From a virus: a stretch of DNA of 58,914 nt. Made by a program: the position numbers and the translations under genes. Under the pieces are notes generated by a model. The model saw nothing but the letters and a program-made list of their open reading frames with translations. It was not told the origin of the DNA and did not search any database. Positions 1-58,914 of the stretch are shown here, piece by piece. The stretch covers positions 1 through 58,914 of the IMG/VR virus record IMGVR_UViG_3300023283_000071, one strand, 5' to 3'. How positions within the stretch are numbered: the stretch's first letter is position 1; each line of letters opens with the position of its first letter.

Positions 1-17
1 AAGCAGGGTCACCGGAG

Positions 18-3000
18 ATGTCTCCGGCTACCCGCAAGGCGCTCGACGAGTTCGCCCAGGACATCGCGCGCCCGGCCGCCATGGTCCAGAACCAGGCCGG
101 GGTAGAGCCGCCCGCCACTGCACCGCCTCCTGAGATCGAGGAGTCGGCAGGCTATTGGGCGTCGACGAAGCGTGGCATGGCGACTGCGGCGTATGGGGTC
201 AGCGAGGCGCTCTCTCTCGTCGGCGACGTGCTCGGCGTGGAAGCCATCGAGGAGCGCGGCGAGGCCGGCGCCCAGTACTGGAAGAAGGTTCTGGAGCGGC
301 CCGAGCTGCAGCGCCCGGAGTTCATGCGCCATGGACTCGTCGAAGGACTGAAGCGGCGTCCTCTCGACTACTCGATCAACCTCCTGCTGGAGAACATCCC
401 GCTGCTGGTGACGATGATGTCCGGCGGCGGCGTGGCGGGTGTGGTCGCGGCGCGCGCGTTGCCGGCGGCGGTGAAAGCCGGGATCAAGGCCGGCAACCCG
501 GCCGCCATCTCACGGGCGAGGAAGACCATCGGACGCGCGGCGATGGGCGGGGCTGCCCCGACAGCGGGGGCAATCGAGGGTGGCTTCGCGCGCGGAGAGG
601 CGCTGGAGGCGGGGGCCACCGACGAGCAGGCGCTGGAGGTGGCCCTCCGGGTGGGCGTCATCAACGCCGCCCTGGAGGTGACCCCCATCGGGCTGCTTTT
701 CCGCAACCCGGCCGGGCGCCGGCTCATCACCCGGATCGGGCAGCAGATCGTGGCCGAGGCCGGGACCGAAGCCGTTCAGGAGTTCAACAACAACCTGCAG
801 CACATGCTGGTGCACCAGCCCGACAAGACGCTGGAGGACCTGTTCGAGGGGACCCCTGAGGCTGCGTACGCCGGCGGCCTGATCGGCGCCCTCATGGGTG
901 CCGGTGGAGCGTGGTACAACCGGGGCGCGCCAGAAGAAGAGGGCGGCGCGGCAAGCGTCCGTGGCGCTACGGGCGATGGGGGCTACTACACCCGCGAGAT
1001 CGACGCCGGCGATCCGGATGCCCCCACCGAGCTCGCCGGCGGCACCTCGGCAACCCAGGAGGGTCCGGACACCGACAGGCCGACCGATCTAGCCGGGAAC
1101 CCGGAGGCCCCTCCTGAGCCCTCTGGAGGACCTCCCCAGGGCCCGTCCGGTCCCACCGGGGGGCCGCCTCAAGGAGTGGCGCCGGGAGAGCCCCCGCCCG
1201 ACTTCGATCTGCAGCCTCCTGGGCCACAGCCTGTGCCTGGCGCTGTGGGCGCGCCTCAACCCCCACCGCCAGGTCCTCCGGCCGCTCCTGCGGCTCCCAC
1301 GGAGTCCGTGGAGCCCATTCCGGCGCCACCCACGACCCCGGAGCAGTTCCAGCCGACCCACACGACCCCAGAGGGCACCGAGATCATGGCGGGCGAGGGG
1401 GGCTACTACACCCGCGAGATCGACGCCGAAAGCGGCGAGCGCCGGCCGGTGCTGAAGTTCCACGAGGGCACGACGGTCACTACTCGTGAGGGGCGCCAGG
1501 TCCCGATCGCGGAGATGGAGGTCACGCCAGCCGAGGAGAGGCGACGCCTCGAGGCGGCCGGCCAGGGGAAGCTGCCAATCCCGGAGCCACGGGAGACCAT
1601 CGATGAGGCAGAGGGCGACGCGGCTGCCTCGCCGGAGAACCAGCGTCCCGAGCCTACCCCCGCCCAGAAGGAGGCCGGGAACTATCCCAAGGGGCACGTG
1701 AAGCTCCACGGGCGCGATCTCTCGATCGAGACCCCCCGCGACAGCCATCGCTGGCAGCTCGCAACCGAGCGCCTGAAGATGATGGCCGAGCAGGAACACA
1801 AGGACGATAACGTCAGCAGGTTCATCCGTAAGGCGCTGCGTCTGCTCGAGAAGAACGAGACCGTGCCCGAGGGTTTCGACGTGCTGCGCCGCATGGTGGG
1901 GTTGTCGGACAAGCCCGGCGATTGGGCGACCGAGGTGCGCGACGAGCTCCGCGGCATCCTCGACCGTGGCTGGATCCAGAAGATGAGCCACACCTACGGC
2001 TACATCCGGGGAACCACGGGCTTCGACAAGGACCACCTCGACGTCTTCCTCCATCCGGACGTGGAGAGCCGGCCGGACGCGCCCGTGTTCGTCGTCAACC
2101 AACAGGACGAGGCGGGGGAGTTCGACGAGCACAAGGTGATGATGGGCTTCACCTCTGAGGCCGAGGCCCGAAAGGCGTATCTGGAGAACTACCCGAAGGG
2201 GTGGGAGGGTCTCGACAGCGTCGTCCAGCTCACGCCAGAGCAGTTCGACCAGTGGGCCCGCAGCGACGCGCCGAAGAAGGGCAAGCTCGAGGGCCCTCCG
2301 GAGACGGCCGTCCCGAAACCGGGAAAGGGGGAGAAGCCCCCGCCGTCTCCAGAGCGCCCTTTCACCCCCACCCACGAGCTCCCGGACGGGACGCCGGTCC
2401 GCCACGTCGAGGACGACGTGTACGTGGACGCACAGGGACAGGAGTGGGAGGAGCCGAACGCCGCGCCGATCGAGACCGAGCCCGACGACGATCGAGAGGA
2501 CCTCGCCAAGGAGGAACCCCCAGAGGAGTCACCTGAAGACGAAGGTACCCCCACCGAGCCTGACGACGATCGCGAAGATGTCGCCTCCGAGAGCGAGCGT
2601 CTTGCCGGGGAGTTCCAGCACTTCTTCGCTGGCGCGGACAACTCGTTCAAGGACATCCGAGAAGCAAGAAAGTGGGCAGGCGAGCGCCTCGGGCGCAAGG
2701 TGGCTCCAGGGACGGCGGACGCCAAGCTCGTCGATGAGTCCATGGAGGCGGGACTCGTCCGCGCTGCCCGCGAGATCGTGCGCTCGGGAAGAAAGAACAA
2801 CCGCACGTGGGACGTGATCTTCGACCGTCTGGTCAATCTCTACGAGCGCCAGCCACGCCTCGGCGTGCGCACTTCCACCAGCGTCTCACAACAGGCGTAC
2901 TCGACCCCCATGCCGATCGCGTGGGCGGTGTCCGTTATCGCTGATGTCGGAGAGAACACCACCGTATACGAGCCGTCCGCAGGCAACGGAGCACTCCTGA

Positions 3001-6000
3001 TCGGAGCGGATCCGGGGAACGTTCACGCCAACGAGTTGAACGAGGATCGCTCGGAAACGTTGGAGGCTCAGGGTTTCGGAAAAGTCACTCGCTTCGATGC
3101 GGCCACGGAGAATCCGGGGAAACAGCACGATGTCGTGCTCGCGAATCCTCCATTCGGCGTGGTGCACAACCCGGATGGGTCCGCCAAGAAATTCCCGATC
3201 CAGACTCACAAGGGGGAGAAGCGGACCACCCAGATCGACCATGCGATCGCGATGCGATCGCTCGCATCGATGAAGAAAGGCGGGACTGCGGTCCTGATCC
3301 TCGGCAGCGTACGCAAGACGGCAGCCTCAGAACAGGCCCGTTCGGACGCCTACCACAGCGCCCAGAAACGAGACTTCTTCTGGGCGCTGTATCACCAGTA
3401 CGAGGTGGTCGATCACTTCACCATCGCCGGCGAGCTCTACGAGAAGCAGGGCGCCGGGTGGCCGATCGACATCGTCGTGGTCAAGGGGCGGAAGGATGCC
3501 CCGGAGCAGACGCGCACCCTGCCGGCGAAGAACCTGCCGGACATCCTGCGCTCGTTCGCCGAACTTAAGGAGAGAGTCCGTGGGCACGAAGCTGGTTTAT
3601 ACCGACCCGAATCCGAGGGCGTGGGCGCCGGAGAGCAATCCGGCGGCCCTCGTGGTTCAACTGAGGCCGAAGGACGGCCTGAATCTCAACCTGGTGCGGT
3701 ACCTGGACCTGTTGCGAGACCGGGTGGCGTGGCTGGCGCAGGGACAGGAGGAGGACGCACTGGGGGCGGCGGCCGATCGTCTGGAACCGCTGCTGGACCT
3801 GCCTCCAAGGGTGAGCAGCCCCCTGGCGTTCGCGGTGGACGTGAGGGACGACCTGAGCCTCCGGACGTGGTTGACCGTCCACGTGGTGCCCGAGGGGAAG
3901 GAGAACTGGAAGGCGAAGCCGAGCCCGGAGGCCTTGAAGGCGCTGAGGGGAGTAAGCCTGGGGCAGTGGGTGGAGAGCCTGCTGGCGCTGGAGACCTCGG
4001 GCGAGAGCTGGAGTCAGCCAGCGAGGAGGACATCGACAGCCTGATCGACGACGCCCTCGGGGAGGCGGCCCCGGAACCAGCCGAGGCTCGCCCGGAGCAG
4101 AAGAAGGAATCTCTGAAGGGCGCTGCATCCGAATCGGGAAAGGCGATCAGCAGCGCGCTCGACGCCATCTGGGAGTCGACCGGCGGGGGCTCTCCAGCCA
4201 CCTTCAAGTCCGGTCCGTTCGCCTTCGACGAGCAGGGTTACCAGAGGATCAAGGGACACCTCAAGGCGTCTCTCGAGCACACCGTCGCCGCCGGCGGCCA
4301 TCTCAAGGACTTCATCCAGGCCGTGTTCGCGGATGCTGCCCGCTTCCCTCGTGAGTGGGTCGAAAACCTGCTGCGACCGGCGGTCAAGCGGTTCGTCAAC
4401 GAGGTGAACAAGGGGCTCATTCTCATCAAGGGCCTCAATGACCACAAGAAGCGGGTCCAGCAGCAGGACAAGCCCACCGAGCACCAGGTGTCCTACGAGC
4501 CGGGAAGCGATGGTACCCCTGGCGGCACCTTGATCCCAAAGAACATGCGAACGGCTGTCAAGGAGTCGCTCGGAGACGTGAAGAAGCGCAGGGGTCCGCT
4601 TTCAGAATACGTCATGGCTCGACTTGGCTACACGCGCGAGCAGCTTGACGAATACTTCCTGGCAGAGCAGATCGACGCGCTCGCGCTCGCGATCGACAAC
4701 ATGGAGCGCGGCGGGGCGTTCATCATCGGAGACCAGACCGGAGTCGGAAAGGGGCGAGTTGTTGCCGGAGCCCTGCGCTACGCCATGCGCCAGGGGAAGG
4801 TCCCTGTCTTTGTCACCGAGAAAAAGAACCTCTACAAGGACATCTACCGGGACTTTGTGGACATCGGCATGGGGGACGTCACTCTGTTGATGACGGACGC
4901 CAGCGAGAAGGTGTTTCTCACCGACGATAAGTCGATCTCCCTGCGTACCCCGGACGCACAATCCCACAACGCCAACCTGATTCGGATTGCTAGAGGAGTT
5001 CAGGGACTCGATCAGGCATTCGAGAACGTGCCTGCAGACGTGATCGTCACCACGTATTACCAGATGCAATCGGAGAAAGGGGCGCTGACGCCAAGACGAG
5101 AGTTTCTGAACGCGATCGCTCCGAACGCGATGTTCGTCTTCGACGAGACACACAACGCCGGCGGAACGGAGACCGTGAAGCGAGACGCTGATGGCGCGCC
5201 AATCATGGACCGTGCCCGCTACGTGCGCCATCTGGCAGCTACCGCGTGGCAGGTTTTCTTCTCGTCCGCGACGTACGCGAAGCGGCACGACGTCATGGAC
5301 CTCTACGCCCGCACGGACATGCGCTATGCGGTATCCAGCATCGAGGGCTTGGGAAATGCGATAAAGAAGGGAGGAGTGCCTCTGCAACAGGTGGTGGCGT
5401 TGATGTTGGCGAAAGCCGGCCAATACCTGCGCCGAGAGCGTAGCTTCGACGGGATCGAGTACAGCACTCCACTGGTTGAGGTGAACCAAACCGCATACGC
5501 GAACTTCTCCAGGACGATCGAGGCGATCCATGAGTTCTCGAAGCAGGTCGAAGTGGTCACGTCTCACATCGACGACGAGCTGAAAGGTCAGGGGATGCAT
5601 GCCGGTGCCGATCAGAGCACGGGAGGAGCGGGGGCCGAGAGCACCAAGTTCACGTCGATCATGCACAACTTGATCTCGCAGCTTCTGCTTTCGCTCAAAG
5701 CTCAGCCCTCTGTGGATATGGCGCTCGAAGCAATCGCCAACGGGCAGAAGCCTGTGATCACCGTGTCGAACACCATGGGATCGTTCCTCGACGAGTACGC
5801 CGAGGCGATGGAGCTGAACAAGGGAGATCTGGTCGCTCTGAATTTCACCGACCTTCTCAAGCGTTATCTCGACAAGACACGAACCATCACGAAGCGAGAG
5901 CCGTTCGGAGAGGCCGAGCGCCACTATCTGACGGACGAGGAGCTCGGCCCTCAAGGAGTAGCCCTGTATAACAGGATTGCCGACTTCATGGCATCCCAGG

Positions 6001-9000
6001 ATGAGATGAAGTCGTTGCCGGTCAGTCCGATCGACTACATCATCGACAAGATCGAGCAGGCGGGCCACACCATCGGGGAAATCACTGGACGCGAAAAGCG
6101 GGTTCGTATGGAACGCTACGAGGACCAGGACGGTAAAACGGTAGAGCGTCCGGTCCTCGACCGCCGGCCCGATTCAATTTCCTTGCGCATCGAGACGATC
6201 CTCAGATACAACCAAGGAGGGGAGAACGGTCTCGATGCGTTGATCATCAACCGGGCCGGATCTACAGGGATCTCCCTGCATGCTTCGGAGAGTGTGGGGG
6301 ACCAGCGCCAGCGCACCATGATCATCGCGCAGCCCGAGGATAACATCGACACGCACATGCAGGTCTTGGGGCGCATCAACCGCACCGGACAGGTGGTGAA
6401 GCCCCGCTATCTGCAACTGGTCGCTGACATTCCCGCCGAGAAGCGGCCTGCCGCTGTGCTCTCGAAGAAGATGGCGAGCCTGAACGCCAACACGACGGCG
6501 GCCCGATCTAGCTCGCTGACGGCTACCGATGTTCCGGACTTCATCAACGAGTATGGAGACGAGGTGGTCGGGCAAATCCTCGACGACGATATGGAGCTGT
6601 TTTACAGGCTCGACGTCAACGCCAAGCTGAGAGAAGGGACGATCGCTCGAGAGGATCTGGCACGCAAGACGACCGGCAGGATCCCGCTACTTCCGATCGA
6701 GGATCAGGAGGCCCTATACGACAGGATTGAGAGCGATTACAAGGAACTGATCGCGCAGCTCGACGCCACCGGCGCGAACACCCTGGAGGCGAAGTACCTA
6801 CCCCTCGACGCCGAGGAACTGAACCGCAAGCAACTCAAGGAACCGCTGTCCAATGTTGATTCTCCGTTCGCTGAGGGGGCGGATGCGGTCCGGTACCGCA
6901 TCAACGTGCTCGGCAGACCCTATCCGACGTCGAAGGTGCTTAGAGATCTGTCCGAGCGCCTCGGACGAGGCTACAGCGAATCGGAGAGTCCCGAGGAAGC
7001 CGCGACCGCGCTACGGCAGCTAGGTCGCGAGGGACGTCGAAAGATCCTTCAGGACGCGAAGGTCGAGTTCGAGTCCTACAAGCGGGAGGTGGTGGACCAG
7101 ATAAAGGACGAAGGGAAGGCGCGGAAAGAGGAAGCGAAGCTGGATCAGCAGTGGGAAAGGTTTGCTGCCACGATCAAGCACATCTTCCCTGGCAACCAGG
7201 TGCAGCTTGATGCGCACTCGGGGCGCACGTTGGGCACGATCATGGATGTCGTGCCGACCGGCGAGACGAAGAATCCGATCGCCGGCGGCGGTTGGAAGGT
7301 AACGATCTATCTGGTCTCGAGCGCGCGCCAGATCACGCTACCGCTATCTCGTCTCAAGCTGTTCGGCACCGTGGCCGGGCAGAGCATGCAGGAGAAGATA
7401 CAGGGTATCGGCGCGACCTCGTTTATTGTGGGAACGGCTCCGGAACTGCAGACCCCGATCATCCTCCGCTACGACGAGATGCAGGAGCAGCGCCGGGAGG
7501 AGCGATGGATCGTCACTGGGAACCTGCTCGCCGGATTCGACGCCGCCGGCGCCAAGGGTCAGATCATCACCTTCGAGACCCGAGAGGGGACTGTGGTATC
7601 GGGCATCATGATGCCCAAGGAATGGGACGTGGACGCGGCAATCGGGGGACAGCCGGTGCGGTTCTCGGAGGCGTCTCAGGTGGTCGCCTACGTGGCCCGG
7701 GTACGAAAGTATCCCGCGTTCGCCGCCGACAACATCGTCAGGATCATGGACGACAAGGGCCAGGGGATCCGAATCCTGGTCGAGCCTTCCCGCAGCACCG
7801 GCGGGAAATACTACATGAACGAGGGGGTGCTCGAGGCGCTCGGAGAGGACTTTGTTTCTTCCGGCTCCAGCATGGTCGCCCGGGTTTCCTACGACGGTGC
7901 CCAGAACGTCGTCCAGGCACTCATGGACGCCGGCGCGGAGTTTGAGGCCCGCACCGAGAAGGACATCGCCCGCCAGATCGCGGGCTTGCCGCCGGTCCAG
8001 GAGGCGAGACGAAGCGCGCCGGCGGCGGCCACGGGGCGTTCGACCACCGTCCGCCAGGCTCGGGAGGCGATCGCTGACCAGGTGGGCGAGAAGGCGCTGC
8101 GCCACCTCGAGCAGCTCGGCGTGATCACGCTCGTCCAGTCTCGCGGCGAGCTCCCCGAGCACCTCCAGAAGGACGCCGGCGCCGGCGTGTACGACTTCGA
8201 GAACCACCGCGCCTACCTGGTGGCCGACGAGATGGGCAAGGAGGACGCCTACGGGCTGTTCCTGCACGAGGTGGGGGTCCACTACGGTCTCGAGGGGTTG
8301 CTCGGCGAAGATCTGTTCGACCGGGTGCTACGGCAGCTTCGCGGCCTCGAGGCGTCGGGGAACAACGCGGCTCGGAGGGCCCGCGAGCAGGCCAGGAAGA
8401 AGCGGTCGGACGCCAGCGAGGACGAGGAGACCCTCGCCTACGTGGTCCAGGACCCGGCGAACCACAAGCTCTCGCTGGTACGCCGGGTGGTGTCCGGGAT
8501 CCGGGCCTTCCTGTTCCGCATCGGCGTGGTGAAGCGGCTGTCCATCGACGACATCGTGATGTTGGTGCGCGCTGCTGCGCGCCGGCCTCGGCCCCAGACC
8601 GAACGCCGTGCCCGGAAGGGTGCACGTGCCCATTCGGTGAGGATGCCTACCGACGAGCAGGAGCGTCGGTACCAGGAGGCCAAGAAGGGTCTCGGAGATC
8701 AGCGAAGCCTTGTTCAAAGGGTCCGGGACCACATAACGCACACGTGGCATGGGATCAGCCGGCACTTCATTGAGCTTCCAAACACGCCGTTCTTCGCTCC
8801 CGCGTTCGAGATTCTGAGAGAGTTCGAGGCTGCCCCGGAGGCGGCTAAAGAAGAAGCCGTGCGCAGGTTGCAGAGGGTTGTGGGAAAGTTCAACGACAAG
8901 GATCTCGACCTGTTCACCAGAAAGGTTCTTCTCGACGATCTCCAATGGGAGATTGACAACGAGCACGAGTTGCCCTTCGCCTTGAGCCCTGAAGACCACG

Positions 9001-11729
9001 CCGCCGCCAAAGCCGACGTTGATGCAGCGGTGGCCGATAACCCGGACGTCCAGGAAGCAGTGCGCACGCGCTCCCGATTCCTGGCCGATCTGCGAGACAG
9101 GCTGGTTGAGGCTGGGGTGTTGTCTGAGGAACGGGCAAACAACCCGCACTACTTCCGGCACCAAGTTCTGCTCTACGCGAGATTGAATCAACGCGGCCAG
9201 AGCGCACGGAAGGTGAAGAAGCCGAGACCAGGCTACGCGATGAAGCGCGAGGGATCTCTACACGACATCAACGCACACTACATCGAAGCCGAATTTGACT
9301 TCATTCATCGCGCCCTGATCGACCTGAAAGCAGTATCAACGATCGCCAAAATTGACGACCGTTACAACATCCAGGGAGATCTCAAGAACAAGGCCCGCAT
9401 GGCGAACACCGCGGCGATGGAGGGCATCATCGCACAGGACATCGAGGAGAACGGGTGGGAGCTTGAAAACGGAAATCGCACCAGCCCGCTCGACCAACAG
9501 TGGAAGGGGTACAAGCAGCGCATTGCCAGGGGGACACAGAGTCTCGGGAAAATGCTGCTGGCCGATGGGGCCCCGGAGGTGCCGTCTCAGTATCAGGCTG
9601 CCGTCGAGGAGTTGATCGACTCGGCGCGGGAGCACCAGGAGCAAGCGGCCGAGGGAGTGCCTCTGGAGGAGCGAACTCAGATCGGCGCGATCAGCGACGA
9701 GGCTCAGGCGCAGTTGTTCCCGCTGTTGAGGTGGCTTCTACAGAACGACGCGACCGGCGCGGCTCCCGCGGGAATGATTCTGAAGGCCGTGAGCGAACGG
9801 CGGGAGTTTCTGAAGGAGAGTCTCGGGAAGAACTACAAGACGTGGAGAAGCCTAGTCCCTGACGGCTACGTCACGTGGCAGCCTGAGAAAGGCAATATCT
9901 TTTACACCGCCAAGACGTTCGGCGAAGACGTGATGAATCGCCTTCTAGGGATGGCCGAGGAATACGCACCTGCCAGTGTGGATAAAAGCGCCATACGGGA
10001 CGTAGTGGGGCGTATGAAGGACGCCGTCGTACTTGGTCAGAAAAAAAAGGAACTGGTCATCCCGGAGGAACTAGCAGCCACTCTCGAACACATGGCGCCA
10101 GATCCGCATGATGGACTGTTTGACCATCTATTCGGTGATCCGTTGAGGTGGTGGAGGCAGTGGGTGCTGATCAACCCGAGGCGGGTCCTCAAGTACAACC
10201 TCAACAACCTGTCCGGAGATCTGGATGCGGTGATCGCGGGGGCGCCCAGCGTTCTAAAGAAATTGCCGAGGGCGATCCGAGAATTGTACGATGTGATGCA
10301 CGATCGCGCAGAGCCCTCCGAGCTTTTTCGAGAGGCCGTGGACCGGGGAGTTTTCGACTCTGGGTTGACGATTCAGGAGATCCCGGACATCAACTATCTG
10401 TCGAAGTTTCGCAACCTGGTCAAAAAATCCACGCTCAGAGAGCCCGGTAGGTTCACTGTCAGTAACATCGCCAGAGTGTGGCATGGCCTTCGTGACTACA
10501 CCCGGTTCCGGGAAAACTGGATGCGCTACGCGGCCTTTCTACATTATGTGGAAAAGCTCGACAGCGGAGTCCCATTGGAAAACATTGGGTTCGGAGGCTC
10601 TAATCCCGACGCCGTAAAGGCGATCTATGAATCGGAAGGACCTCATGCCGTAGCGGGGCTACTCGCCCGCGAGCTCGTGGGGGATTACGGCGCGGTCAGT
10701 CACTACGGACAGGAGATTCGGCAGAAACTTATCCACTTCTACTCGTGGATGGAGATCAACACGAAGCGTTACACCAGGTTCTTCCGTAACGCATGGGAAC
10801 AGGGCTTCGGAAGTACCGCGAGGGTAACGGGAGTGCTAGCGGCTTCGGTCGCAAGAAAAGGGGCGCTCCTAACGGCAGGGCTCTACGTGAGGATGTTTCT
10901 GCTGTTCATGATCCTGAATGCGTGGAATCATCTGATGTTCGGCGACGAGGAAGAAGAACTAAATGACCACGATCGCGTTCGTCTCCACATCATTCTTGGG
11001 CGCAGCGATGACGGCACCATTCGCCTGATCCGCTTTCAGGGCGCGCTGTCCGACTTCCTCGACTGGTTCGGGTGGCAGGAGGCGGTGGCGGTCATGTCCG
11101 CCGTCGAGAAGGGGCGCGGCACCGCAACCGATCTACTCGAGACAGTTGCCCAGGCGCCAATCAATAAGATCTTCATGGGATTGACGCCCGTCATCAAGAC
11201 GCCCTTGGAGTTGATGTCCGGGCTAAGTTTTTTCCCGGACGTCTTCAACCCGAGGCCGATACGCGATCGCGGCCGGCACGTAGCTCGGCTGTTCTCCGCG
11301 GAACATGAATACGACGTGTTCACAGGCAGGCCGTCGAGAGGCTATGCGCAGTCCCTTGAGGAAACCGTCATTGTCCGCAGGGACGCTGGCGAGATCGCCT
11401 ACAACAAGATCAAAGGGCTCGAGTATGACTGGGCGGAAAAACAGCGCGGCACGTCCGGTTTTTCCACTATACAGACCGCACGGAGCCAGGCGACGTACCG
11501 CTGGAAGATCGCGACGAGGTACGGGGACAAGGATGCGGCGAAGCGCGCCATGGCAGATCTTAAGGCCATGGGCGTGACGAAAAAAGACATCAACAGAATC
11601 GTGAAGCGGGGTCGCCCTCTGGGAGTGATCGCCGCCAGGGACCGCGGGCGATTCCTCCAGAGCCTGACTGCGAGGGAGCGTGAAACGCTGGAAGCCGCAA
11701 AGCTTTGGTACAAGGACACGTTCCGCTAA
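18..11729 (+). CDS. Giant polyvalent multi-domain protein with a family-I pyrophosphatase-like module, N6-adenine DNA methyltransferase, SNF2/SF2 helicase, HExxH zincin-like module and a long C-terminal region with hydrophobic helices. This is the 3' part of an ORF that starts at 58349 across the circular junction.
   Basis: Uninterrupted 3903-codon ORF. Motifs read directly: YGYIRGTTGFDKDHLDVFL (nt 1995-2051; compare PPase YGFIPxT..DGDPxDV); EPSAGNGAL plus NPPF (3144-3155), which are amino-MTase motifs I and IV; GDQTGVGKGR Walker A (4728-4757); DETH (5142-5153); QVLGRINRTGQ helicase motif VI (6360-6392); HEVGVH (8265-8282). The frame is open from nt 1, so the Met at 18 is internal. Confidence 0.9.
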   Translation: MSPATRKALDEFAQDIARPAAMVQNQAGVEPPATAPPPEIEESAGYWASTKRGMATAAYGVSEALSLVGDVLGVEAIEERGEAGAQYWKKVLERPELQRPEFMRHGLVEGLKRRPLDYSINLLLENIPLLVTMMSGGGVAGVVAARALPAAVKAGIKAGNPAAISRARKTIGRAAMGGAAPTAGAIEGGFARGEALEAGATDEQALEVALRVGVINAALEVTPIGLLFRNPAGRRLITRIGQQIVAEAGTEAVQEFNNNLQHMLVHQPDKTLEDLFEGTPEAAYAGGLIGALMGAGGAWYNRGAPEEEGGAASVRGATGDGGYYTREIDAGDPDAPTELAGGTSATQEGPDTDRPTDLAGNPEAPPEPSGGPPQGPSGPTGGPPQGVAPGEPPPDFDLQPPGPQPVPGAVGAPQPPPPGPPAAPAAPTESVEPIPAPPTTPEQFQPTHTTPEGTEIMAGEGGYYTREIDAESGERRPVLKFHEGTTVTTREGRQVPIAEMEVTPAEERRRLEAAGQGKLPIPEPRETIDEAEGDAAASPENQRPEPTPAQKEAGNYPKGHVKLHGRDLSIETPRDSHRWQLATERLKMMAEQEHKDDNVSRFIRKALRLLEKNETVPEGFDVLRRMVGLSDKPGDWATEVRDELRGILDRGWIQKMSHTYGYIRGTTGFDKDHLDVFLHPDVESRPDAPVFVVNQQDEAGEFDEHKVMMGFTSEAEARKAYLENYPKGWEGLDSVVQLTPEQFDQWARSDAPKKGKLEGPPETAVPKPGKGEKPPPSPERPFTPTHELPDGTPVRHVEDDVYVDAQGQEWEEPNAAPIETEPDDDREDLAKEEPPEESPEDEGTPTEPDDDREDVASESERLAGEFQHFFAGADNSFKDIREARKWAGERLGRKVAPGTADAKLVDESMEAGLVRAAREIVRSGRKNNRTWDVIFDRLVNLYERQPRLGVRTSTSVSQQAYSTPMPIAWAVSVIADVGENTTVYEPSAGNGALLIGADPGNVHANELNEDRSETLEAQGFGKVTRFDAATENPGKQHDVVLANPPFGVVHNPDGSAKKFPIQTHKGEKRTTQIDHAIAMRSLASMKKGGTAVLILGSVRKTAASEQARSDAYHSAQKRDFFWALYHQYEVVDHFTIAGELYEKQGAGWPIDIVVVKGRKDAPEQTRTLPAKNLPDILRSFAELKERVRGHEAGLYRPESEGVGAGEQSGGPRGSTEAEGRPESQPGAVPGPVARPGGVAGAGTGGGRTGGGGRSSGTAAGPASKGEQPPGVRGGREGRPEPPDVVDRPRGARGEGELEGEAEPGGLEGAEGSKPGAVGGEPAGAGDLGRELESASEEDIDSLIDDALGEAAPEPAEARPEQKKESLKGAASESGKAISSALDAIWESTGGGSPATFKSGPFAFDEQGYQRIKGHLKASLEHTVAAGGHLKDFIQAVFADAARFPREWVENLLRPAVKRFVNEVNKGLILIKGLNDHKKRVQQQDKPTEHQVSYEPGSDGTPGGTLIPKNMRTAVKESLGDVKKRRGPLSEYVMARLGYTREQLDEYFLAEQIDALALAIDNMERGGAFIIGDQTGVGKGRVVAGALRYAMRQGKVPVFVTEKKNLYKDIYRDFVDIGMGDVTLLMTDASEKVFLTDDKSISLRTPDAQSHNANLIRIARGVQGLDQAFENVPADVIVTTYYQMQSEKGALTPRREFLNAIAPNAMFVFDETHNAGGTETVKRDADGAPIMDRARYVRHLAATAWQVFFSSATYAKRHDVMDLYARTDMRYAVSSIEGLGNAIKKGGVPLQQVVALMLAKAGQYLRRERSFDGIEYSTPLVEVNQTAYANFSRTIEAIHEFSKQVEVVTSHIDDELKGQGMHAGADQSTGGAGAESTKFTSIMHNLISQLLLSLKAQPSVDMALEAIANGQKPVITVSNTMGSFLDEYAEAMELNKGDLVALNFTDLLKRYLDKTRTITKREPFGEAERHYLTDEELGPQGVALYNRIADFMASQDEMKSLPVSPIDYIIDKIEQAGHTIGEITGREKRVRMERYEDQDGKTVERPVLDRRPDSISLRIETILRYNQGGENGLDALIINRAGSTGISLHASESVGDQRQRTMIIAQPEDNIDTHMQVLGRINRTGQVVKPRYLQLVADIPAEKRPAAVLSKKMASLNANTTAARSSSLTATDVPDFINEYGDEVVGQILDDDMELFYRLDVNAKLREGTIAREDLARKTTGRIPLLPIEDQEALYDRIESDYKELIAQLDATGANTLEAKYLPLDAEELNRKQLKEPLSNVDSPFAEGADAVRYRINVLGRPYPTSKVLRDLSERLGRGYSESESPEEAATALRQLGREGRRKILQDAKVEFESYKREVVDQIKDEGKARKEEAKLDQQWERFAATIKHIFPGNQVQLDAHSGRTLGTIMDVVPTGETKNPIAGGGWKVTIYLVSSARQITLPLSRLKLFGTVAGQSMQEKIQGIGATSFIVGTAPELQTPIILRYDEMQEQRREERWIVTGNLLAGFDAAGAKGQIITFETREGTVVSGIMMPKEWDVDAAIGGQPVRFSEASQVVAYVARVRKYPAFAADNIVRIMDDKGQGIRILVEPSRSTGGKYYMNEGVLEALGEDFVSSGSSMVARVSYDGAQNVVQALMDAGAEFEARTEKDIARQIAGLPPVQEARRSAPAAATGRSTTVRQAREAIADQVGEKALRHLEQLGVITLVQSRGELPEHLQKDAGAGVYDFENHRAYLVADEMGKEDAYGLFLHEVGVHYGLEGLLGEDLFDRVLRQLRGLEASGNNAARRAREQARKKRSDASEDEETLAYVVQDPANHKLSLVRRVVSGIRAFLFRIGVVKRLSIDDIVMLVRAAARRPRPQTERRARKGARAHSVRMPTDEQERRYQEAKKGLGDQRSLVQRVRDHITHTWHGISRHFIELPNTPFFAPAFEILREFEAAPEAAKEEAVRRLQRVVGKFNDKDLDLFTRKVLLDDLQWEIDNEHELPFALSPEDHAAAKADVDAAVADNPDVQEAVRTRSRFLADLRDRLVEAGVLSEERANNPHYFRHQVLLYARLNQRGQSARKVKKPRPGYAMKREGSLHDINAHYIEAEFDFIHRALIDLKAVSTIAKIDDRYNIQGDLKNKARMANTAAMEGIIAQDIEENGWELENGNRTSPLDQQWKGYKQRIARGTQSLGKMLLADGAPEVPSQYQAAVEELIDSAREHQEQAAEGVPLEERTQIGAISDEAQAQLFPLLRWLLQNDATGAAPAGMILKAVSERREFLKESLGKNYKTWRSLVPDGYVTWQPEKGNIFYTAKTFGEDVMNRLLGMAEEYAPASVDKSAIRDVVGRMKDAVVLGQKKKELVIPEELAATLEHMAPDPHDGLFDHLFGDPLRWWRQWVLINPRRVLKYNLNNLSGDLDAVIAGAPSVLKKLPRAIRELYDVMHDRAEPSELFREAVDRGVFDSGLTIQEIPDINYLSKFRNLVKKSTLREPGRFTVSNIARVWHGLRDYTRFRENWMRYAAFLHYVEKLDSGVPLENIGFGGSNPDAVKAIYESEGPHAVAGLLARELVGDYGAVSHYGQEIRQKLIHFYSWMEINTKRYTRFFRNAWEQGFGSTARVTGVLAASVARKGALLTAGLYVRMFLLFMILNAWNHLMFGDEEEELNDHDRVRLHIILGRSDDGTIRLIRFQGALSDFLDWFGWQEAVAVMSAVEKGRGTATDLLETVAQAPINKIFMGLTPVIKTPLELMSGLSFFPDVFNPRPIRDRGRHVARLFSAEHEYDVFTGRPSRGYAQSLEETVIVRRDAGEIAYNKIKGLEYDWAEKQRGTSGFSTIQTARSQATYRWKIATRYGDKDAAKRAMADLKAMGVTKKDINRIVKRGRPLGVIAARDRGRFLQSLTARERETLEAAKLWYKDTFR

Positions 11730-11980
11730 TCGGCGAGTCCGTAGTACTCCAGTTTGCTCCGAAGTGTCTTCCGGTTTATCCCAAGAACAAGCGCCGCCTT
11801 GCTCTGGTTTCCGTGACAGAAGGACATCACGGCCGAGAGCGCCGGGATCTCGATCTCCCGGATCAGCACCCGATAGAGGTGTCCGGGATCCGTTTCGTGT
11901 ACGCGCGCCACCAGCGTCGATGCCACGGAATCTCGTACGTGCTCCCGGAGCGCGATATCGGGGTTCTTCTTGCTCAGCAT
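11726..11980 (-). CDS. Fis-family small HTH DNA-binding protein
   Basis: Track ORF 11726..12112 trimmed to the ATG at 11980, which lies 1 nt after the upstream TGA. LYRVLIREIEIPALSAVMSFCHGNQSKAALVLGINRKTLRSKLEYYGL aligns with E. coli Fis [48 protein letters not shown]. Its stop overlaps the stop of the convergent giant ORF. Confidence 0.8.
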   Translation of the reverse strand: MLSKKNPDIALREHVRDSVASTLVARVHETDPGHLYRVLIREIEIPALSAVMSFCHGNQSKAALVLGINRKTLRSKLEYYGLAD

Positions 11981-11981
11981 G

Positions 11982-12359
11982 TCAGGTGCACGGCGGCCAG
12001 TATTCGCGAGCAGATCCGTAGTGCTTGGCGACGAAGCCGACCCGGCCGTAGTGACGCCCGTCGAGGCGATAGAAGTTCTCTGCGAGCCACGCCGGGCGCT
12101 TCTCGAGGTCATCCGGGTAGAGCGTAGCCGAGAGGGCGAGCTTCGCGGCCTCGGCCGCCTCGTCCGCCTCGGCCATGATGCCGTCCGTGCGGTAGATCGT
12201 GTTCGTCGCCGGATTCCACAGGGCCCGGCCGCGCGTTCCCTCGGGGCGCATCGCGCGCATCTGCTCCCACGTCACGACCTCGACCGTGGGCTGGCTGACG
12301 GGCACTGGCTCGAGCCCCAGAAGGGCGAACACACACAGCATGTTGATGGCGGATTCCAT
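11982..12359 (-). CDS. Hypothetical protein with a hydrophobic, signal-like N-terminus
   Basis: Track ORF 11982..12401 trimmed to the ATG at 12359, which is preceded by GAGGAGG. The N-terminus reads MESAINMLCVFALLGLEPVPV. No family recognised. Confidence 0.55.
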   Translation of the reverse strand: MESAINMLCVFALLGLEPVPVSQPTVEVVTWEQMRAMRPEGTRGRALWNPATNTIYRTDGIMAEADEAAEAAKLALSATLYPDDLEKRPAWLAENFYRLDGRHYGRVGFVAKHYGSAREYWPPCT

Positions 12360-12369
12360 GGCAGCCTCC

Positions 12370-12774
12370 TCAGTAGATGGTCTTGATGGCCCAGCGAACA
12401 TCGCAGGGCCAGCAGATGCCTGCCTCTGGCCCGAGTTCTACGCCGTCTTCCCTGGCTTCGTTGCAGTCCTTGTACTTCTTCTTCCCTTTCCGGATCGGTC
12501 CCACCTCGCATGGAGTTGCCCGCAACGTAGCGACGATGCGGGCGAGTGCCGGCGGGTACTCGCCGAACGAGATCCACGAGGGGGTGAGGGACAGCGCCTT
12601 CGCCAGCTCCGGGATTATCCGCGGGCGCAGCGACTTCCCGTTCTCGATCTTCTGAATGACCGGCTGAGAGGTCCCGGCGCGAGCGGCCACGTCCTCCTGC
12701 GAGAGTGACAGCCTCAGTCGGGCGTCACGAACCCGATCGCCGATCGTCGCGCGGCTGCTTGAGTCGGTTTTCAT
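12370..12774 (-). CDS. XRE/Cro-CI family HTH regulator with a Cys-rich C-terminal extension
   Basis: [41 protein letters not shown] is a classic XRE HTH. The C-terminus has four Cys (CEVG..C..CWPC). The ATG at 12774 lies 47 nt inside the 3' end of the csrA-like gene. Confidence 0.8.
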
Positions 12775-12907
12775 CGCGGCTGATCTCCACGTGTCTAGGG
12801 GCCTCGATTCCGATACGTACGGTGTTCCTGTCGATCGAGAGGACCGTAACGACGACGTCGTCGCCGATGTAGATGGACTCCGGTGGCTTGCGAGATAGTA
12901 CGAGCAT
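12725..12907 (-). CDS. csrA: CsrA/RsmA-family RNA-binding translational regulator
   Basis: [46 protein letters not shown] aligns residue for residue with E. coli CsrA [46 protein letters not shown]. The ATG at 12907 shares one nt with the sbcC-like TGA (TGATG). The track start at 12910 is an upstream GTG. Confidence 0.9.
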
Positions 12908-15363
12908 CACAGCCTCCCGAAATTGATCTGGTGGTCAGCCATCTGCTGAACCTCGGGGGTGTGAGAAATGAAGAACTCGCCCTCGTACCCGCCGAGCCGG
13001 AGGACCTCGCGCTTCATCGCCACCAGCTCCAGCTTCTTCTCGTGGTCGAGCGCGCCGTCCATCTCGTCGGTAAAGATGGTTCGGTATCTATGCCCGGATG
13101 ACTGCGCCAGGTAAAGGGCGATGGCCTTCATCAGGGCCTCGTCCACGTAGACCTTCTGCCCTCCGGACATGGAGCGGACGGACTTCGAGGTCTCCCCCTC
13201 GGCGTCGTGGACGACGATGTCGAAGTCCTCCTTCATGTCGCCGGTCTTCTTCACCTCGCTCTGAGTCTTGAAGCTCACCGTGTACCGTGAGCCGAAGCAT
13301 GCGATCAGCAGATCGTTCGCCAGCGACGAGATCGCCGGCCCGGCGTCGTCGATGCACAGTGCGATGATCCCGTCCGTGGAGAGAGCGGTCGAGAGCTCGT
13401 GCCAGTACGGCAGTTCCCTCTCCAGCGTCTTCACCTCCTCGCGAACGCAGGCGAGCCGTTCCAGGTGCTCCTCGCAGGACCGTATGCTTGCGCGGGCGGA
13501 CTCCTCGGCTGTCTTCGCAGCCGAGAGATCGGAATCCGACGCAGCCGCTTCGCTCTCTGCCGAGCGTACGTGTTCGCGCGCGCCTTCCAGGGCGGCAGCG
13601 TCGTACGCCGGGATCGCTTCGATCTGCGCGTGGATCTTCGCGGCCTGCTCCTCGCCTTTCTTCTGGAGATCATGCAGTTTCTTCGCGTGCCGATCCTGTG
13701 CTTCAAACTCCGCGGTTGCGGCGCTTTTGATGGCGGCATCCTGCCGTTCCTGTTCTTCTGCGGCGGCGGCCGCGTCAGTCTCGAGGTGGCCTCGCTCCTC
13801 CTTGGCGCCCTTCAGTGCCGATTCATCGGCCGCGAGTTCTCGTTGAGTGGTGAGCTTCGCGTAAGCGTCCTTCCTGGTCTCGTCCATATCGGAGAGGGCA
13901 CTCTCCGTCGTGTCCGCCTCGTCGAGCCCCTTCTCCTCCCTGTACGTTCTGGCACGCTCCTTGAGGTCCTCGTACTGCTGCAGCATCTCGTCCTTCTCGG
14001 CCGAGATTTGAACGGCTCGCTTCGACGCATCCCTCGCATTCCCGAGTAGCTGGCAGGTCTGGTTCATCTCGGTGCCGACGCACGGCACCTCCTCGATCAG
14101 GCGGCTGCGCTCCGAGGCGTCCTCGAGCTTCTCGGCCAGGTGCTTCCCCTTGGCCTTGATCTCCTGCCCGTCTGCCTGCATACGCTGCAGCTCGCGCTCG
14201 GCCTGGTAGCGGACGTCGCGCGCCACACGCGCTTCGTCCATCTGGGCTGAGATCTTCTCGATCTCTGCCTCGAGTCGCTTCACCTCCTCGGCGGCGCGCC
14301 GGATCTGGCTCTCGCGGGCGAGAAGCCGGTCCTTCTCCTCGATCCGACGTCGGATCTCCTGTGTCCGGGCGGCGGCCCGATCTCGCGCCCGAAGCGCCTC
14401 CTGGTGGGCGTGGGAAAGCCGCTGCTGCTCGTCACGGGACTCGGCGCGGTACTTGGCTACCTCCTGCTCCGTCGCCTCCTGTGCGGCCTGTAGCTCGCTC
14501 TCGAGGGCACGCCGGCGCTCGATGTCAGCCTCGGCCGCCTTTGCCCGCTCCTCCTCCCTCACGAGGTCCTCGCGGGCGCGCGTGAGGGCTTCCTCCCATT
14601 TCTTGTGCGCCGCAACAAGCCGCTCCACCTCGGCCGCCTTCTCGGCCTGATCCGAGCGCGCCTGCTTCAGGCGTGCCTCGGTGCTCTCGACGTCCTCCCG
14701 CGTGCTCCTGTGGGCCTCCAGGCGCGCCCTGAGCCCCCTCCTGACCTCCCGGGCCCGGTCGCCCAGGGCCTCCACCTCGGCGAGCCCCAGGAGCTCGCTG
14801 AGGAGCCCCTTGATGTCGCTCTGTCGGTAGGTGGAGAGGTGGCCCCGCCCTTGTGCCGAGAAGACCGACGAGAAGAACAGCTCCGGCGATCCGAAGATCG
14901 AGCTTACACAGGCGTCGTGGGTGTCCGTCTTCCCGTCCGAGGTCGTCCCATCCGGGAGGGTGACGGGCTCCCACTCGGCATTGCTGAGATCGAGCGAGGC
15001 ATCCACACGACGAGAGGCGCGGTGTATCTGGAGGTATGCCTCCTGCTTCCTGGACTTTCCCCCGCCGTGGATCAGCACGATGGAGCGATACGCCTCACCT
15101 TCGTGCTCGCACGCAAACTCCTTGCGGGCTTTCAGATGGGTCTGGTCGTAGAAGCTGAATGCTCGCGGCGAGTAGGACGAAGCTCGCGATGGCATGAGCC
15201 GGTACGGGTGCATGTTGTCGAGCACCGTCGTCTTCCCACGGCCGTTCGGCCCGACCAGGGCCACGAGCCCCTCGTAGCCAGCGAGATCGATCTCGAACGA
15301 GTCGCGCCCGAGGCCGTCCCGGATACCGATGAAGTTGTCGAGCTTGAGATAGAGGGGCTTCAT
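12907..15363 (-). CDS. sbcC: SbcC/Rad50-family ATPase (SMC-like, long coiled coil)
   Basis: N-terminal Walker [12 protein letters not shown], a central E/A/R/K-rich coiled coil of about 450 aa, signature SMSGGQKV and Walker [11 protein letters not shown] at the C-terminus. There is a 4-nt overlap with the sbcD-like gene. Confidence 0.85.
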
Positions 15364-16613
15364 TCCAGGTGCTCCAGGGCCACGAGCTTCTCCACCGGAG
15401 TCTCCGACTGGAGCAGCGCAAGCCGCTGCATCAGCTCGGCTTCATGGTGGCGCGAGTCCGTGACCTCGATCCATCGATCGAGTCGTTCGTGCATCCCCGT
15501 GGCCTGGGTGATCCCTGCCGCCCGCTGCCGCTGGATGGGCAGCACCCGGGGCTCGCACTTCAGTTCTGCCGCGGCCTCGAACAACTCCTCTATCGCGGCC
15601 CGGTCCACCGAATGGGCGTGCTCCTCGTCCACCGACCACCGCAACCGCACGTGGGCATCCTTGGCCTCGGCGGCGATGCGCTTCACGATCTCCATGTCGG
15701 GTGGTCCCTCAAACGTGTGCTCGACCAGCCGCTTCGCCGGCGTCTCACAGAGCGCGAGCGTCGCCACCTGTCCATCGTGGCTGAATTCCCACCGCAGCCA
15801 GCCTTTCGGATCCACTTCGCCAAAGTGGAGTCGGCCGATGGAGCCCGGGTAGGCCCCTACCATCCCGTCGCGGCTCCAGGACTGGTGCTTGTGGATGTGG
15901 CCGAGCATCACGGCCGCGGCCTCGGAGGCGAACAGAGTGGCCTCGGTGAACTCGTGGTCGAGTCCGTGCATCGGGACTCCCTGCTCGGTCACGGAGCCGA
16001 CCACGGTGCCGTGAGAGAGCAGTACGGTCGGTGGAATCGACGGGCGGCCGCTCCGCATGATCTCGTTTGCCGGCGCGAAGGCGCGGAGCATCTGGTGCAC
16101 CGCGTCCCCGGCGGCCTCGGCCGCCTCGTCGGCCCCCACGGTTGCCGCGAGCGCCCCTTTGTGAATGGCCGGCAGACAGGAGAACAGCGCCAGGATGGCG
16201 CCGTCGAGATCGTCCAGCTCATGCTTGGTGAAAGTGGTGGCGTGGCTGGCGATCCACTCGAGGCCGTCGTTAGCGTCCTCGATCAGCACCACCTGGGAGA
16301 TCCGATCTGCGACCCACACCGGGTAGAGTGGCGTGAGGGTCCTGAATACGTCCAGGCTCCCCGGGACGTCGTGGCTGAAGGTGCCCTGGAGGATGATCAC
16401 CGGCATGTAGCTGGCGAGATCGTAGACCTCGGCAAGAAGGGCCGAGACCGCGGGCGAGTGCACGTCGAGGCGACGGTCGAACAGATCGCCCGTGATCACG
16501 CCGATCCCGCACTGCTCGTTGCAGGCGCGGGAAACCGCGTGATGGAAGCACCGACGCACCTCGGCGAGGTACGGATCGCAGAAGTGGAGGTCTGAGAAGT
16601 GGGCGATCTTCAT
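15360..16613 (-). CDS. sbcD: SbcD/Mre11-family metallophosphoesterase nuclease
   Basis: MKIAHFSDLHF, GDLFDR, and later GHIH/HG motifs typical of calcineurin-like nucleases. It sits directly upstream of the sbcC-like gene. Start taken at the ATG at 16613 rather than the TTG at 16622. Confidence 0.85.
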   Translation of the reverse strand: MKIAHFSDLHFCDPYLAEVRRCFHHAVSRACNEQCGIGVITGDLFDRRLDVHSPAVSALLAEVYDLASYMPVIILQGTFSHDVPGSLDVFRTLTPLYPVWVADRISQVVLIEDANDGLEWIASHATTFTKHELDDLDGAILALFSCLPAIHKGALAATVGADEAAEAAGDAVHQMLRAFAPANEIMRSGRPSIPPTVLLSHGTVVGSVTEQGVPMHGLDHEFTEATLFASEAAAVMLGHIHKHQSWSRDGMVGAYPGSIGRLHFGEVDPKGWLRWEFSHDGQVATLALCETPAKRLVEHTFEGPPDMEIVKRIAAEAKDAHVRLRWSVDEEHAHSVDRAAIEELFEAAAELKCEPRVLPIQRQRAAGITQATGMHERLDRWIEVTDSRHHEAELMQRLALLQSETPVEKLVALEHLE

Positions 16614-16626
16614 GGTTCGCAATTCT

Positions 16627-16911
16627 TCACTTCTTCGTCTTGCCCGTCTTCGCCGGCGGGATCGAATCGTCGTCCGGGATCACCTCGGTCTCCTCATGCT
16701 TGTCGAGCTTCCACTGCTCCCACCCGAGCACGTGCCGAACGATCTGAGGGATCAACCGCTTGCCGTCTGCCTCGCGCTCGCTCGCGTACACTCGAGCGAA
16801 GCTTTCCGCGTCCGGCGTGATCCGGATGATGTGCTCGTGGCGCTCGGCCTCCTCCAGCGTGGCGAACGTCTCGCCGTCTGCGGCCACGAACTGCTCTATG
16901 GATTTGACCAT
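16627..16911 (-). CDS. Hypothetical protein
   Basis: 94-codon ORF packed tightly between neighbouring genes. No motif recognised. Confidence 0.55.
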   Translation of the reverse strand: MVKSIEQFVAADGETFATLEEAERHEHIIRITPDAESFARVYASEREADGKRLIPQIVRHVLGWEQWKLDKHEETEVIPDDDSIPPAKTGKTKK

Positions 16912-16923
16912 GATCTCCTCCGG

Positions 16924-18060
16924 TCAGAATGGTATATCGTCATCGAAGTTTTCTATGGAGTCTGGGTGGATGTCGTTCGCTTCTGCGTCCTCCGACGGAG
17001 TCGGGTCGTCCGCGGCGACATCGTCTATCGGCTCGTCCTCGCGCCGGTGCTCGAGCGCGGGCGCGGGCGCGGAAGCCTCCAGTCTCCTTCTCTCCTCGGC
17101 CGCGGCGAGCGCCGCCATGTCGAGCGGGACGTGGAGGTGGATCAGCCACTGCGGGGTCTGAACTGCCTCGCCCGTGGAGAGATCGATCCGCGACACCGTG
17201 TCCCACACCTTGTGCACCCAGAAGATGGGCTCCGCGCGGCCGTCAGGGAGTCGCGCCATTCCGGCAATCCGGCCGCGCACCCCCTCGATCTCCTCCATCT
17301 GTCCCATCCACTGATTCATGCTGTAGTAGCTCGTCGTGCGCAGCTCGCACGCCGCCCCGAGCGGGACTCCGGGGATGTAGAACAGCAGGCGGCCGGCGAG
17401 CCTGCACTTCGTTTCCTGGTACTCCGGACAGATGTCCGGCAGGCACTTCCCTTTCGGGTCGAGGTCGGTGCGGATCTCGATGGGTCGCCCCTGCGACGGA
17501 CGGCGCGCGCGGCGCGCCTTGCCTTCGCCGACCATCTCCACGGAGCCCCACTGTTTGCAGTAGCGCACTCCGTGCTCGTCGTACTCCGACCAGTAGGTGA
17601 GCTTGGTCCCCTTCATGCAGCGGTATTCGTGCGGCATGTTGCTGAGCCATTCGTCGGACGAAAGCACGACGGGGAACCGATAGAGCATCGGCTCGTCCGG
17701 GTACGGCTCGTCGTTGTCGGGGCGGACTCCCTTCCTCACCTCACCGTAGAGCTTCAGGAGGAGGTCCACGTGCTCGCGCGACGGAAAGTCGCTCTCGATC
17801 ACGTGGAACCATGGAGTGTTGATCGGATAGAACGGACGACTCCGGAAGTCAAACGTCGTCCGCTCGTCCTTGATGATCGCCCGCTCGATTCTGTCGATCG
17901 GGACTCCGTTCTTCTGCCCCTGCTCGAAGATGTACTTCGCCCGCTTGTCCTCGAGGAGCTTTTTGCTCGGCACCTTCGTGCCCGGGCGGATGCGCCCGGC
18001 GATCGGTGCCTGGCGCGGGCGGCGCTCGGCACTCTCCCCCAGGATCGAGTGTTTCGTCAT
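16924..18060 (-). CDS. Putative ssDNA-binding or recombination-mediator protein ending in a bacterial SSB-type C-terminal tip
   Basis: 378 aa. An acidic tail ends ...NFDDDIPF (E. coli SSB ends DFDDDIPF). The N-terminal part does not resemble an SSB OB-fold by eye. It is the first gene of the operon that carries sbcCD. Confidence 0.5.
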   Translation of the reverse strand: MTKHSILGESAERRPRQAPIAGRIRPGTKVPSKKLLEDKRAKYIFEQGQKNGVPIDRIERAIIKDERTTFDFRSRPFYPINTPWFHVIESDFPSREHVDLLLKLYGEVRKGVRPDNDEPYPDEPMLYRFPVVLSSDEWLSNMPHEYRCMKGTKLTYWSEYDEHGVRYCKQWGSVEMVGEGKARRARRPSQGRPIEIRTDLDPKGKCLPDICPEYQETKCRLAGRLLFYIPGVPLGAACELRTTSYYSMNQWMGQMEEIEGVRGRIAGMARLPDGRAEPIFWVHKVWDTVSRIDLSTGEAVQTPQWLIHLHVPLDMAALAAAEERRRLEASAPAPALEHRREDEPIDDVAADDPTPSEDAEANDIHPDSIENFDDDIPF

Positions 18061-18086
18061 GGTCTGTTCCGGGTAGCGGCCTCGCG

Positions 18087-18115
18087 ACGATACTCCTTGC
18101 CGAAGGCAGAGTCAA
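18087..18115 (-). promoter_or_regulatory. Sigma70-like promoter for the leftward SSB-tail/sbcDC/csrA operon
   Basis: Minus strand reads TTGACT (18115-18110), a 17-nt spacer, then TATCGT (18092-18087), about 27 nt upstream of the ATG at 18060. A divergent TTGCCG-N18-TAAGTA (18097-18126) overlaps it on the plus strand. Confidence 0.4.
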
Positions 18116-18126
18116 GAACGTAAGTA

Positions 18127-18555
18127 TTGCCTTGTACGGGCAGGTGTGGCAGGCTTGCGGTTGGTCACGCCTCGCGGTACCTTTCGCTTGGCGGCTACCC
18201 CGGTCTGGCCCCCGGGGGACACAGCCCGGCCCCCGCCCGGTCGCCGCCTTCTTTTCTCTCGCGGGGCGCGGGGGGGACCTCCATCAGCGTCGCAGCGACA
18301 AAGTGGGCGTGGGATCAAGACCTACCCAAGCTCGCCAAACTGGTGTTGCTGGCGTTGGCAGATCACGCCGATCACCGAGGTTACTGCTGGCCCGGGATGG
18401 ACGGAATCGCGGAGAAATGCGGCATGAGTCACCGGACGGTCGTGCGCACGATCGCATGGCTGGAGGATCACCAGTACCTCGCCGTCGTTCGCCGCCGCGA
18501 CGGCATTAATAACCGGCAGTTATCCAACCAATATCAGCTATCGGTCTCAAGATGA
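18127..18555 (+). CDS. Winged-helix/HTH protein resembling plasmid or phage replication-initiator N-terminal domains (start uncertain)
   Basis: The conserved part is KWAWDQDLPKLAKLVLLALADHADHRGYCWPGMDGIAEKCGMSHRTVVRTIAWLEDHQYLAVV (about 18290-18552). There is no ATG or GTG close upstream of it. The only start in frame is the TTG at 18127, preceding a low-complexity stretch that contains a G7 run. Confidence 0.6.
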   Translation: MPCTGRCGRLAVGHASRYLSLGGYPGLAPGGHSPAPARSPPSFLSRGAGGTSISVAATKWAWDQDLPKLAKLVLLALADHADHRGYCWPGMDGIAEKCGMSHRTVVRTIAWLEDHQYLAVVRRRDGINNRQLSNQYQLSVSR

Positions 18556-18560
18556 GCCGG

Positions 18561-18657
18561 CCGGGTGTCAGGCTGTCACCCGGCCCGAGTGTCACGCTGA
18601 CACCCGGCTCCGGGTGTCAGGCTGTCACCCGGCTCCGGGTGTCAGGCTGTCACCCGA
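18561..18657. repeat. Four 23-bp iterons at 24-25 bp spacing (candidate replication origin or operator)
   Basis: CCGGGTGTCAGGCTGTCACCCGG at 18561, 18610 and 18635 (the last copy ends in A). A variant CCGAGTGTCACGCTGACACCCGG at 18585 contains the perfect inverted repeat GTGTCA-CGC-TGACAC. A less GC-rich 64 nt follows before the helicase GTG. Confidence 0.7.
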
Positions 18658-18721
18658 TCCTAACTACAACTACGGTCTACAAGATGGTAGCTACTGGATC
18701 CACTAGGGGTAGATAGAAACT

Positions 18722-20287
18722 GTGCCCGAGCAGCTCGAAGCGTTCCGCCAGCCGATCGGTGAGATCGAGCCCCGGGTGTACCAGGTCCAGGCATTCCAAA
18801 ATCTCAGGCGAGCCTTCTCATCCGGGAAACGCAGGGTGCTCCTCCAGGCCGGGACCGGGGCAGGGAAGACGATCATCGCGTGCATGGTGATGGACTCCCT
18901 GGTGAAGAAAGGGAATCCCGGGATTTTCCTCGCTCATCGGCGCGAGCTGATCCACCAGTGCTCGAGGAAGCTCTACGATTTCGGCATCCCTCACGGCGTG
19001 ATGATGGCCGGAGAGATGCCGCTCGAGTCTCGTCAGATGCAGGTCGCCAGCATCCAGACCCTGTGGCATAGGGGGGTGATCCGAGACCGTATCGAACTCC
19101 CCCCTGCGTCCTTGCTGGTGATCGACGAAGCTCACCGGTCCATGGCGAAGACCTATCTCCACCTCATCGACGCATACTCGGAAGCCCTGGTCCTGGGGCT
19201 CAGCGCGACGCCGTGCCGTAAGGATGGGCGCGGTCTGGGCGAAGTTTACGAGCAGATGGTCTCCTGCCCATCACTCACGGAACTGATCAACGAAGGCTAT
19301 TTGGTGCCGACCAGGTTCTTCGCGCCATCGATCCCTGATCTCAAGGGGGTGAAGGTACGTGCCGGCGACTACGTCGAGGAGCAGTTGGCCGAGAAGATGG
19401 ACCGCCCCGAGCTCGTGGGCGACGTGATAGAGCAGTGGGCTCTCCATGGGGGGAATCGCAAGACGGTCGTTTTCGCGAGCAGCGTAGAGCACAGCATTCA
19501 CCTCGCGCGTGCATTCTGCTCATCGGGTGTGGCCGCGGATCACCTTGACGGGAATACCCCAATCCAGGAACGCGACCAGATGCTCAGGAAACTGAGCGAT
19601 GGCGATCTGCAGGTAGTGTGCAACTGTCAGGTGCTCACGGAGGGATGGGATCAGCCGGATGTCGGCTGCGTCGTTCTCGCGCGCCCGACACGCAGCATCG
19701 TTCTCTATCTACAGATGGTCGGTCGCGGTATGCGCCCGTGGCCCGGCAAGCGTGATCTGATCGTGATCGATCACTCCGGCGCGTTGTACGAGCACGGGTT
19801 CCCGGAGGAGAAGATCAGATGGAGCCTGGATCCATCGGAGAAGGTGGTGAACGAGGTCCAGGAGCAGAGAGCAGCCAAGGAGGCAAGGCCGATCTGTTGC
19901 CCGGAGTGCTCTGCCGTCTACGTCGGGCGCGCACAGTGCCCCGAATGTGGGCACACGCCGAAGCGACGCCCATCGAAGGTGGCTTACGTCGATGCGCAGC
20001 TCGGGGAGGTACCACGGAAGGGAGAAACGCAATCGGAGGCGACGATCAGAGAGAAAGAACGCTGGTATGCCATGCTGCTAGGCCATGCGCGCAACCGAGG
20101 CTACAAGCCCGGGTGGGCGTACTACGCCTACAAGGAGAGGTTCGGTAAGAACCCCCCGACATCGATAGATCGGTCTCGGTCTGTCGATCCCTCCCCGGAC
20201 GTGCGAGCGTTCATTACACACCTCAACATCAAGCGAGCGAAGGCGCGTGAGCGAGAGGAAAAACATAGTCAGCAGAATATGGGATGA
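18722..20287 (+). CDS. SF2 DEAD/DEAH-box DNA helicase with a C-terminal zinc ribbon
   Basis: Walker A LLQAGTGAGKT, motif II VIDEAH, a SAT-like GLSATP, helicase-C motifs (QMVGRGMR) and CCPECSAVYVGRAQCPECGH. Confidence 0.85.
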   Translation: MPEQLEAFRQPIGEIEPRVYQVQAFQNLRRAFSSGKRRVLLQAGTGAGKTIIACMVMDSLVKKGNPGIFLAHRRELIHQCSRKLYDFGIPHGVMMAGEMPLESRQMQVASIQTLWHRGVIRDRIELPPASLLVIDEAHRSMAKTYLHLIDAYSEALVLGLSATPCRKDGRGLGEVYEQMVSCPSLTELINEGYLVPTRFFAPSIPDLKGVKVRAGDYVEEQLAEKMDRPELVGDVIEQWALHGGNRKTVVFASSVEHSIHLARAFCSSGVAADHLDGNTPIQERDQMLRKLSDGDLQVVCNCQVLTEGWDQPDVGCVVLARPTRSIVLYLQMVGRGMRPWPGKRDLIVIDHSGALYEHGFPEEKIRWSLDPSEKVVNEVQEQRAAKEARPICCPECSAVYVGRAQCPECGHTPKRRPSKVAYVDAQLGEVPRKGETQSEATIREKERWYAMLLGHARNRGYKPGWAYYAYKERFGKNPPTSIDRSRSVDPSPDVRAFITHLNIKRAKAREREEKHSQQNMG

Positions 20288-20885
20288 AGCGACCGACAGC
20301 CTCACCGAGGCGGTCGGATTCTTCCAGTCCCGCAGGATCAAGCCGAAGGGGGCAGATCTACGGTATCACTATGGCGTGAAGTGGAAGGGGCACGAATATC
20401 CTGCGTTGCTCTGCCGCATCTACGATCCCAGAGGTCGGGTGTTCGCGCTGAACGCCATGCTGCTGGATAGTGATGAGGCGGAAAGGAGGATCGTGATCAC
20501 TGACCCCGATGGAGGTGGGTGGAGAGTAGGGTCCGCCGTCCATGTTTATCCCTATCCGGAGGAGGATCATTTGCAGCTAGGAGTGACGGTCGGGGTGGCC
20601 AACGCGATCGCGGTAAGCAACATGCTGCCATGGAATCTTCCTGTGTGGGCAGTTCTCGGTCCGGGGTCGTTGTCGAACTTCCGACCTCCAAGTGAGTGTT
20701 CTGGGCTGTTCGTGTTCGGCCTCCCAACAAAGGATTTCACGGGGCATCGGTCGGCCTACTATCTCGCTGCGCGCTCGTTCAAGGAGGGACTCAGCGTGTC
20801 GGTGGAGTTTCCCTCGGAGAGGGACGTCGAGGTGGACTGGCTGTCGGAGTCGTGGGTCGAAAGTCACCGGAGGAGGGTGCAGTGA
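20247..20885 (+). CDS. Toprim-like protein of plasmid/phage primase-associated type with a degenerate catalytic centre
   Basis: GSAVHV..LQLGVTVGVANAIAVSNMLPWNLPVWAVLGPGSL..LFVFGL..G aligns with the usual GGAV..L.VAEGIETALS...PVWAALSAGNL...I.AD.D..G pattern. The Toprim Glu and the DxD acidic residues are replaced. Confidence 0.4.
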   Translation: MSERKNIVSRIWDEATDSLTEAVGFFQSRRIKPKGADLRYHYGVKWKGHEYPALLCRIYDPRGRVFALNAMLLDSDEAERRIVITDPDGGGWRVGSAVHVYPYPEEDHLQLGVTVGVANAIAVSNMLPWNLPVWAVLGPGSLSNFRPPSECSGLFVFGLPTKDFTGHRSAYYLAARSFKEGLSVSVEFPSERDVEVDWLSESWVESHRRRVQ

Positions 20886-21889
20886 GCAAGGCCATAGCCG
20901 AGGTGGTGCACGAAGGCGTCGTGTACGAGGAGACCCGGCTCGAACTATCCGAGAGACTCACCTTCGAGCAGTGGGCGGCCGCCGGGGAGACCCTGAAGCT
21001 CATGGGGCGCGCCGTGAAGTGGTGGATCGGCGACTGGCTGGTCTACGGTGAGGACCGTTTTCCTCAGAGTTACACCCAGGCGCTCGACGAGGGCATGGAG
21101 GAGGTTGCCAGGATGTACGCGGAGAGCAGCCTGCAGAGCCTGAGGTGGGTGTCGTCGTGCGTGCCGAAGTCGCGCCGTCGCGCGACGCTGTCTTGGTCTC
21201 ATCACGAGTCTGTGGCTGCGCTCGCACCGCAGGAACAGGAGCGGTACCTCAAGGAGGCGGTACGAGAGGATCTAGGTGTACACGAGCTTCGCCGGAGGGT
21301 TCGAGATGCCAGGAAGGAGGCGAAGCGAAAGGAGCTTCGGGCGGGATTCGAGGAGAATGCAGATCCCGCCTTGGGCCCTGCCGACATCATCCTCGCCGAC
21401 CCGCCGTGGGAGTTCTTGGACACCGGGCTGAACCAGTCCGCCGGCAAGCACTACGCGACCATCCCGACTGACGAGCTCGTCGGACTCCTCGAGCGTATCG
21501 ATCTCGAAGCGAAGGCGAGTGCGGCACTGTTCCTGTGGGTGCCGAACGCCCTGCTTCCGGACGGGCTGAGGGTGTGCTCAGGATGGGGGTTCGAGTACAA
21601 GACGAACATCGCATGGCGCAAGACCGCGATGCGTCGCCCTGGAACGGGGTGGTACGTTCGCAACGAGCACGAGCTTCTGTTCCTCGCCACGCGGGGGTCA
21701 TTTCTTCCGACATCGAACGAGATCCATTCATCCGTGATCGAGGCTCCGCTCGGCGCGCACAGCCGGAAACCGTCTGAGACCTACGCCGTGATCGAGGGCA
21801 TGTACGATGGGGAGCTCACGAAGGTCGAATTGTTCGTGCGCGGGAAACCGCGTGATGGCTGGCAAGGATGGGGGAACGAAAAGGGATGA
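20882..21889 (+). CDS. MT-A70-family N6-adenine DNA methyltransferase with an N-terminal helical (DNA-binding-like) domain
   Basis: DPPW motif at 21398-21409 (IILADPPWEF), followed by the LFLWV and EHELLFLATRG blocks typical of MT-A70. Start taken at the GTG at 20882, which overlaps the upstream stop as GTGA. Confidence 0.8.
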   Translation: MSKAIAEVVHEGVVYEETRLELSERLTFEQWAAAGETLKLMGRAVKWWIGDWLVYGEDRFPQSYTQALDEGMEEVARMYAESSLQSLRWVSSCVPKSRRRATLSWSHHESVAALAPQEQERYLKEAVREDLGVHELRRRVRDARKEAKRKELRAGFEENADPALGPADIILADPPWEFLDTGLNQSAGKHYATIPTDELVGLLERIDLEAKASAALFLWVPNALLPDGLRVCSGWGFEYKTNIAWRKTAMRRPGTGWYVRNEHELLFLATRGSFLPTSNEIHSSVIEAPLGAHSRKPSETYAVIEGMYDGELTKVELFVRGKPRDGWQGWGNEKG

Positions 21890-22245
21890 GAGAGCTCTAC
21901 CGGCGCAAGAAGTACCCCTACCGTTGCCACAACAAACTTCCGGATGGGCGTAGGTGCTGGACCAGGAAGGCGATCCTGGGGAACGTGGAAACCACGCCGC
22001 TGCGGTACGTGCCGAAGTGCCCAGGCCGCGGATCGCGTCGCCACTGGCGGATTGACAACCACAGGCGGGCGAAGATCGACAGGCGGAAACAGACGTGTTG
22101 GTCATCGCGCTGCCCCTATCATTACCCGCACTCTCAGTACAGCCCGCATTGCGTGAATCGCCCGGGCGGCCCAGTAGACTGGTATGAGTGGAAATATGGC
22201 ACGAAGGAAGACTGCGGAGATCGTAAGGCACTGGCAGCAGGCTAG
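21886..22245 (+). CDS. Cys/His-rich small basic protein (putative zinc-binding)
   Basis: ATGA-coupled start at 21886. Contains RCHNKLPDGRRCW...KCPGRG...CWSSRCPYHYPH. Confidence 0.5.
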   Translation: MRELYRRKKYPYRCHNKLPDGRRCWTRKAILGNVETTPLRYVPKCPGRGSRRHWRIDNHRRAKIDRRKQTCWSSRCPYHYPHSQYSPHCVNRPGGPVDWYEWKYGTKEDCGDRKALAAG

Positions 22246-22567
22246 GGCTCTCGGGTGTATCGTCACCGAGGCCACGGGCGCCGTGACGCTGCACCACTGT
22301 CACGGGGGATCTATGCTCGAGGTGCCCGGGCTGCGCTCTCCAGGCATGGCGCAGAGATCGTCCGACTGGTTAGTGATCCCGTTGGACTACGCGCTGCACG
22401 TGGGATCTCTCGGCATCGATTCCGGCATGGGTCGGTTTCGCTCCGTCGAGGAGTGGGAAGTTCGTTGGGGGCGCCAGGTGGACTTGCTCGACAAGGTGTG
22501 TCGAGCCCTAGGCGTCGATGTATGGGAACGTGCTGGGGTGTCCAGGAGCGCGGACGATGCCACTTAA
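22184..22567 (+). CDS. Putative HNH/Ref-like (RecA-dependent type) nuclease
   Basis: The LHHCHGG....GMAQRSSDWLVIPLDYALHVG pattern resembles Ref-type HNH nucleases. Assigned by eye only. Confidence 0.4.
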   Translation: MSGNMARRKTAEIVRHWQQARALGCIVTEATGAVTLHHCHGGSMLEVPGLRSPGMAQRSSDWLVIPLDYALHVGSLGIDSGMGRFRSVEEWEVRWGRQVDLLDKVCRALGVDVWERAGVSRSADDAT

Positions 22568-22979
22568 GCCGGAGGAGCTGGAGTGCAAGGCGTTGGTGCA
22601 GTGGAGCCAGACCTGCGGTATATCCCGGGTGCGCGACTGCCTGATCCACGTGCCGAACGAACGCCCCTCCAAGGTGCAGAGGATGATCCTCGCGGCGATG
22701 GGGGTACGCACAGGAGTCAGCGATTTTTTCCTCGCCACTGCCGTAGGGAGATACCACGGTCTGTGGATCGAGATGAAGACCCCGCAGCGCCCCAGGCTCA
22801 CGCCGATGCAACGCACGTGGCTGCTCCGGATGGCGTCTGAGCACTACGCGGCCTGCAAGGCTGTCGGGTGGGTCGCTGCCTCGCACGCGATCCTCTATTA
22901 CATGCAAGGCAGGTGGGCTCTCAACGATCAGCCCAGCGGGATACTGGAGTACACTGAGAGGGAGTCGAGATCGATCTGA
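22557..22979 (+). CDS. VRR-NUC domain nuclease
   Basis: ECKALVQW....LIHVPNE.....GVRTGVSDFFL....GLWIEMKTP...LTPMQRTWL matches the PD-(D/E)xK core of VRR-NUC (D..ExK). ATG at 22557. Confidence 0.75.
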   Translation: MPLKPEELECKALVQWSQTCGISRVRDCLIHVPNERPSKVQRMILAAMGVRTGVSDFFLATAVGRYHGLWIEMKTPQRPRLTPMQRTWLLRMASEHYAACKAVGWVAASHAILYYMQGRWALNDQPSGILEYTERESRSI

Positions 22980-23008
22980 AAAAGGTCGAAACGCATCCCT
23001 TCCCTGGC

Positions 23009-23317
23009 CTATCGACCACGGTGCATCTGGAGGCGGTGGAGCTCTCGTCGTTCGATGTTGCGCACCTCCCGCGAGGGTCCTCCGATGGGCACGCACACGG
23101 TGATGCAGGCCCAGTTCAGCGGACAGCCTCGGAGCCGTTTCGTCGCCATCTCCAACGATGCCAGGGCTCGCGAGATCGCCTGCCTGTGGTGCCCCGTCTC
23201 CCGTGCCGCATCCGCGACGGTGTACCCCTCGACCAGCACGAGGCGCGTCCCCTCGATGGTCTTGTGGGAGCGGAGGTAGCTCCGCTGCAAAGCCTGCTGG
23301 AATTGGAAGGGGGTCAT
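23009..23317 (-). CDS. KorA/TrfB-family HTH repressor (IncP-plasmid type)
   Basis: FQFQQALQRSYLRSHKTIEGTRLVLVEGYTVADAARETGHHRQAISRALASL aligns with RK2 KorA SQFQEAIQGLEVGQQTIEIARGVLVDGKPQATFATSLGLTRGAVSQAVHRV. It is the last gene of the leftward small-gene operon. Confidence 0.65.
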   Translation of the reverse strand: MTPFQFQQALQRSYLRSHKTIEGTRLVLVEGYTVADAARETGHHRQAISRALASLEMATKRLRGCPLNWACITVCVPIGGPSREVRNIERRELHRLQMHRGR

Positions 23318-23321
23318 GAGC

Positions 23322-23873
23322 TCATGCCATCAGCCTCTGCACCTTGACGACCCGGGTGTCGAGCCAGGACATGACCTGCCGCACGGAGAGGGTGAAGGCG
23401 GAGTGATCCATGTGTGCGATCACGTCCCATTTTAAGCTCTGGTGGTACCTCAGCGCGTAGTCGTCGGCGCGGATCCGGCTGCCGGTCATGTAGAGCATGG
23501 AGCGGTGCAGGATGGCGAGCGCGAGATCCGCCGGTCCGGAGCCACCATGGCCCCACGAGAAGCCGGTCGGGGAGTGCCGCTGGAAGCCATCGATCACGGG
23601 CATCCTGAGCGGGGCGGCGTGCCCGTACGTGTCGATGAACGTCACCTCGTGCTCCTTGCGTCCCTCGAATCGCGCGCCGGAGACATACCTCGCATGGTGC
23701 TCGGCGCAGCGGTACCCCCCCACCTGGACCAGCTCGCCCTCGAACACGGCGATTACCTCGTCCAGATCGTGGACGGAGAGCGCGAGAGATGCGGCCTCAT
23801 CCGGGGTATCGGCATCGACGCGCTCAGTGAGCGGCTGATCGTCGGCGGTCAGTCCTACGATGGTGTAGATCAT
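23322..23873 (-). CDS. Hypothetical protein
   Basis: Track ORF trimmed to the ATG at 23873, which overlaps the upstream stop as TAATG. Contains GFSWGHGGSGPADLALAIL. No confident family. Confidence 0.6.
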   Translation of the reverse strand: MIYTIVGLTADDQPLTERVDADTPDEAASLALSVHDLDEVIAVFEGELVQVGGYRCAEHHARYVSGARFEGRKEHEVTFIDTYGHAAPLRMPVIDGFQRHSPTGFSWGHGGSGPADLALAILHRSMLYMTGSRIRADDYALRYHQSLKWDVIAHMDHSAFTLSVRQVMSWLDTRVVKVQRLMA

Positions 23874-24571
23874 TATGGGCTCCCGTGTTTCTGTCCGACG
23901 TCGGATGCTGCCGTATCGCGGTGCGCGCAGTCGATCACCTCGCTGATCCAGTCGTCGATGGAGCGCATCATGGCGACGTGGAGCACACCGAAGAATGACG
24001 GAGAAAACACCACCTCCTCGTACTTGAATGCCGGCTCCTCGTGCCCGGTTGCTTCGATCTGGTCTCGAGTCACGGGCCTGGGCGCTTCCACGACCCATCC
24101 CCCGACCGCTCGCTGTCTCTCCCCCTGGACCTCGCGCACCTCGTAGCGCAGCGTCATGCCGTTTTCGAGCGCGATGCGTTCGCCGTCCAGGGTTGTCATC
24201 TGGAGAAGTCCCTCATCCTCTAAGGCGGCTACCGCCGGCGCGGCATCGAAGTTCGAGAGCGGGGATACGCGCTGCGCTACCTCGTACACGACGTGCTTCC
24301 AGCAGCGCGCGAGCACGCGGGCGGCCACGGGGCGCCAGCGGCGTGCCATCTCGGCGCCGAGCGTGCTGGACAGAGTGACACACCGGCCTGTCTCCTCGGA
24401 CGGCTGGAACGCATGGCAAACGGACCCGCAGTCGGGGCACTCGCCGTAGGGCATCGGCTCGCCCGGGCTCACTCGCTCGTGGATGGTCTCGGGCGGTATC
24501 CCCAGGAGTCGATGCGTTGGATGGACGGCACCGCAGCCCTCGCACCGCATCAGGATGTCAGTCGTGTTCAC
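23873..24571 (-). CDS. Hypothetical protein with an N-terminal zinc ribbon
   Basis: The GTG at 24571 is preceded by GGGAGGA. Contains CEGCG...CPDCG. The upstream part of the track ORF is Arg/Ser-rich noise. Confidence 0.55.
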   Translation of the reverse strand: MNTTDILMRCEGCGAVHPTHRLLGIPPETIHERVSPGEPMPYGECPDCGSVCHAFQPSEETGRCVTLSSTLGAEMARRWRPVAARVLARCWKHVVYEVAQRVSPLSNFDAAPAVAALEDEGLLQMTTLDGERIALENGMTLRYEVREVQGERQRAVGGWVVEAPRPVTRDQIEATGHEEPAFKYEEVVFSPSFFGVLHVAMMRSIDDWISEVIDCAHRDTAASDVGQKHGSP

Positions 24572-24761
24572 GTGGTTCCTCCCAGGGGCCGCGCTCGAGT
24601 TCCTGCCCGTTGAGCAGCATCTCGCGCGTGGCGCCGCAGTTGCACAGCTGGATGTATCGCCCACCTCCGTGGGCGCGTGGGTTCTGGTCCTCACGGCGGG
24701 CGACCGGGCCCCGGAACACATAAGGTCCGTGGCCGTGGTGAGCGACGTGCCGGTGCTTCAT
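24558..24761 (-). CDS. Hypothetical small His-rich protein
   Basis: ATG at 24761 (MKHRHVAHHGHG...). A 10-codon upstream ORF (24790-24758) with a strong GAGGAG is ATGA-coupled to it. Confidence 0.45.
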   Translation of the reverse strand: MKHRHVAHHGHGPYVFRGPVARREDQNPRAHGGGRYIQLCNCGATREMLLNGQELERGPWEEPREHD

Positions 24762-24799
24762 CGCCACAGTTCCAGATCGGGCTGAGTCATGTCGGCTCC

Positions 24800-25027
24800 T
24801 CAGTGGAGGATGGTCAGGCCGCAGCGCCCGCACACGTCGTCGAGTTCGAGCTCCTCGACGAAGACGGGCGACACCCCGTCGTCATCATCCTGGTCGGGCT
24901 CGTCGTAAAACACCGCGCGCTCGCCCTCGTCTGCGAGGCAGTCCTCGCAGACGAGCTCGCCGTCGTGCGCGACGGCTAGCACCGTGTAGCTCGGCAGGCC
25001 CAGTACATCATCCCGTTCGCCATGCAT
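24800..25027 (-). CDS. Hypothetical small acidic CxxC...CxxC protein
   Basis: 75 aa with an acidic run DEPDQDDDDG and CEDC...CGRC. Preceded by conserved leader copy A. Confidence 0.6.
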   Translation of the reverse strand: MHGERDDVLGLPSYTVLAVAHDGELVCEDCLADEGERAVFYDEPDQDDDDGVSPVFVEELELDDVCGRCGLTILH

Positions 25028-25042
25028 GACTTATCCTCCTCT

Positions 25043-25093
25043 CGTTGGTGGTCACGCGGCAGCCCTCCGGATGGAGGGCTGCGACCTGATCAC
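25043..25093 (-). promoter_or_regulatory. Intergenic hairpin-leader cassette, copy A
   Basis: Plus strand reads cgttggtggtcacgcg GCAGCCCTCC ggat GGAGGGCTGC gacctgatcac. The stem is 10 bp (25059-25068 / 25073-25082). The upstream gene's stop (25090-25092) lies inside the GTGATCAGGTC flank. Confidence 0.75.
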
Positions 25094-25608
25094 CGCGTGA
25101 GCCGAGCGATGTCCTGCGGCTCGACGCCCATGTCCAGCATGAGCGCACTGGCTTCCTTGACCGAGAGAGGCCTGGCCTGCTCTATCGGCCGCTCCCGCCA
25201 TACGCCATCACCGCACATGCGGTCGTGCGCGCCGCGCGCGCCGCCGTTGACGTGCTGGTAGTAGTAGTTGTCGTTGCCGACCCGCACGACTCTCCGCGTC
25301 GAGAACTCGCCCTCGTCCTCGGCCAGGATCTCGCCGTCGGCGAGCGCCTGCTCCTGGAGGTCGCCGAGCGTGGGGATGGCGTAGGTATCCCTCTCCTCCT
25401 CGACGATCTCGCCCTCCTCGTCCTCCCGCCACACGCGGACCTCCACGTCCGCGCAGCCGCCGTACACGTCCTCCGTCCCCTCCTGGGCGGCGTCCCAATC
25501 GCCCTCGGCGGCCCACTCCAGGGCGGCGTCCATCGCCGCCTCGATGCTCTCGGCCTCGATCTCGTCCGAGCCGCAGTCGCCATCCAGCTGCATGTAGTAG
25601 GTGCTCAT
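25090..25608 (-). CDS. Hypothetical strongly acidic protein (candidate DNA mimic or anti-restriction protein; speculative)
   Basis: ATG at 25608. By my count about 34 D/E against 4 K/R in the first ~106 residues. Confidence 0.6.
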   Translation of the reverse strand: MSTYYMQLDGDCGSDEIEAESIEAAMDAALEWAAEGDWDAAQEGTEDVYGGCADVEVRVWREDEEGEIVEEERDTYAIPTLGDLQEQALADGEILAEDEGEFSTRRVVRVGNDNYYYQHVNGGARGAHDRMCGDGVWRERPIEQARPLSVKEASALMLDMGVEPQDIARLTR

Positions 25609-25639
25609 GTCGTGTCTCCTCTCTCTCTCGTTGGTGGGG

Positions 25640-26140
25640 TCACAGCAGGCCACGTTCGGCGAACGAGGTGCTGACCCCGGCGCCGATCACGAAGTGATCG
25701 AGCACGCGCACCTCGACGAGGCCGAGCGCGTCCTGGAGCCGCCGGGTGAGGGCCCGATCCGCCTGGCTCGGCTCGGCGACGCCGGAGGGGTGGTTGTGGG
25801 CCAGGATCACCGCCGCCGCGTTGTGGCGGAGCGCGCGCTTCACCACCTCCCGCGGGTGCACCGAGGCGCCGTCGATGGTGCCGCGGAACAGCTCCTCGAA
25901 GCGGATGACCCGGTGCCGGTTGTCGAGGAACAGGCAGGCGAACACCTCGTGCTCGAGCGCCTCCAGGCGGAGGCGCAGGTAGTCTCGGGTCTCGCTCGGG
26001 CTCGAGAGTTGCGGGCGGTCTCGGAGCGCCGCGGCCCGTGACTCGAGGATGTGCAAAGCCTGCGCGATTGCCTCAGCCTCGGCCGGGGTCAGGTTCGTGC
26101 CGGGGGTGTACTCGGCTGCATCTTCTGATCTCGCCTGCAT
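25640..26140 (-). CDS. radC: RadC-like JAB/MPN domain protein
   Basis: [43 protein letters not shown] is the canonical RadC JAMM block. ATG at 26140. Confidence 0.85.
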
Positions 26141-26160
26141 GTCGTGTCTCCTCTCTCTCT

Positions 26161-26214
26161 CGTTGGTGGTCACGCGGCAGCGCCCCCCAGCGGGGGACGC
26201 TGCGACCTGATCAC
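26161..26214 (-). promoter_or_regulatory. Intergenic hairpin-leader cassette, copy C
   Basis: cgttggtggtcacgcg GCAGCGCCCCCC agc GGGGGACGCTGC gacctgatcac. The stem is 12 bp with one mismatch (26177-26188 / 26192-26203). Confidence 0.75.
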
Positions 26215-26936
26215 TAGTCCCCGCAGCCACCGCGCACGCGCCGGCTGCCGGTCTGATACGCTCGCCAGGTGTAGCCGCAGGGCAGGTACACCTCCTCGTG
26301 CTCGGGGTGCTCGACTACGATCCCGCCGAGCCGCCGGTGCGGGCGCATCGAGTGTCGCTCGGTGCCGGTCCCGGCGAGATCGTCGGTCAGCGTGGCGATC
26401 TGGGACTCGGCCGCCGCCGGGCGCTCGCACTCGCGCCCGACCAGCCAGACGTCGCCCTGGCGCAGGATCATGGCGTCGAGGCGCCCGCGCGCGCCCCGCA
26501 CCTCGCGCGGGGTGATCTCCTCCAGCGCCTGGGGCACCGTGCGGGCTGCCGCGCTCACGCGCTCGACCCACGGCTGCCCGTCGTCGGTGCCGCAGATGTA
26601 TGAGATGGTCGCCGGCCACGAGCCGACCTGCGGCGAATAGTACCTGTGCCCTTCGGCGCGGAGCAGGCAGCACCCGCCTGGTCCGCGGCCGGCCACCTGG
26701 AGGCGCTGCTCGCCGTGGCGCTCCTGGATGGCGGCGGGGAATCCCGCCGCCTCGATCACCGGCTCCCAGCGCGCGACAATGCGCGCGTCGAGCCGCTCGC
26801 GGAGGCTGGGCGGGCTGCGGAGGGTCGCTCGGCGGTTGCGCTCGCGCCTCACGCGGCGGGCGCGGCGGATCGGCTGCCCGTACTTACGGGCGAGCCGCGC
26901 AGAGTCGTCCGGCCAACGATAGATTGCGTTCGTCAT
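26214..26936 (-). CDS. Hypothetical protein
   Basis: ATG at 26936 ([11 protein letters not shown]...), preceded by cassette-type leader D. No family recognised. Confidence 0.6.
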
Positions 26937-26950
26937 GATGCTGCTCCTCG

Positions 26951-27004
26951 TGGTGGTGGGTGGTACGCGGCAGCCCGCCCGAGGACGGGCTGCGACCTGA
27001 TCAC
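26951..27004 (-). promoter_or_regulatory. Intergenic hairpin-leader cassette, copy D
   Basis: tggtggtgggtggtacgcg GCAGCCCG cccgagga CGGGCTGC gacctgatcac. Stem 26970-26977 / 26986-26993. The stop at 27001-27003 lies inside the flank. Confidence 0.7.
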
Positions 27005-27522
27005 TCGGCGGCGTGCTGCTCCACCGCGCGCGCCGCGCGAATCTTCCCGGCACGGCCGCCGCGCGCGAACATCCAGTCGCACCAGTCCGCGAGTGTGGCC
27101 CCCTGCTGGGCCCGGTACTCGGTCGGGTGGGGATGCGCGGCGACAGCGTCGCGAGCGGACGCGAGCCGCTCCTGAGCCGCAGCGATCCGCGCGTCATCGC
27201 GAGCGTGGCGCTGCTCGCGCTGTATGCGCCGCCGCTCGCGGTCGAGCGTATTGTCGCCGAGGTCCTTCGCGGCAGCGGACGCCCGGCGGATGCAGTCGCA
27301 GCCCACCTCGAACTCGTTGCCGTTCGAGGCGCGGACCGCCCAAATCTCGGCGATCCCCTGTCCGCAGTAGTGGCAGGAGCCCATCGGCTGCCCGGGGCTG
27401 CCGATGGTCACGGTCACGCCGCCCCGCTCGTACACGATGGGGCCGCGGCGCTCCGTGACGCCGATGATACGGTAGGGCGGCGGGCCGAGGCCCGCCCGGG
27501 CGAATGGGTGGTCGGATGTCAT
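27001..27522 (-). CDS. Hypothetical protein with CxxC...CxC
   Basis: ATG at 27522 (MTSDHPFARAG...). Contains SCHYCGQG...GCDC. Confidence 0.6.
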   Translation of the reverse strand: MTSDHPFARAGLGPPPYRIIGVTERRGPIVYERGGVTVTIGSPGQPMGSCHYCGQGIAEIWAVRASNGNEFEVGCDCIRRASAAAKDLGDNTLDRERRRIQREQRHARDDARIAAAQERLASARDAVAAHPHPTEYRAQQGATLADWCDWMFARGGRAGKIRAARAVEQHAAE

Positions 27523-27540
27523 CTCCTCTCCTCGTCGGTG

Positions 27541-27590
27541 GTGGGTGGTCACGCGGCAGCCCGCCCGGAGGCGGGCTGCGACCTGACTCC
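27541..27590 (-). promoter_or_regulatory. Intergenic hairpin-leader cassette, copy E
   Basis: gtgggtggtcacgcg GCAGCCCGCC cgga GGCGGGCTGC gacctgactcc. Perfect 10-bp stem (27556-27565 / 27570-27579). Confidence 0.75.
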
Positions 27591-27672
27591 CTCAGTCGAA
27601 GCCCTCGTCCTCGTCGTCCGGCCGGAGGCGCTCGACTGCGGCCCGCGCCCCGCGCCGGGCCCTCCTGATATA

Positions 27673-27756
27673 TCAGCAGTAGGGAATCGCCACCATCACG
27701 CCGGCGAGCGCCAGCGTGAGGGCGACGAGAGCGCGGGCGAGGCCGAGCGAGATCAT
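27673..27756 (-). CDS. 27-aa hydrophobic micro-protein, possibly 54 aa if the in-frame TGA is read through to 27592
   Basis: Not in the ORF track because it is under 60 aa. ATG at 27756 shares one nt with the upstream TGA. Sequence MISLGLARALVALTLALAGVMVAIPYC, then TGA, then 26 more sense codons (YIRRARRGARAAVERLRPDDEDEGFD) with 24/26 G/C at the third position, ending at TGA 27594-27592 just before cassette E. Confidence 0.45.
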   Translation of the reverse strand: MISLGLARALVALTLALAGVMVAIPYC

Positions 27757-27983
27757 CACTCGCCCTCGACGGCCTCCGCTCGGTCGGCGCGGAGCACGCC
27801 GTCCGCGTCGAGGAAGAGGTCGGCGACGAGGTCGCCGTGCTCGAGGTCACCGACCTCGAGCCAGTCGAGCGCCTCGAGCTCGTCCCAAGGCTCCTCGGAG
27901 CCGAGCGGGACGGGCCCCGGCGTCACGCGGTCGGGGGAGTATCCGTAGTTGTCGGCCGTGGGGCCGCGGTAGAAAATAGCCAT
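27756..27983 (-). CDS. Hypothetical small acidic protein
   Basis: 75-aa ORF preceded by cassette F leader (AAGGAGAACACAATG). Confidence 0.6.
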   Translation of the reverse strand: MAIFYRGPTADNYGYSPDRVTPGPVPLGSEEPWDELEALDWLEVGDLEHGDLVADLFLDADGVLRADRAEAVEGE

Positions 27984-28000
27984 TGTGTTCTCCTTCGTTG

Positions 28001-28080
28001 GTGGTGGGTGGTCACGCGGCAGCCCGCCCGGAGGCGGGCTGCCTCAGTGGAGGGCGCGCTACCTCGGGCGCGCCCTCCAC
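28001..28080 (-). promoter_or_regulatory. Intergenic hairpin-leader cassette, copy F, plus a second 13-bp hairpin spanning the upstream stop codon
   Basis: GCAGCCCGCC cgga GGCGGGCTGC (28019-28042), identical to copy E. It is followed by GTGGAGGGCGCGC tacctcgg GCGCGCCCTCCAC (28047-28080), which covers the TAG at 28059-28061. Confidence 0.7.
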
Positions 28081-28250
28081 TCCTCGGGGTGCGACCCGTC
28101 CGGGTCGCACTCACGACCGTCCGGGAGCCGGTACGTCCGGCTCCCGGTCTCGGCGAAGGTCAGCTCGCCCGGCGCGCGGGCGAGCCGAATCTCCACCACG
28201 ACGCCGTGCTCGGCGTCGTGGTACTCGTAGCAAGAATATTCTGTGGCCAT
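28059..28250 (-). CDS. Hypothetical small protein, first gene of the leftward early operon
   Basis: ATG at 28250 (MATEYSCYEYHD...). In-frame alternative ATGs at 28268 and 28289 were created by the 21-bp duplication. Confidence 0.55.
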   Translation of the reverse strand: MATEYSCYEYHDAEHGVVVEIRLARAPGELTFAETGSRTYRLPDGRECDPDGSHPEEWRARPR

Positions 28251-28289
28251 GTGGTCTCCTCGCTTCATGAGGTGGTCTCCTCGCTTCAT
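28251..28289 (-). repeat. 21-bp tandem duplication carrying a Shine-Dalgarno sequence plus ATG
   Basis: Minus strand reads ATGAAGCGAGGAGACCAC twice (28289-28272 and 28268-28251) with a 21-nt period. Confidence 0.85.
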
Positions 28290-28441
28290 CGTCAGGGGCT
28301 CGCGGTGCGAGCCGGAGTGAGAGACAACGAGCGCCCCGCGCTCGACGAGGGGGGATACTGCTTTCCAGACAGTGACTTGCGGCTGCTGCCGTTCCATCGG
28401 TTCGCCTCAGCGGTGGGCGTTCCAGGTGTCTCTGGGGAGAG

Positions 28442-28470
28442 AGTATAGACGGCCGAAAGGCAACGGTCAA
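28442..28470 (-). promoter_or_regulatory. Sigma70-like promoter for the leftward small-gene operon
   Basis: Minus strand reads TTGACC (28470-28465), a 17-nt spacer, then TATACT (28447-28442). The -35 element lies inside a 12-bp tandem repeat. Confidence 0.5.
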
Positions 28471-28480
28471 GGCAACGGTC
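28457..28480. repeat. 12-bp direct tandem repeat (x2) overlapping the -35 element; candidate operator
   Basis: AAGGCAACGGTC AAGGCAACGGTC, an exact repeat. Confidence 0.8.
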
Positions 28481-29100
28481 GTGTGCGTCATACCGCGCGG
28501 ATAGTGGCGGGAGATGCGCGAGATCAGTACCATACGGGTCGTTCGCTCGGCCGGGCCGCGCTCCCGGCCTGGGCCTCCGGCTCCCCGCCGGCAGGTCCTC
28601 GCCGGCCCCTCGCTCGTCGTCGCCAGCGGCTGGCGCGTAGGTGGTGCGCGCCAGGACGACGATGGCGCGCCCGGCCGGGCGGACGTCTGTGTGCACCCAG
28701 CGGCCGACTGGCTCCGCGGAGGCCGCGGAGGCCGCTGGTTCGCAGAATCGTCATTATGTCAAATCCTCGCCCGCCCCGAATCTCTCGGTGCCGCGGGCTG
28801 TTACGCTCATCTGCTCACGTACTGTCTCACGTCATCACGGTGCGCGTGTCGCATCCAGGACAGGATCGTCCCGGCACGCCGCCGCTCAAGCCGCATATCT
28901 CTGCGCGAGCTCGACCACGAGCAGCTCGCCGAGCGCCGGCCGGAGGTGCGGGCCGGAGGTGAGGGCGCCGTGGGGGGAGGGGCGGCCTGGCCGGGGCCGA
29001 GGGGAAGGTGTCGGGCGCGCGCGGAGGGGGGGGGGTGGGGGAGCCCGCGCGGGTCCCATCGCGCGTCTACTATCATATGATTCCTGCCTCACTCGCAGCC

Positions 29101-29129
29101 TTGCAAGAATCCAAGATTCTCTGTACCAT
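29101..29129 (+). promoter_or_regulatory. Sigma70-like promoter for the rightward small-gene block
   Basis: TTGCAA (29101-29106), a 17-nt spacer, then TACCAT (29124-29129). The spacer contains the inverted repeat GAATC-caa-GATTC. A leader hairpin TCGCCTC/GAGGCGA lies at 29139-29158. Confidence 0.45.
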
Positions 29130-29184
29130 CCCTTACATTCGCCTCCATCGCGAGGCGACCCAACCGCGACGGAGCGATGAAGAA

Positions 29185-29709
29185 GTGAAACACGCGACTG
29201 GTCGCCTGCTGCTCCGCGTCTCCGACCGCCTACGGGTCCGGGAGATCCTCATCGGAGGGCGGCCCTACCTCGAGCGTTACTACCTCGGCCGCCTCGGGCC
29301 GGTGACGCTCTACCTGCACCGCTTCCTCGGCCGGGACGGAGAGCGCCAGGTGCACGACCATCCGTGGACCTGGTCGGTCGGGATCCCGCTGGTCGGCGGG
29401 TACACCGAGGAGCGGTTGCTCTGGCTTTGTCCGCACGAGGGCTGGCGCTCGGTCATGCGCCGGGTGCGATGGTTCGCGCCGAACGTGATCACCGCGCGCA
29501 CCTTCCACCGGGTGGCGCGGGTTGAGCCGGGCACGTGGACGCTGTTCGTACACGGTCGCAGGGTCAAGGGGTGGGGGTTCCTCGAGCGCGAGCACGCCGG
29601 CGTGCGCTACCACCAGCCGTACGACGTCTGGGCGTCGGCGGAGTGGACCCGGAACGCGCCGACCGGGCGGGAGATGCGCGAGCGGCCAGAGGAGCGCGGC
29701 GATGGCTGA
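29185..29709 (+). CDS. Hypothetical protein (HDHPW motif)
   Basis: Track ORF 29008..29709 trimmed to the GTG at 29185, downstream of GGAG. The upstream part crosses the promoter and the G-tract. Confidence 0.55.
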   Translation: MKHATGRLLLRVSDRLRVREILIGGRPYLERYYLGRLGPVTLYLHRFLGRDGERQVHDHPWTWSVGIPLVGGYTEERLLWLCPHEGWRSVMRRVRWFAPNVITARTFHRVARVEPGTWTLFVHGRRVKGWGFLEREHAGVRYHQPYDVWASAEWTRNAPTGREMRERPEERGDG

Positions 29710-30037
29710 CGATGGGCGCCCCCTGCGCATGTACATGGGGTACGACGCGGTCCCGGGGGGAGGGGCGTGCCTCGTGTTCGCGCACACCGCACGCGAGGCA
29801 CGCAAACTGGCGTGGCCGATACTGTCGGACTGGTACGGCACCGACTTTATCGGCGCGCGCGCGAAGTGGCTCCGCGATGACGAGTTCGGTTACCTGCGTG
29901 ATTCGGCCCGAAGCGACCAACCGCACGCGATAGCTTATCCGCCCTTTTGCGACTCCTGTGAGCGGTGGGGCGTGGGCGTCCTGGACGCTGGGGGCCTGTG
30001 TGCGGATTGCCGACAGGAGGCTGATGACGATGGCTGA
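29702..30037 (+). CDS. Hypothetical protein with a C-terminal CxxC...CxxC
   Basis: ATG at 29702 overlaps the upstream 3' end. MADDGRPLRMYMGYD...FCDSCERWG...LCADCRQE. Confidence 0.55.
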   Translation: MADDGRPLRMYMGYDAVPGGGACLVFAHTAREARKLAWPILSDWYGTDFIGARAKWLRDDEFGYLRDSARSDQPHAIAYPPFCDSCERWGVGVLDAGGLCADCRQEADDDG

Positions 30038-30097
30038 CGCCGACCGAATCGCTGAGTTGAAGCGCAGCTTTCGGCTGTAGCGAGCGAGGGGCCAGAG

Positions 30098-30559
30098 ATG
30101 AGAGATGCGTTCCGCAAGCCCATCCTTTGCCTCGACTTCGATGGTGTTCTGCACTCCTACACGAGCGGTTGGAGGGGTGCGCGCTGCATCCCGGACGAGC
30201 CCGTGCCGGGGATGCTGCGATTTCTGGTAGAGGCGCAGGATCACTTCGAGGTCTGCATTCTGTCGAGCCGGAGTCATCAGTTCGGCGGACGTCGCGCGAT
30301 GAAGCGATGGTTGCGACGGCATCTCGCGGCCGCGGCTGACGGTGCGGAGCCGTGGGCTGAGGGGCGTGCGCTCGAGGTTGGGGCGATGACGTGGGAGCCG
30401 GATATGGGCCGGCTCTGGGCCGCCGAGGTCGTGAAGCGTATCGGGTTCCCTCGCGAAAAGCCTCCGGCGACGGTGACGATCGATGATCGCGCCATCACGT
30501 TCGACGGGACGCCTCCTTGCATCAAGACTTTGCGAGCGTTCCGTCGCTGGAACAGGTGA
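30098..30559 (+). CDS. HAD-superfamily phosphatase-like protein
   Basis: N-terminal ILCLDFDGVLH (DxDx[T/V] motif I), followed by TIDDRA near the C-terminus (motif IV-like). Confidence 0.6.
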   Translation: MRDAFRKPILCLDFDGVLHSYTSGWRGARCIPDEPVPGMLRFLVEAQDHFEVCILSSRSHQFGGRRAMKRWLRRHLAAAADGAEPWAEGRALEVGAMTWEPDMGRLWAAEVVKRIGFPREKPPATVTIDDRAITFDGTPPCIKTLRAFRRWNR

Positions 30560-30570
30560 GGGCCTCTGAT

Positions 30571-30720
30571 ATGGCGATGACTGGCATCCACATCACCGAA
30601 GCCGACATCACCGGGAGCCATGTAAGCGAGAAGTACGAGACGGTGAATGGCGCACCGATCCGCATCCTCGCCGCGCGCGAGCCGGGGCCGGGGCAGAATG
30701 AAGACGCCGAAGGAGAATAG
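30571..30720 (+). CDS. Hypothetical small protein
   Basis: ATG at 30571 within track ORF 30517..30720. Confidence 0.4.
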   Translation: MAMTGIHITEADITGSHVSEKYETVNGAPIRILAAREPGPGQNEDAEGE

Positions 30721-30722
30721 AG

Positions 30723-31007
30723 ATGAGTGGAGGCCATTGGGATTACGTCCAACAGAGAATTCAAAACGACCTTGAAACGGTTGCACAAGACCCAGAAGTC
30801 CAGCAACGCTGGCCAATGCTTGCGCAGATGCTTGGAGAGCTTAGCGAATCTCTGTACGAGACTCTGCGCGCAATGGACTGGGACCTCAGTTACGACAGTC
30901 CTATCCCAGACGACACGGCTTTCGATCAGCAGGCAGTTGAAGCCCTGCTTGATATCATTCTAAAGCCGCGCCTAACGAGGTCTATCGGGCCGGAGGACAG
31001 ACTGTGA
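30723..31007 (+). CDS. Hypothetical protein
   Basis: 94-codon ORF in a locally less GC-rich stretch. Confidence 0.55.
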   Translation: MSGGHWDYVQQRIQNDLETVAQDPEVQQRWPMLAQMLGELSESLYETLRAMDWDLSYDSPIPDDTAFDQQAVEALLDIILKPRLTRSIGPEDRL

Positions 31008-31045
31008 GCAAGCGCAAAGGACGGGCGGTCACTTAGGAGACTGAC

Positions 31046-31180
31046 ATGAAACCGATGACCGACAAGCAGTTAGATTCGATTGCAAGGTGGCTCGCGAACA
31101 TGCTTCCGCGTCGTGTCTCATATTTCGCGTACATTCGTGTGCTCGCGGAAGCATCTTGGACTGCGTATCGTGGGAGGTAA
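31046..31180 (+). CDS. Hypothetical 44-aa protein (not in the ORF track)
   Basis: ATG at 31046, 6 nt after TAGGAGA. MKPMTDKQLDSIARWLANMLPRRVSYFAYIRVLAEASWTAYRGR. It fills the gap before the next gene. Confidence 0.4.
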   Translation: MKPMTDKQLDSIARWLANMLPRRVSYFAYIRVLAEASWTAYRGR

Positions 31181-31184
31181 ACGG

Positions 31185-31478
31185 ATGAAGCACATGTCCG
31201 AAAGCCAGGCCGCAGCCGCAGCCGTCGCCCTCGCGCCGACGAGCCCGCTGCTGGAGGAGCTGGTGGCGTTGCGCGAGCGCGCGGTGCCGGCGGCGCAGGA
31301 GGCGCTGCGGCGGGGGCTGCTGGACTTCGACGAGCTGGAGGATGTGAAGGGCGACTGTGGCACTCCGGCCTGCCTGCTCGGATGGGCAATGCGCGCCGGA
31401 GTGATCCAGTCCCTGCGCCGTTTCCTGTCGAAGAACATCCGGAGACTGAAGCGCGGGGAGGAGCACGGCGATGGATGA
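31185..31478 (+). CDS. Hypothetical protein
   Basis: ATG at 31185 preceded by GGGAGG. Confidence 0.55.
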   Translation: MKHMSESQAAAAAVALAPTSPLLEELVALRERAVPAAQEALRRGLLDFDELEDVKGDCGTPACLLGWAMRAGVIQSLRRFLSKNIRRLKRGEEHGDG

Positions 31479-32022
31479 GTCCCAAGCGCAGGCCCGGACG
31501 GGCTTTGCGGGACTGCCTCTGATGACCGAGTACGTCGATGGGCGGACGTGGCGCGTGCTGTCGCCTGTGTACAGGCCGGTGACCTACCGGCCGTCGATGC
31601 TCGCGGTCATCGACGCCGGCTATCGAGACCTGTTCATCTTGGACGGCGCGCTGCGGGTGCCGACCGTCGTCGTGCCGCACCTGTACGTGTCCGATTGGGC
31701 GAGCATACCGAGGCTGTTTTGGCGCCTGTTGCCTCCCGCAGGGGACGGGCCAGACTCGGCGTGGGGTCCTGCTGCAGTCATCCACGACGTGCTGTATTCG
31801 GGTGCTGGAGGCGTCAAGGTGACGCGCGCTCAGGGGGACGCCGTGTTCGACCTCGCGATGCGCGACCTCGCCGTGACGGACTGGAAGCGCGTGGCGATGT
31901 ACAAGGGGGTGCGCGTCGGAGGCTGGGTCGCGTGGAGGCGCTACAGGCAGGAGGCCGAGGGCAAGCGTATGCCAGCGAAGCTGAAGGTGATGGAGCGAGT
32001 GGAAAGGGATGTGCAACCCTAG
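31471..32022 (+). CDS. DUF1353-like protein
   Basis: YVSDWASIPRLFW....AAVIHDVLY...R..GDAVF resembles the (T/S)DxASIP...HD.LY pattern of that family. Confidence 0.5.
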   Translation: MDESQAQARTGFAGLPLMTEYVDGRTWRVLSPVYRPVTYRPSMLAVIDAGYRDLFILDGALRVPTVVVPHLYVSDWASIPRLFWRLLPPAGDGPDSAWGPAAVIHDVLYSGAGGVKVTRAQGDAVFDLAMRDLAVTDWKRVAMYKGVRVGGWVAWRRYRQEAEGKRMPAKLKVMERVERDVQP

Positions 32023-32072
32023 GCGGCATCTAACCGCAGGAGAAGCACGGAGATGTAGAATCGACTTCGCCC

Positions 32073-32360
32073 ATGGCGCAAGCGAGGACTGAAATGCCGA
32101 GCAAATCAGAGAAGCAGGCGCGTACGATGCGTGCGGCAGCGAACGACCGGGAGTTCGCGGACAAGATGGGCATCGATCAGAAGACCGCGCAGGAGTTCGT
32201 CGCGGCCGACAAGAAGAAGCGGAAGAAGGTGCAGTTGAAAAAGGTCAAGGGGGCAATGTCGGAACGCACTCGAGCAAGGCATGGCCGCGCCAGCCAGACG
32301 GTGACCAAGGGTGGCGTGAAGTATCCGCGCAAGCACAAGAAGAAGGGGCGCGGCGGCTAA
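32073..32360 (+). CDS. Small basic protein (MPSKSEKQARTMRAAA N-terminus, DUF3008-like)
   Basis: 95-codon ORF. The real start may be the ATG at 32094. It is followed by the hairpin CCGAGTTCC-ttcg-GGAACCGG (32363-32383). Confidence 0.5.
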   Translation: MAQARTEMPSKSEKQARTMRAAANDREFADKMGIDQKTAQEFVAADKKKRKKVQLKKVKGAMSERTRARHGRASQTVTKGGVKYPRKHKKKGRGG

Positions 32361-32691
32361 CCGAGTTCCTTCGGGAACCGGCCTCCGCGCGGCAACGGGC
32401 CGGAGAAGGGTCGCTCCCGGATCCGGCTCCAGCCGCCGCCCGAACCCACGGGTGTCCGGTGAGGGTCGAATGGGTCCATGGCTGAGACGCGCAGCGTGGG
32501 AGTCGGCGTCGCTCGCCGATAGATCCAGCCGGAGCGGAAGTCGTTATTGACCCGGTACAAAGGGGGCTGTACCATCGAGGGATGGACGACATCTGGACGG
32601 AACTGGCAAGGCGCGGAATCGTCCGCCGGCCCCACCCCGGCCGCCGCCGAAGCGCCGGCCGCGGCGGCGAGACGGACCGACTCGGTACGTG

Positions 32692-32838
32692 ATGCCGAAA
32701 GTGCAGGCCATGCCGGCGGACTATGAGTGGCTCGCCTCGATGGTGGTGCGGATTCTCGGCTACCGCCAGGCGTTCGCCGGAAGCTACAGCCGTCAAGCCC
32801 ACGACACCATGGCGGCGTGGCGGAACAGGAGGTACTGA
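32692..32838 (+). CDS. Possible 48-aa protein (not in the ORF track)
   Basis: MPKVQAMPADYEWLASMVVRILGYRQAFAGSYSRQAHDTMAAWRNRRY. Its TGA shares one nt with the next ATG (TGATG). Confidence 0.3.
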   Translation: MPKVQAMPADYEWLASMVVRILGYRQAFAGSYSRQAHDTMAAWRNRRY

Positions 32839-33179
32839 TGGGCGACAAGCTGAGCGAGGGGACGAAGGAGGCACTGCACCAGGGAGCCGAGCTGCGAGAC
32901 GCCATGCGCAGGGACCGCGAGCAAGCCGTTGAGGAGGAGCTGACGAAGGCGTCCCCTCAGCTTCACGGCGTGAGCCGAGGGCAGTGGGCCTTCGGCTGCG
33001 GCGTCCACAACGACAGGGTGGTCATGCACTTCCCGGATCCGAAGCCCTATGTCGGCCTCGTTCCCGAGGCCGCCGCCGATGTCGCGGGCCGCGTTCTCGG
33101 CCAGGTCGCCGTGGCACGCAGCCGGTCGCTCGAGGTGCACGTCAGTCCTGACGGGCGATGGGACGTGATCTGGCGCTGA
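32838..33179 (+). CDS. Hypothetical protein
   Basis: ATG at 32838 preceded by AGGAGG. Confidence 0.6.
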   Translation: MGDKLSEGTKEALHQGAELRDAMRRDREQAVEEELTKASPQLHGVSRGQWAFGCGVHNDRVVMHFPDPKPYVGLVPEAAADVAGRVLGQVAVARSRSLEVHVSPDGRWDVIWR

Positions 33180-33364
33180 TGGATCTGCGAGCACAATGGG
33201 CTGAGGTGTCTGGGTATTCAGTGATGACTCCGCTTCAGCAGAAAGTAGTCGAGATGGACGTCTGCCCTCATTGTCATATTCGTTCATTGCGCGAGATCCC
33301 GCTCGAACCATCAATCCTGAAGTTCAAGCAGTGCGGAAAATGCAAATGCCTATTCATCACGTGA
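33179..33364 (+). CDS. Small zinc-ribbon protein
   Basis: Start at 33179 overlaps the upstream TGA by one nt (TGATG). CPHC...CGKC. Confidence 0.55.
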   Translation: MDLRAQWAEVSGYSVMTPLQQKVVEMDVCPHCHIRSLREIPLEPSILKFKQCGKCKCLFIT

Positions 33365-33714
33365 AGCTGCCTTTCGTGGTCATCAAGGGGCCTGGCGAGT
33401 CCCATTTGCTGCACTACGATCTTGGGGTGAACGTGATCGCGAGCGCACCGGAGGTGATGCTGTGGTCGAAACTGATGGAGGCACGCCGGGTGGTGGAGAG
33501 GCTTCACGATCAAATCGTCGCGACGGGACTTCCCTGCACGTGCGAGGAGAAGATCGACTACGCCTGTCCGAGGCACGAGGCGAAGAAGTTTCTGAGGGAA
33601 TTCAGCCTGGCGTCAAACGAGCCGCGGCAACAGTCGTCGCGGCGATCCTCCTCGCATTCGGATTCTTCTCCTCCATCGGGCTCGTCGTCTTCTGTGGAGC
33701 AATCCTCGTCATAG
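33361..33714 (+). CDS. Hypothetical protein whose 3' end probably continues in another frame (hydrophobic tail ending at 33737)
   Basis: GTGA-coupled start at 33361. After about 33600 this frame becomes Ser-rich low complexity. The -1 frame instead encodes AAATVVAAILLAFGFFSSIGLVVFCGAILVIAAITLVW and ends in a TGATG junction with the next gene. Confidence 0.45.
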   Translation: MKLPFVVIKGPGESHLLHYDLGVNVIASAPEVMLWSKLMEARRVVERLHDQIVATGLPCTCEEKIDYACPRHEAKKFLREFSLASNEPRQQSSRRSSSHSDSSPPSGSSSSVEQSSS

Positions 33715-33736
33715 CGGCGATAACGCTCGTTTGGTG

Positions 33737-34003
33737 ATGAAAGTCACGATAGAAACAGCCTCCAGGCTGGCGTGTTGCGGACCAGAGGGTTGCGGGCGAC
33801 ACGAGCGGTTCGAGGGACGCCCCGTGCGTTTCTGCGTATCCGAGAAGTGCATGGCGTGGCGTCCGGCAGGGGAGAACACGGCGGGGTTCGAGGTAGGGTA
33901 TTGCGGATTGGCCGGTCCGCCGTTGGAGGATCTGCTACATGACGAAGGCGAAGAAGTCCCGATCCCGTCTCCTTACGGAGGACGAGATGAGGGCCGTCAT
34001 TGA
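33737..34003 (+). CDS. Hypothetical Cys-rich small protein
   Basis: ATG at 33737. CCGPEGCG...CVSEKC...YCG. The 3' end overlaps the next gene by 65 nt, so its extent is uncertain. Confidence 0.4.
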   Translation: MKVTIETASRLACCGPEGCGRHERFEGRPVRFCVSEKCMAWRPAGENTAGFEVGYCGLAGPPLEDLLHDEGEEVPIPSPYGGRDEGRH

Positions 34004-34178
34004 GGATGCCTGCCTCAATCTGACCAACGCTACCGTGGCTCGCAAGATCGGCGTAGGGAAGCAACTGATCACGGAGATTCTGAATCTTCGCTCCGGGATC
34101 TCGGATCGTGTCGCCGGGGCTCTCGGATACGAGCGCCTAATCATGTACCGCAAGATCGGTAAGGGGGTTCTGGATTGA
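33939..34178 (+). CDS. Small HTH DNA-binding protein
   Basis: ATG at 33939, 10 nt after GGAGGA. NLTNATVARKIGVGKQLITEILN is an HTH-like segment. Confidence 0.6.
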   Translation: MTKAKKSRSRLLTEDEMRAVIEDACLNLTNATVARKIGVGKQLITEILNLRSGISDRVAGALGYERLIMYRKIGKGVLD

Positions 34179-34357
34179 GTGACGAGAAGAAATACCGAGA
34201 GGCGTGCCTGGTCGTTCTGGCGGGCCTGATCGCGAAACAGCCGGGGGCGGTGCAACCCGGTGACTACGCGAGAATCGCGAAGATGGCTTGCGAGATGGCG
34301 ACCGAGTTCGAGCGCGCCTATGCCGCCTACTCCCGGATGCACTTCGAGGAGGGTTGA
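34175..34357 (+). CDS. Hypothetical small protein
   Basis: 60-codon ORF with a TTG start overlapping the upstream stop. Confidence 0.45.
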   Translation: MSDEKKYREACLVVLAGLIAKQPGAVQPGDYARIAKMACEMATEFERAYAAYSRMHFEEG

Positions 34358-34579
34358 ATGCCCCGAGTGATCAAGATCACTCCGGACGTCGTCACTGGAG
34401 AAGGAGATGCCGTGATGGTTCCGGAAGCCGACGCGACTCTCTCCGATACGATGGAGCTTCTGGTCGGGTGGCTGCGAGAGGCGCCGGTTGATACGGAGGT
34501 TGTGATCAAGGTCCAGGACATGGAGTTCGACGAGATCGTTAGGCTCGTTGGGGCCGAGCAGGTTGGAGAGTACGTGTGA
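34358..34579 (+). CDS. Hypothetical small acidic protein
   Basis: 73-codon ORF abutting its neighbours. Confidence 0.5.
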   Translation: MPRVIKITPDVVTGEGDAVMVPEADATLSDTMELLVGWLREAPVDTEVVIKVQDMEFDEIVRLVGAEQVGEYV

Positions 34580-34800
34580 AGGAGTCCACGCTTGACCAGT
34601 GCCTTCAGGCTGCCAGGCGCGAGTTCGCGATGAGGGAAGGGGTTTACCCGCGCGCGATCGCGAGGGGCGCCATGACGCGGGAAGAATCGGAACATCAGTT
34701 GGCCTGCATGAGGCAGATCATTCGCATCCTCGAGCGAATGGGGAATGTCCCGAATGTCGATCTTGCACGCGCCCCAACCGAACAACCGCGTTTGCTCTGA
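34576..34800 (+). CDS. Hypothetical small protein
   Basis: 74-codon ORF with 4-nt overlap coupling. Confidence 0.5.
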   Translation: MKESTLDQCLQAARREFAMREGVYPRAIARGAMTREESEHQLACMRQIIRILERMGNVPNVDLARAPTEQPRLL

Positions 34801-35454
34801 GTGATCGAGGTTCGCGTCAGCGCCGAAATCCGGTCCGCGGCAGAGGAGCGGGCCTCCAGGATCACTTCCCACCGAACAGTAACCAGCCATAAGAACTACA
34901 CCGGCCTCGAGCTTGATGGCCGATACACCCAGGGCTCACTCGGCGAGCTCGTCGTAGAGCGGTACCTGGAATCCCTGCATATCTGGTTCAAATCGGAGCG
35001 TCCGGTAGGGCGCTCGGACAACTTCGACTTCGTGATCGATCACTACCGGGTGGGGAGGATCTTCGTGGACGTGAAATCCTCCAAGGACGATGGCGACATG
35101 CTGATAAATGCGGCACAGTTCGAGCGAGCGGGGACGGCCGGACCCTCGAAAGCATACGTCGGGGTGGTGCTAGGGCGTGACAATGCCCTGATTCGTGGCT
35201 ACATTACCTCCAGAGAGGTGCCGAGATTCCCGCTCAGGAAACTGAAAAGTCCTGCGTACTGCGTCCCGTACGAGGAATTGCGGCCGATGGAGGCGCTGTT
35301 GAAGCACTGCCGGAAGGTCGGTAAAGCATGGTCCTACCGCCTGCCAGGAGGAGGCGGGGGGACATTCATTCCAGGAACGCACCTTGACGAGGACTCCGTA
35401 CGCTCTGTGCTGACCGAACGTCACGGTGTGCCCCCGGAGTTTCTGGAGCGCTGA
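34801..35454 (+). CDS. Putative PD-(D/E)xK-fold nuclease
   Basis: GELVVERYL....DNFDFVIDHYRVGRIFVDVKSSK gives an E...D...(D)xK arrangement. Assigned by eye only. Confidence 0.4.
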   Translation: MIEVRVSAEIRSAAEERASRITSHRTVTSHKNYTGLELDGRYTQGSLGELVVERYLESLHIWFKSERPVGRSDNFDFVIDHYRVGRIFVDVKSSKDDGDMLINAAQFERAGTAGPSKAYVGVVLGRDNALIRGYITSREVPRFPLRKLKSPAYCVPYEELRPMEALLKHCRKVGKAWSYRLPGGGGGTFIPGTHLDEDSVRSVLTERHGVPPEFLER

Positions 35455-35456
35455 AC

Positions 35457-35645
35457 ATGAGTTTCCGCCTCTACCCGGTCTACAAGGGGAAAAGCGGGGA
35501 ATGTATCAGTCGCGAATTCGTCTTCGAGCCCCAACCGTCAGGCCCCGATCTCGGCTACCGATCATCGCAGCTCTACCGCCCAGAGGAGGAGTCCGGGCCG
35601 GAGAGTGTGATTCACATCAAGCCAGAGGATTTGCGTCGTGAGTAG
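35457..35645 (+). CDS. Hypothetical small protein
   Basis: 62-codon ORF. Confidence 0.45.
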   Translation: MSFRLYPVYKGKSGECISREFVFEPQPSGPDLGYRSSQLYRPEEESGPESVIHIKPEDLRRE

Positions 35646-36243
35646 CCTCGAGGCGGCCTTGCCCGTCGTGTTCTCGCATGAGGTCGGCTGGCACTGGCAA
35701 AGCGGCGGGTTCACCGACGATCCGAACGATCCGGGCGGGCCGACGAAGTGGGGGGTGTCGCTGCGCTGGCTGCGAACGCTCGGTGACGACGACGGAGACG
35801 GCTGGCTGGACGGCGATCTCGATCGGGATGGGGACGTGGACGTGAACGACATTCGCGCCCTGGACCGGGAAGATGCCGCGGGCTTCTACGGCCAGCAGTG
35901 GTGGGACCGCTACGGCTACGACCGGATCGCCGAGCAGAAGTTGGCGACAAAGGTGCTGGATCTCGCTATCAACATGGGCGCCGGCCGCGCACACCGACTC
36001 CTGCAGCAGGCGGTTCGGGGGGCGAACAACACCGAGCTGAAGGTCGATGGCATCATTGGCCCGAGGACGCTCGCTGCGGCGAACGACATCCATGTGCCGG
36101 TGATCATCGCGGCCTACCGGGGCGAGGCCGCCGGCTATTACCGCGAGCTCGTGGCGGTGCGCAACGTAGAGCTCCGTCACGGCGAGGAGAAGCCGCCGCG
36201 GGCGCAGTACCTCGCAGGCTGGCTCAATCGGGCCTACTGGTGA
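35638..36243 (+). CDS. GH108-type N-acetylmuramidase endolysin with a C-terminal peptidoglycan-binding-like segment and an inserted Ca-binding (EF-hand/dockerin-like) loop pair
   Basis: SHEVGW....DDPNDPGGPTKWGV (the GH108 E...DPGG.T.yGI motif), then DDDGDGWLDGDLDRDGDVDVNDI, then FYGQQWWDRY and GIIGPRTL blocks. Confidence 0.8.
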   Translation: MSSLEAALPVVFSHEVGWHWQSGGFTDDPNDPGGPTKWGVSLRWLRTLGDDDGDGWLDGDLDRDGDVDVNDIRALDREDAAGFYGQQWWDRYGYDRIAEQKLATKVLDLAINMGAGRAHRLLQQAVRGANNTELKVDGIIGPRTLAAANDIHVPVIIAAYRGEAAGYYRELVAVRNVELRHGEEKPPRAQYLAGWLNRAYW

Positions 36244-36254
36244 GAGGAGGCGGC

Positions 36255-36581
36255 ATGAGATTGGTTCTGGTGGCGGCCATCGTGGTCGCGGTGGTGATGC
36301 TGCTCGGCTGCGCCTCAACGGGCGGCGAGCGATCGCAGCCCGACTACGGTATCGATCTGGGCCACGCGGTCGTGATCGGCCTCTGCGAGATCGGGGCCGG
36401 GATCGTCGAGGCGGTCGATGGTCGGTTGGTGCTGACCTACGGCCCGGAGGCGACCATGCGCCAGGAGGCGCTGGCCGCGCGGGCCGAGGCAGGTGACGTG
36501 GAGGTGTCTTCATGGGATCTGGATTTCATGCGCGGCGGCTTGTTCGCCTGCCGGCAGGACATCGGGGGATCGGCGCTGTGA
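36255..36581 (+). CDS. Lipoprotein (spanin-like candidate)
   Basis: ATG at 36255 after GAGGAGG. MRLVLVAAIVVAVVMLLGCAST has the lipobox LLGC. Confidence 0.65.
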   Translation: MRLVLVAAIVVAVVMLLGCASTGGERSQPDYGIDLGHAVVIGLCEIGAGIVEAVDGRLVLTYGPEATMRQEALAARAEAGDVEVSSWDLDFMRGGLFACRQDIGGSAL

Positions 36582-36880
36582 GGGCCGGCCTGCTGCTCGG
36601 CACGCTGCTCGCCCTCGCCGGCTGCTCGACGCCCGGCTCCGTCTACCAGCACGCGCCCGACGCCTATGCGCGGATCGCGGAGATCTGCGGGGACGTGGAC
36701 ACGACGGCGGTCGCTGAGCTGGCGAGCCCCGTCGCCGGCGCCGGCACCGCCTGCACCTGCCTCCTCGCGACCCGCGGCGACCTGCCGGACGGAGTGGTGC
36801 TCGAGTACCAGCACACCGAGTCGGGGCGGGTGTGCCGGGGCAGCGTCGGGGCGGGCGAGGCGGATCCGCCGGACGAGTGA
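36578..36880 (+). CDS. Second lipoprotein (spanin-like candidate)
   Basis: GTGA-coupled GTG at 36578. VRAGLLLGTLLALAGCSTPG has the lipobox LAGC. Confidence 0.6.
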   Translation: MRAGLLLGTLLALAGCSTPGSVYQHAPDAYARIAEICGDVDTTAVAELASPVAGAGTACTCLLATRGDLPDGVVLEYQHTESGRVCRGSVGAGEADPPDE

Positions 36881-36889
36881 TATGCTGTC

Positions 36890-37288
36890 TTGGGAGGCTC
36901 GTGCGGTGAAGGCGATGCTGCGGGGGCTGCCGTGACCGATCGTCCTGAGGACCCCCTTGTGGTGATACGGCGTTCTCAGGCCGCGATCGATGCCGAGGCG
37001 CTGAGTCGGGCGATGCGCGCGGAGACGCTGATCGAGCAACACATGTCAGAGTGTGCCGAGCAACGCAAACGGCAGCGCGAGGATTTCGTCGACCTGCGCG
37101 CCGCCATCGACGGGAAGCACGAGCGGGTGCTGGAGGGGATTAATGGCGTCCACACACGTGTAGACGAGCTCCATGGCCGCTGGTGGCGAGGCATGGGGCT
37201 GGCCCTCATGGGACTCCTGACCGCCGTTCTTGGCCTCGTCTCCCTGGTTGGCTACCTGTTGGTCCACGGGGCGCCTTGGGCGTCCTAG
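36890..37288 (+). CDS. Coiled-coil protein with a single C-terminal transmembrane helix (lysis-cassette membrane protein; holin or spanin role unresolved)
   Basis: C-terminal WWRGMGLALMGLLTAVLGLVSLVGYLLV. The start is uncertain (a GTG at 36934 is possible). Confidence 0.5.
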   Translation: MGGSCGEGDAAGAAVTDRPEDPLVVIRRSQAAIDAEALSRAMRAETLIEQHMSECAEQRKRQREDFVDLRAAIDGKHERVLEGINGVHTRVDELHGRWWRGMGLALMGLLTAVLGLVSLVGYLLVHGAPWAS

Positions 37289-37298
37289 CAGGGTTGAC

Positions 37299-37907
37299 AT
37301 GCCGAGCAAGCACAGAAACCACAACGGGCTGACCGACGAGGAGCAGGTGATCGCGGATGTCTACCTGTGCGATCCGGCGAAGAACAAGACGGCAGCCTAC
37401 CTCACCGTATTCGAGGGGCGGTGCAAGCGCACGACGGCTCACGCCAAGGCGTACGAGTTCTTCAAGCGTCCTCACGTGAGAGCGTACGTCGAGGAGGAGC
37501 TCGCCGCAGAGAAAGAACAGCACCAGATCTCGAATCAGCGAATCGAGCAGGCCATGGCCGAGATCGCGTTTTTCGATCCGTCCATGTTGTTCGACGACGA
37601 GGGGCGGACACTTCCCGTCAGAGACATGGACGAGGCGACCAGGAGGGTGATCTCCAGTATCGACGAGGAGCCGATCTTCTTGGGGCGCGGCGAGGGAAGG
37701 GCTCTGGTCGAGAAGAAACTGAAGGTGAAGACTCACTCAAAGACGGAGATGCTCACGTCCCTCGCCCGCATTCGCGGTATGTTCAAGGACTCCATGGAGG
37801 TCAAGGGTGACGTCCTCGACAAGCTACTATCACGAGCGGCTGAGACCCCGGTGGGACCGCCCTCCGTCCGGGGACGCACTTCTGGATCCGATCTGGAGAC
37901 TGAATAA
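37299..37907 (+). CDS. terS: Terminase small subunit
   Basis: The ATG at 37299 follows the upstream stop at 37288. LTDEEQVIADVYLCDPAKNKTAAY...AKAYEFFKRPHVRAYVEEE resembles the Terminase_2-type N-terminal HTH. It sits immediately upstream of terL. Confidence 0.7.
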   Translation: MPSKHRNHNGLTDEEQVIADVYLCDPAKNKTAAYLTVFEGRCKRTTAHAKAYEFFKRPHVRAYVEEELAAEKEQHQISNQRIEQAMAEIAFFDPSMLFDDEGRTLPVRDMDEATRRVISSIDEEPIFLGRGEGRALVEKKLKVKTHSKTEMLTSLARIRGMFKDSMEVKGDVLDKLLSRAAETPVGPPSVRGRTSGSDLETE

Positions 37908-39405
37908 TCTCTACTACGTCACGGACAACGACGCCAACCGATTCCAGTTCCACCCGAAGGAGGGAATGTATCGTCTCTATTTCGAGATGTGGTGGAGGAA
38001 CGCCCTCCTGAAAGCCCGGCAGTATGGCTACACGACCTTCATCGATCTCTGGTTCCTCGATCAGTGCATGTTTCACCCGAACGTCCGCGCGTGCATCATC
38101 GCCCACCATATTGATGATGCGAAGGTGATCTTTCGGGACAAGATCAAGTATCCCTATCAGAACCTGGCGAAGGCGGACGAGGGCACCCCTTTCCATGAAG
38201 ACTTCATGACCCTTCACGAGGGGTTGATGGAGCGAATCCCGCTGGTGCAGGAAACCACAGAGCAGATCGTGTTCGGGAACAACTCGGCGATCAGGGTCAC
38301 CACATCCGGCCGGTCTGGAAACGTCCAGCTACTGCACGTCTCCGAATACGGGAAAATGTCGGCGAAGTACCCGGACAAGGCCCGAGAGGTCAGAATCGGC
38401 TCGTTTCCGGCGGCCAAGAACGGCACGATAATCATAGAGAGCACGGCTGAGGGGAACGAGGGCGAATTCTACGATCTTTGCACGAGGGCAATGACGGATA
38501 CGGAACTACAAGACAAGAACCAGAGATACCTCACCCGGGCCGACTTCAAGTTCCAGTTCCACCCGTGGTGGGAAGACAACGACTACCGTATGGACGCCGA
38601 GAACATTCTGATCACCCCGAGGCTTCGCACGTATTTCGAGGAGCTGGAGGGCATGGGGATCGAACTCGACGACGAACAGAAAGCGTGGTACGTCGCCAAC
38701 GAGCGCATCTATGGCGACGACATGAAAAACGAGTTTCCGTCGCATCCTCAGGAGGCGTTCGAGGCAAGCCTTCAGGGAGCCTACTTCCGTACCCTGCTGA
38801 TTCAGGCCAGGCACGAGGGGCGGGTCACGAAGATTCGGGCGCACGACGCAATTCCCGTGGACACCTGGTGGGATCTGGGTGTCGATGGCATGACCGCAAT
38901 CTGGTTTTCGCAGACCGTGGGAAGGGAGATCCACTTCATCTACTACATGGAGGACAACCGGGTCGGCTTCGACTACTACGCGCGCGTGCTCAGGGAGTTG
39001 TCCGAACAGTTCGGATGGCAGTACGGAAGACACGTCGGTCCGCATGATCTCGAAGTCCTCGAGATGGGCCCGTCGAAGACAAGGAAGGAGTCTGCCTTCG
39101 AGCGTGGCATCGCCTTCGAGACCACTCCGAGGGTCCAGGACAAGGCGGACTCGATAGAGGCGGCCTGCAACCTGATCGCCTACTGCTGGTGGGACGAGGA
39201 GCATACCTCGGAGGGGCTGAAGGCTCTCGAAAATTACCGGCGCGAGTGGGACGAGGATAAGGCGACGTACAAGCACCGGCCCCTCGCGAACTGGGCCGCA
39301 CACGGGGCCGACGCCTTCCAGACCGCAGGGCTGATGCACGAGTTTCGATCCCTGGCGGGGCGGGCGCCTAAGATCGAGGTTGTAAACAGCGACGCTTGGA
39401 CGTAA
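37807..39405 (+). CDS. terL: Terminase large subunit
   Basis: P-loop-like LLKARQYGYTT, Walker B-like VQLLHVSEYG, and the nuclease block WWDLGVDGMTAIWF. The 5' end overlaps terS by 100 nt, so the start is uncertain. Confidence 0.85.
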   Translation: MTSSTSYYHERLRPRWDRPPSGDALLDPIWRLNNLYYVTDNDANRFQFHPKEGMYRLYFEMWWRNALLKARQYGYTTFIDLWFLDQCMFHPNVRACIIAHHIDDAKVIFRDKIKYPYQNLAKADEGTPFHEDFMTLHEGLMERIPLVQETTEQIVFGNNSAIRVTTSGRSGNVQLLHVSEYGKMSAKYPDKAREVRIGSFPAAKNGTIIIESTAEGNEGEFYDLCTRAMTDTELQDKNQRYLTRADFKFQFHPWWEDNDYRMDAENILITPRLRTYFEELEGMGIELDDEQKAWYVANERIYGDDMKNEFPSHPQEAFEASLQGAYFRTLLIQARHEGRVTKIRAHDAIPVDTWWDLGVDGMTAIWFSQTVGREIHFIYYMEDNRVGFDYYARVLRELSEQFGWQYGRHVGPHDLEVLEMGPSKTRKESAFERGIAFETTPRVQDKADSIEAACNLIAYCWWDEEHTSEGLKALENYRREWDEDKATYKHRPLANWAAHGADAFQTAGLMHEFRSLAGRAPKIEVVNSDAWT

Positions 39406-39461
39406 TTTCAGGGTGTCTGGGCATTTCTGCCCACAGACTCGACCACGAGGAGGATCGAACG

Positions 39462-39638
39462 ATGGAAGGACCGAGATACGGGATGCCGAAGGACGGGAAC
39501 TACTCGAACAAGTGCGCGCCGGGCGTGAAGCCCGGGCACAACGACAAGGAGCGCACCCACGGGAAGGATCCCGGCCAGGGCGGCGGGGTGCACTCCGGCG
39601 GCCCGCAGAAGCGCCAGAAGATGCACGGCGGTTACTGA
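39462..39638 (+). CDS. Hypothetical small basic Gly-rich protein
   Basis: ATG at 39462 preceded by GAGGAGGA. The track start at 39396 is a TTG inside the terL 3' end. Confidence 0.5.
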   Translation: MEGPRYGMPKDGNYSNKCAPGVKPGHNDKERTHGKDPGQGGGVHSGGPQKRQKMHGGY

Positions 39639-39662
39639 ACGGCGCGAGGGACGTAGGACGCC

Positions 39663-40049
39663 ATGGCGGTCGAGCCTCCATCTGACGGGGACCTGCTCGA
39701 CGCCATGGCGTCCCTGCTGTCCAGGTTCTCCGACGCCGACAAGGGACACGACATAGCTCCGGAGGAAATGAAGGTGCGCAAGGACGGGATCCTGATCGCG
39801 CGCAGCCGGAGTGACCCTTGCATGGTGATGTTCCACTTCGTCACCCCGGACGACTACGAGGTCAGGATCGAGTTCGACACGGAAGCCGCAAGGGGCGAGG
39901 GGCGCCCCTACATCGACCGGGTCATGTCGTCACTGCTTGACCGTCTCGAGAAAAACCGTTCACGCCGCAGTCCGCTCATCCTGCCGTCGAGATCCCCGAT
40001 GAGCGTCAAGACCACCCTCACGAAGGCCGATCGGAAGCTCCTGCATTGA
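39663..40049 (+). CDS. Hypothetical protein
   Basis: 128-codon ORF between terL and the portal gene. Confidence 0.55.
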   Translation: MAVEPPSDGDLLDAMASLLSRFSDADKGHDIAPEEMKVRKDGILIARSRSDPCMVMFHFVTPDDYEVRIEFDTEAARGEGRPYIDRVMSSLLDRLEKNRSRRSPLILPSRSPMSVKTTLTKADRKLLH

Positions 40050-42172
40050 GAGCCGGTATAGAGCCCTCATCGACTCCGCTAGCCGGCGGCGGGATGAGGT
40101 TCATCCCGAGCGCCGAGTTGCAGGCGTACGAGAGACAGCCCGCCCTCGAGCGCCAGAACGAACCTGTGATGACGGGGCTTGCCGGGCATCTGCAGATGCT
40201 CTGGGAGGAGGCGAAGGAGGCGAAGGAGCCAATCACCCGGGACCTGCTCGCGAACCTGCGGCAGCGCAAGGGCGAATACGAGCCGCAGAAGCTCGCACAG
40301 ATTCAAGCGACCGGCGGGTCCACGATCTTCATCCTGCTGACCGACGCCAAGTGCCGACATGCCTCGGCGCTGCTGCAGGACGTTCTGCTGCCGGAGAGTG
40401 ATCGGGCGTGGGACCTCAGCCCTACTCCGGTTCCGGATCTCCCGTCGTGGCTGAAGGAAAAAGCCGTCATGCGGCTCCAGCAGGAGGCGATGGCCGTGTT
40501 CGAGGCTACCGGGGCGCCGGTACCGGAGGAGCAGCTTCTCGCACGTGCGTACGAGCTCCGCGACGAACTGATGGCGCAGTGGCAAGACATCGCCGATCAG
40601 TATACGAGTCGTATGGAAACGATGATGGACGACCAGCTAGAGGAAGGCGGCTGGCGTATCGAGATGAGGGACTTCATCGACGATCTGGTGACGTTCCAAT
40701 CTTCGTTCTTCAAGGGGCCGGTGATCCGACGTCGGAAGAAGCTCACTTGGGACATCACCGATTTCGGCGGGCGACGCATGGTGAAGCCACTGATCGAGCG
40801 GAAGATCGTCAAGACGTGGGAGAGACGTAGCCCGTTCGACATCTATCCGAGCCCGAATGCTCGCGGGATCAATGACGGGTACCTGTTCGATCGATATCGG
40901 CACACCCTCGGCGATCTGGAGTCAATGAAGGGGGTCCCTGGGTACGATGAGCAGGCGATCAACGAGATAATCGACGAGTACGGTCAATCCGGATTCCGTG
41001 AGTGGATCACCCAGGACTACGAGCGCGCACGGGTAGAGAATCGCCCCTACGAATACCTCAACCAGGCGCGCACGATCGAGTGCCACAACTTCTGGGGTTC
41101 GGTGCACGGGCAACTTCTGCTCGATTGGGGGATGAGTGAGGAACAGGTACGGGACCCGAGAAAGGTCTATGAGATCGAGGCGTGGAAGTGCGGCAGATGG
41201 GTCTTCAAGGCGACCCTGAACCCGCATCCGCTAGGTCATCGCCCCTACTCGAAGTCGTCTTTCGACAAGGTTCCCGGGTCCTTCTGGGGGAAGGGGGTAC
41301 CCAACCTGATGAAGGACGATCAGCAGATGTGCAACGCCGCCGGGCGTGCGATCTCCAACAACGCCGGCATTGCGTCCGGCCCGCAGGTCGTGATCAACGA
41401 TTCGCAGCGCCTCCCTCCTGGAGAGAAGGTCACGTCGCTGCATCCGTGGAAGATCTGGGTGTTCGGGGGCGATCGAGCGGCCACGAGCCATCGTCCCCCG
41501 ATAGACTTCTTCCAGCCGAACCCGATGGTTCGAGAGCTACTCGAGATCTTCAAGTTCTTCATGGCTCTCGCGGACATGACCACGGGGATCCCTGCGTACT
41601 CTCACGGTGGAGCGATGGAGGCCAAGGGAGCGTTGGAGACGGCATCCGGGTTCTCAATGGCGATCGGACAGACGTCGAAGGGAGCCAAGCAAGTCGTACG
41701 CAACGTGGACATCGACATCGTCGAGCCGAGATTGAGGGATCTCTACGTCCACAACATGATGTTCGAGGACGATCCGAACATAAAGGGCGACTCTCAGGTG
41801 CGTGCTCGCGGCAGTATGGTGCTGATGCAGAAGGAGCAGCAGCAGGTTCGCCGGCGAGAATTCCTCGACGGCACGAACAACCCGACCGATCTCCAGATCA
41901 TGGGGCTCGACGGACGCGCGGCGGTTCTGCGTGAGGTAGCGAAGTCGCTCGAGATGCCGATCGACAAGATCGTCCCAGACCCCGAGAAGATGAAGCGACT
42001 GATGCAGATGATGCGCTCGTCGCAGGTCCAGGCGCCGAACACCGGGACCCCCGAGAATGCGTCCCAGACGTTGGACGCATCCGGAGCTCCAGTCGCGGGA
42101 CAGGACACCCGTTTGTTCAACGAGCCGAGCCGGGCCAGGACGGCACCGAGTTCGCAAACTCAGCGAGGCTGA
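40046..42172 (+). CDS. Portal protein
   Basis: 708 aa, located after terL and before the scaffold and capsid genes. The size and position are typical. The start could instead be the ATG at 40094. Confidence 0.7.
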   Translation: MRAGIEPSSTPLAGGGMRFIPSAELQAYERQPALERQNEPVMTGLAGHLQMLWEEAKEAKEPITRDLLANLRQRKGEYEPQKLAQIQATGGSTIFILLTDAKCRHASALLQDVLLPESDRAWDLSPTPVPDLPSWLKEKAVMRLQQEAMAVFEATGAPVPEEQLLARAYELRDELMAQWQDIADQYTSRMETMMDDQLEEGGWRIEMRDFIDDLVTFQSSFFKGPVIRRRKKLTWDITDFGGRRMVKPLIERKIVKTWERRSPFDIYPSPNARGINDGYLFDRYRHTLGDLESMKGVPGYDEQAINEIIDEYGQSGFREWITQDYERARVENRPYEYLNQARTIECHNFWGSVHGQLLLDWGMSEEQVRDPRKVYEIEAWKCGRWVFKATLNPHPLGHRPYSKSSFDKVPGSFWGKGVPNLMKDDQQMCNAAGRAISNNAGIASGPQVVINDSQRLPPGEKVTSLHPWKIWVFGGDRAATSHRPPIDFFQPNPMVRELLEIFKFFMALADMTTGIPAYSHGGAMEAKGALETASGFSMAIGQTSKGAKQVVRNVDIDIVEPRLRDLYVHNMMFEDDPNIKGDSQVRARGSMVLMQKEQQQVRRREFLDGTNNPTDLQIMGLDGRAAVLREVAKSLEMPIDKIVPDPEKMKRLMQMMRSSQVQAPNTGTPENASQTLDASGAPVAGQDTRLFNEPSRARTAPSSQTQRG

Positions 42173-42176
42173 CATC

Positions 42177-42617
42177 ATGGCTTGGAGAAACGACGCTCAT
42201 TTCACGAAGCTCCGGCTTGGAAACGAGGAAGAAGAAGGCCCCTACGAGATCACCAAGGAGGCGTTCGAGGCCAACTTCACGGTCGGCGCCGAGGCGGCGA
42301 ACGTGATCAACGTGGCGATCCAGCTCAAGGACGCGCAGGGGAAGGACCTCGATCACGCGGCGGCCCTGCCGTGGTATCTGGCCGACGACGCGGCCGGCCT
42401 CAACCCGGCCACCGTGGCCCACAGCTCCAGCCCCGCGATCGGTACGGACGGGGGGCTGATCGCGACACTGGCAGATCTCGCCGGCATCGTCGTGAGCGAG
42501 GCGGACGGCGACATCGACATCGACTTCACCGAGACCGGCGCGCTCACCAAGTACCTCGTGCTGGTCATGCCGAACGGCCGGTTGGTGGTCTCTCCGGCCA
42601 TCACGCACGCGGCGTGA
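42177..42617 (+). CDS. Hypothetical virion-module protein
   Basis: ATG at 42177, 5 nt after the portal stop. Confidence 0.6.
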   Translation: MAWRNDAHFTKLRLGNEEEEGPYEITKEAFEANFTVGAEAANVINVAIQLKDAQGKDLDHAAALPWYLADDAAGLNPATVAHSSSPAIGTDGGLIATLADLAGIVVSEADGDIDIDFTETGALTKYLVLVMPNGRLVVSPAITHAA

Positions 42618-42862
42618 TCGATGTCCCGCAGGATCCGGACGAGCAGGCCCGGGTCCTGCGGGCCCTTGACAGACTCGGCAATTCGGACGATTTTCAAGTC
42701 GTTCGCCGCTGGCTGGAATCAGAGCTGTCCAGGATCAGGGAGGCGAACGACCAGGTGGAGGAGGAAGTCCACCTGCGCCGAGGACAGGGGGCCGCCCTCA
42801 CGCTGCGGTACCTGTTCGAGACGCAAGACAGCGCCAGGGAGGCGCTTCGTAGATCCCGGTAA
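42614..42862 (+). CDS. Hypothetical small protein
   Basis: GTGA-coupled GTG at 42614. VIDVPQDPDEQARVLRALDRLGNSDDFQVVRRWLESEL.... The competing track ORF 42621..42920 is Arg/Ser noise. Confidence 0.5.
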   Translation: MIDVPQDPDEQARVLRALDRLGNSDDFQVVRRWLESELSRIREANDQVEEEVHLRRGQGAALTLRYLFETQDSAREALRRSR

Positions 42863-42872
42863 CGGGATACGC

Positions 42873-42965
42873 GAAGCCCGTAGTCGGATCGCAGTGGAGC
42901 CCGTAGCCGGATCGGCATAGCCGAAGCCCGTAGACGGACCACCAGCGAAGCCCGTGAGTCGGATC
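42873..42965. repeat. Four direct repeats of about 18 nt in the portal-module/scaffold intergenic region
   Basis: GAAGCCCGTAGTCGGATC (42873), GGAGCCCGTAGCCGGATC (42896), GAAGCCCGTAGACGGACC (42923), GAAGCCCGTGAGTCGGATC (42947). The spacing is 23-27 nt and the array ends 14 nt before the scaffold ATG. Confidence 0.8.
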
Positions 42966-42979
42966 GTGGAGGTTATGGG

Positions 42980-43870
42980 ATGAGTGTTCCAGGTGAAGTC
43001 GCGAAAGCGAACGAGGAGGCGGATCGAAGACTGAAAGGAGGTGGTCAGGAGGCGGATCCCGACAATCGGGAGCAAGACCCCGCCTACTGGAAGGCCAGGT
43101 TCGAGTCGGTGAGGGGGATGCTGGAGAAGGCCCCTGATCCGAAGAAGTACCACGAGCTCGCGGAGAAGGTGAACGATCTCTCCTCGAAGCTCGAGGCCGC
43201 CGAGGGCAAGCTCGAGCAGGCCGTCGCCGAACAGGCGAGCGGCAAGATCGGGGAAAGCCTCAAGGCGATGGAGGATCGGGATTTCGATTCCGACCTTCTG
43301 GAGGTGCTGAGGCAGAATCAGCAGCTCGTCGCGGACCAGGCCAAGACCATCTCCAAGCTGAATTCCAAGATCGACAAGCTGGAGGGAAATGTTCGGGATT
43401 CGACCGAGAGCGCGCGCATGAGTGCGGAGCAGTCGTTCTGGTCGCGGCTGAAGGAAGCTGTCCCGGACCACTCCAAGATCAACCGGGAAGCCGAGTTCAT
43501 CAAGTACATGAACGAGGTGGACCCGGGAGCCCGGCGCTACACGGGCGAGGAGAAGACCCGCCAGCAGTTGCTCGAGGAAGCGGCTGCACGTCTCGACGCC
43601 GACGCGGCAATCGCGTACTACACGACGTATCTGGAACGCTCCGGACGCACTCGGACTCGAACCGAAGTGGAGACCCAGGTGTCCCCCGAGGAGACCGGAG
43701 CCGGTGCAGGAGGCGAGCCGTCGAAAGGCGGCAAGAAGATCTGGACAGTCTCCGGGTACCAGAAGGTCACCCAGGACGCCATTCAGGGTCGGATCACGGA
43801 GGAGGAGTACGAGCGCGCCACTCGTGACTACATGGCCGCCGCGGGAGAGGGGCGTCTGAGACGCTCCTGA
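42980..43870 (+). CDS. Scaffolding protein
   Basis: 296 aa, E/K/A/L-rich coiled coil, located directly upstream of the major capsid gene. GGAGG lies before the ATG. Confidence 0.7.
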   Translation: MSVPGEVAKANEEADRRLKGGGQEADPDNREQDPAYWKARFESVRGMLEKAPDPKKYHELAEKVNDLSSKLEAAEGKLEQAVAEQASGKIGESLKAMEDRDFDSDLLEVLRQNQQLVADQAKTISKLNSKIDKLEGNVRDSTESARMSAEQSFWSRLKEAVPDHSKINREAEFIKYMNEVDPGARRYTGEEKTRQQLLEEAAARLDADAAIAYYTTYLERSGRTRTRTEVETQVSPEETGAGAGGEPSKGGKKIWTVSGYQKVTQDAIQGRITEEEYERATRDYMAAAGEGRLRRS

Positions 43871-43909
43871 GCAGTTCGACGGCGGTCACAACAATGGGAG
43901 TGATCCGAC

Positions 43910-44839
43910 ATGGCCGCCGTGTTCCCGGTAGCATCCGGCTACCCCGAATACTCGGGGACGATGATCCCCGAGGTCTGGTCCCCGAAGCTGCTCTACAAGT
44001 TCTACAAGTCCACGGTGTTCGGCGCGATCGCCAACACGGACTACGAAGGGGAGATCCGAGATCAGGGCGACACCGTGCACATCCGCAGCACGCCCACGAT
44101 CGCCATCAACGACTACGTCAAGGGGCAGAAGCTCGACTACGAGACCCCCGAGCCGACCCTCACCGACCTGCTCATCGACAAGGGCAAGTCCTGGTCGTTC
44201 AAGGACGACGACGTCGATCGGAAGCAGTCCGACTACGACTACATCGACGACTGGACCGCCGATGCGGCGATGCAGCTCAAGATCACGATCGACACGCAGA
44301 TCCTCGCCAACGTCTACGCCGACGCGCACGCCTCGAACAAGGGCACGACCGCCGGCGTCGATTCCTCGAGCTTCAACCTCGGCACGACCGGCTCTCCGGT
44401 CGCGGTGGACAAGACCAACGTGGTCGAGTACATCCAGGACTGCGGAGCGGTGCTGGACGAGCAGAACGTGCCCGAGGAGAGCCGGTGGTTCGTCGCCCCG
44501 ACCTGGATGATCAACCTGATCGGGAAGTCGGACCTCAAGGACGCCAGTCTCTCGGGCGACCAGGTCTCCATCTCGAGGAACGGTCGGGTGGGCATGATCG
44601 ACCGCTTCGACATCTATCGATCGAACAGCGTGGCGAAGACGACGGACGGATCGAACAGCGTCTCGAACATCATCTTCGGTCACAAGTCGGGCATCACCTT
44701 CGCGAGCCAGCTTCTCGAGAACGAGGGGCCGATGCGGCACCCGGACTACTTCGGGAACTTCTACCGGGGGCTCCAGGTGTACGGTTTCAAGGTGATCAAG
44801 CCCGAGGCTCTCGGTCACTTCTACGCCTACAAGGGCTGA
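43910..44839 (+). CDS. Major capsid protein (HK97-fold, P22-coat/T7-gp10-like family)
   Basis: MIPEVWSPKLLYKFYKSTVFGAIANTDYEGEIRDQGDTVHIR at the N-terminus and FKVIKPEAL near the C-terminus are characteristic of that coat family. It is followed by a strong hairpin. Confidence 0.9.
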   Translation: MAAVFPVASGYPEYSGTMIPEVWSPKLLYKFYKSTVFGAIANTDYEGEIRDQGDTVHIRSTPTIAINDYVKGQKLDYETPEPTLTDLLIDKGKSWSFKDDDVDRKQSDYDYIDDWTADAAMQLKITIDTQILANVYADAHASNKGTTAGVDSSSFNLGTTGSPVAVDKTNVVEYIQDCGAVLDEQNVPEESRWFVAPTWMINLIGKSDLKDASLSGDQVSISRNGRVGMIDRFDIYRSNSVAKTTDGSNSVSNIIFGHKSGITFASQLLENEGPMRHPDYFGNFYRGLQVYGFKVIKPEALGHFYAYKG

Positions 44840-44848
44840 CGACGGTAA

Positions 44849-44871
44849 GCGGGAGGGCTGATCCCTCCCGC
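44849..44871 (+). terminator. GC hairpin downstream of the capsid gene (attenuator/terminator-like, no T-tract)
   Basis: GCGGGAGGG ctgat CCCTCCCGC, a perfect 9-bp stem. Confidence 0.5.
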
Positions 44872-44898
44872 CCCGGGTGAACGCAGGAGGTATCCAGC

Positions 44899-45315
44899 AT
44901 GGCAACCGTAGACGGAACAGTCGGCGGGACCACGAAGCTGCCCGGACATCTGTCGAAGCAGCTCTACAAGGTGTCCAGGCACTACGACTTCTCCGAGAAC
45001 AACCAGTCCTCGAGCGACGTCATCCAGCTCATCAACATCCCCGCCAACCACTTCGTGCTGGCGGTGTTCAGCGATGTCGAGGTGGCAGAGGGCGGAACGC
45101 TCACCTTCGACGCCGGCGACGGCGCCGATCCGAACGGGTGGGACGACGCCGTGGACGGCGACACCGTGGCGGTGACGCAGGGGGACGGGGCGTTCGCGGC
45201 GCAGACGGCCGGCGGCAAGCTCTACACCGCGGCCGACACGCTCGACATCGTGCTCGACAACGACGCGGACGCGGCCAAGATCGGCCTCATCGCGCTCGTC
45301 GCCGAGATCGCGTAA
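44899..45315 (+). CDS. Hypothetical virion protein (candidate capsid decoration protein)
   Basis: 138 aa immediately after the capsid gene, with AGGAGG before the ATG. The functional guess rests on position only. Confidence 0.55.
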   Translation: MATVDGTVGGTTKLPGHLSKQLYKVSRHYDFSENNQSSSDVIQLINIPANHFVLAVFSDVEVAEGGTLTFDAGDGADPNGWDDAVDGDTVAVTQGDGAFAAQTAGGKLYTAADTLDIVLDNDADAAKIGLIALVAEIA

Positions 45316-45320
45316 CGGAA

Positions 45321-45344
45321 GGCGGGGGCCGCGAGGCCCCCGCC
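45321..45344 (+). terminator. GC hairpin with a GNRA loop (terminator-like, no T-tract)
   Basis: GGCGGGGGCC gcga GGCCCCCGCC, a perfect 10-bp stem. Confidence 0.55.
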
Positions 45345-45357
45345 CGCGGAGGGGCCC

Positions 45358-45714
45358 ATGGGGCGATTCCTGAAGAAGATCTCGGACGGGTACATCTACC
45401 CGTGGACCTCGGAGCTCGCCAAGCGGACCGACATGATCGAGTGCGATCGCAACGGCCGCCTGAAGGCGGCCGCCCCGGGGGTGGTCGCCGAGACCGCCAA
45501 CCCTCCGGCGCTGCCGATCTCCGAGCGTACCCCGAGGCCCGTGGACGAGCTGAAGGACGAATCGACGCTCAGGCAGTACCTCACGAGCCTCGACAAGGGC
45601 AGTCTCGAGGCGTGGTCGAAGGACACCCTGTCCTTCGACCCGGACCGGCGCCTGTCGAAGCACCGCATGATCGACCAGGTGGTGGCTGCGGCGAAGGACG
45701 AGGGAAAGATCTGA
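45358..45714 (+). CDS. Hypothetical virion-module protein
   Basis: 118-codon ORF. Confidence 0.55.
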   Translation: MGRFLKKISDGYIYPWTSELAKRTDMIECDRNGRLKAAAPGVVAETANPPALPISERTPRPVDELKDESTLRQYLTSLDKGSLEAWSKDTLSFDPDRRLSKHRMIDQVVAAAKDEGKI

Positions 45715-45721
45715 CGGTGCG

Positions 45722-46402
45722 ATGGCGAATGTTGCATGGTCCTCCTACCTTCCGGACCTGCTGGTAGAGGTACCGGGGGTCCCGACTCCGATCGCGGAGA
45801 GCAAGATCCGTGATGCTCTGATCGAGTTCTGCTATCAGTCGAGCATCTGGAGGCAGGATTTGTCTCCGATCGACGTCACGGAAGACGTAGACACCTACAC
45901 CCTCACCAATCCGACCGGCGCCCAGATCGTCACTCCACACCACGTGGAGTTCGACGACACGCCGGTTCTTCCGATTCCAGAGGATCTCCTCGACCACGTC
46001 TCCCGCAACTGGCGGAACAGCGAGCTCGGGTACCATTTCTTCATGGAGGATCCGAACACGTTGCGGCTGACGTGGCTGCCGAGGAAGACCATCACCGGGG
46101 GGCTCGACGTAGGCGTGGTGCTCAAGCCGAGCCGCTCCTCTGCCGACGCTCCGGACTGGCTGTTCGAGAACTGGAAGGAGCCCATCGTTCACGGCGCTGC
46201 CGCCAGGTGTCTCGAGATGCCGAACAAGCGGTGGAGCGCGGTAGGGACGCCGAGCGACGGCCGGCGAACGAGGGGGATCCGTAGAGCCAACTCGTCGTTG
46301 CATTGGGATCGGTTCTGGGGCGGGGTGAGCAAGGCCCTCGGAGTCGCCACGAAAAGCCATACGCGGACCGGCACCCGCGTCGAGTTCACTCCCTTCGCGT
46401 GA
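45722..46402 (+). CDS. Hypothetical virion-module protein (head-tail joining candidate)
   Basis: 226-codon ORF; position only. Confidence 0.55.
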   Translation: MANVAWSSYLPDLLVEVPGVPTPIAESKIRDALIEFCYQSSIWRQDLSPIDVTEDVDTYTLTNPTGAQIVTPHHVEFDDTPVLPIPEDLLDHVSRNWRNSELGYHFFMEDPNTLRLTWLPRKTITGGLDVGVVLKPSRSSADAPDWLFENWKEPIVHGAAARCLEMPNKRWSAVGTPSDGRRTRGIRRANSSLHWDRFWGGVSKALGVATKSHTRTGTRVEFTPFA

Positions 46403-47064
46403 GCATCGACGCCAAGTGGCTCATCGACCGGGCCCTCGTGATCCTGGTCGATGTCTCCGGAGATACCTACACGCGCGCCGAGGGGCTCCACTACGTCAAC
46501 GACGCGCAGCGCACGGTCACGATGCTGCGACCGGACGCGAAGTCCGGCGTCGAGACGGTCAAGCTGGTCGCCTCGCAGACCAAACAGACGATCCCCTCAA
46601 CGGCTCGCAGGCTGATGGGGATCACACGGAACATGGGGGCGGACGGGGCAACTCCAGGCAACGCCGTGAGAGGCCCAGTTCCGCAGGAAGATTTGGACTC
46701 CTTCGACCCGGATTGGCACCAGACGGCGGCGACCGTGATCCAGGAGTACGTGTACGACGAGCGTGTGCCGGACATCTACTACGTCTACCCTGGCGCCCAT
46801 GCCATGACCCAGGTATGGGCCGAGCTGAAACTCGCTCTGTTCCCCGTCGACCTCGACGACGAGACGGACGTGATAGACCTCGACGAGATCTACGCGCCGG
46901 CGATGCTCGAGTGGGTTCTCTATCGCTACTGGAGCCGCGACGAGGAGGACAATCCGAATTGGGCCCGGGCCGCCCGACACTTCAAGAACACCTTTGACCT
47001 TCTGCAGGTCAAGCTCCGGCCGGACTTCGCGGTGTCTCCGCGAGTTCTAGAATTTCTGAAGTAG
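46399..47064 (+). CDS. Hypothetical virion-module protein
   Basis: GTGA-coupled GTG at 46399 within track ORF 46303..47064. Confidence 0.55.
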   Translation: MSIDAKWLIDRALVILVDVSGDTYTRAEGLHYVNDAQRTVTMLRPDAKSGVETVKLVASQTKQTIPSTARRLMGITRNMGADGATPGNAVRGPVPQEDLDSFDPDWHQTAATVIQEYVYDERVPDIYYVYPGAHAMTQVWAELKLALFPVDLDDETDVIDLDEIYAPAMLEWVLYRYWSRDEEDNPNWARAARHFKNTFDLLQVKLRPDFAVSPRVLEFLK

Positions 47065-47073
47065 GAGAGAACG

Positions 47074-47544
47074 ATGGCAAGCGGAACAGGTCTGGTACGG
47101 GAGGTCACGGTCACGCCTGCACTCGATGACGGTGTTGCCTACGCGGACGGTGACGTGCTGTTCGAGACGGTGAAGATCCCGAACGCCATGCGCAAGGAGG
47201 GCGAGGGAGGACTCCTGCACAGCGTGAGGCTGCTCGACAAGGACGAGGAGGGGGTGAAGATCGAGCTCTACATTCTCGATTCTCTGGTGGATCTCGGCAC
47301 GCTGAACGCCGCCGCCAACATCTCGGATGCGGATGCGGAATCCATCCTCGCCGTGATCCCGATCGAGACCACCGATTACGAGCAGCTCGTCAACTCCCGC
47401 GTTGCGAATCTGGACAACGTAGGGCGGGTGTTGAAGCCTGCGGCGAACAGTCGGGATCTCTACATCGGCGGCATCGTGCGCGGGACACCGACGTTCGCGA
47501 ACGCCGACGACATCCAGATCAAGCTCGGCATCGTCGCAGACTGA
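47074..47544 (+). CDS. Hypothetical virion-module protein
   Basis: 156-codon ORF. Confidence 0.55.
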   Translation: MASGTGLVREVTVTPALDDGVAYADGDVLFETVKIPNAMRKEGEGGLLHSVRLLDKDEEGVKIELYILDSLVDLGTLNAAANISDADAESILAVIPIETTDYEQLVNSRVANLDNVGRVLKPAANSRDLYIGGIVRGTPTFANADDIQIKLGIVAD

Positions 47545-47554
47545 GGCCCAGGCC

Positions 47555-47815
47555 ATGAGACTCCCTCGCTGGATGCGCAGGAAGGGTGTGAGGTTCGAGA
47601 AGCCTTTGGTTCTTCCGGAGCTTCCGCCGCCTGGCTTCGTGCGGCATCTTCGTGCCCTTCACACGCTGATGGGGCGATACCCGGCTGCCCCTGACAAGGA
47701 GCGCGTGAAGATCGAGGAGAAGATCGCGCTGCACCAGTCGCAGCTCGAGGCGGCGAACCTTCCTTACCCGAACAACCTTGACCAGGCGCGAGAGATGCTC
47801 GCGAAGTACGGATAA
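47555..47815 (+). CDS. Hypothetical protein
   Basis: 86-codon ORF. Confidence 0.5.
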   Translation: MRLPRWMRRKGVRFEKPLVLPELPPPGFVRHLRALHTLMGRYPAAPDKERVKIEEKIALHQSQLEAANLPYPNNLDQAREMLAKYG

Positions 47816-47933
47816 GGGACTAGATGGACGTGACCCTCCTCATCAACCGCGCGATCGGGGAGGTCGCTGCGCCGCATCTGCGATCGGCTGGATCGGATGG
47901 AGGATTCGGGGTGAGGCGGGAGAGATAGATAGC

Positions 47934-48383
47934 GTGGACGCGCTATTCCTCATCCGCCGCGCAACCAGCGCCAATCCTCGTCTCTCCGACGAGGCGAACC
48001 GCTGGCGTGAGGGGGAGGTGGTGAACATCTACGCCTACAACGCTCGCACGTTCGCGCCTCCGGCCGTCGGCTCTGCTCACTACTCGATCGTGGTGACCGG
48101 CCTGCCGGACGTGGGCATCGAGGCGCTGCGCCGGCGGCTCGCGAGAGCGCACGAGTACATCCCGGCGATCACGCCGGACGGTCCCGTCCATCACGTAGCT
48201 CGCAGGGCGTTCGCCGCCGATTTCTCGTCGCTGTCGCGGGATCTGCTCGACCAGCTCAAGCGTGATCGCTATCTCGTCATGACGGCAGCTGAGATGAAGG
48301 ATCTGTTCCGGAAGCGCAAGCAGTCCGACCGTTCGATGGAGCGGAAGGTGCGTGACGAGGACATGACGGCGGACGCGGACTGA
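47934..48383 (+). CDS. Hypothetical protein
   Basis: GTG at 47934 after GGGAGAG, within track ORF 47778..48383. Confidence 0.45.
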   Translation: MDALFLIRRATSANPRLSDEANRWREGEVVNIYAYNARTFAPPAVGSAHYSIVVTGLPDVGIEALRRRLARAHEYIPAITPDGPVHHVARRAFAADFSSLSRDLLDQLKRDRYLVMTAAEMKDLFRKRKQSDRSMERKVRDEDMTADAD

Positions 48384-49537
48384 TGGAGGATCTCGAACGA
48401 TTTGTGGATACCGCTGCGACCGCCGGTGGCTACGGCACGACGCAGGATCACAGTGGTGCCAACCGCGCCTACGCTTCGCTTTCCGAGGCCGAGAGCGCCG
48501 AGGACGGGCTGCACGATCTGTCTACGGACGGCAACACGCTCACGTTCTCGTGCGCCGGCGGATCGGACTCCACCGGCGTTACCATCGCCGGCTTCGGCAC
48601 CGCGGAGAACAACTGGCTCCGCGTGCGCGGCGATCCGAGCGCGCCGGATGGCGATGGCGAGTACGGGGGTCCGGCAAACTGGAGCACGGGGCACTACGTC
48701 CTCACGAGCGGCGGATTCAGCACGCTGGAGCCAGATGACAACTTCGTCTTCGTCGAGGGGATGCAGATCGACAACTCGAAGAACCACAGCGTTACGAGCA
48801 CGCTCGACATGAGAACCACCAGTGCCGTGTGCATCCGTAACAACCGGATCAGGTATAGCGGCGGGAACACTGGAGCCGAAGCGATCGGCTCGCAGGACAA
48901 CGTCAATACTCGTTGGTCGCGTTCCACGGGCTGGGGAGGGCTGGATTACGCAGTCTGCATCCTCAACAACATCATCCTGAGCGACGGCAACGGCATCGAC
49001 CCGATGCTCAATAACCTTGCCGACGATCCGCTGGTCGGGATCATCGGTAACACCATATACGCGGGTGGCGCCTACGCCATCCGAATACGGGAGGAGGGCG
49101 ACTCGGGTAACCTGCTCGGCAACTGGACGATCACGCACAACGCCGCCCCCGACGCCGAGATAGACGACGTGGGCGCTGCCCTCGCGGGCGCGACCATCGA
49201 CGAGCAGGACTGGAACGCGCACCAGAACGGCGAGACGGTTATCGGCGCGAACAGCGTCAACTTCACGGCGACGCTCACCAACGATCTTGAAGATCCGGGC
49301 TCCGGGGACTCGAAAGATCTGCACCCGGCCGGGACGGGATCGATCCTGTACGAGGCGGGGGATCCGACCTCGACCACGGCGGTCTCGCCGGACATCGACG
49401 GGACGAGCCGCAAGGCGACGCCGGACATCGGGGCGCACGAGCTGGAGGCGGCGGCTCCGTCGGGCGGCGCCAATATCGAGGTCATCGGCCACTACTACCG
49501 CCACCTGCTGGCCGGGCCACAGCAGTCGATCCACTGA
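48383..49537 (+). CDS. Tail fibre or tailspike-like protein with parallel beta-helix-type repeats
   Basis: Repeated segments ...CIRNNRIRYSGGN..., ...CILNNIILSDGNG..., ...IGNTIYAGGAYAIRI... resemble right-handed beta-helix (pectate-lyase-fold) turns. Confidence 0.5.
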   Translation: MEDLERFVDTAATAGGYGTTQDHSGANRAYASLSEAESAEDGLHDLSTDGNTLTFSCAGGSDSTGVTIAGFGTAENNWLRVRGDPSAPDGDGEYGGPANWSTGHYVLTSGGFSTLEPDDNFVFVEGMQIDNSKNHSVTSTLDMRTTSAVCIRNNRIRYSGGNTGAEAIGSQDNVNTRWSRSTGWGGLDYAVCILNNIILSDGNGIDPMLNNLADDPLVGIIGNTIYAGGAYAIRIREEGDSGNLLGNWTITHNAAPDAEIDDVGAALAGATIDEQDWNAHQNGETVIGANSVNFTATLTNDLEDPGSGDSKDLHPAGTGSILYEAGDPTSTTAVSPDIDGTSRKATPDIGAHELEAAAPSGGANIEVIGHYYRHLLAGPQQSIH

Positions 49538-51018
49538 TGCAGAAGAACACCGCCGGCAAGTGGATCGTGTTCGCCTTCGAGGACGAGGGCGGGACGAATC
49601 CGGGTGAGCCCGTCACGGGCGATGCCGCGAACATCACCGCCGACGTGCACATAGACGGCGCCGCGGCGAACGCGGTCGATGATACAAACCCCGCGGAGCT
49701 GGCGGGCGGGTACTACATCTTCGACATCACCGCGGCCGAGGCGAACGGCGACAACATCGTCCTCGTCCCGACGAGCGCGACCGCGAACGTGAACGTCATC
49801 GGCGTGCCGGGCGCGCTCTACACGACGCCGGCGAACTTCCCGGACATGGACATCCTAGCGACCGGAGAGGTGGGACTGGACTTCGACAACGTCGCGGGAA
49901 CTCTCACGAACGCCAACCTCGCGTTCATCGACGTGAACGACCGGATTGACGCTAACGTGGAGCTGTGGCTCGGCTCGGCTCCTGCTGCGCTCGCGGATAC
50001 TGATAAGGTCCAGACGAGCATCCAGCACGACGGCATCGGGGTGGCTCTCGCCGCAAACCTGACGACCGTACTGAACCGAATCGGCTCGTTCACGGGCTCC
50101 GGAGTCAACACGATCCTCGGCTTCCTTCAGGCTCTCATGCGCAAGGACGTGGCAACCCCGTCCGACGTCGGAGGCACCTACGACGATGCCACCGATTCCC
50201 TAGAGGCGCTAAGGGACCAGGGAGACTCTGCCTGGATCACCGCCACGGGGTTCTCCACGCACACCGCCGCGGGCGTTCGCACGGAGATGGACGCGAACAG
50301 CACGCAGCTCGCCGCCATCGTGGCAGACACGGGAGAGCTTCAAGGGGATTGGGTGGACGGTGGCAGGCTCGATCTGATCCTCGACGCGCGCGCCAGCCAA
50401 GCGTCCGTGGATGCACTCAACGATCTCAGCACCGCGGACGTGAAGGGACAGGCGGATCAGGCGCTCGTGGACATCCACCTGGACCACCTGTTCGCAGCGG
50501 ACTACGACCCGGCGACCCCGCCCGGGGTCGCGACCGCATGGGCCAACGAGCTCGTGGAGAGCGACGCCGGGGTCACGAGGTTCACGGCCAACGCGCTCGA
50601 GTCGTACTTCCTGACGGCCCTGCCGGGCGGCTCAACCGCGGGATCGCCGGCGGATGTCCTCGAGACGCTGGATGCCAAGTTCCCGACCGGAAACATCGGG
50701 GATCAGTCCACGCTCGACCAGATTGCTGCCGACCTGCCCAACATCTTCACGAAGAACACGGCGTTCTCCAATTTCGCGTTTCTGATGATCGATTCTGCCG
50801 ACGACATCAGCCCGAAAACGGGACTCACGGTCAGCGGCGAGGTGTCCATCGACGGGGCGGCGTTCTCCGGGCTGTCGAACGCCATTACCGAGATCGGAAA
50901 CGGGTGGTATAAGGTGGACATCACGGCGGCCGAACTGAACGGGGATTCGATCGTTCTGAGGTTCACGTCGGCCGGGGCCAATGATCGTGGGTTCGCCATA
51001 TACCCGCAGCCGTCATGA
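49537..51018 (+). CDS. Tail fibre-like protein with homologous N- and C-terminal domains
   Basis: N-terminal GYYIFDITAAEANGDNIVLVPTSA against C-terminal GWYKVDITAAELNGDSIVLRFTSA. The middle is Ala/Asp/Thr/Gly-rich. Confidence 0.5.
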   Translation: MQKNTAGKWIVFAFEDEGGTNPGEPVTGDAANITADVHIDGAAANAVDDTNPAELAGGYYIFDITAAEANGDNIVLVPTSATANVNVIGVPGALYTTPANFPDMDILATGEVGLDFDNVAGTLTNANLAFIDVNDRIDANVELWLGSAPAALADTDKVQTSIQHDGIGVALAANLTTVLNRIGSFTGSGVNTILGFLQALMRKDVATPSDVGGTYDDATDSLEALRDQGDSAWITATGFSTHTAAGVRTEMDANSTQLAAIVADTGELQGDWVDGGRLDLILDARASQASVDALNDLSTADVKGQADQALVDIHLDHLFAADYDPATPPGVATAWANELVESDAGVTRFTANALESYFLTALPGGSTAGSPADVLETLDAKFPTGNIGDQSTLDQIAADLPNIFTKNTAFSNFAFLMIDSADDISPKTGLTVSGEVSIDGAAFSGLSNAITEIGNGWYKVDITAAELNGDSIVLRFTSAGANDRGFAIYPQPS

Positions 51019-51076
51019 TCATCGACCAGACAACGAACGGCGCTTTCGACCAGCACCCGACGTGCTTTTCGACGGG

Positions 51077-51922
51077 ATGGATCTGGACGTGGACCATGGC
51101 TTCATCTGGAGCGGTGACGGAGGTGGTGCGGCGCATCACCAGCCTGCCGATACTCAGGCATTGAGATTCCCGACCATTCTCACGCTGCGCAAGTCGCCGT
51201 TCGACTTGCCGTCCATCCAGGCTCTGTACAACTTCTGGAGCCAGAAGACCCTGTTCGAGGACACGGCGTTCACGACTCCAGTAAGCGGAGACGGTTCCGC
51301 CGTGGCCGGCGTCAGGGACTTGTCCGGGCGAGGAAATCACCTGACGCAGGCGACGGCGGGGGCCCGGCCGACGTTCAAGCAGGGGCAGGTCGACGGGTTG
51401 CACGTCGCTCGGTTCACGACGGACGACTACCTGATCGGGAACGGCCTCGCCGCCACCTTCACCGGGAACGACGCTCCCTGGACCGTCTTCACGGTGGTCC
51501 AGAAGGCATCGAACGTCGCGAACGATTCGCTGTGGTGCGCCGGGAACTCCGGGGACGACAACGAGTACCAGCACACCCGCACGAACGGGACGCCGAACTA
51601 CGTCGTGTTCAGGGCCGGTGGTCCCGGCGATACCGCGAACGGTGCTGGCGGAACGCCGGATACGAGCGTGCACGTCATTGAGGAGGTGTTCTCCGGAACC
51701 ACCCACACGCTGATGGTGGACGGGTCCGCCGTTTTGGACGATATCCCCCTCGACGTCGGAGAAATGACCGTGGATCAGTTCGCCCTCGGTGCGCGGTTCC
51801 GCACCACCGTAGACCTGTTCCTCGAGGGAGATCTCCTTCACTTCTCGGCCTTCGCCGGGGTGCTCTCCCCCGGTCGCCGAGAGGACATCCGCGGCGAGCT
51901 GCTGAGCTGGATCGGAGCCTGA
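51077..51922 (+). CDS. Tail-associated protein with a concanavalin/LamG-like lectin-domain pattern (start unresolved)
   Basis: SGRGNHLTQATAGARPTF...ARFTTDDYL...WTVFTVV...HVIEEVFSGTTHTLMVDG...LGARF. An ATGA-coupled ATG at 51015 opens a 57-codon ORF in a different frame, and a T4 run lies at 51066-51069. Confidence 0.45.
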   Translation: MDLDVDHGFIWSGDGGGAAHHQPADTQALRFPTILTLRKSPFDLPSIQALYNFWSQKTLFEDTAFTTPVSGDGSAVAGVRDLSGRGNHLTQATAGARPTFKQGQVDGLHVARFTTDDYLIGNGLAATFTGNDAPWTVFTVVQKASNVANDSLWCAGNSGDDNEYQHTRTNGTPNYVVFRAGGPGDTANGAGGTPDTSVHVIEEVFSGTTHTLMVDGSAVLDDIPLDVGEMTVDQFALGARFRTTVDLFLEGDLLHFSAFAGVLSPGRREDIRGELLSWIGA

Positions 51923-51923
51923 C

Positions 51924-53297
51924 ATGAGTGGCGAAATATTCACCAACCTGGCAGAAACGACGCTATCCGGCGCCATCGGCGCCGGGGCGACCTCTCTCAC
52001 CGTCGCTGATGGTTCCGACTTCCCGAGCCCGGGCGCCGGGGAGTATTTCATGTGCATTCTGGTCAAGAAGGCGACCGGGGCACACGAGTTGATCAAGGTT
52101 ACAGCCCGGACCAGTAACTCGTTCGATACGGTGGTTCGCGCGCAGGAAGGTTCATCCGCAATCGCGTTCGACGATGGCGACATAGTGGAGCACCGTCCGA
52201 CTGCCGCGAGCTTCACTCGTCGCGCCTCGAAGGACGACATCCAGCAGGACGGGCCAAACTTCGTGGTGGCGGGCGGGTCTGCGGATGTTATCACCGTCAC
52301 TTTCGACCCGGTTCCTACCGCGCTCGCGGACGGGCACCGTGCAAGCGTGCAGATCGCCTCCGACAACGCCGGCCCTGTGACTCTGAATCCGAACAGCCTC
52401 GGGGCAAACAACATCAAGCACCTCGACGGCTCATGGCTTGCTCCGAACGACCTCAAGGCGGGGATGATTGCAGATTTCCGGTACGAGCTTGGGGCTACGA
52501 CCTGGTACCTGTGCAACCCCGCCCCAGGCTCGATCGCTTTCCTGTCGCGAGGGCAAATCGACGGGTTGGAAGTGACATTCAACGCGACCGATCCGGATCA
52601 TGATCTCGACATCTCGGTAGGGCAGGCCAGAAGCGATTCAGACGACAAGGCGGCACGTCTTTCGTCGGCCATTACAAAGCAGATGGACGCCGCATTCGCC
52701 GCCGGCGACGCCGCCGGAGGTCTCGGAGATACTGTTTCGTTACCTACGGACGGCACGCTTCACGTGTTCCTCATCCAGAACACGAGCACGGGAGCAGTGG
52801 ACGTCATGGGCGACACAGATGTTGCGGGAAGTAACGTCCCGTCCGGATGGGAAGTGATCCGCAGGATAGCGTCTCGGCCTACCGATGCGAGCGGGAACTT
52901 GAAGAAGGTCCGCCAGTTCGGAGATTTGAGCGAGTACGATACCCCTCAGATCGGTGACGAGATTAAGGGGCCTTCGACCTCGGCCACTCTGGAGACCTTG
53001 AAGGTTCCGTCGGGTATCGTGCTCGAGGCTCAGATCACGATCATGATGAATCCGGACGGCAGGGAGTTTGCCTACATCACGTCTCCAGATCAGGCGGACG
53101 TGGCGCCGGTTGATGACGACAACGATCCGGTGTGGAACTTAACTAGTGACCACACGATCGACAGATGGACGTCGTTCGATCGAATACTCCGCACGAACAG
53201 TTCCGGTCAGATCCGCTATCGATTCGCGTCCACAGATCCGCAAACCAGGCTGCGATTTCAGGTCAATGGCTGGTGGGACCGTAGAGGGAGAGAGTAG
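51924..53297 (+). CDS. Tail fibre-like protein
   Basis: 457 aa in the tail module. No enzymatic motif seen. Confidence 0.45.
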   Translation: MSGEIFTNLAETTLSGAIGAGATSLTVADGSDFPSPGAGEYFMCILVKKATGAHELIKVTARTSNSFDTVVRAQEGSSAIAFDDGDIVEHRPTAASFTRRASKDDIQQDGPNFVVAGGSADVITVTFDPVPTALADGHRASVQIASDNAGPVTLNPNSLGANNIKHLDGSWLAPNDLKAGMIADFRYELGATTWYLCNPAPGSIAFLSRGQIDGLEVTFNATDPDHDLDISVGQARSDSDDKAARLSSAITKQMDAAFAAGDAAGGLGDTVSLPTDGTLHVFLIQNTSTGAVDVMGDTDVAGSNVPSGWEVIRRIASRPTDASGNLKKVRQFGDLSEYDTPQIGDEIKGPSTSATLETLKVPSGIVLEAQITIMMNPDGREFAYITSPDQADVAPVDDDNDPVWNLTSDHTIDRWTSFDRILRTNSSGQIRYRFASTDPQTRLRFQVNGWWDRRGRE

Positions 53298-55357
53298 TGT
53301 ATCTGCTCATTCCGCGCTTCAACGGCATGATCCCTGAACTGGCGATACGCCAGCTCGGAGGGACCCACGCTCAGAAGGCGCAGAACTGCGCGATCTATTC
53401 GGGAGACATCCGGAGTGTGAGAAAGCCGCTTCAGCTCGAGGTCCCCGCGAAAACGGGAACGAAGCGAAGCATCTATCCGCTCGAAGACACGGACGGGACA
53501 TTCGTGTGGGCACATTGGACGGACGAAGTGGACGTCGTCCCTACCCCGGTGGCGCTGATCACGGATGGTCGGCTGCACTACACGGGGCACTACAACCCGA
53601 AGTCAACTAATCTCTCACTTGCGAAGACTGGCGGGTCGGAGTATCCGGAGTCGTACTACCGACTCGGGTTGCCTGCGCCCATCGACGGGCCGAGCATCGC
53701 TGTAACTGGAGGCTCTGCTGCGAACGTTACGAGAAGCTACGTCTACACGTTCGTCACCGAATGGGGCGAGGAGGGCCCTCCGAGCCCGGCAACGGAGTTC
53801 ACGGGCAAGGAAGACGGCTCATGGGATCTGTCCGCGATGGACGCGAACCCATCGAACTCCATCTCTATCTCGAATATCACGCACGCCTCCGGGGAGGCGA
53901 CGATCGATCTGTCCGCGGATCATCACGCCGAGGCAGGTGAATACTGGTCATTTTCGGGCATCGGGGGCGCCACGGAACTGAACGGGCAGACTCTCGCCAT
54001 TTCAGAAGTTGTCGATCGCGACTCGTTCAAGGTGGAGATCACTTCTATCACCGCTTACACCTCCGGCGGAACGGCCGCCAGAGAAGCGGAGATCAACGGC
54101 ACCAGCATGCTGCGGAGGATCTATCGCACGGACGCCAACGGCGCGTTCAAGCTGGTAGCGGACGAGTCCAGCACCTCGTACAGCGACACCAAGGCGGATG
54201 AGGATCTCGGTGAGACCCTGCCGAGCGCGGACTGGGGAGCGCCCCCGGGGGACCTTCATTCTCTGGTCCTCCACCCTGACGGGTTCCTGGTCGGTTTGTC
54301 GAAGAACACGATCAGATTCTCGGAGCCTTACCGCCCGTGGGCATGGCCGGAGGCGTACGAGCTTTCCATGGACTTCTCCGGAGTCGGCCTGGGGGTGTGG
54401 GGAGACAACATCGTCGTTCCCACGACCGCAATCCCCTACCTAGTGAGCGGCACCCACCCTGCGAATGTTTCGCTTGACCAGTTGGAATACCACCAGTCAT
54501 GCGTATCGAAGGAGTCGATCGTCGGCCTTCAGTCTGGCGTCATGTACGCTTCTCCGGATGGTCTGGTGGTGGTAGACGGCGGCGGGGTTCGTCTGATCAC
54601 CGAGGAGCTGATGGAAAAGCGGGAGTGGGATCGATACAACCCATCCAGTATCCGTGGGTCCACTTACGACGAGCGGTACTATGGGTTCTATGAGAATGTC
54701 GGCGATGCTGGCGACGAGAACGGGTACTTCGTGTTCGACCCGAAACAGCCCGGTGCCGAGTGGAGGGTGGGAGGCACGCACGCGACAGCGGTTCACCAGG
54801 ATCGCGAGGCCGATGCGCTTTATCTGATGGTGGGCAATTCCATCAAGCAATTCGATGCCGGTGGCGGTGAGGAGCAGGCGTTCTGGCGTTCCAAGCGTTT
54901 CGTGCTTCACCGTCCAGTTGCGTTCTCGGCTGGCAAAGTGAAGGTTACGTTCACCACCGATGTCACGCAGGCAGAAGCAGACTCCGCTGCTACGGCGGCG
55001 ATTGCCGAGGTGGACTCGAAGAAAGCAACCTACGAGATCACTACCAGCGGGGCGCTGGCTGGCGCCGCTCTCGGCAAGTACACGGTGGCGGGAGGCCCGT
55101 ACATGGAAGCCGTTTCTGACACCCCCTCGGAAGGCTTTATCTGCCAGGTGCAGATCTACGCTAAAAAGCAGGATGATGACGGAGACGATCTGACGTTGGT
55201 GCACAAGGAAGATGTCTCCAGCCATCGGCCGTTCAGGATCCCGACGACCTTCAAATCGGACGAATGGGAGCTCTGGATCAGCTCCCAGAACGCGCACGTT
55301 CACAGCGCGGTTCTTGCGACCAGCATCGGTGAGATCGCACAACTGGAGGCGGCCTGA
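53297..55357 (+). CDS. Large virion or tail structural protein (nozzle or tubular-type candidate)
   Basis: 686 aa. Contains YVYTFVTEWGEEGPPSP. Assigned by position and size only. Confidence 0.45.
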   Translation: MYLLIPRFNGMIPELAIRQLGGTHAQKAQNCAIYSGDIRSVRKPLQLEVPAKTGTKRSIYPLEDTDGTFVWAHWTDEVDVVPTPVALITDGRLHYTGHYNPKSTNLSLAKTGGSEYPESYYRLGLPAPIDGPSIAVTGGSAANVTRSYVYTFVTEWGEEGPPSPATEFTGKEDGSWDLSAMDANPSNSISISNITHASGEATIDLSADHHAEAGEYWSFSGIGGATELNGQTLAISEVVDRDSFKVEITSITAYTSGGTAAREAEINGTSMLRRIYRTDANGAFKLVADESSTSYSDTKADEDLGETLPSADWGAPPGDLHSLVLHPDGFLVGLSKNTIRFSEPYRPWAWPEAYELSMDFSGVGLGVWGDNIVVPTTAIPYLVSGTHPANVSLDQLEYHQSCVSKESIVGLQSGVMYASPDGLVVVDGGGVRLITEELMEKREWDRYNPSSIRGSTYDERYYGFYENVGDAGDENGYFVFDPKQPGAEWRVGGTHATAVHQDREADALYLMVGNSIKQFDAGGGEEQAFWRSKRFVLHRPVAFSAGKVKVTFTTDVTQAEADSAATAAIAEVDSKKATYEITTSGALAGAALGKYTVAGGPYMEAVSDTPSEGFICQVQIYAKKQDDDGDDLTLVHKEDVSSHRPFRIPTTFKSDEWELWISSQNAHVHSAVLATSIGEIAQLEAA

Positions 55358-55551
55358 TGGCGAGGAAGCCTCCGGTACCCAGAGTCCCCAGGGTCGGCGG
55401 TGATCTGGAACGATTCCTGCGCGTCCTGAAGGAGCGCGCGGAGATTGAAGACGGTCTCCGATCCGAGGACGACATGAAGCCCACGCGGCAGCAGATGGTC
55501 GATGCGGCGGTGACGAACGCGAGTTCGATTACAGGGCCGAAAAATGGATGA
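55357..55551 (+). CDS. Hypothetical small protein
   Basis: Start at 55357 shares one nt with the upstream TGA (TGATG). Confidence 0.5.
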   Translation: MARKPPVPRVPRVGGDLERFLRVLKERAEIEDGLRSEDDMKPTRQQMVDAAVTNASSITGPKNG

Positions 55552-55993
55552 TGAGAGTGCCCTGCTCAGGCGATGGCTTCGTGGCGATGAAGCGGCCATC
55601 CATTTCGTCGAGAGCTTCCTCGCCGCGGTGCACCTGTGGGACGATCTTTGGGATCAAGACTCTGACATCTCGCGAGAGCACGCGGACGGGGTATTCTACG
55701 CGCTCGTAGTGGGGCTTCCGGCCAATCCGTTCTGGCGGGAACATCAATCAGTGTTACACCCGGTGATCGCCGCGGCAGTCCAAGACTGGTGGACGGCGAA
55801 TGTCCTCGAGGATGGGGAGATGGAGAATGACCGCCAGATCTCCTATGTTCTGAGGTGCTCGGTTCTGTCCGTGGTGGTGACTGCGGCGGCGATCGTCGGA
55901 GGAGCGGGGTGGGCCAGGAAGGTCGGCCCCGAGATCTGGCGCTACGGAGTTCGGCAGACGTTCGACGAATACGTGGAGGAGCTAGATGCCTGA
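55544..55993 (+). CDS. Hypothetical protein
   Basis: 149-codon ORF overlapping both neighbours by 8 nt. Confidence 0.5.
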   Translation: MDDESALLRRWLRGDEAAIHFVESFLAAVHLWDDLWDQDSDISREHADGVFYALVVGLPANPFWREHQSVLHPVIAAAVQDWWTANVLEDGEMENDRQISYVLRCSVLSVVVTAAAIVGGAGWARKVGPEIWRYGVRQTFDEYVEELDA

Positions 55994-57107
55994 CATCGGC
56001 ACGGGGATTCAGGGCGCGAGCCTCGTCAGCAGTTTCGTCGCCGGAGACGAAGCCGACGAGCAGCTCGGAGCAGCCATCGGCACCGGCGAAGCTCAGAGAG
56101 CCGCCGCCGGCAAGGCTATGGCCCAGGGGGATCGACTGTGGGCGCTGTGGGAGGAAAACTACCTCCCCGTGGCTCGAAAGGAGCTGGATGCGACCAGGCG
56201 TCTGGTCGGACTTCGCGAGAAGACCACGGGTGATATGTTGCTCGGGATGCGCCGCGATCGGCGCATGTGGGAGAGGCACGGGTACCCCATGATGCAGCAG
56301 CTACGGACGGCCGCGGAACAGGGGCCGGAAGATCGTTTCGACGCCGTTCGTCGCGAGGCCGCCGCCGACGTGAACCGCGCCTATGATACGGAGGCTGGTC
56401 GCCTCGATCGCGAATACAGCCGCTATGGCGTCGATCCGGCGTCGGGGCGCGGGGCCGCCGGCCGCCGGGAAATAGATCTCTCGCGCGCTGGAGCACGTGC
56501 GAGCCAGGTGAATCGCGCCGGTGAGGCCGAGCGGGTGCGCCAGGAGCAGGCGCGGATTGACTATCCCGCCCGGGCGCTCGCCGCGTTCGCCGGCATCCGA
56601 CCTGCTTCCGCGCCGGGCGTCATCACCTCACCGACGCACGTAGCGCCGTCGTCCTCGACGGCGGCGTACAGTGCCGCCGGCCAGCTCTACGGTGGCGCAG
56701 GGGGTACTTTCTCAGCCGCTGCCGACCAGTACCGCACCGCCGCGGGCGATTTGGCTCGGTTCGCGTTCGACAACCCGATTGGGGGCGGGGCGTTCTCATC
56801 GCCGGAGACGCGCGCTGGAGTTCAGCAATCGTTCCCGGGCGGCGCTCGCTCGTCCGGCAGCATCTTCAACTACTCCGACGTGCACGGTTTTGCGGCCGGT
56901 GGCATGGTTGATGTGGGGGCCGGGATACGACGCGCTGATGGACCTGGCACGGGCGTCAGCGACTCAATCCCCGTCAACGTCAATACCGATGCCGGCGTCG
57001 AGCAGGGAGCCATTTCCGATGGTGAGTACGTTGTTTCGTCCGACGTGGCGGACAAGATCATCCGGACCGCCATCATGAAGGCGGCCGGGATCGAGGAGGC
57101 GGCATGA
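55986..57107 (+). CDS. Internal virion or ejection-protein candidate
   Basis: 373 aa, Ala/Gly/Arg-rich, at the distal end of the structural module; position only. Confidence 0.4.
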   Translation: MPDIGTGIQGASLVSSFVAGDEADEQLGAAIGTGEAQRAAAGKAMAQGDRLWALWEENYLPVARKELDATRRLVGLREKTTGDMLLGMRRDRRMWERHGYPMMQQLRTAAEQGPEDRFDAVRREAAADVNRAYDTEAGRLDREYSRYGVDPASGRGAAGRREIDLSRAGARASQVNRAGEAERVRQEQARIDYPARALAAFAGIRPASAPGVITSPTHVAPSSSTAAYSAAGQLYGGAGGTFSAAADQYRTAAGDLARFAFDNPIGGGAFSSPETRAGVQQSFPGGARSSGSIFNYSDVHGFAAGGMVDVGAGIRRADGPGTGVSDSIPVNVNTDAGVEQGAISDGEYVVSSDVADKIIRTAIMKAAGIEEAA

Positions 57108-58348
57108 TCGGCACCTATGGTCTGAGCGGGATCACTGGCGGGATCGAGGAGGCCGCCGAGAACATCCGCACTCGTGAGCAGAAGGCGGCCGAAGAACAGC
57201 GGGCGCGCGAATCCCACGAGATGTCGCAGCGTCGAGGCGAGGTGGGCATCGAGGCGACCGAGCAGGCGATCGAGCATGCTGAGTCACAGGAGCGCCGATC
57301 TGGAGAGAAATTCGGCATCTACAAGGACGAGGCCCAGTACAAGAAGGACACCAGGAAGACCCCGGAGGAGGTCGAGTACGAGCGTGGGCTGGACATCCAG
57401 TCCAAGGAGCAGGGACTCGAGGAAGGCGGCCTGAAGATCGACGCCGCGAAGATTCGCCAACAGGGGGCTCGCCTGCAGCTCGAGAACGCCAAGCGAGAAG
57501 CCGAGATCGCCGAGCTTCTCCAGGGTGCCAAGACCGATGAAGCGCGGCTCGCCGCTGCTCAGAGGATCTCCGCCTTGCAGCGCGACATGTACGGCGAGAT
57601 ATATCAGATGTCGAAGTGGGACTCACGGTCAGCGGCGCGCATCTACAACGACATGATGGGGAACAAGGTCACGACGGCGGACGACGTCGTGATCGAGAAG
57701 AACGCGGACGGAGAGAAGGTTCTGCGCATCGTGGATGCTCAGGGCAACGTCGTCGTGGACCCAGATCACGGCCCTGCAGAGTGGAAGTACGACGAGGTCG
57801 AGAAGGCGTTTGGAGCAGGATCCTGGAGCCCGATCACGAAGGGGACCGAGGGGTTCTATCGTCAGGGGGCCGACGGCAAGCTGGAGGTACAGGATCTCCA
57901 GTCGATGAGCGTCAAGGGCGGCGGCGACGATCCCGCCACCGTGAAGGAAGCGACCGCCATCATGGAGCGGTTGAAGTCTCTCCCCGAGAATGCTCGCAAG
58001 GGCGAGGACGAGCTCTGGCTGGAGGCGTACGGGATCGCCACCACCAAGACCAGCACCAGCCCGGCCGATGCGATCGGCAAGTACGAGCAGGAGGTGATGA
58101 AGAAAGTCATGGAATACGTATGGGACGTCGAGGACCGGGGGAACGCGCAGACGATCGTCGACGACATGGTCAAGGCATTTCGAGATCGCTACTACCCCGA
58201 CTTTCGTCTGAAAGGGATCGACCAGCCATCGTCGGGCGTGCGTATAGGAACGAATCGACCACGCTACCAGAACCCGGAGACCGGCGAGATCGTGGAGTGG
58301 ACCGGCTCGGAGTACAAGAAGGTAGGCGGGATCGCGCAGGGCCGATGA
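57104..58348 (+). CDS. Internal virion or ejection-protein candidate (coiled coil)
   Basis: 414 aa with an E/K/Q/A-rich N-terminal half. It is coupled as ATGAATG to the giant ORF. Confidence 0.4.
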   Translation: MIGTYGLSGITGGIEEAAENIRTREQKAAEEQRARESHEMSQRRGEVGIEATEQAIEHAESQERRSGEKFGIYKDEAQYKKDTRKTPEEVEYERGLDIQSKEQGLEEGGLKIDAAKIRQQGARLQLENAKREAEIAELLQGAKTDEARLAAAQRISALQRDMYGEIYQMSKWDSRSAARIYNDMMGNKVTTADDVVIEKNADGEKVLRIVDAQGNVVVDPDHGPAEWKYDEVEKAFGAGSWSPITKGTEGFYRQGADGKLEVQDLQSMSVKGGGDDPATVKEATAIMERLKSLPENARKGEDELWLEAYGIATTKTSTSPADAIGKYEQEVMKKVMEYVWDVEDRGNAQTIVDDMVKAFRDRYYPDFRLKGIDQPSSGVRIGTNRPRYQNPETGEIVEWTGSEYKKVGGIAQGR

Positions 58349-58914
58349 ATGAGACTGCCTGACGGTACCGAGATTCCGGATCCGCCACCGGGTTTCACCC
58401 GGATCATCACCGAGCACGAGCGCGACGAGGACATCGCCCCACCCCCACCGCCAGGCTTCCGTGCGATCGGAGGAGCGGGACTCGAGGAGCCGCAGACGGC
58501 CTACGAGCCGCCAGGGATTCTCGAGCGTGTCCTGCCCGCCGCCCCAGACTATCCAGAGCGTATCCCCCCGGGCGAACAGCGCGCGCCGAGCGAGCAGTTC
58601 GCGGATAGAGTCGGGTCTGGGCCGGATCGAGTCGGGACTGAGTCGGATAGAGTCGGGGTCGAAGCAGGGTCACCGGAGATGTCTCCGGCTACCCGCAAGG
58701 CGCTCGACGAGTTCGCCCAGGACATCGCGCGCCCGGCCGCCATGGTCCAGAACCAGGCCGGGGTAGAGCCGCCCGCCACTGCACCGCTCGCGGATAGAGT
58801 CGGGTCTGGGCCGGATCGAGTCGGGACTGAGTCGGATAGAGTCGGGGTCGAAGCAGGGTCACCGGAGATGTCTCCGGCTACCCGCAAGGCGCTCGACGAG
58901 TTCGCCCAGGACAT
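58349..58914 (+). CDS. 5' part of the giant polyvalent ORF; it runs off the window end and continues at nt 1
   Basis: Absent from the track because it has no stop in the window. The ATG at 58349 lies 1 nt after the upstream TGA. MRLPDGTEIPDPPPGF.... It is in the same frame as the ATG at 58679, which equals nt 18. Via the 64-nt end overlap the frame joins nt 3 onward without a stop. Confidence 0.75.
   Translation, partial: MRLPDGTEIPDPPPGFTRIITEHERDEDIAPPPPPGFRAIGGAGLEEPQTAYEPPGILERVLPAAPDYPERIPPGEQRAPSEQFADRVGSGPDRVGTESDRVGVEAGSPEMSPATRKALDEFAQDIARPAAMVQNQAGVEPPATAPLADRVGSGPDRVGTESDRVGVEAGSPEMSPATRKALDEFAQD
58599..58914 (+). repeat. In-frame 189-bp tandem repeat (63 aa) with a nested 21-nt DRVGxxx sub-repeat
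   Basis: 58599-58787 equals 58788-58914 continued by nt 65-126. The junctions unique->R, R->R and R->unique are all present in the window. Confidence 0.85.

Follow-up and report, generated by a model that had tools for sequence, protein, structure and literature searches.

Between six consecutive small early genes of an uncultured phage (~58.7 kb, 64% GC, with an SU10-like portal and a DarB-like giant protein) one spacer of ~65 bases is repeated, consisting of a strong hairpin joined to a C/A-rich ribosome-binding leader. Within the 58,914-nucleotide stretch of DNA analyzed (the window), successive gene junctions of one leftward operon (24.8-28.1 kb) contain five complete copies and a 3' half-copy (Table 1). 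The minus-strand pattern GCAGC-N-GCTGCCGCGT gave five matches (25054-25082, 26172-26203, 26965-26993, 27551-27579 and 28014-28042) against 0.01 expected, and none of 100 shuffles reached five or more, confirming the original prediction that five successive junctions carry the same module. The sequence GCTGCCGCGTGACCACC occurs exactly four times. A covariance model built from the five full copies scored them at 60-81 bits and detected no further significant copy in the window, as had been claimed, with the half-copy at E = 2.4. The half-copy had been placed correctly at the junction of radC and the 172-aa gene, where radC ends at the TGA within GTGACC.

Table 1. Features of the leftward operon, in the direction of transcription
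Feature	Coordinates	Strand	Description	Covariance model score (bits)
Promoter	28442..28470	(-)	sigma-70-like, TTGACC-17-TATACT, 10/12 match; heads the leftward operon	
Hairpin array	28018..28222	(-)	six perfect GC-rich hairpins in tandem, each different, with stems of 9-14 bp; 6 vs 0.03 expected	
Six module-preceded genes	24800..27983	(-)	75, 173 (Cys-rich), 240, 166 (RadC-like JAB), 172 (acidic) and 75 (CxxC) aa	
Module F	27984..28058	(-)	hairpin 28018-28043; leader CGCGTGACCACCCACCACCAACGAAGGAG; ATG of 75-aa gene at 27983	60.2
Module E	27523..27593	(-)	orphan TGA; GGGAGTCAGGTC; hairpin 27556-27579; long leader; ATG of 173-aa gene at 27522	79
Module D	26937..27003	(-)	TGA stop within GTGATCAGGTC; hairpin 26970-26993 (one U.G); leader one G short (CGCGT-ACC); ATG of 240-aa gene at 26936	71.5
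Module C	26141..26216	(-)	TAG stop, then TGATCAGGTC; 12-bp hairpin 26177-26203 (one U.G, 3-nt loop); short leader; ATG of RadC-like gene at 26140	69.3
Half-module B	25609..25642	(-)	no hairpin; leader ends at ATG (25608) of gene for 172-aa acidic protein	10.5
Module A	25028..25092	(-)	TGA stop within GGTGATCAGGTC; hairpin 25059-25082, apical CCUCC/GGAGG; short leader; ATG of 75-aa gene at 25027	81.2
Distal operon part	23009..24790	(-)	tight junctions without the module; small ORFs, Zn-ribbon-like, DUF6166 and KorA-like HTH proteins	

All five copies and the half-copy share a single orientation and separate a stop codon from the following start, with 7-15 nt from stop to stem and 31-36 nt from stem to ATG. 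The upstream stop lies inside the 5' flank sequence in copies A (GGTGATCAGGTC) and D (GTGATCAGGTC) and next to it in copy C (TGATCAGGTC), as proposed, but not in the copies at 27.57 and 28.03 kb. In the former, the TGA of the 5' flank ends no ORF of at least 20 aa, and the last real upstream gene ends at 27673; the latter lacks GTGATCAGGTC, and the TAG of its nominal upstream ORF is found 15 nt before the stem, in the loop of another hairpin.

The operon promoter was the sole promoter-like site on the minus strand across 22.5-30.9 kb, and no sigma-70-like promoter was found within the modules; the other leftward operon is likewise headed by a similar promoter. Downstream of the promoter are a highly structured leader of ~115 nt and the six-hairpin array (fold z-score -8.96, each hairpin -17 to -31 kcal/mol), whose last member is the hairpin of module F and which overlaps a nominal 63-codon ORF (28250-28059). 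The first 75-aa gene is followed by a 28-aa hydrophobic peptide with an overlapping start and no module. The GC3 of the cassette genes is high (0.85-0.93), but as this is shared by the capsid genes it does not prove that the cassette genes are foreign. Genome-wide, U-tract terminators occurred at chance level. Two U-less hairpins, one after the major capsid gene and one after the next gene, stand right before the following start, which indicates that the phage uses the order of stop, U-less hairpin, Shine-Dalgarno sequence and ATG elsewhere.

The module hairpins have 10-12 bp, loops that vary from 3 to 4 nt and predicted energies of -21 to -27 kcal/mol. The stem base GCAGC/GCUGC was indeed invariant in the five copies, with N14 to N17 between the two arms, although as it includes an A-U pair the hairpins are not GC-only as had been described. 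All five stems are fully paired and present four distinct apical sequences. With copies E and F as the reference, pair 8 of copy A changes from G-C to U-A, copy C has two two-sided pair changes, two extra pairs and one U.G, and copy D has one U.G. The apical stem at 26.19 kb, originally given from the opposite strand, reads GUCCCCC/GGGGGGC on the coding strand and contains the wobble of copy C. These two U.G pairs are the sole non-Watson-Crick pairs; they are U.G in the transcribed sense and C.A on the opposite strand. Across the whole region, wobble-containing hairpins numbered five on the minus strand vs four on the plus strand, an asymmetry that was not significant. The proposal that structure is conserved rather than sequence therefore stands qualitatively, with four apical stems all paired, but not statistically with five copies: the covariation score was 0.095 vs 0.043 for shuffled alignments, and 20 of 500 shuffles reached it (not significant). 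No further homologous module for a larger alignment was found beyond these copies.

Downstream of the hairpin, the leader (CGCGUGACCACC[CACCACC]AACGAGAGGAG, ~30 nt) is C/A-rich and G-poor. The start regions of the six module genes had a mean predicted unpaired probability of 0.63, vs 0.42 for 36 other genes (Mann-Whitney p = 4e-4). Disrupting or deleting the hairpin in silico caused no consistent drop in this predicted openness, so by these folding models translation does not depend on the hairpin as a structural insulator, and the hairpin and leader halves may be functionally unrelated.

The copies fall into two subfamilies of neighbors, A, B and C with the short leader and D, E and F with the CACCACC insert. 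The leaders of B and C share an identical run of 32 nt that ends in ATG, as the original prediction had noted for the leader at 26.14 kb, and E and F are identical over about 43 nt. This mosaic pattern fits local duplication or gene conversion, judging from the sequences. Scars are visible at the gene boundaries: the radC half-copy, the orphan stop without an ORF at 27.59 kb, and a module-like 3' end in the gene at 24800-25027.

When viral, metagenome and genome collections were scanned for exact patterns, only chance coding matches came up, and no multi-copy genomic match was found. Relatives with the same genes and no module, which had been named as a refuting observation, were found in part: two genes of the operon have homologues (38-59% identity) in other phage contigs, where the module sequence is missing. 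Those contigs carry analogous junction modules of unrelated sequence, some with U-tract terminators and promoter-like boxes. Among contigs with homologues of the 173-aa gene, the junction cassette of L178 and L179 consists of a covarying hairpin, a conserved second hairpin and AGGAGGACGG, and the junctions of L184, L185 and L186 of a terminator, a promoter-like box and a CA-rich leader.

We favor, with about even confidence, the reading that the module is a lineage-specific intercistronic punctuation cassette acting in the early mRNA, a polycistronic transcript that host RNA polymerase would start at the single sigma-70-like promoter at 28.45 kb. The anatomy, paired stems, sense-strand wobbles, open starts, mosaic copies and lack of a promoter, U-tract or RNA polymerase gene are observed; the functional steps that follow are inferred. 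A very stable hairpin would form in the transcript right after each stop codon; with neither a U-tract nor a promoter behind it, it would most likely not terminate efficiently and could serve as a barrier to 3'-to-5' decay and/or a weak attenuator, akin to the Rhodobacter puf 'mRNA decay terminator' or the REP hairpins of E. coli operons. Upstream cistrons would be stabilized and output graded along the operon. The conserved C/A-rich leader would be a separate functional half, keeping the next gene's Shine-Dalgarno sequence and AUG free of pairing despite a 72% GC context and giving each cassette gene a standard, strong translation start. The ~65-nt unit may be copied between junctions through duplication or recombination, and its copies would provide homology for the gain, loss or swap of small early genes; homology-based turnover of such genes at promoter-early stem-loops (PeSLs) has been shown for T4-type phages (Arbiol et al., 2010, PMC2839356). 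Of the four candidate roles that had been listed without a preference, three (in RNA processing or stability, in termination or attenuation, and as cassette boundaries) are compatible with the evidence.

It is unlikely, in our estimate, that the hairpins are true terminators or attenuators, either factor-dependent or used by a host RNA polymerase tolerant of U-less terminators, which are read through only with a phage antiterminator and so time or grade early expression at the transcriptional level. In those bacteria that have been tested, U-less hairpins are poor terminators in vitro, and there is no U-tract here, as originally observed, with just 1 T in the 12 nt past each stem. No promoter lies behind any hairpin. 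A row of five efficient terminators would shut off the distal genes, that of the KorA-like regulator among them, and no antiterminator homologue was recognized among 39 proteins scanned. The structured leader and hairpin array behind the promoter could nevertheless belong to an antitermination system, the C-rich, G-poor module leader looks like a short Rho-loading segment, and analogous cassettes in the related gene arrays (L184, L185) bear canonical hairpin and U-tract terminators. PeSL stem-loops have been shown experimentally to terminate (PMC2839356).

The modules have also been likened to the RNase III sites of T7, and core stems extended by pairing of the GGUGAUCAGGUC/CGCGUGACCACC flanks into a helix of ~20 bp could be sites for RNase III or another endonuclease, whose cleavage would yield monocistronic mRNAs with hairpin-protected ends. 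This we consider improbable. In RNAfold predictions the helix of A and C did reach 19-20 bp, with three 1x1 mismatches, and that of E and F 15-16 bp; but the extension is lost in D through a 1-nt deletion and adopts another register in F, the outer-helix pairs show no covariation and are broken in several instances, and Rfam gave no family match. The sites in the T7 early region form irregular helices that span at least ~20 bp and contain an internal loop, and a core stem of 10-12 bp alone is too short for RNase III. The likeness to T7 lies in conserved hairpins at successive junctions of an early polycistronic mRNA made by host polymerase; it is weak, as only the core, about half the needed length, is supported and the flank extension is inconsistent.

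Similarly doubtful is a mainly DNA-level element in which RNA structure is incidental, with palindrome and flanks serving in recombination or protein binding (as homology patches, as cruciforms that the phage's SbcCD-like or VRR-NUC nucleases would cut, or as operators for the KorA-like or XRE-like regulators). Perfect palindromes are ~30-fold enriched across 24.8-28.3 kb, some within coding sequence, and this richness may reflect a general DNA-level or compositional cause. The phage encodes SbcC/SbcD-like, VRR-NUC and HTH regulator proteins, recombination at PeSLs is established (PMC2839356), and the mosaic, neighbor-clustered copies and boundary scars would also be expected. However, operator half-sites would keep sequence and spacing, whereas here apical sequence and length vary and pairing is kept; both imperfect stems have their wobble in the mRNA sense; the strict orientation and fixed distance to the ATG point to expression; and the neighborhood yielded no recombinase.

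N4-type single-stranded DNA hairpin promoters, or plasmid Frpo-like ones, for a virion-delivered RNA polymerase were rejected as highly improbable: the likeness (hairpins upstream of early genes and a giant ORF at 18-11729) is superficial, the 3903-aa product matches InPase, methyltransferase and Strawberry-notch helicase domains and DarB-like PHROGs with no RNA polymerase match (for its C-terminal 1654 aa the PDB gave no match), scanning the other proteins turned up no virion or phage RNA polymerase, the operon has a canonical sigma-70-like promoter at its head, and N4 promoter hairpins have 5-7 bp stems and a 3-nt loop, a geometry that the module stems and loops do not share.

For the punctuation cassette that we favor, known mRNA-stabilizing intercistronic hairpins include the Rhodobacter capsulatus puf 'mRNA decay terminator' and the E. 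coli REP/BIME elements of malEFG and other operons. RNA polymerase reads through them and 3' exonucleases are blocked, so that upstream segments outlast downstream ones. They are likewise stable, GC-rich, free of a U-tract and placed between cistrons of one operon. REP elements differ as host-genome-wide families with a dedicated transposase, whereas the module has no multi-copy genomic match, and the puf hairpins as single-locus structures rather than a repeated cassette fused to a standard leader.

Among phages, the start-associated sequences (SAS) and extended SAS (ESAS) of Cluster K mycobacteriophages (Pope et al., 2011, PMC3203893) are also conserved asymmetric sequences, with an AGGAG core, lying just upstream of starts in one orientation, at non-structural genes only, often including the upstream gene's stop, and absent from the host and other phages; an inverted repeat whose spacer varies precedes about half of them. 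Their sequence is different, and at about 30 nt the C/A-rich leader of the module is longer. In the ESAS the arms are imperfect 17-bp repeats, the deviations between them give no support to RNA pairing, and protein binding is the reading preferred by the authors (PMC3203893), whereas the module arms pair perfectly and differ by compensatory or wobble changes.

PeSLs are mobile regulatory cassettes of T4-type phages (Arbiol et al., 2010, PMC2839356; Comeau et al., 2014, PMC4122927). As in the module, a G/C-rich stem-loop and a Shine-Dalgarno sequence are joined in one cassette, found mostly between small orphan early genes; over 40-60 nt the copies share enough similarity for recombination homology, and gene-boundary scars are consistent with cassette turnover. 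Unlike PeSLs, the module has no sigma-70 promoter or AT-rich upstream element, its phage is unrelated to T4, its sequence family is unrelated, and recombination at its junctions is deduced from the copies. By analogy, the module resembles the T4 PeSLs minus the promoter. It is thus of a kind already known from the repeated intergenic regulatory cassettes of other phages, in a phage-specific sequence rather than as a new type of system.

The repeated junction module was borne out by a pattern count, in which GCAGC...GCTGCCGCGT matched five times, on the minus strand only, against 0.01 matches expected. When the copies were aligned, the order was stop codon-TGATCAGGTC, GCAGC-apical stem-loop-apical stem-GCTGC, CGCGTGACCACC, an optional CACCACC, (A)ACGAG(AG)nGGAG, 4-9 nt and the ATG. 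Five full copies and one half-copy span the interval from upstream stop to downstream ATG at six consecutive junctions, for which the gene calls rested on ORF, GC3 and translation. The intergenic length is 62-75 nt, with 7-15 nt from stop to stem and 31-36 nt from stem to ATG, and the GC content of the modules is 68-80%. No Pfam or PHROG family covers five of the six module-preceded genes. At the radC junction, the half-copy matches the copy ahead of radC exactly over a 32-nt run, and the TGA of GTGACC is the radC stop, as had been described.

Features of the junction-module array, its surroundings and the cassettes of other phage contigs
Feature	Position	Strand	Detail
Copy A	25028-25092	minus	ATG 25027; 75 aa, CxxC
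Copy B (half-module)	25609-25642	minus	ATG 25608; 172 aa, acidic
Copy C	26141-26216	minus	ATG 26140; RadC-like
Copy D	26937-27003	minus	ATG 26936; 240 aa
Copy E	27523-27593	minus	ATG 27522; 173 aa, Cys-rich
Copy F	27984-28058	minus	ATG 27983; 75 aa
G(G)UGAUC 5' flank with stop codon	25087-25093, 26208-26213, 26998-27003	minus
GTGACCACC after hairpins	25047, 26165, 27544, 28007
Module-like gene end	24800-24830	minus	GGGCGCTGCGGCCTGACCATCCTCCACTGA
Phase-biased stretch	27591-27672	minus	about 80 nt
Hydrophobic ORF	27673-27759	minus	28 codons
Perfect hairpins within coding sequence	24926-24955, 26730-26751, 27839-27861		first 13 bp
Six-hairpin array	28018-28222	minus	205 nt
Leader of the six-hairpin array	28250-28436
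ATGAAGCGAGGAGACCAC direct duplicate	28251-28292	minus	ahead of ATG 28250
Inter-operon DNA	28250-29007		about 750 nt
C-tract	near 29025-29042	minus	cccccaccccccccctcc
Sigma-70-like site, array operon	28470-28442	minus	TTGACC-17-TATACT
Sigma-70-like site, other leftward operon	18115-18087
Capsid-region hairpins	44849-44871, 45321-45344	plus	no U-tract
Giant ORF	18-11729	plus	3903 aa
L178 cassettes	8787-8866, 9428-9497, 11760-11830
L179 cassettes	6127-6296
L184 repeat	1428-1574, 2455-2552
L185 repeat	1421-1515, 2087-2186

A covariance model trained on the five copies, which scored 60-81 bits each, gave no further significant match in the window, in agreement with the original observation that the module was found nowhere else in it, and the same model gave nothing significant on 17 loci from related contigs. 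The structural region of the window holds no copy; all copies lie in the minus-strand early operon, which runs on past 24800 to 23009 through tight or overlapping junctions without the module. The 5' flank G(G)UGAUC, with its stop codon, is Shine-Dalgarno-like by complementarity to 16S rRNA, the 3' end of which reads GAUCACC; copies E and F carry GAGGGAG and GAGG in its place. The idea that the TGATCA or GATC of the flank has a special role, or is avoided as a restriction site, was rejected, their 26 and 607 occurrences in the window being nothing unusual.

The module stems are 10-12 bp long (-21 to -27 kcal/mol) within a palindrome of 24-27 nt, with no mismatch in any copy and with AUCC, GCU, CUCG or UCCG as loops. 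Copies E and F have identical stems (GCAGCCCGCC-UCCG-GGCGGGCUGC). Compared with these, pair 8 is changed from G-C to U-A in copy A, where the loop is different too, pair 9 is changed from C-G to U.G in copy D, and copy C has two pairs altered on both sides, one U.G and two additional pairs. The covarying stem that had been proposed therefore stands in part: pairing is kept through changes on both sides, but the covariation score of 0.095 (0.043 for shuffled alignments), counted on a MAFFT alignment of five sequences in which copy C is mis-registered, was reached by 20 of 500 shuffles. Anti-Shine-Dalgarno mimicry by the apical CCUCC was rejected on reading the stems, since this motif is found in copies A, E and F, is shifted in D and is absent from C.

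The copies form two neighbour-clustered subfamilies, A/B/C and D/E/F, and some gene ends bear scars, namely the half-copy at radC, an orphan stop without an ORF at 27.59 kb, and the module-like 3' end of the gene at 24800-25027. Subfamilies and scars together point to a module that has spread through local duplication or recombination, and this in turn to a role as exchange points like the PeSLs of T4-type phages (PMC2839356, PMC4122927). The PeSL type is further marked by mini-circles, or by differences between close relatives (insertions, deletions or replacements) that fall at the motifs; for the module, it is the internal scars that bear on such exchange. The final 30 nt of gene 24800-25027 resemble the 3' arm and flank of the module (GGGCGCTGCCGCGTGACCACC...) and may be a seventh, degenerate half-copy taken into coding sequence. 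The phase-biased stretch has a coding-like bias but lacks a start codon, and its orphan TGA adjoins module E, so that it resembles what is left of a deleted gene. It follows a short hydrophobic ORF (MMISLGLARALVALTLALAGVMVAIPYC) that overlaps the 75-aa gene at its stop codon. Another sequencing run yielded a 1427-nt contig (L016; Logan SRR23862446) that was 100% identical to window positions 26140-27566 and breaks exactly at module repeats, so the phage was present in SRR23862446 and the modules fragment short-read assemblies; because of this identity, the contig adds no variation for the module.

A promoter scan found no sigma-70-like promoter inside any module. The sole sigma-70-like site on the minus strand between 22.5 and 30.9 kb lies upstream of the entire array, and the other leftward operon is also headed by a similar site. 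The leader, from stem to ATG, is rich in C/A and poor in G, and the predicted unpaired probability from -25 to +12 was 0.63 in the six module genes compared with 0.42 in 36 other genes (p = 4e-4); the module region is the most GC-rich part of the genome (70-73%), yet its start regions are predicted to be open. The idea that the hairpin insulates the translation start was set aside, as in silico shuffling of either arm or deletion of the hairpin had mixed effects on openness. Since loss of the hairpin gave no consistent drop, the predicted openness belongs to the leader itself, and the hairpin must have some other purpose.

Our best reading, held with middling confidence, combines a decay-barrier or attenuator hairpin with a standard open leader at PeSL-like exchange points, and we infer all of its functional steps. 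Host RNA polymerase would transcribe the array from the 28.45 kb promoter, and the hairpins would form in the mRNA as elements that form or protect 3' ends, acting as decay barriers and possibly as weak attenuators, while the leader would supply each gene with a standard open start. Hairpins that act as decay barriers have precedents in REP sequences and in the intercistronic hairpin of puf.

True termination or antitermination at the junctions, among the roles suggested originally, appears unlikely. The module has the hairpin of a canonical Rho-independent terminator but not its U-tract, which had already been remarked upon: the tail after the stem is CGCGTGACCACC, with 1 T per 12 nt. The terminator scan called no intrinsic terminator at the modules, and genome-wide U-tract terminators were at chance level. 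The major capsid gene and the gene next to it are each directly followed by a strong hairpin without a U-tract, 25-30 nt ahead of the following start codon; these hairpins share the layout of stop, hairpin, Shine-Dalgarno sequence and ATG, with flanks that are not conserved.

Processing of the RNase III type is less probable still. RNAfold extends the helix to 15-20 bp in four of the five copies, but this outer helix between the conserved flanks has no covariation, is broken in several of the cells compared, is lost in copy D and takes a different register in copy F. A T7-type RNase III site is an irregular double strand of about two helical turns; the module core is 10-12 bp. We concluded that the copies maintain a hairpin of 10-12 bp, with flanks whose conservation is one of sequence.

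We give a similarly low probability to an element acting at the DNA level only. Palindrome richness in 24800-28260 extends beyond the junction modules. Both of the wobbles in the stems are U.G on the coding strand, where the other strand would give C.A, and these two events lean weakly towards structure in the sense transcript; wobble-containing hairpins counted over the whole region gave five on the minus and four on the plus strand, a strand asymmetry that is uninformative.

Perfect hairpins of at least 9 bp are concentrated at 24.8-28.3 kb, with 11 of the genome's 15 (0.36 expected from shuffles), and three of these hairpins lie within coding sequence. The operon opens with a strongly structured region: the 456 nt downstream of the promoter fold at z = -8.96 and include a run of six different perfect GC-rich hairpins (0.03 expected), with stems of 9-14 bp and -17 to -31 kcal/mol. 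This run overlaps a nominal 63-codon orphan ORF with a coding-like GC3 of 0.89, the stop of which sits in the loop of the fifth hairpin; no homologue of the 63-aa product was found. The two copies of the ATGAAGCGAGGAGACCAC duplicate are separated by CTC and are in frame immediately ahead of the ATG, and the GAGGAGACCAC-ATG end is similar to the portion of the module leaders that holds the Shine-Dalgarno sequence (GAGAGGAGACACGAC-ATG). The very GC-rich, apparently non-coding DNA that separates the divergent operons could be a regulatory or origin region, and a long C-tract is seen in the inter-operon DNA.

Relatives of the module were sought in several collections. A megablast search with 24-29 kb as query gave no match among 50,697 phage records. 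In viral contigs, an exact 17-mer pattern gave 14 single chance matches only, a 15-base pattern was too permissive (with singletons among the matches listed) and the 5'-flank pattern gave 0 matches. The exact pattern gave 24 single matches in metagenome contigs, all coding or unrelated, such as a recurrent methyltransferase-like gene, and CAGGTCGCAGC-N10-20-GCTGCCGCGT, run as an exact pattern only, gave 10 single chance matches in coding DNA of unrelated taxa among GTDB genomes. At the exact-pattern level the module has no sequence homologue in IMG/VR, the JGI metagenome set or GTDB genomes. A CRISPR-repeat mimic, acting as an RNA anti-CRISPR, was unsupported, with no array-like multi-match locus in any collection scan. 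Megablast, exact-pattern scans and protein-seeded locus searches returned no close relative of the phage: helicase-seeded loci were distant only (35-49% identity), mostly low in GC and without comparable hairpins, and a DUF6166-seeded search gave no relative. For the 240-aa protein there was a single homologue (43%), on a 1.6-kb contig whose long hairpin is a different one, and there were weak matches to Streptomyces plasmids; the 173-aa protein had no plasmid match, and exact look-up of the RadC and 75-aa products found none on record.

Two operon proteins have homologues of 38-59% identity in other uncultured phage contigs. Contigs L178 and L179 (58% GC; ENA ERZ27256834/ERZ27256827) are from an unrelated phage with a homologue of the 173-aa gene and its own junction cassette in four copies, comprising TAG-GTTCTGCG, a hairpin that is variable in sequence but still paired, a conserved second hairpin (TGGAGCA-N-GCTCCA) and AGGAGGACGGAC-ATG. 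The start-associated AGGAGGACGG, also a component of this cassette, occurs at gene starts, in L179 with 13 copies on one strand and 0 on the other. The repeat of L184 combines a terminator (hairpin and U-tract) with a promoter-like box that is rich in AT (TTTTATATATTAGTTGTATGA) and a leader rich in CA, and that of L185 a variable hairpin with GTCGcTTTTtGTTCAAG. Gene starts in L186 and L181 repeat a -10-like TAnnCT box, GGTGGTCAC and GAAAGGAGCC, and the L183 locus is without a hairpin. Cassettes of this architecture are therefore a recurrent feature where small early genes form arrays, with a lineage-specific sequence and mix of terminator, promoter and leader, and the module is not bound to particular genes. 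Leader motif GGTGGTCAC of L186 and L181 is the exact reverse complement of GTGACCACC, which follows every module hairpin of the window; the match may be due to chance or to a protein-binding site that the two have in common. The L186/L181 phages and the window phage have the 173-aa protein family in common.

It is a long shot that the invariant GCAGC/GCUGC base and CGCGUGACCACC flank are the recognition site of a phage RNA-binding or processing protein, making the cassette genes one post-transcriptional regulon and the unit an anti-defence exchange point. The recognising protein would possibly be an array orphan, for example the 173-aa Cys-rich protein, whose homologues in other phages are accompanied by analogous cassettes at the junctions. 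The cassette genes would then be processed or shut off jointly, like T4 RegA/RegB or a CRISPR-less, Cas6-style hairpin endonuclease.

The window is a closed, phage-like genome with a GC content of 64%. Positions 1-126 are repeated at 58662-58787, giving a unit length of 58,661 bp, and the last 127 nt of the contig repeat 58599-58725 (offset 189); this terminal redundancy (1-126, 58599-58914) looks like a k-mer overlap artefact of circular assembly. The rightward half encodes the small and large terminase subunits, an SU10-like portal, the major capsid protein, tail genes and a GH108 endolysin. The large terminase has at most about 40% identity to any deposited phage, the nearest being phages of proteobacteria. 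No tRNAs were found in the window and no Rfam match reached the gathering threshold in it, with sub-threshold noise only at 24.7-28.5 kb; no recombinase or integrase was found among the proteins scanned near the array. The giant ORF has InPase, DNA methyltransferase and Strawberry-notch-type helicase domains and matched DarB-like antirestriction PHROGs; its product is a polyvalent anti-restriction protein and not an N4-like virion RNA polymerase. It is without annotation at aa 1-640, 1100-1540 and 2260-3903, bar one endolysin-like stretch, and its C-terminal 1654 aa matched no PDB chain. The suggestion of N4-type promoters retains almost no probability: these have hairpins, but with a 5-7 bp stem, a conserved 3-nt loop and a fixed distance from +1, whereas the module has 10-12 bp stems and variable loops, and no RNA polymerase gene was found in the giant ORF or among the other 38 proteins scanned.

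If the decay-barrier hairpin with its open leader is the correct reading, the module would be a clean, natural, promoter-less gene adaptor made of stops, a self-contained RNA hairpin and an open ribosome-binding leader, the unit including stop codons in two reading frames. Such an adaptor would plug small early genes, probably with host-takeover or anti-defence functions, into one operon. The comparison with other contigs suggests that modular junctions of the PeSL kind are widespread beyond the T4 group, with terminator, promoter and leader mixed differently in each lineage; if so, they would help in annotating phage early regions and offer insulator parts for high-GC hosts. The module opens no long-standing question and holds little to surprise a specialist in phage genomics.

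Among known systems, REP/BIME elements occur in many copies dispersed in a bacterial genome, whereas the module pattern gave only single chance matches in the genome collection, and integron attC sites (57-141 bp, with R''/L''-L'/R' boxes, a GTTRRRY core and an integrase) differ from the shorter module palindrome, which has no GTTRRRY. The closest known kinds are the T4-type PeSLs (PMC2839356, PMC4122927) and the SAS/ESAS of Cluster K mycobacteriophages (PMC3203893). The 13-bp SAS consensus GGGATAGGAGCCC, 3-7 bp upstream of starts, is not matched here, the module leaders reading ...ACCACC(CACCACC)AACGAGAGGAG..., and the departures in the 17-bp imperfect inverted repeats of ESAS lend no support to RNA pairing, whereas the module stems are fully paired with both-side or wobble changes. 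Like SAS/ESAS, the module is found in one orientation, with non-structural genes only, and was absent elsewhere in the public collections scanned. The PeSL-defining sigma-70-like early promoter (-35, -10 and AT-rich upstream region) is absent from the module, but two other PeSL features are present here: a repeated motif that runs from stop to ATG and separates small orphan genes in a plastic region, and a stable G/C stem-loop within that motif. The structure of the module is real and tidy, and it belongs to a class of junction cassette that is already known, sharing with PeSL and SAS/ESAS its placement, its orientation, its restriction to non-structural orphan genes and, in all likelihood, its evolutionary role.
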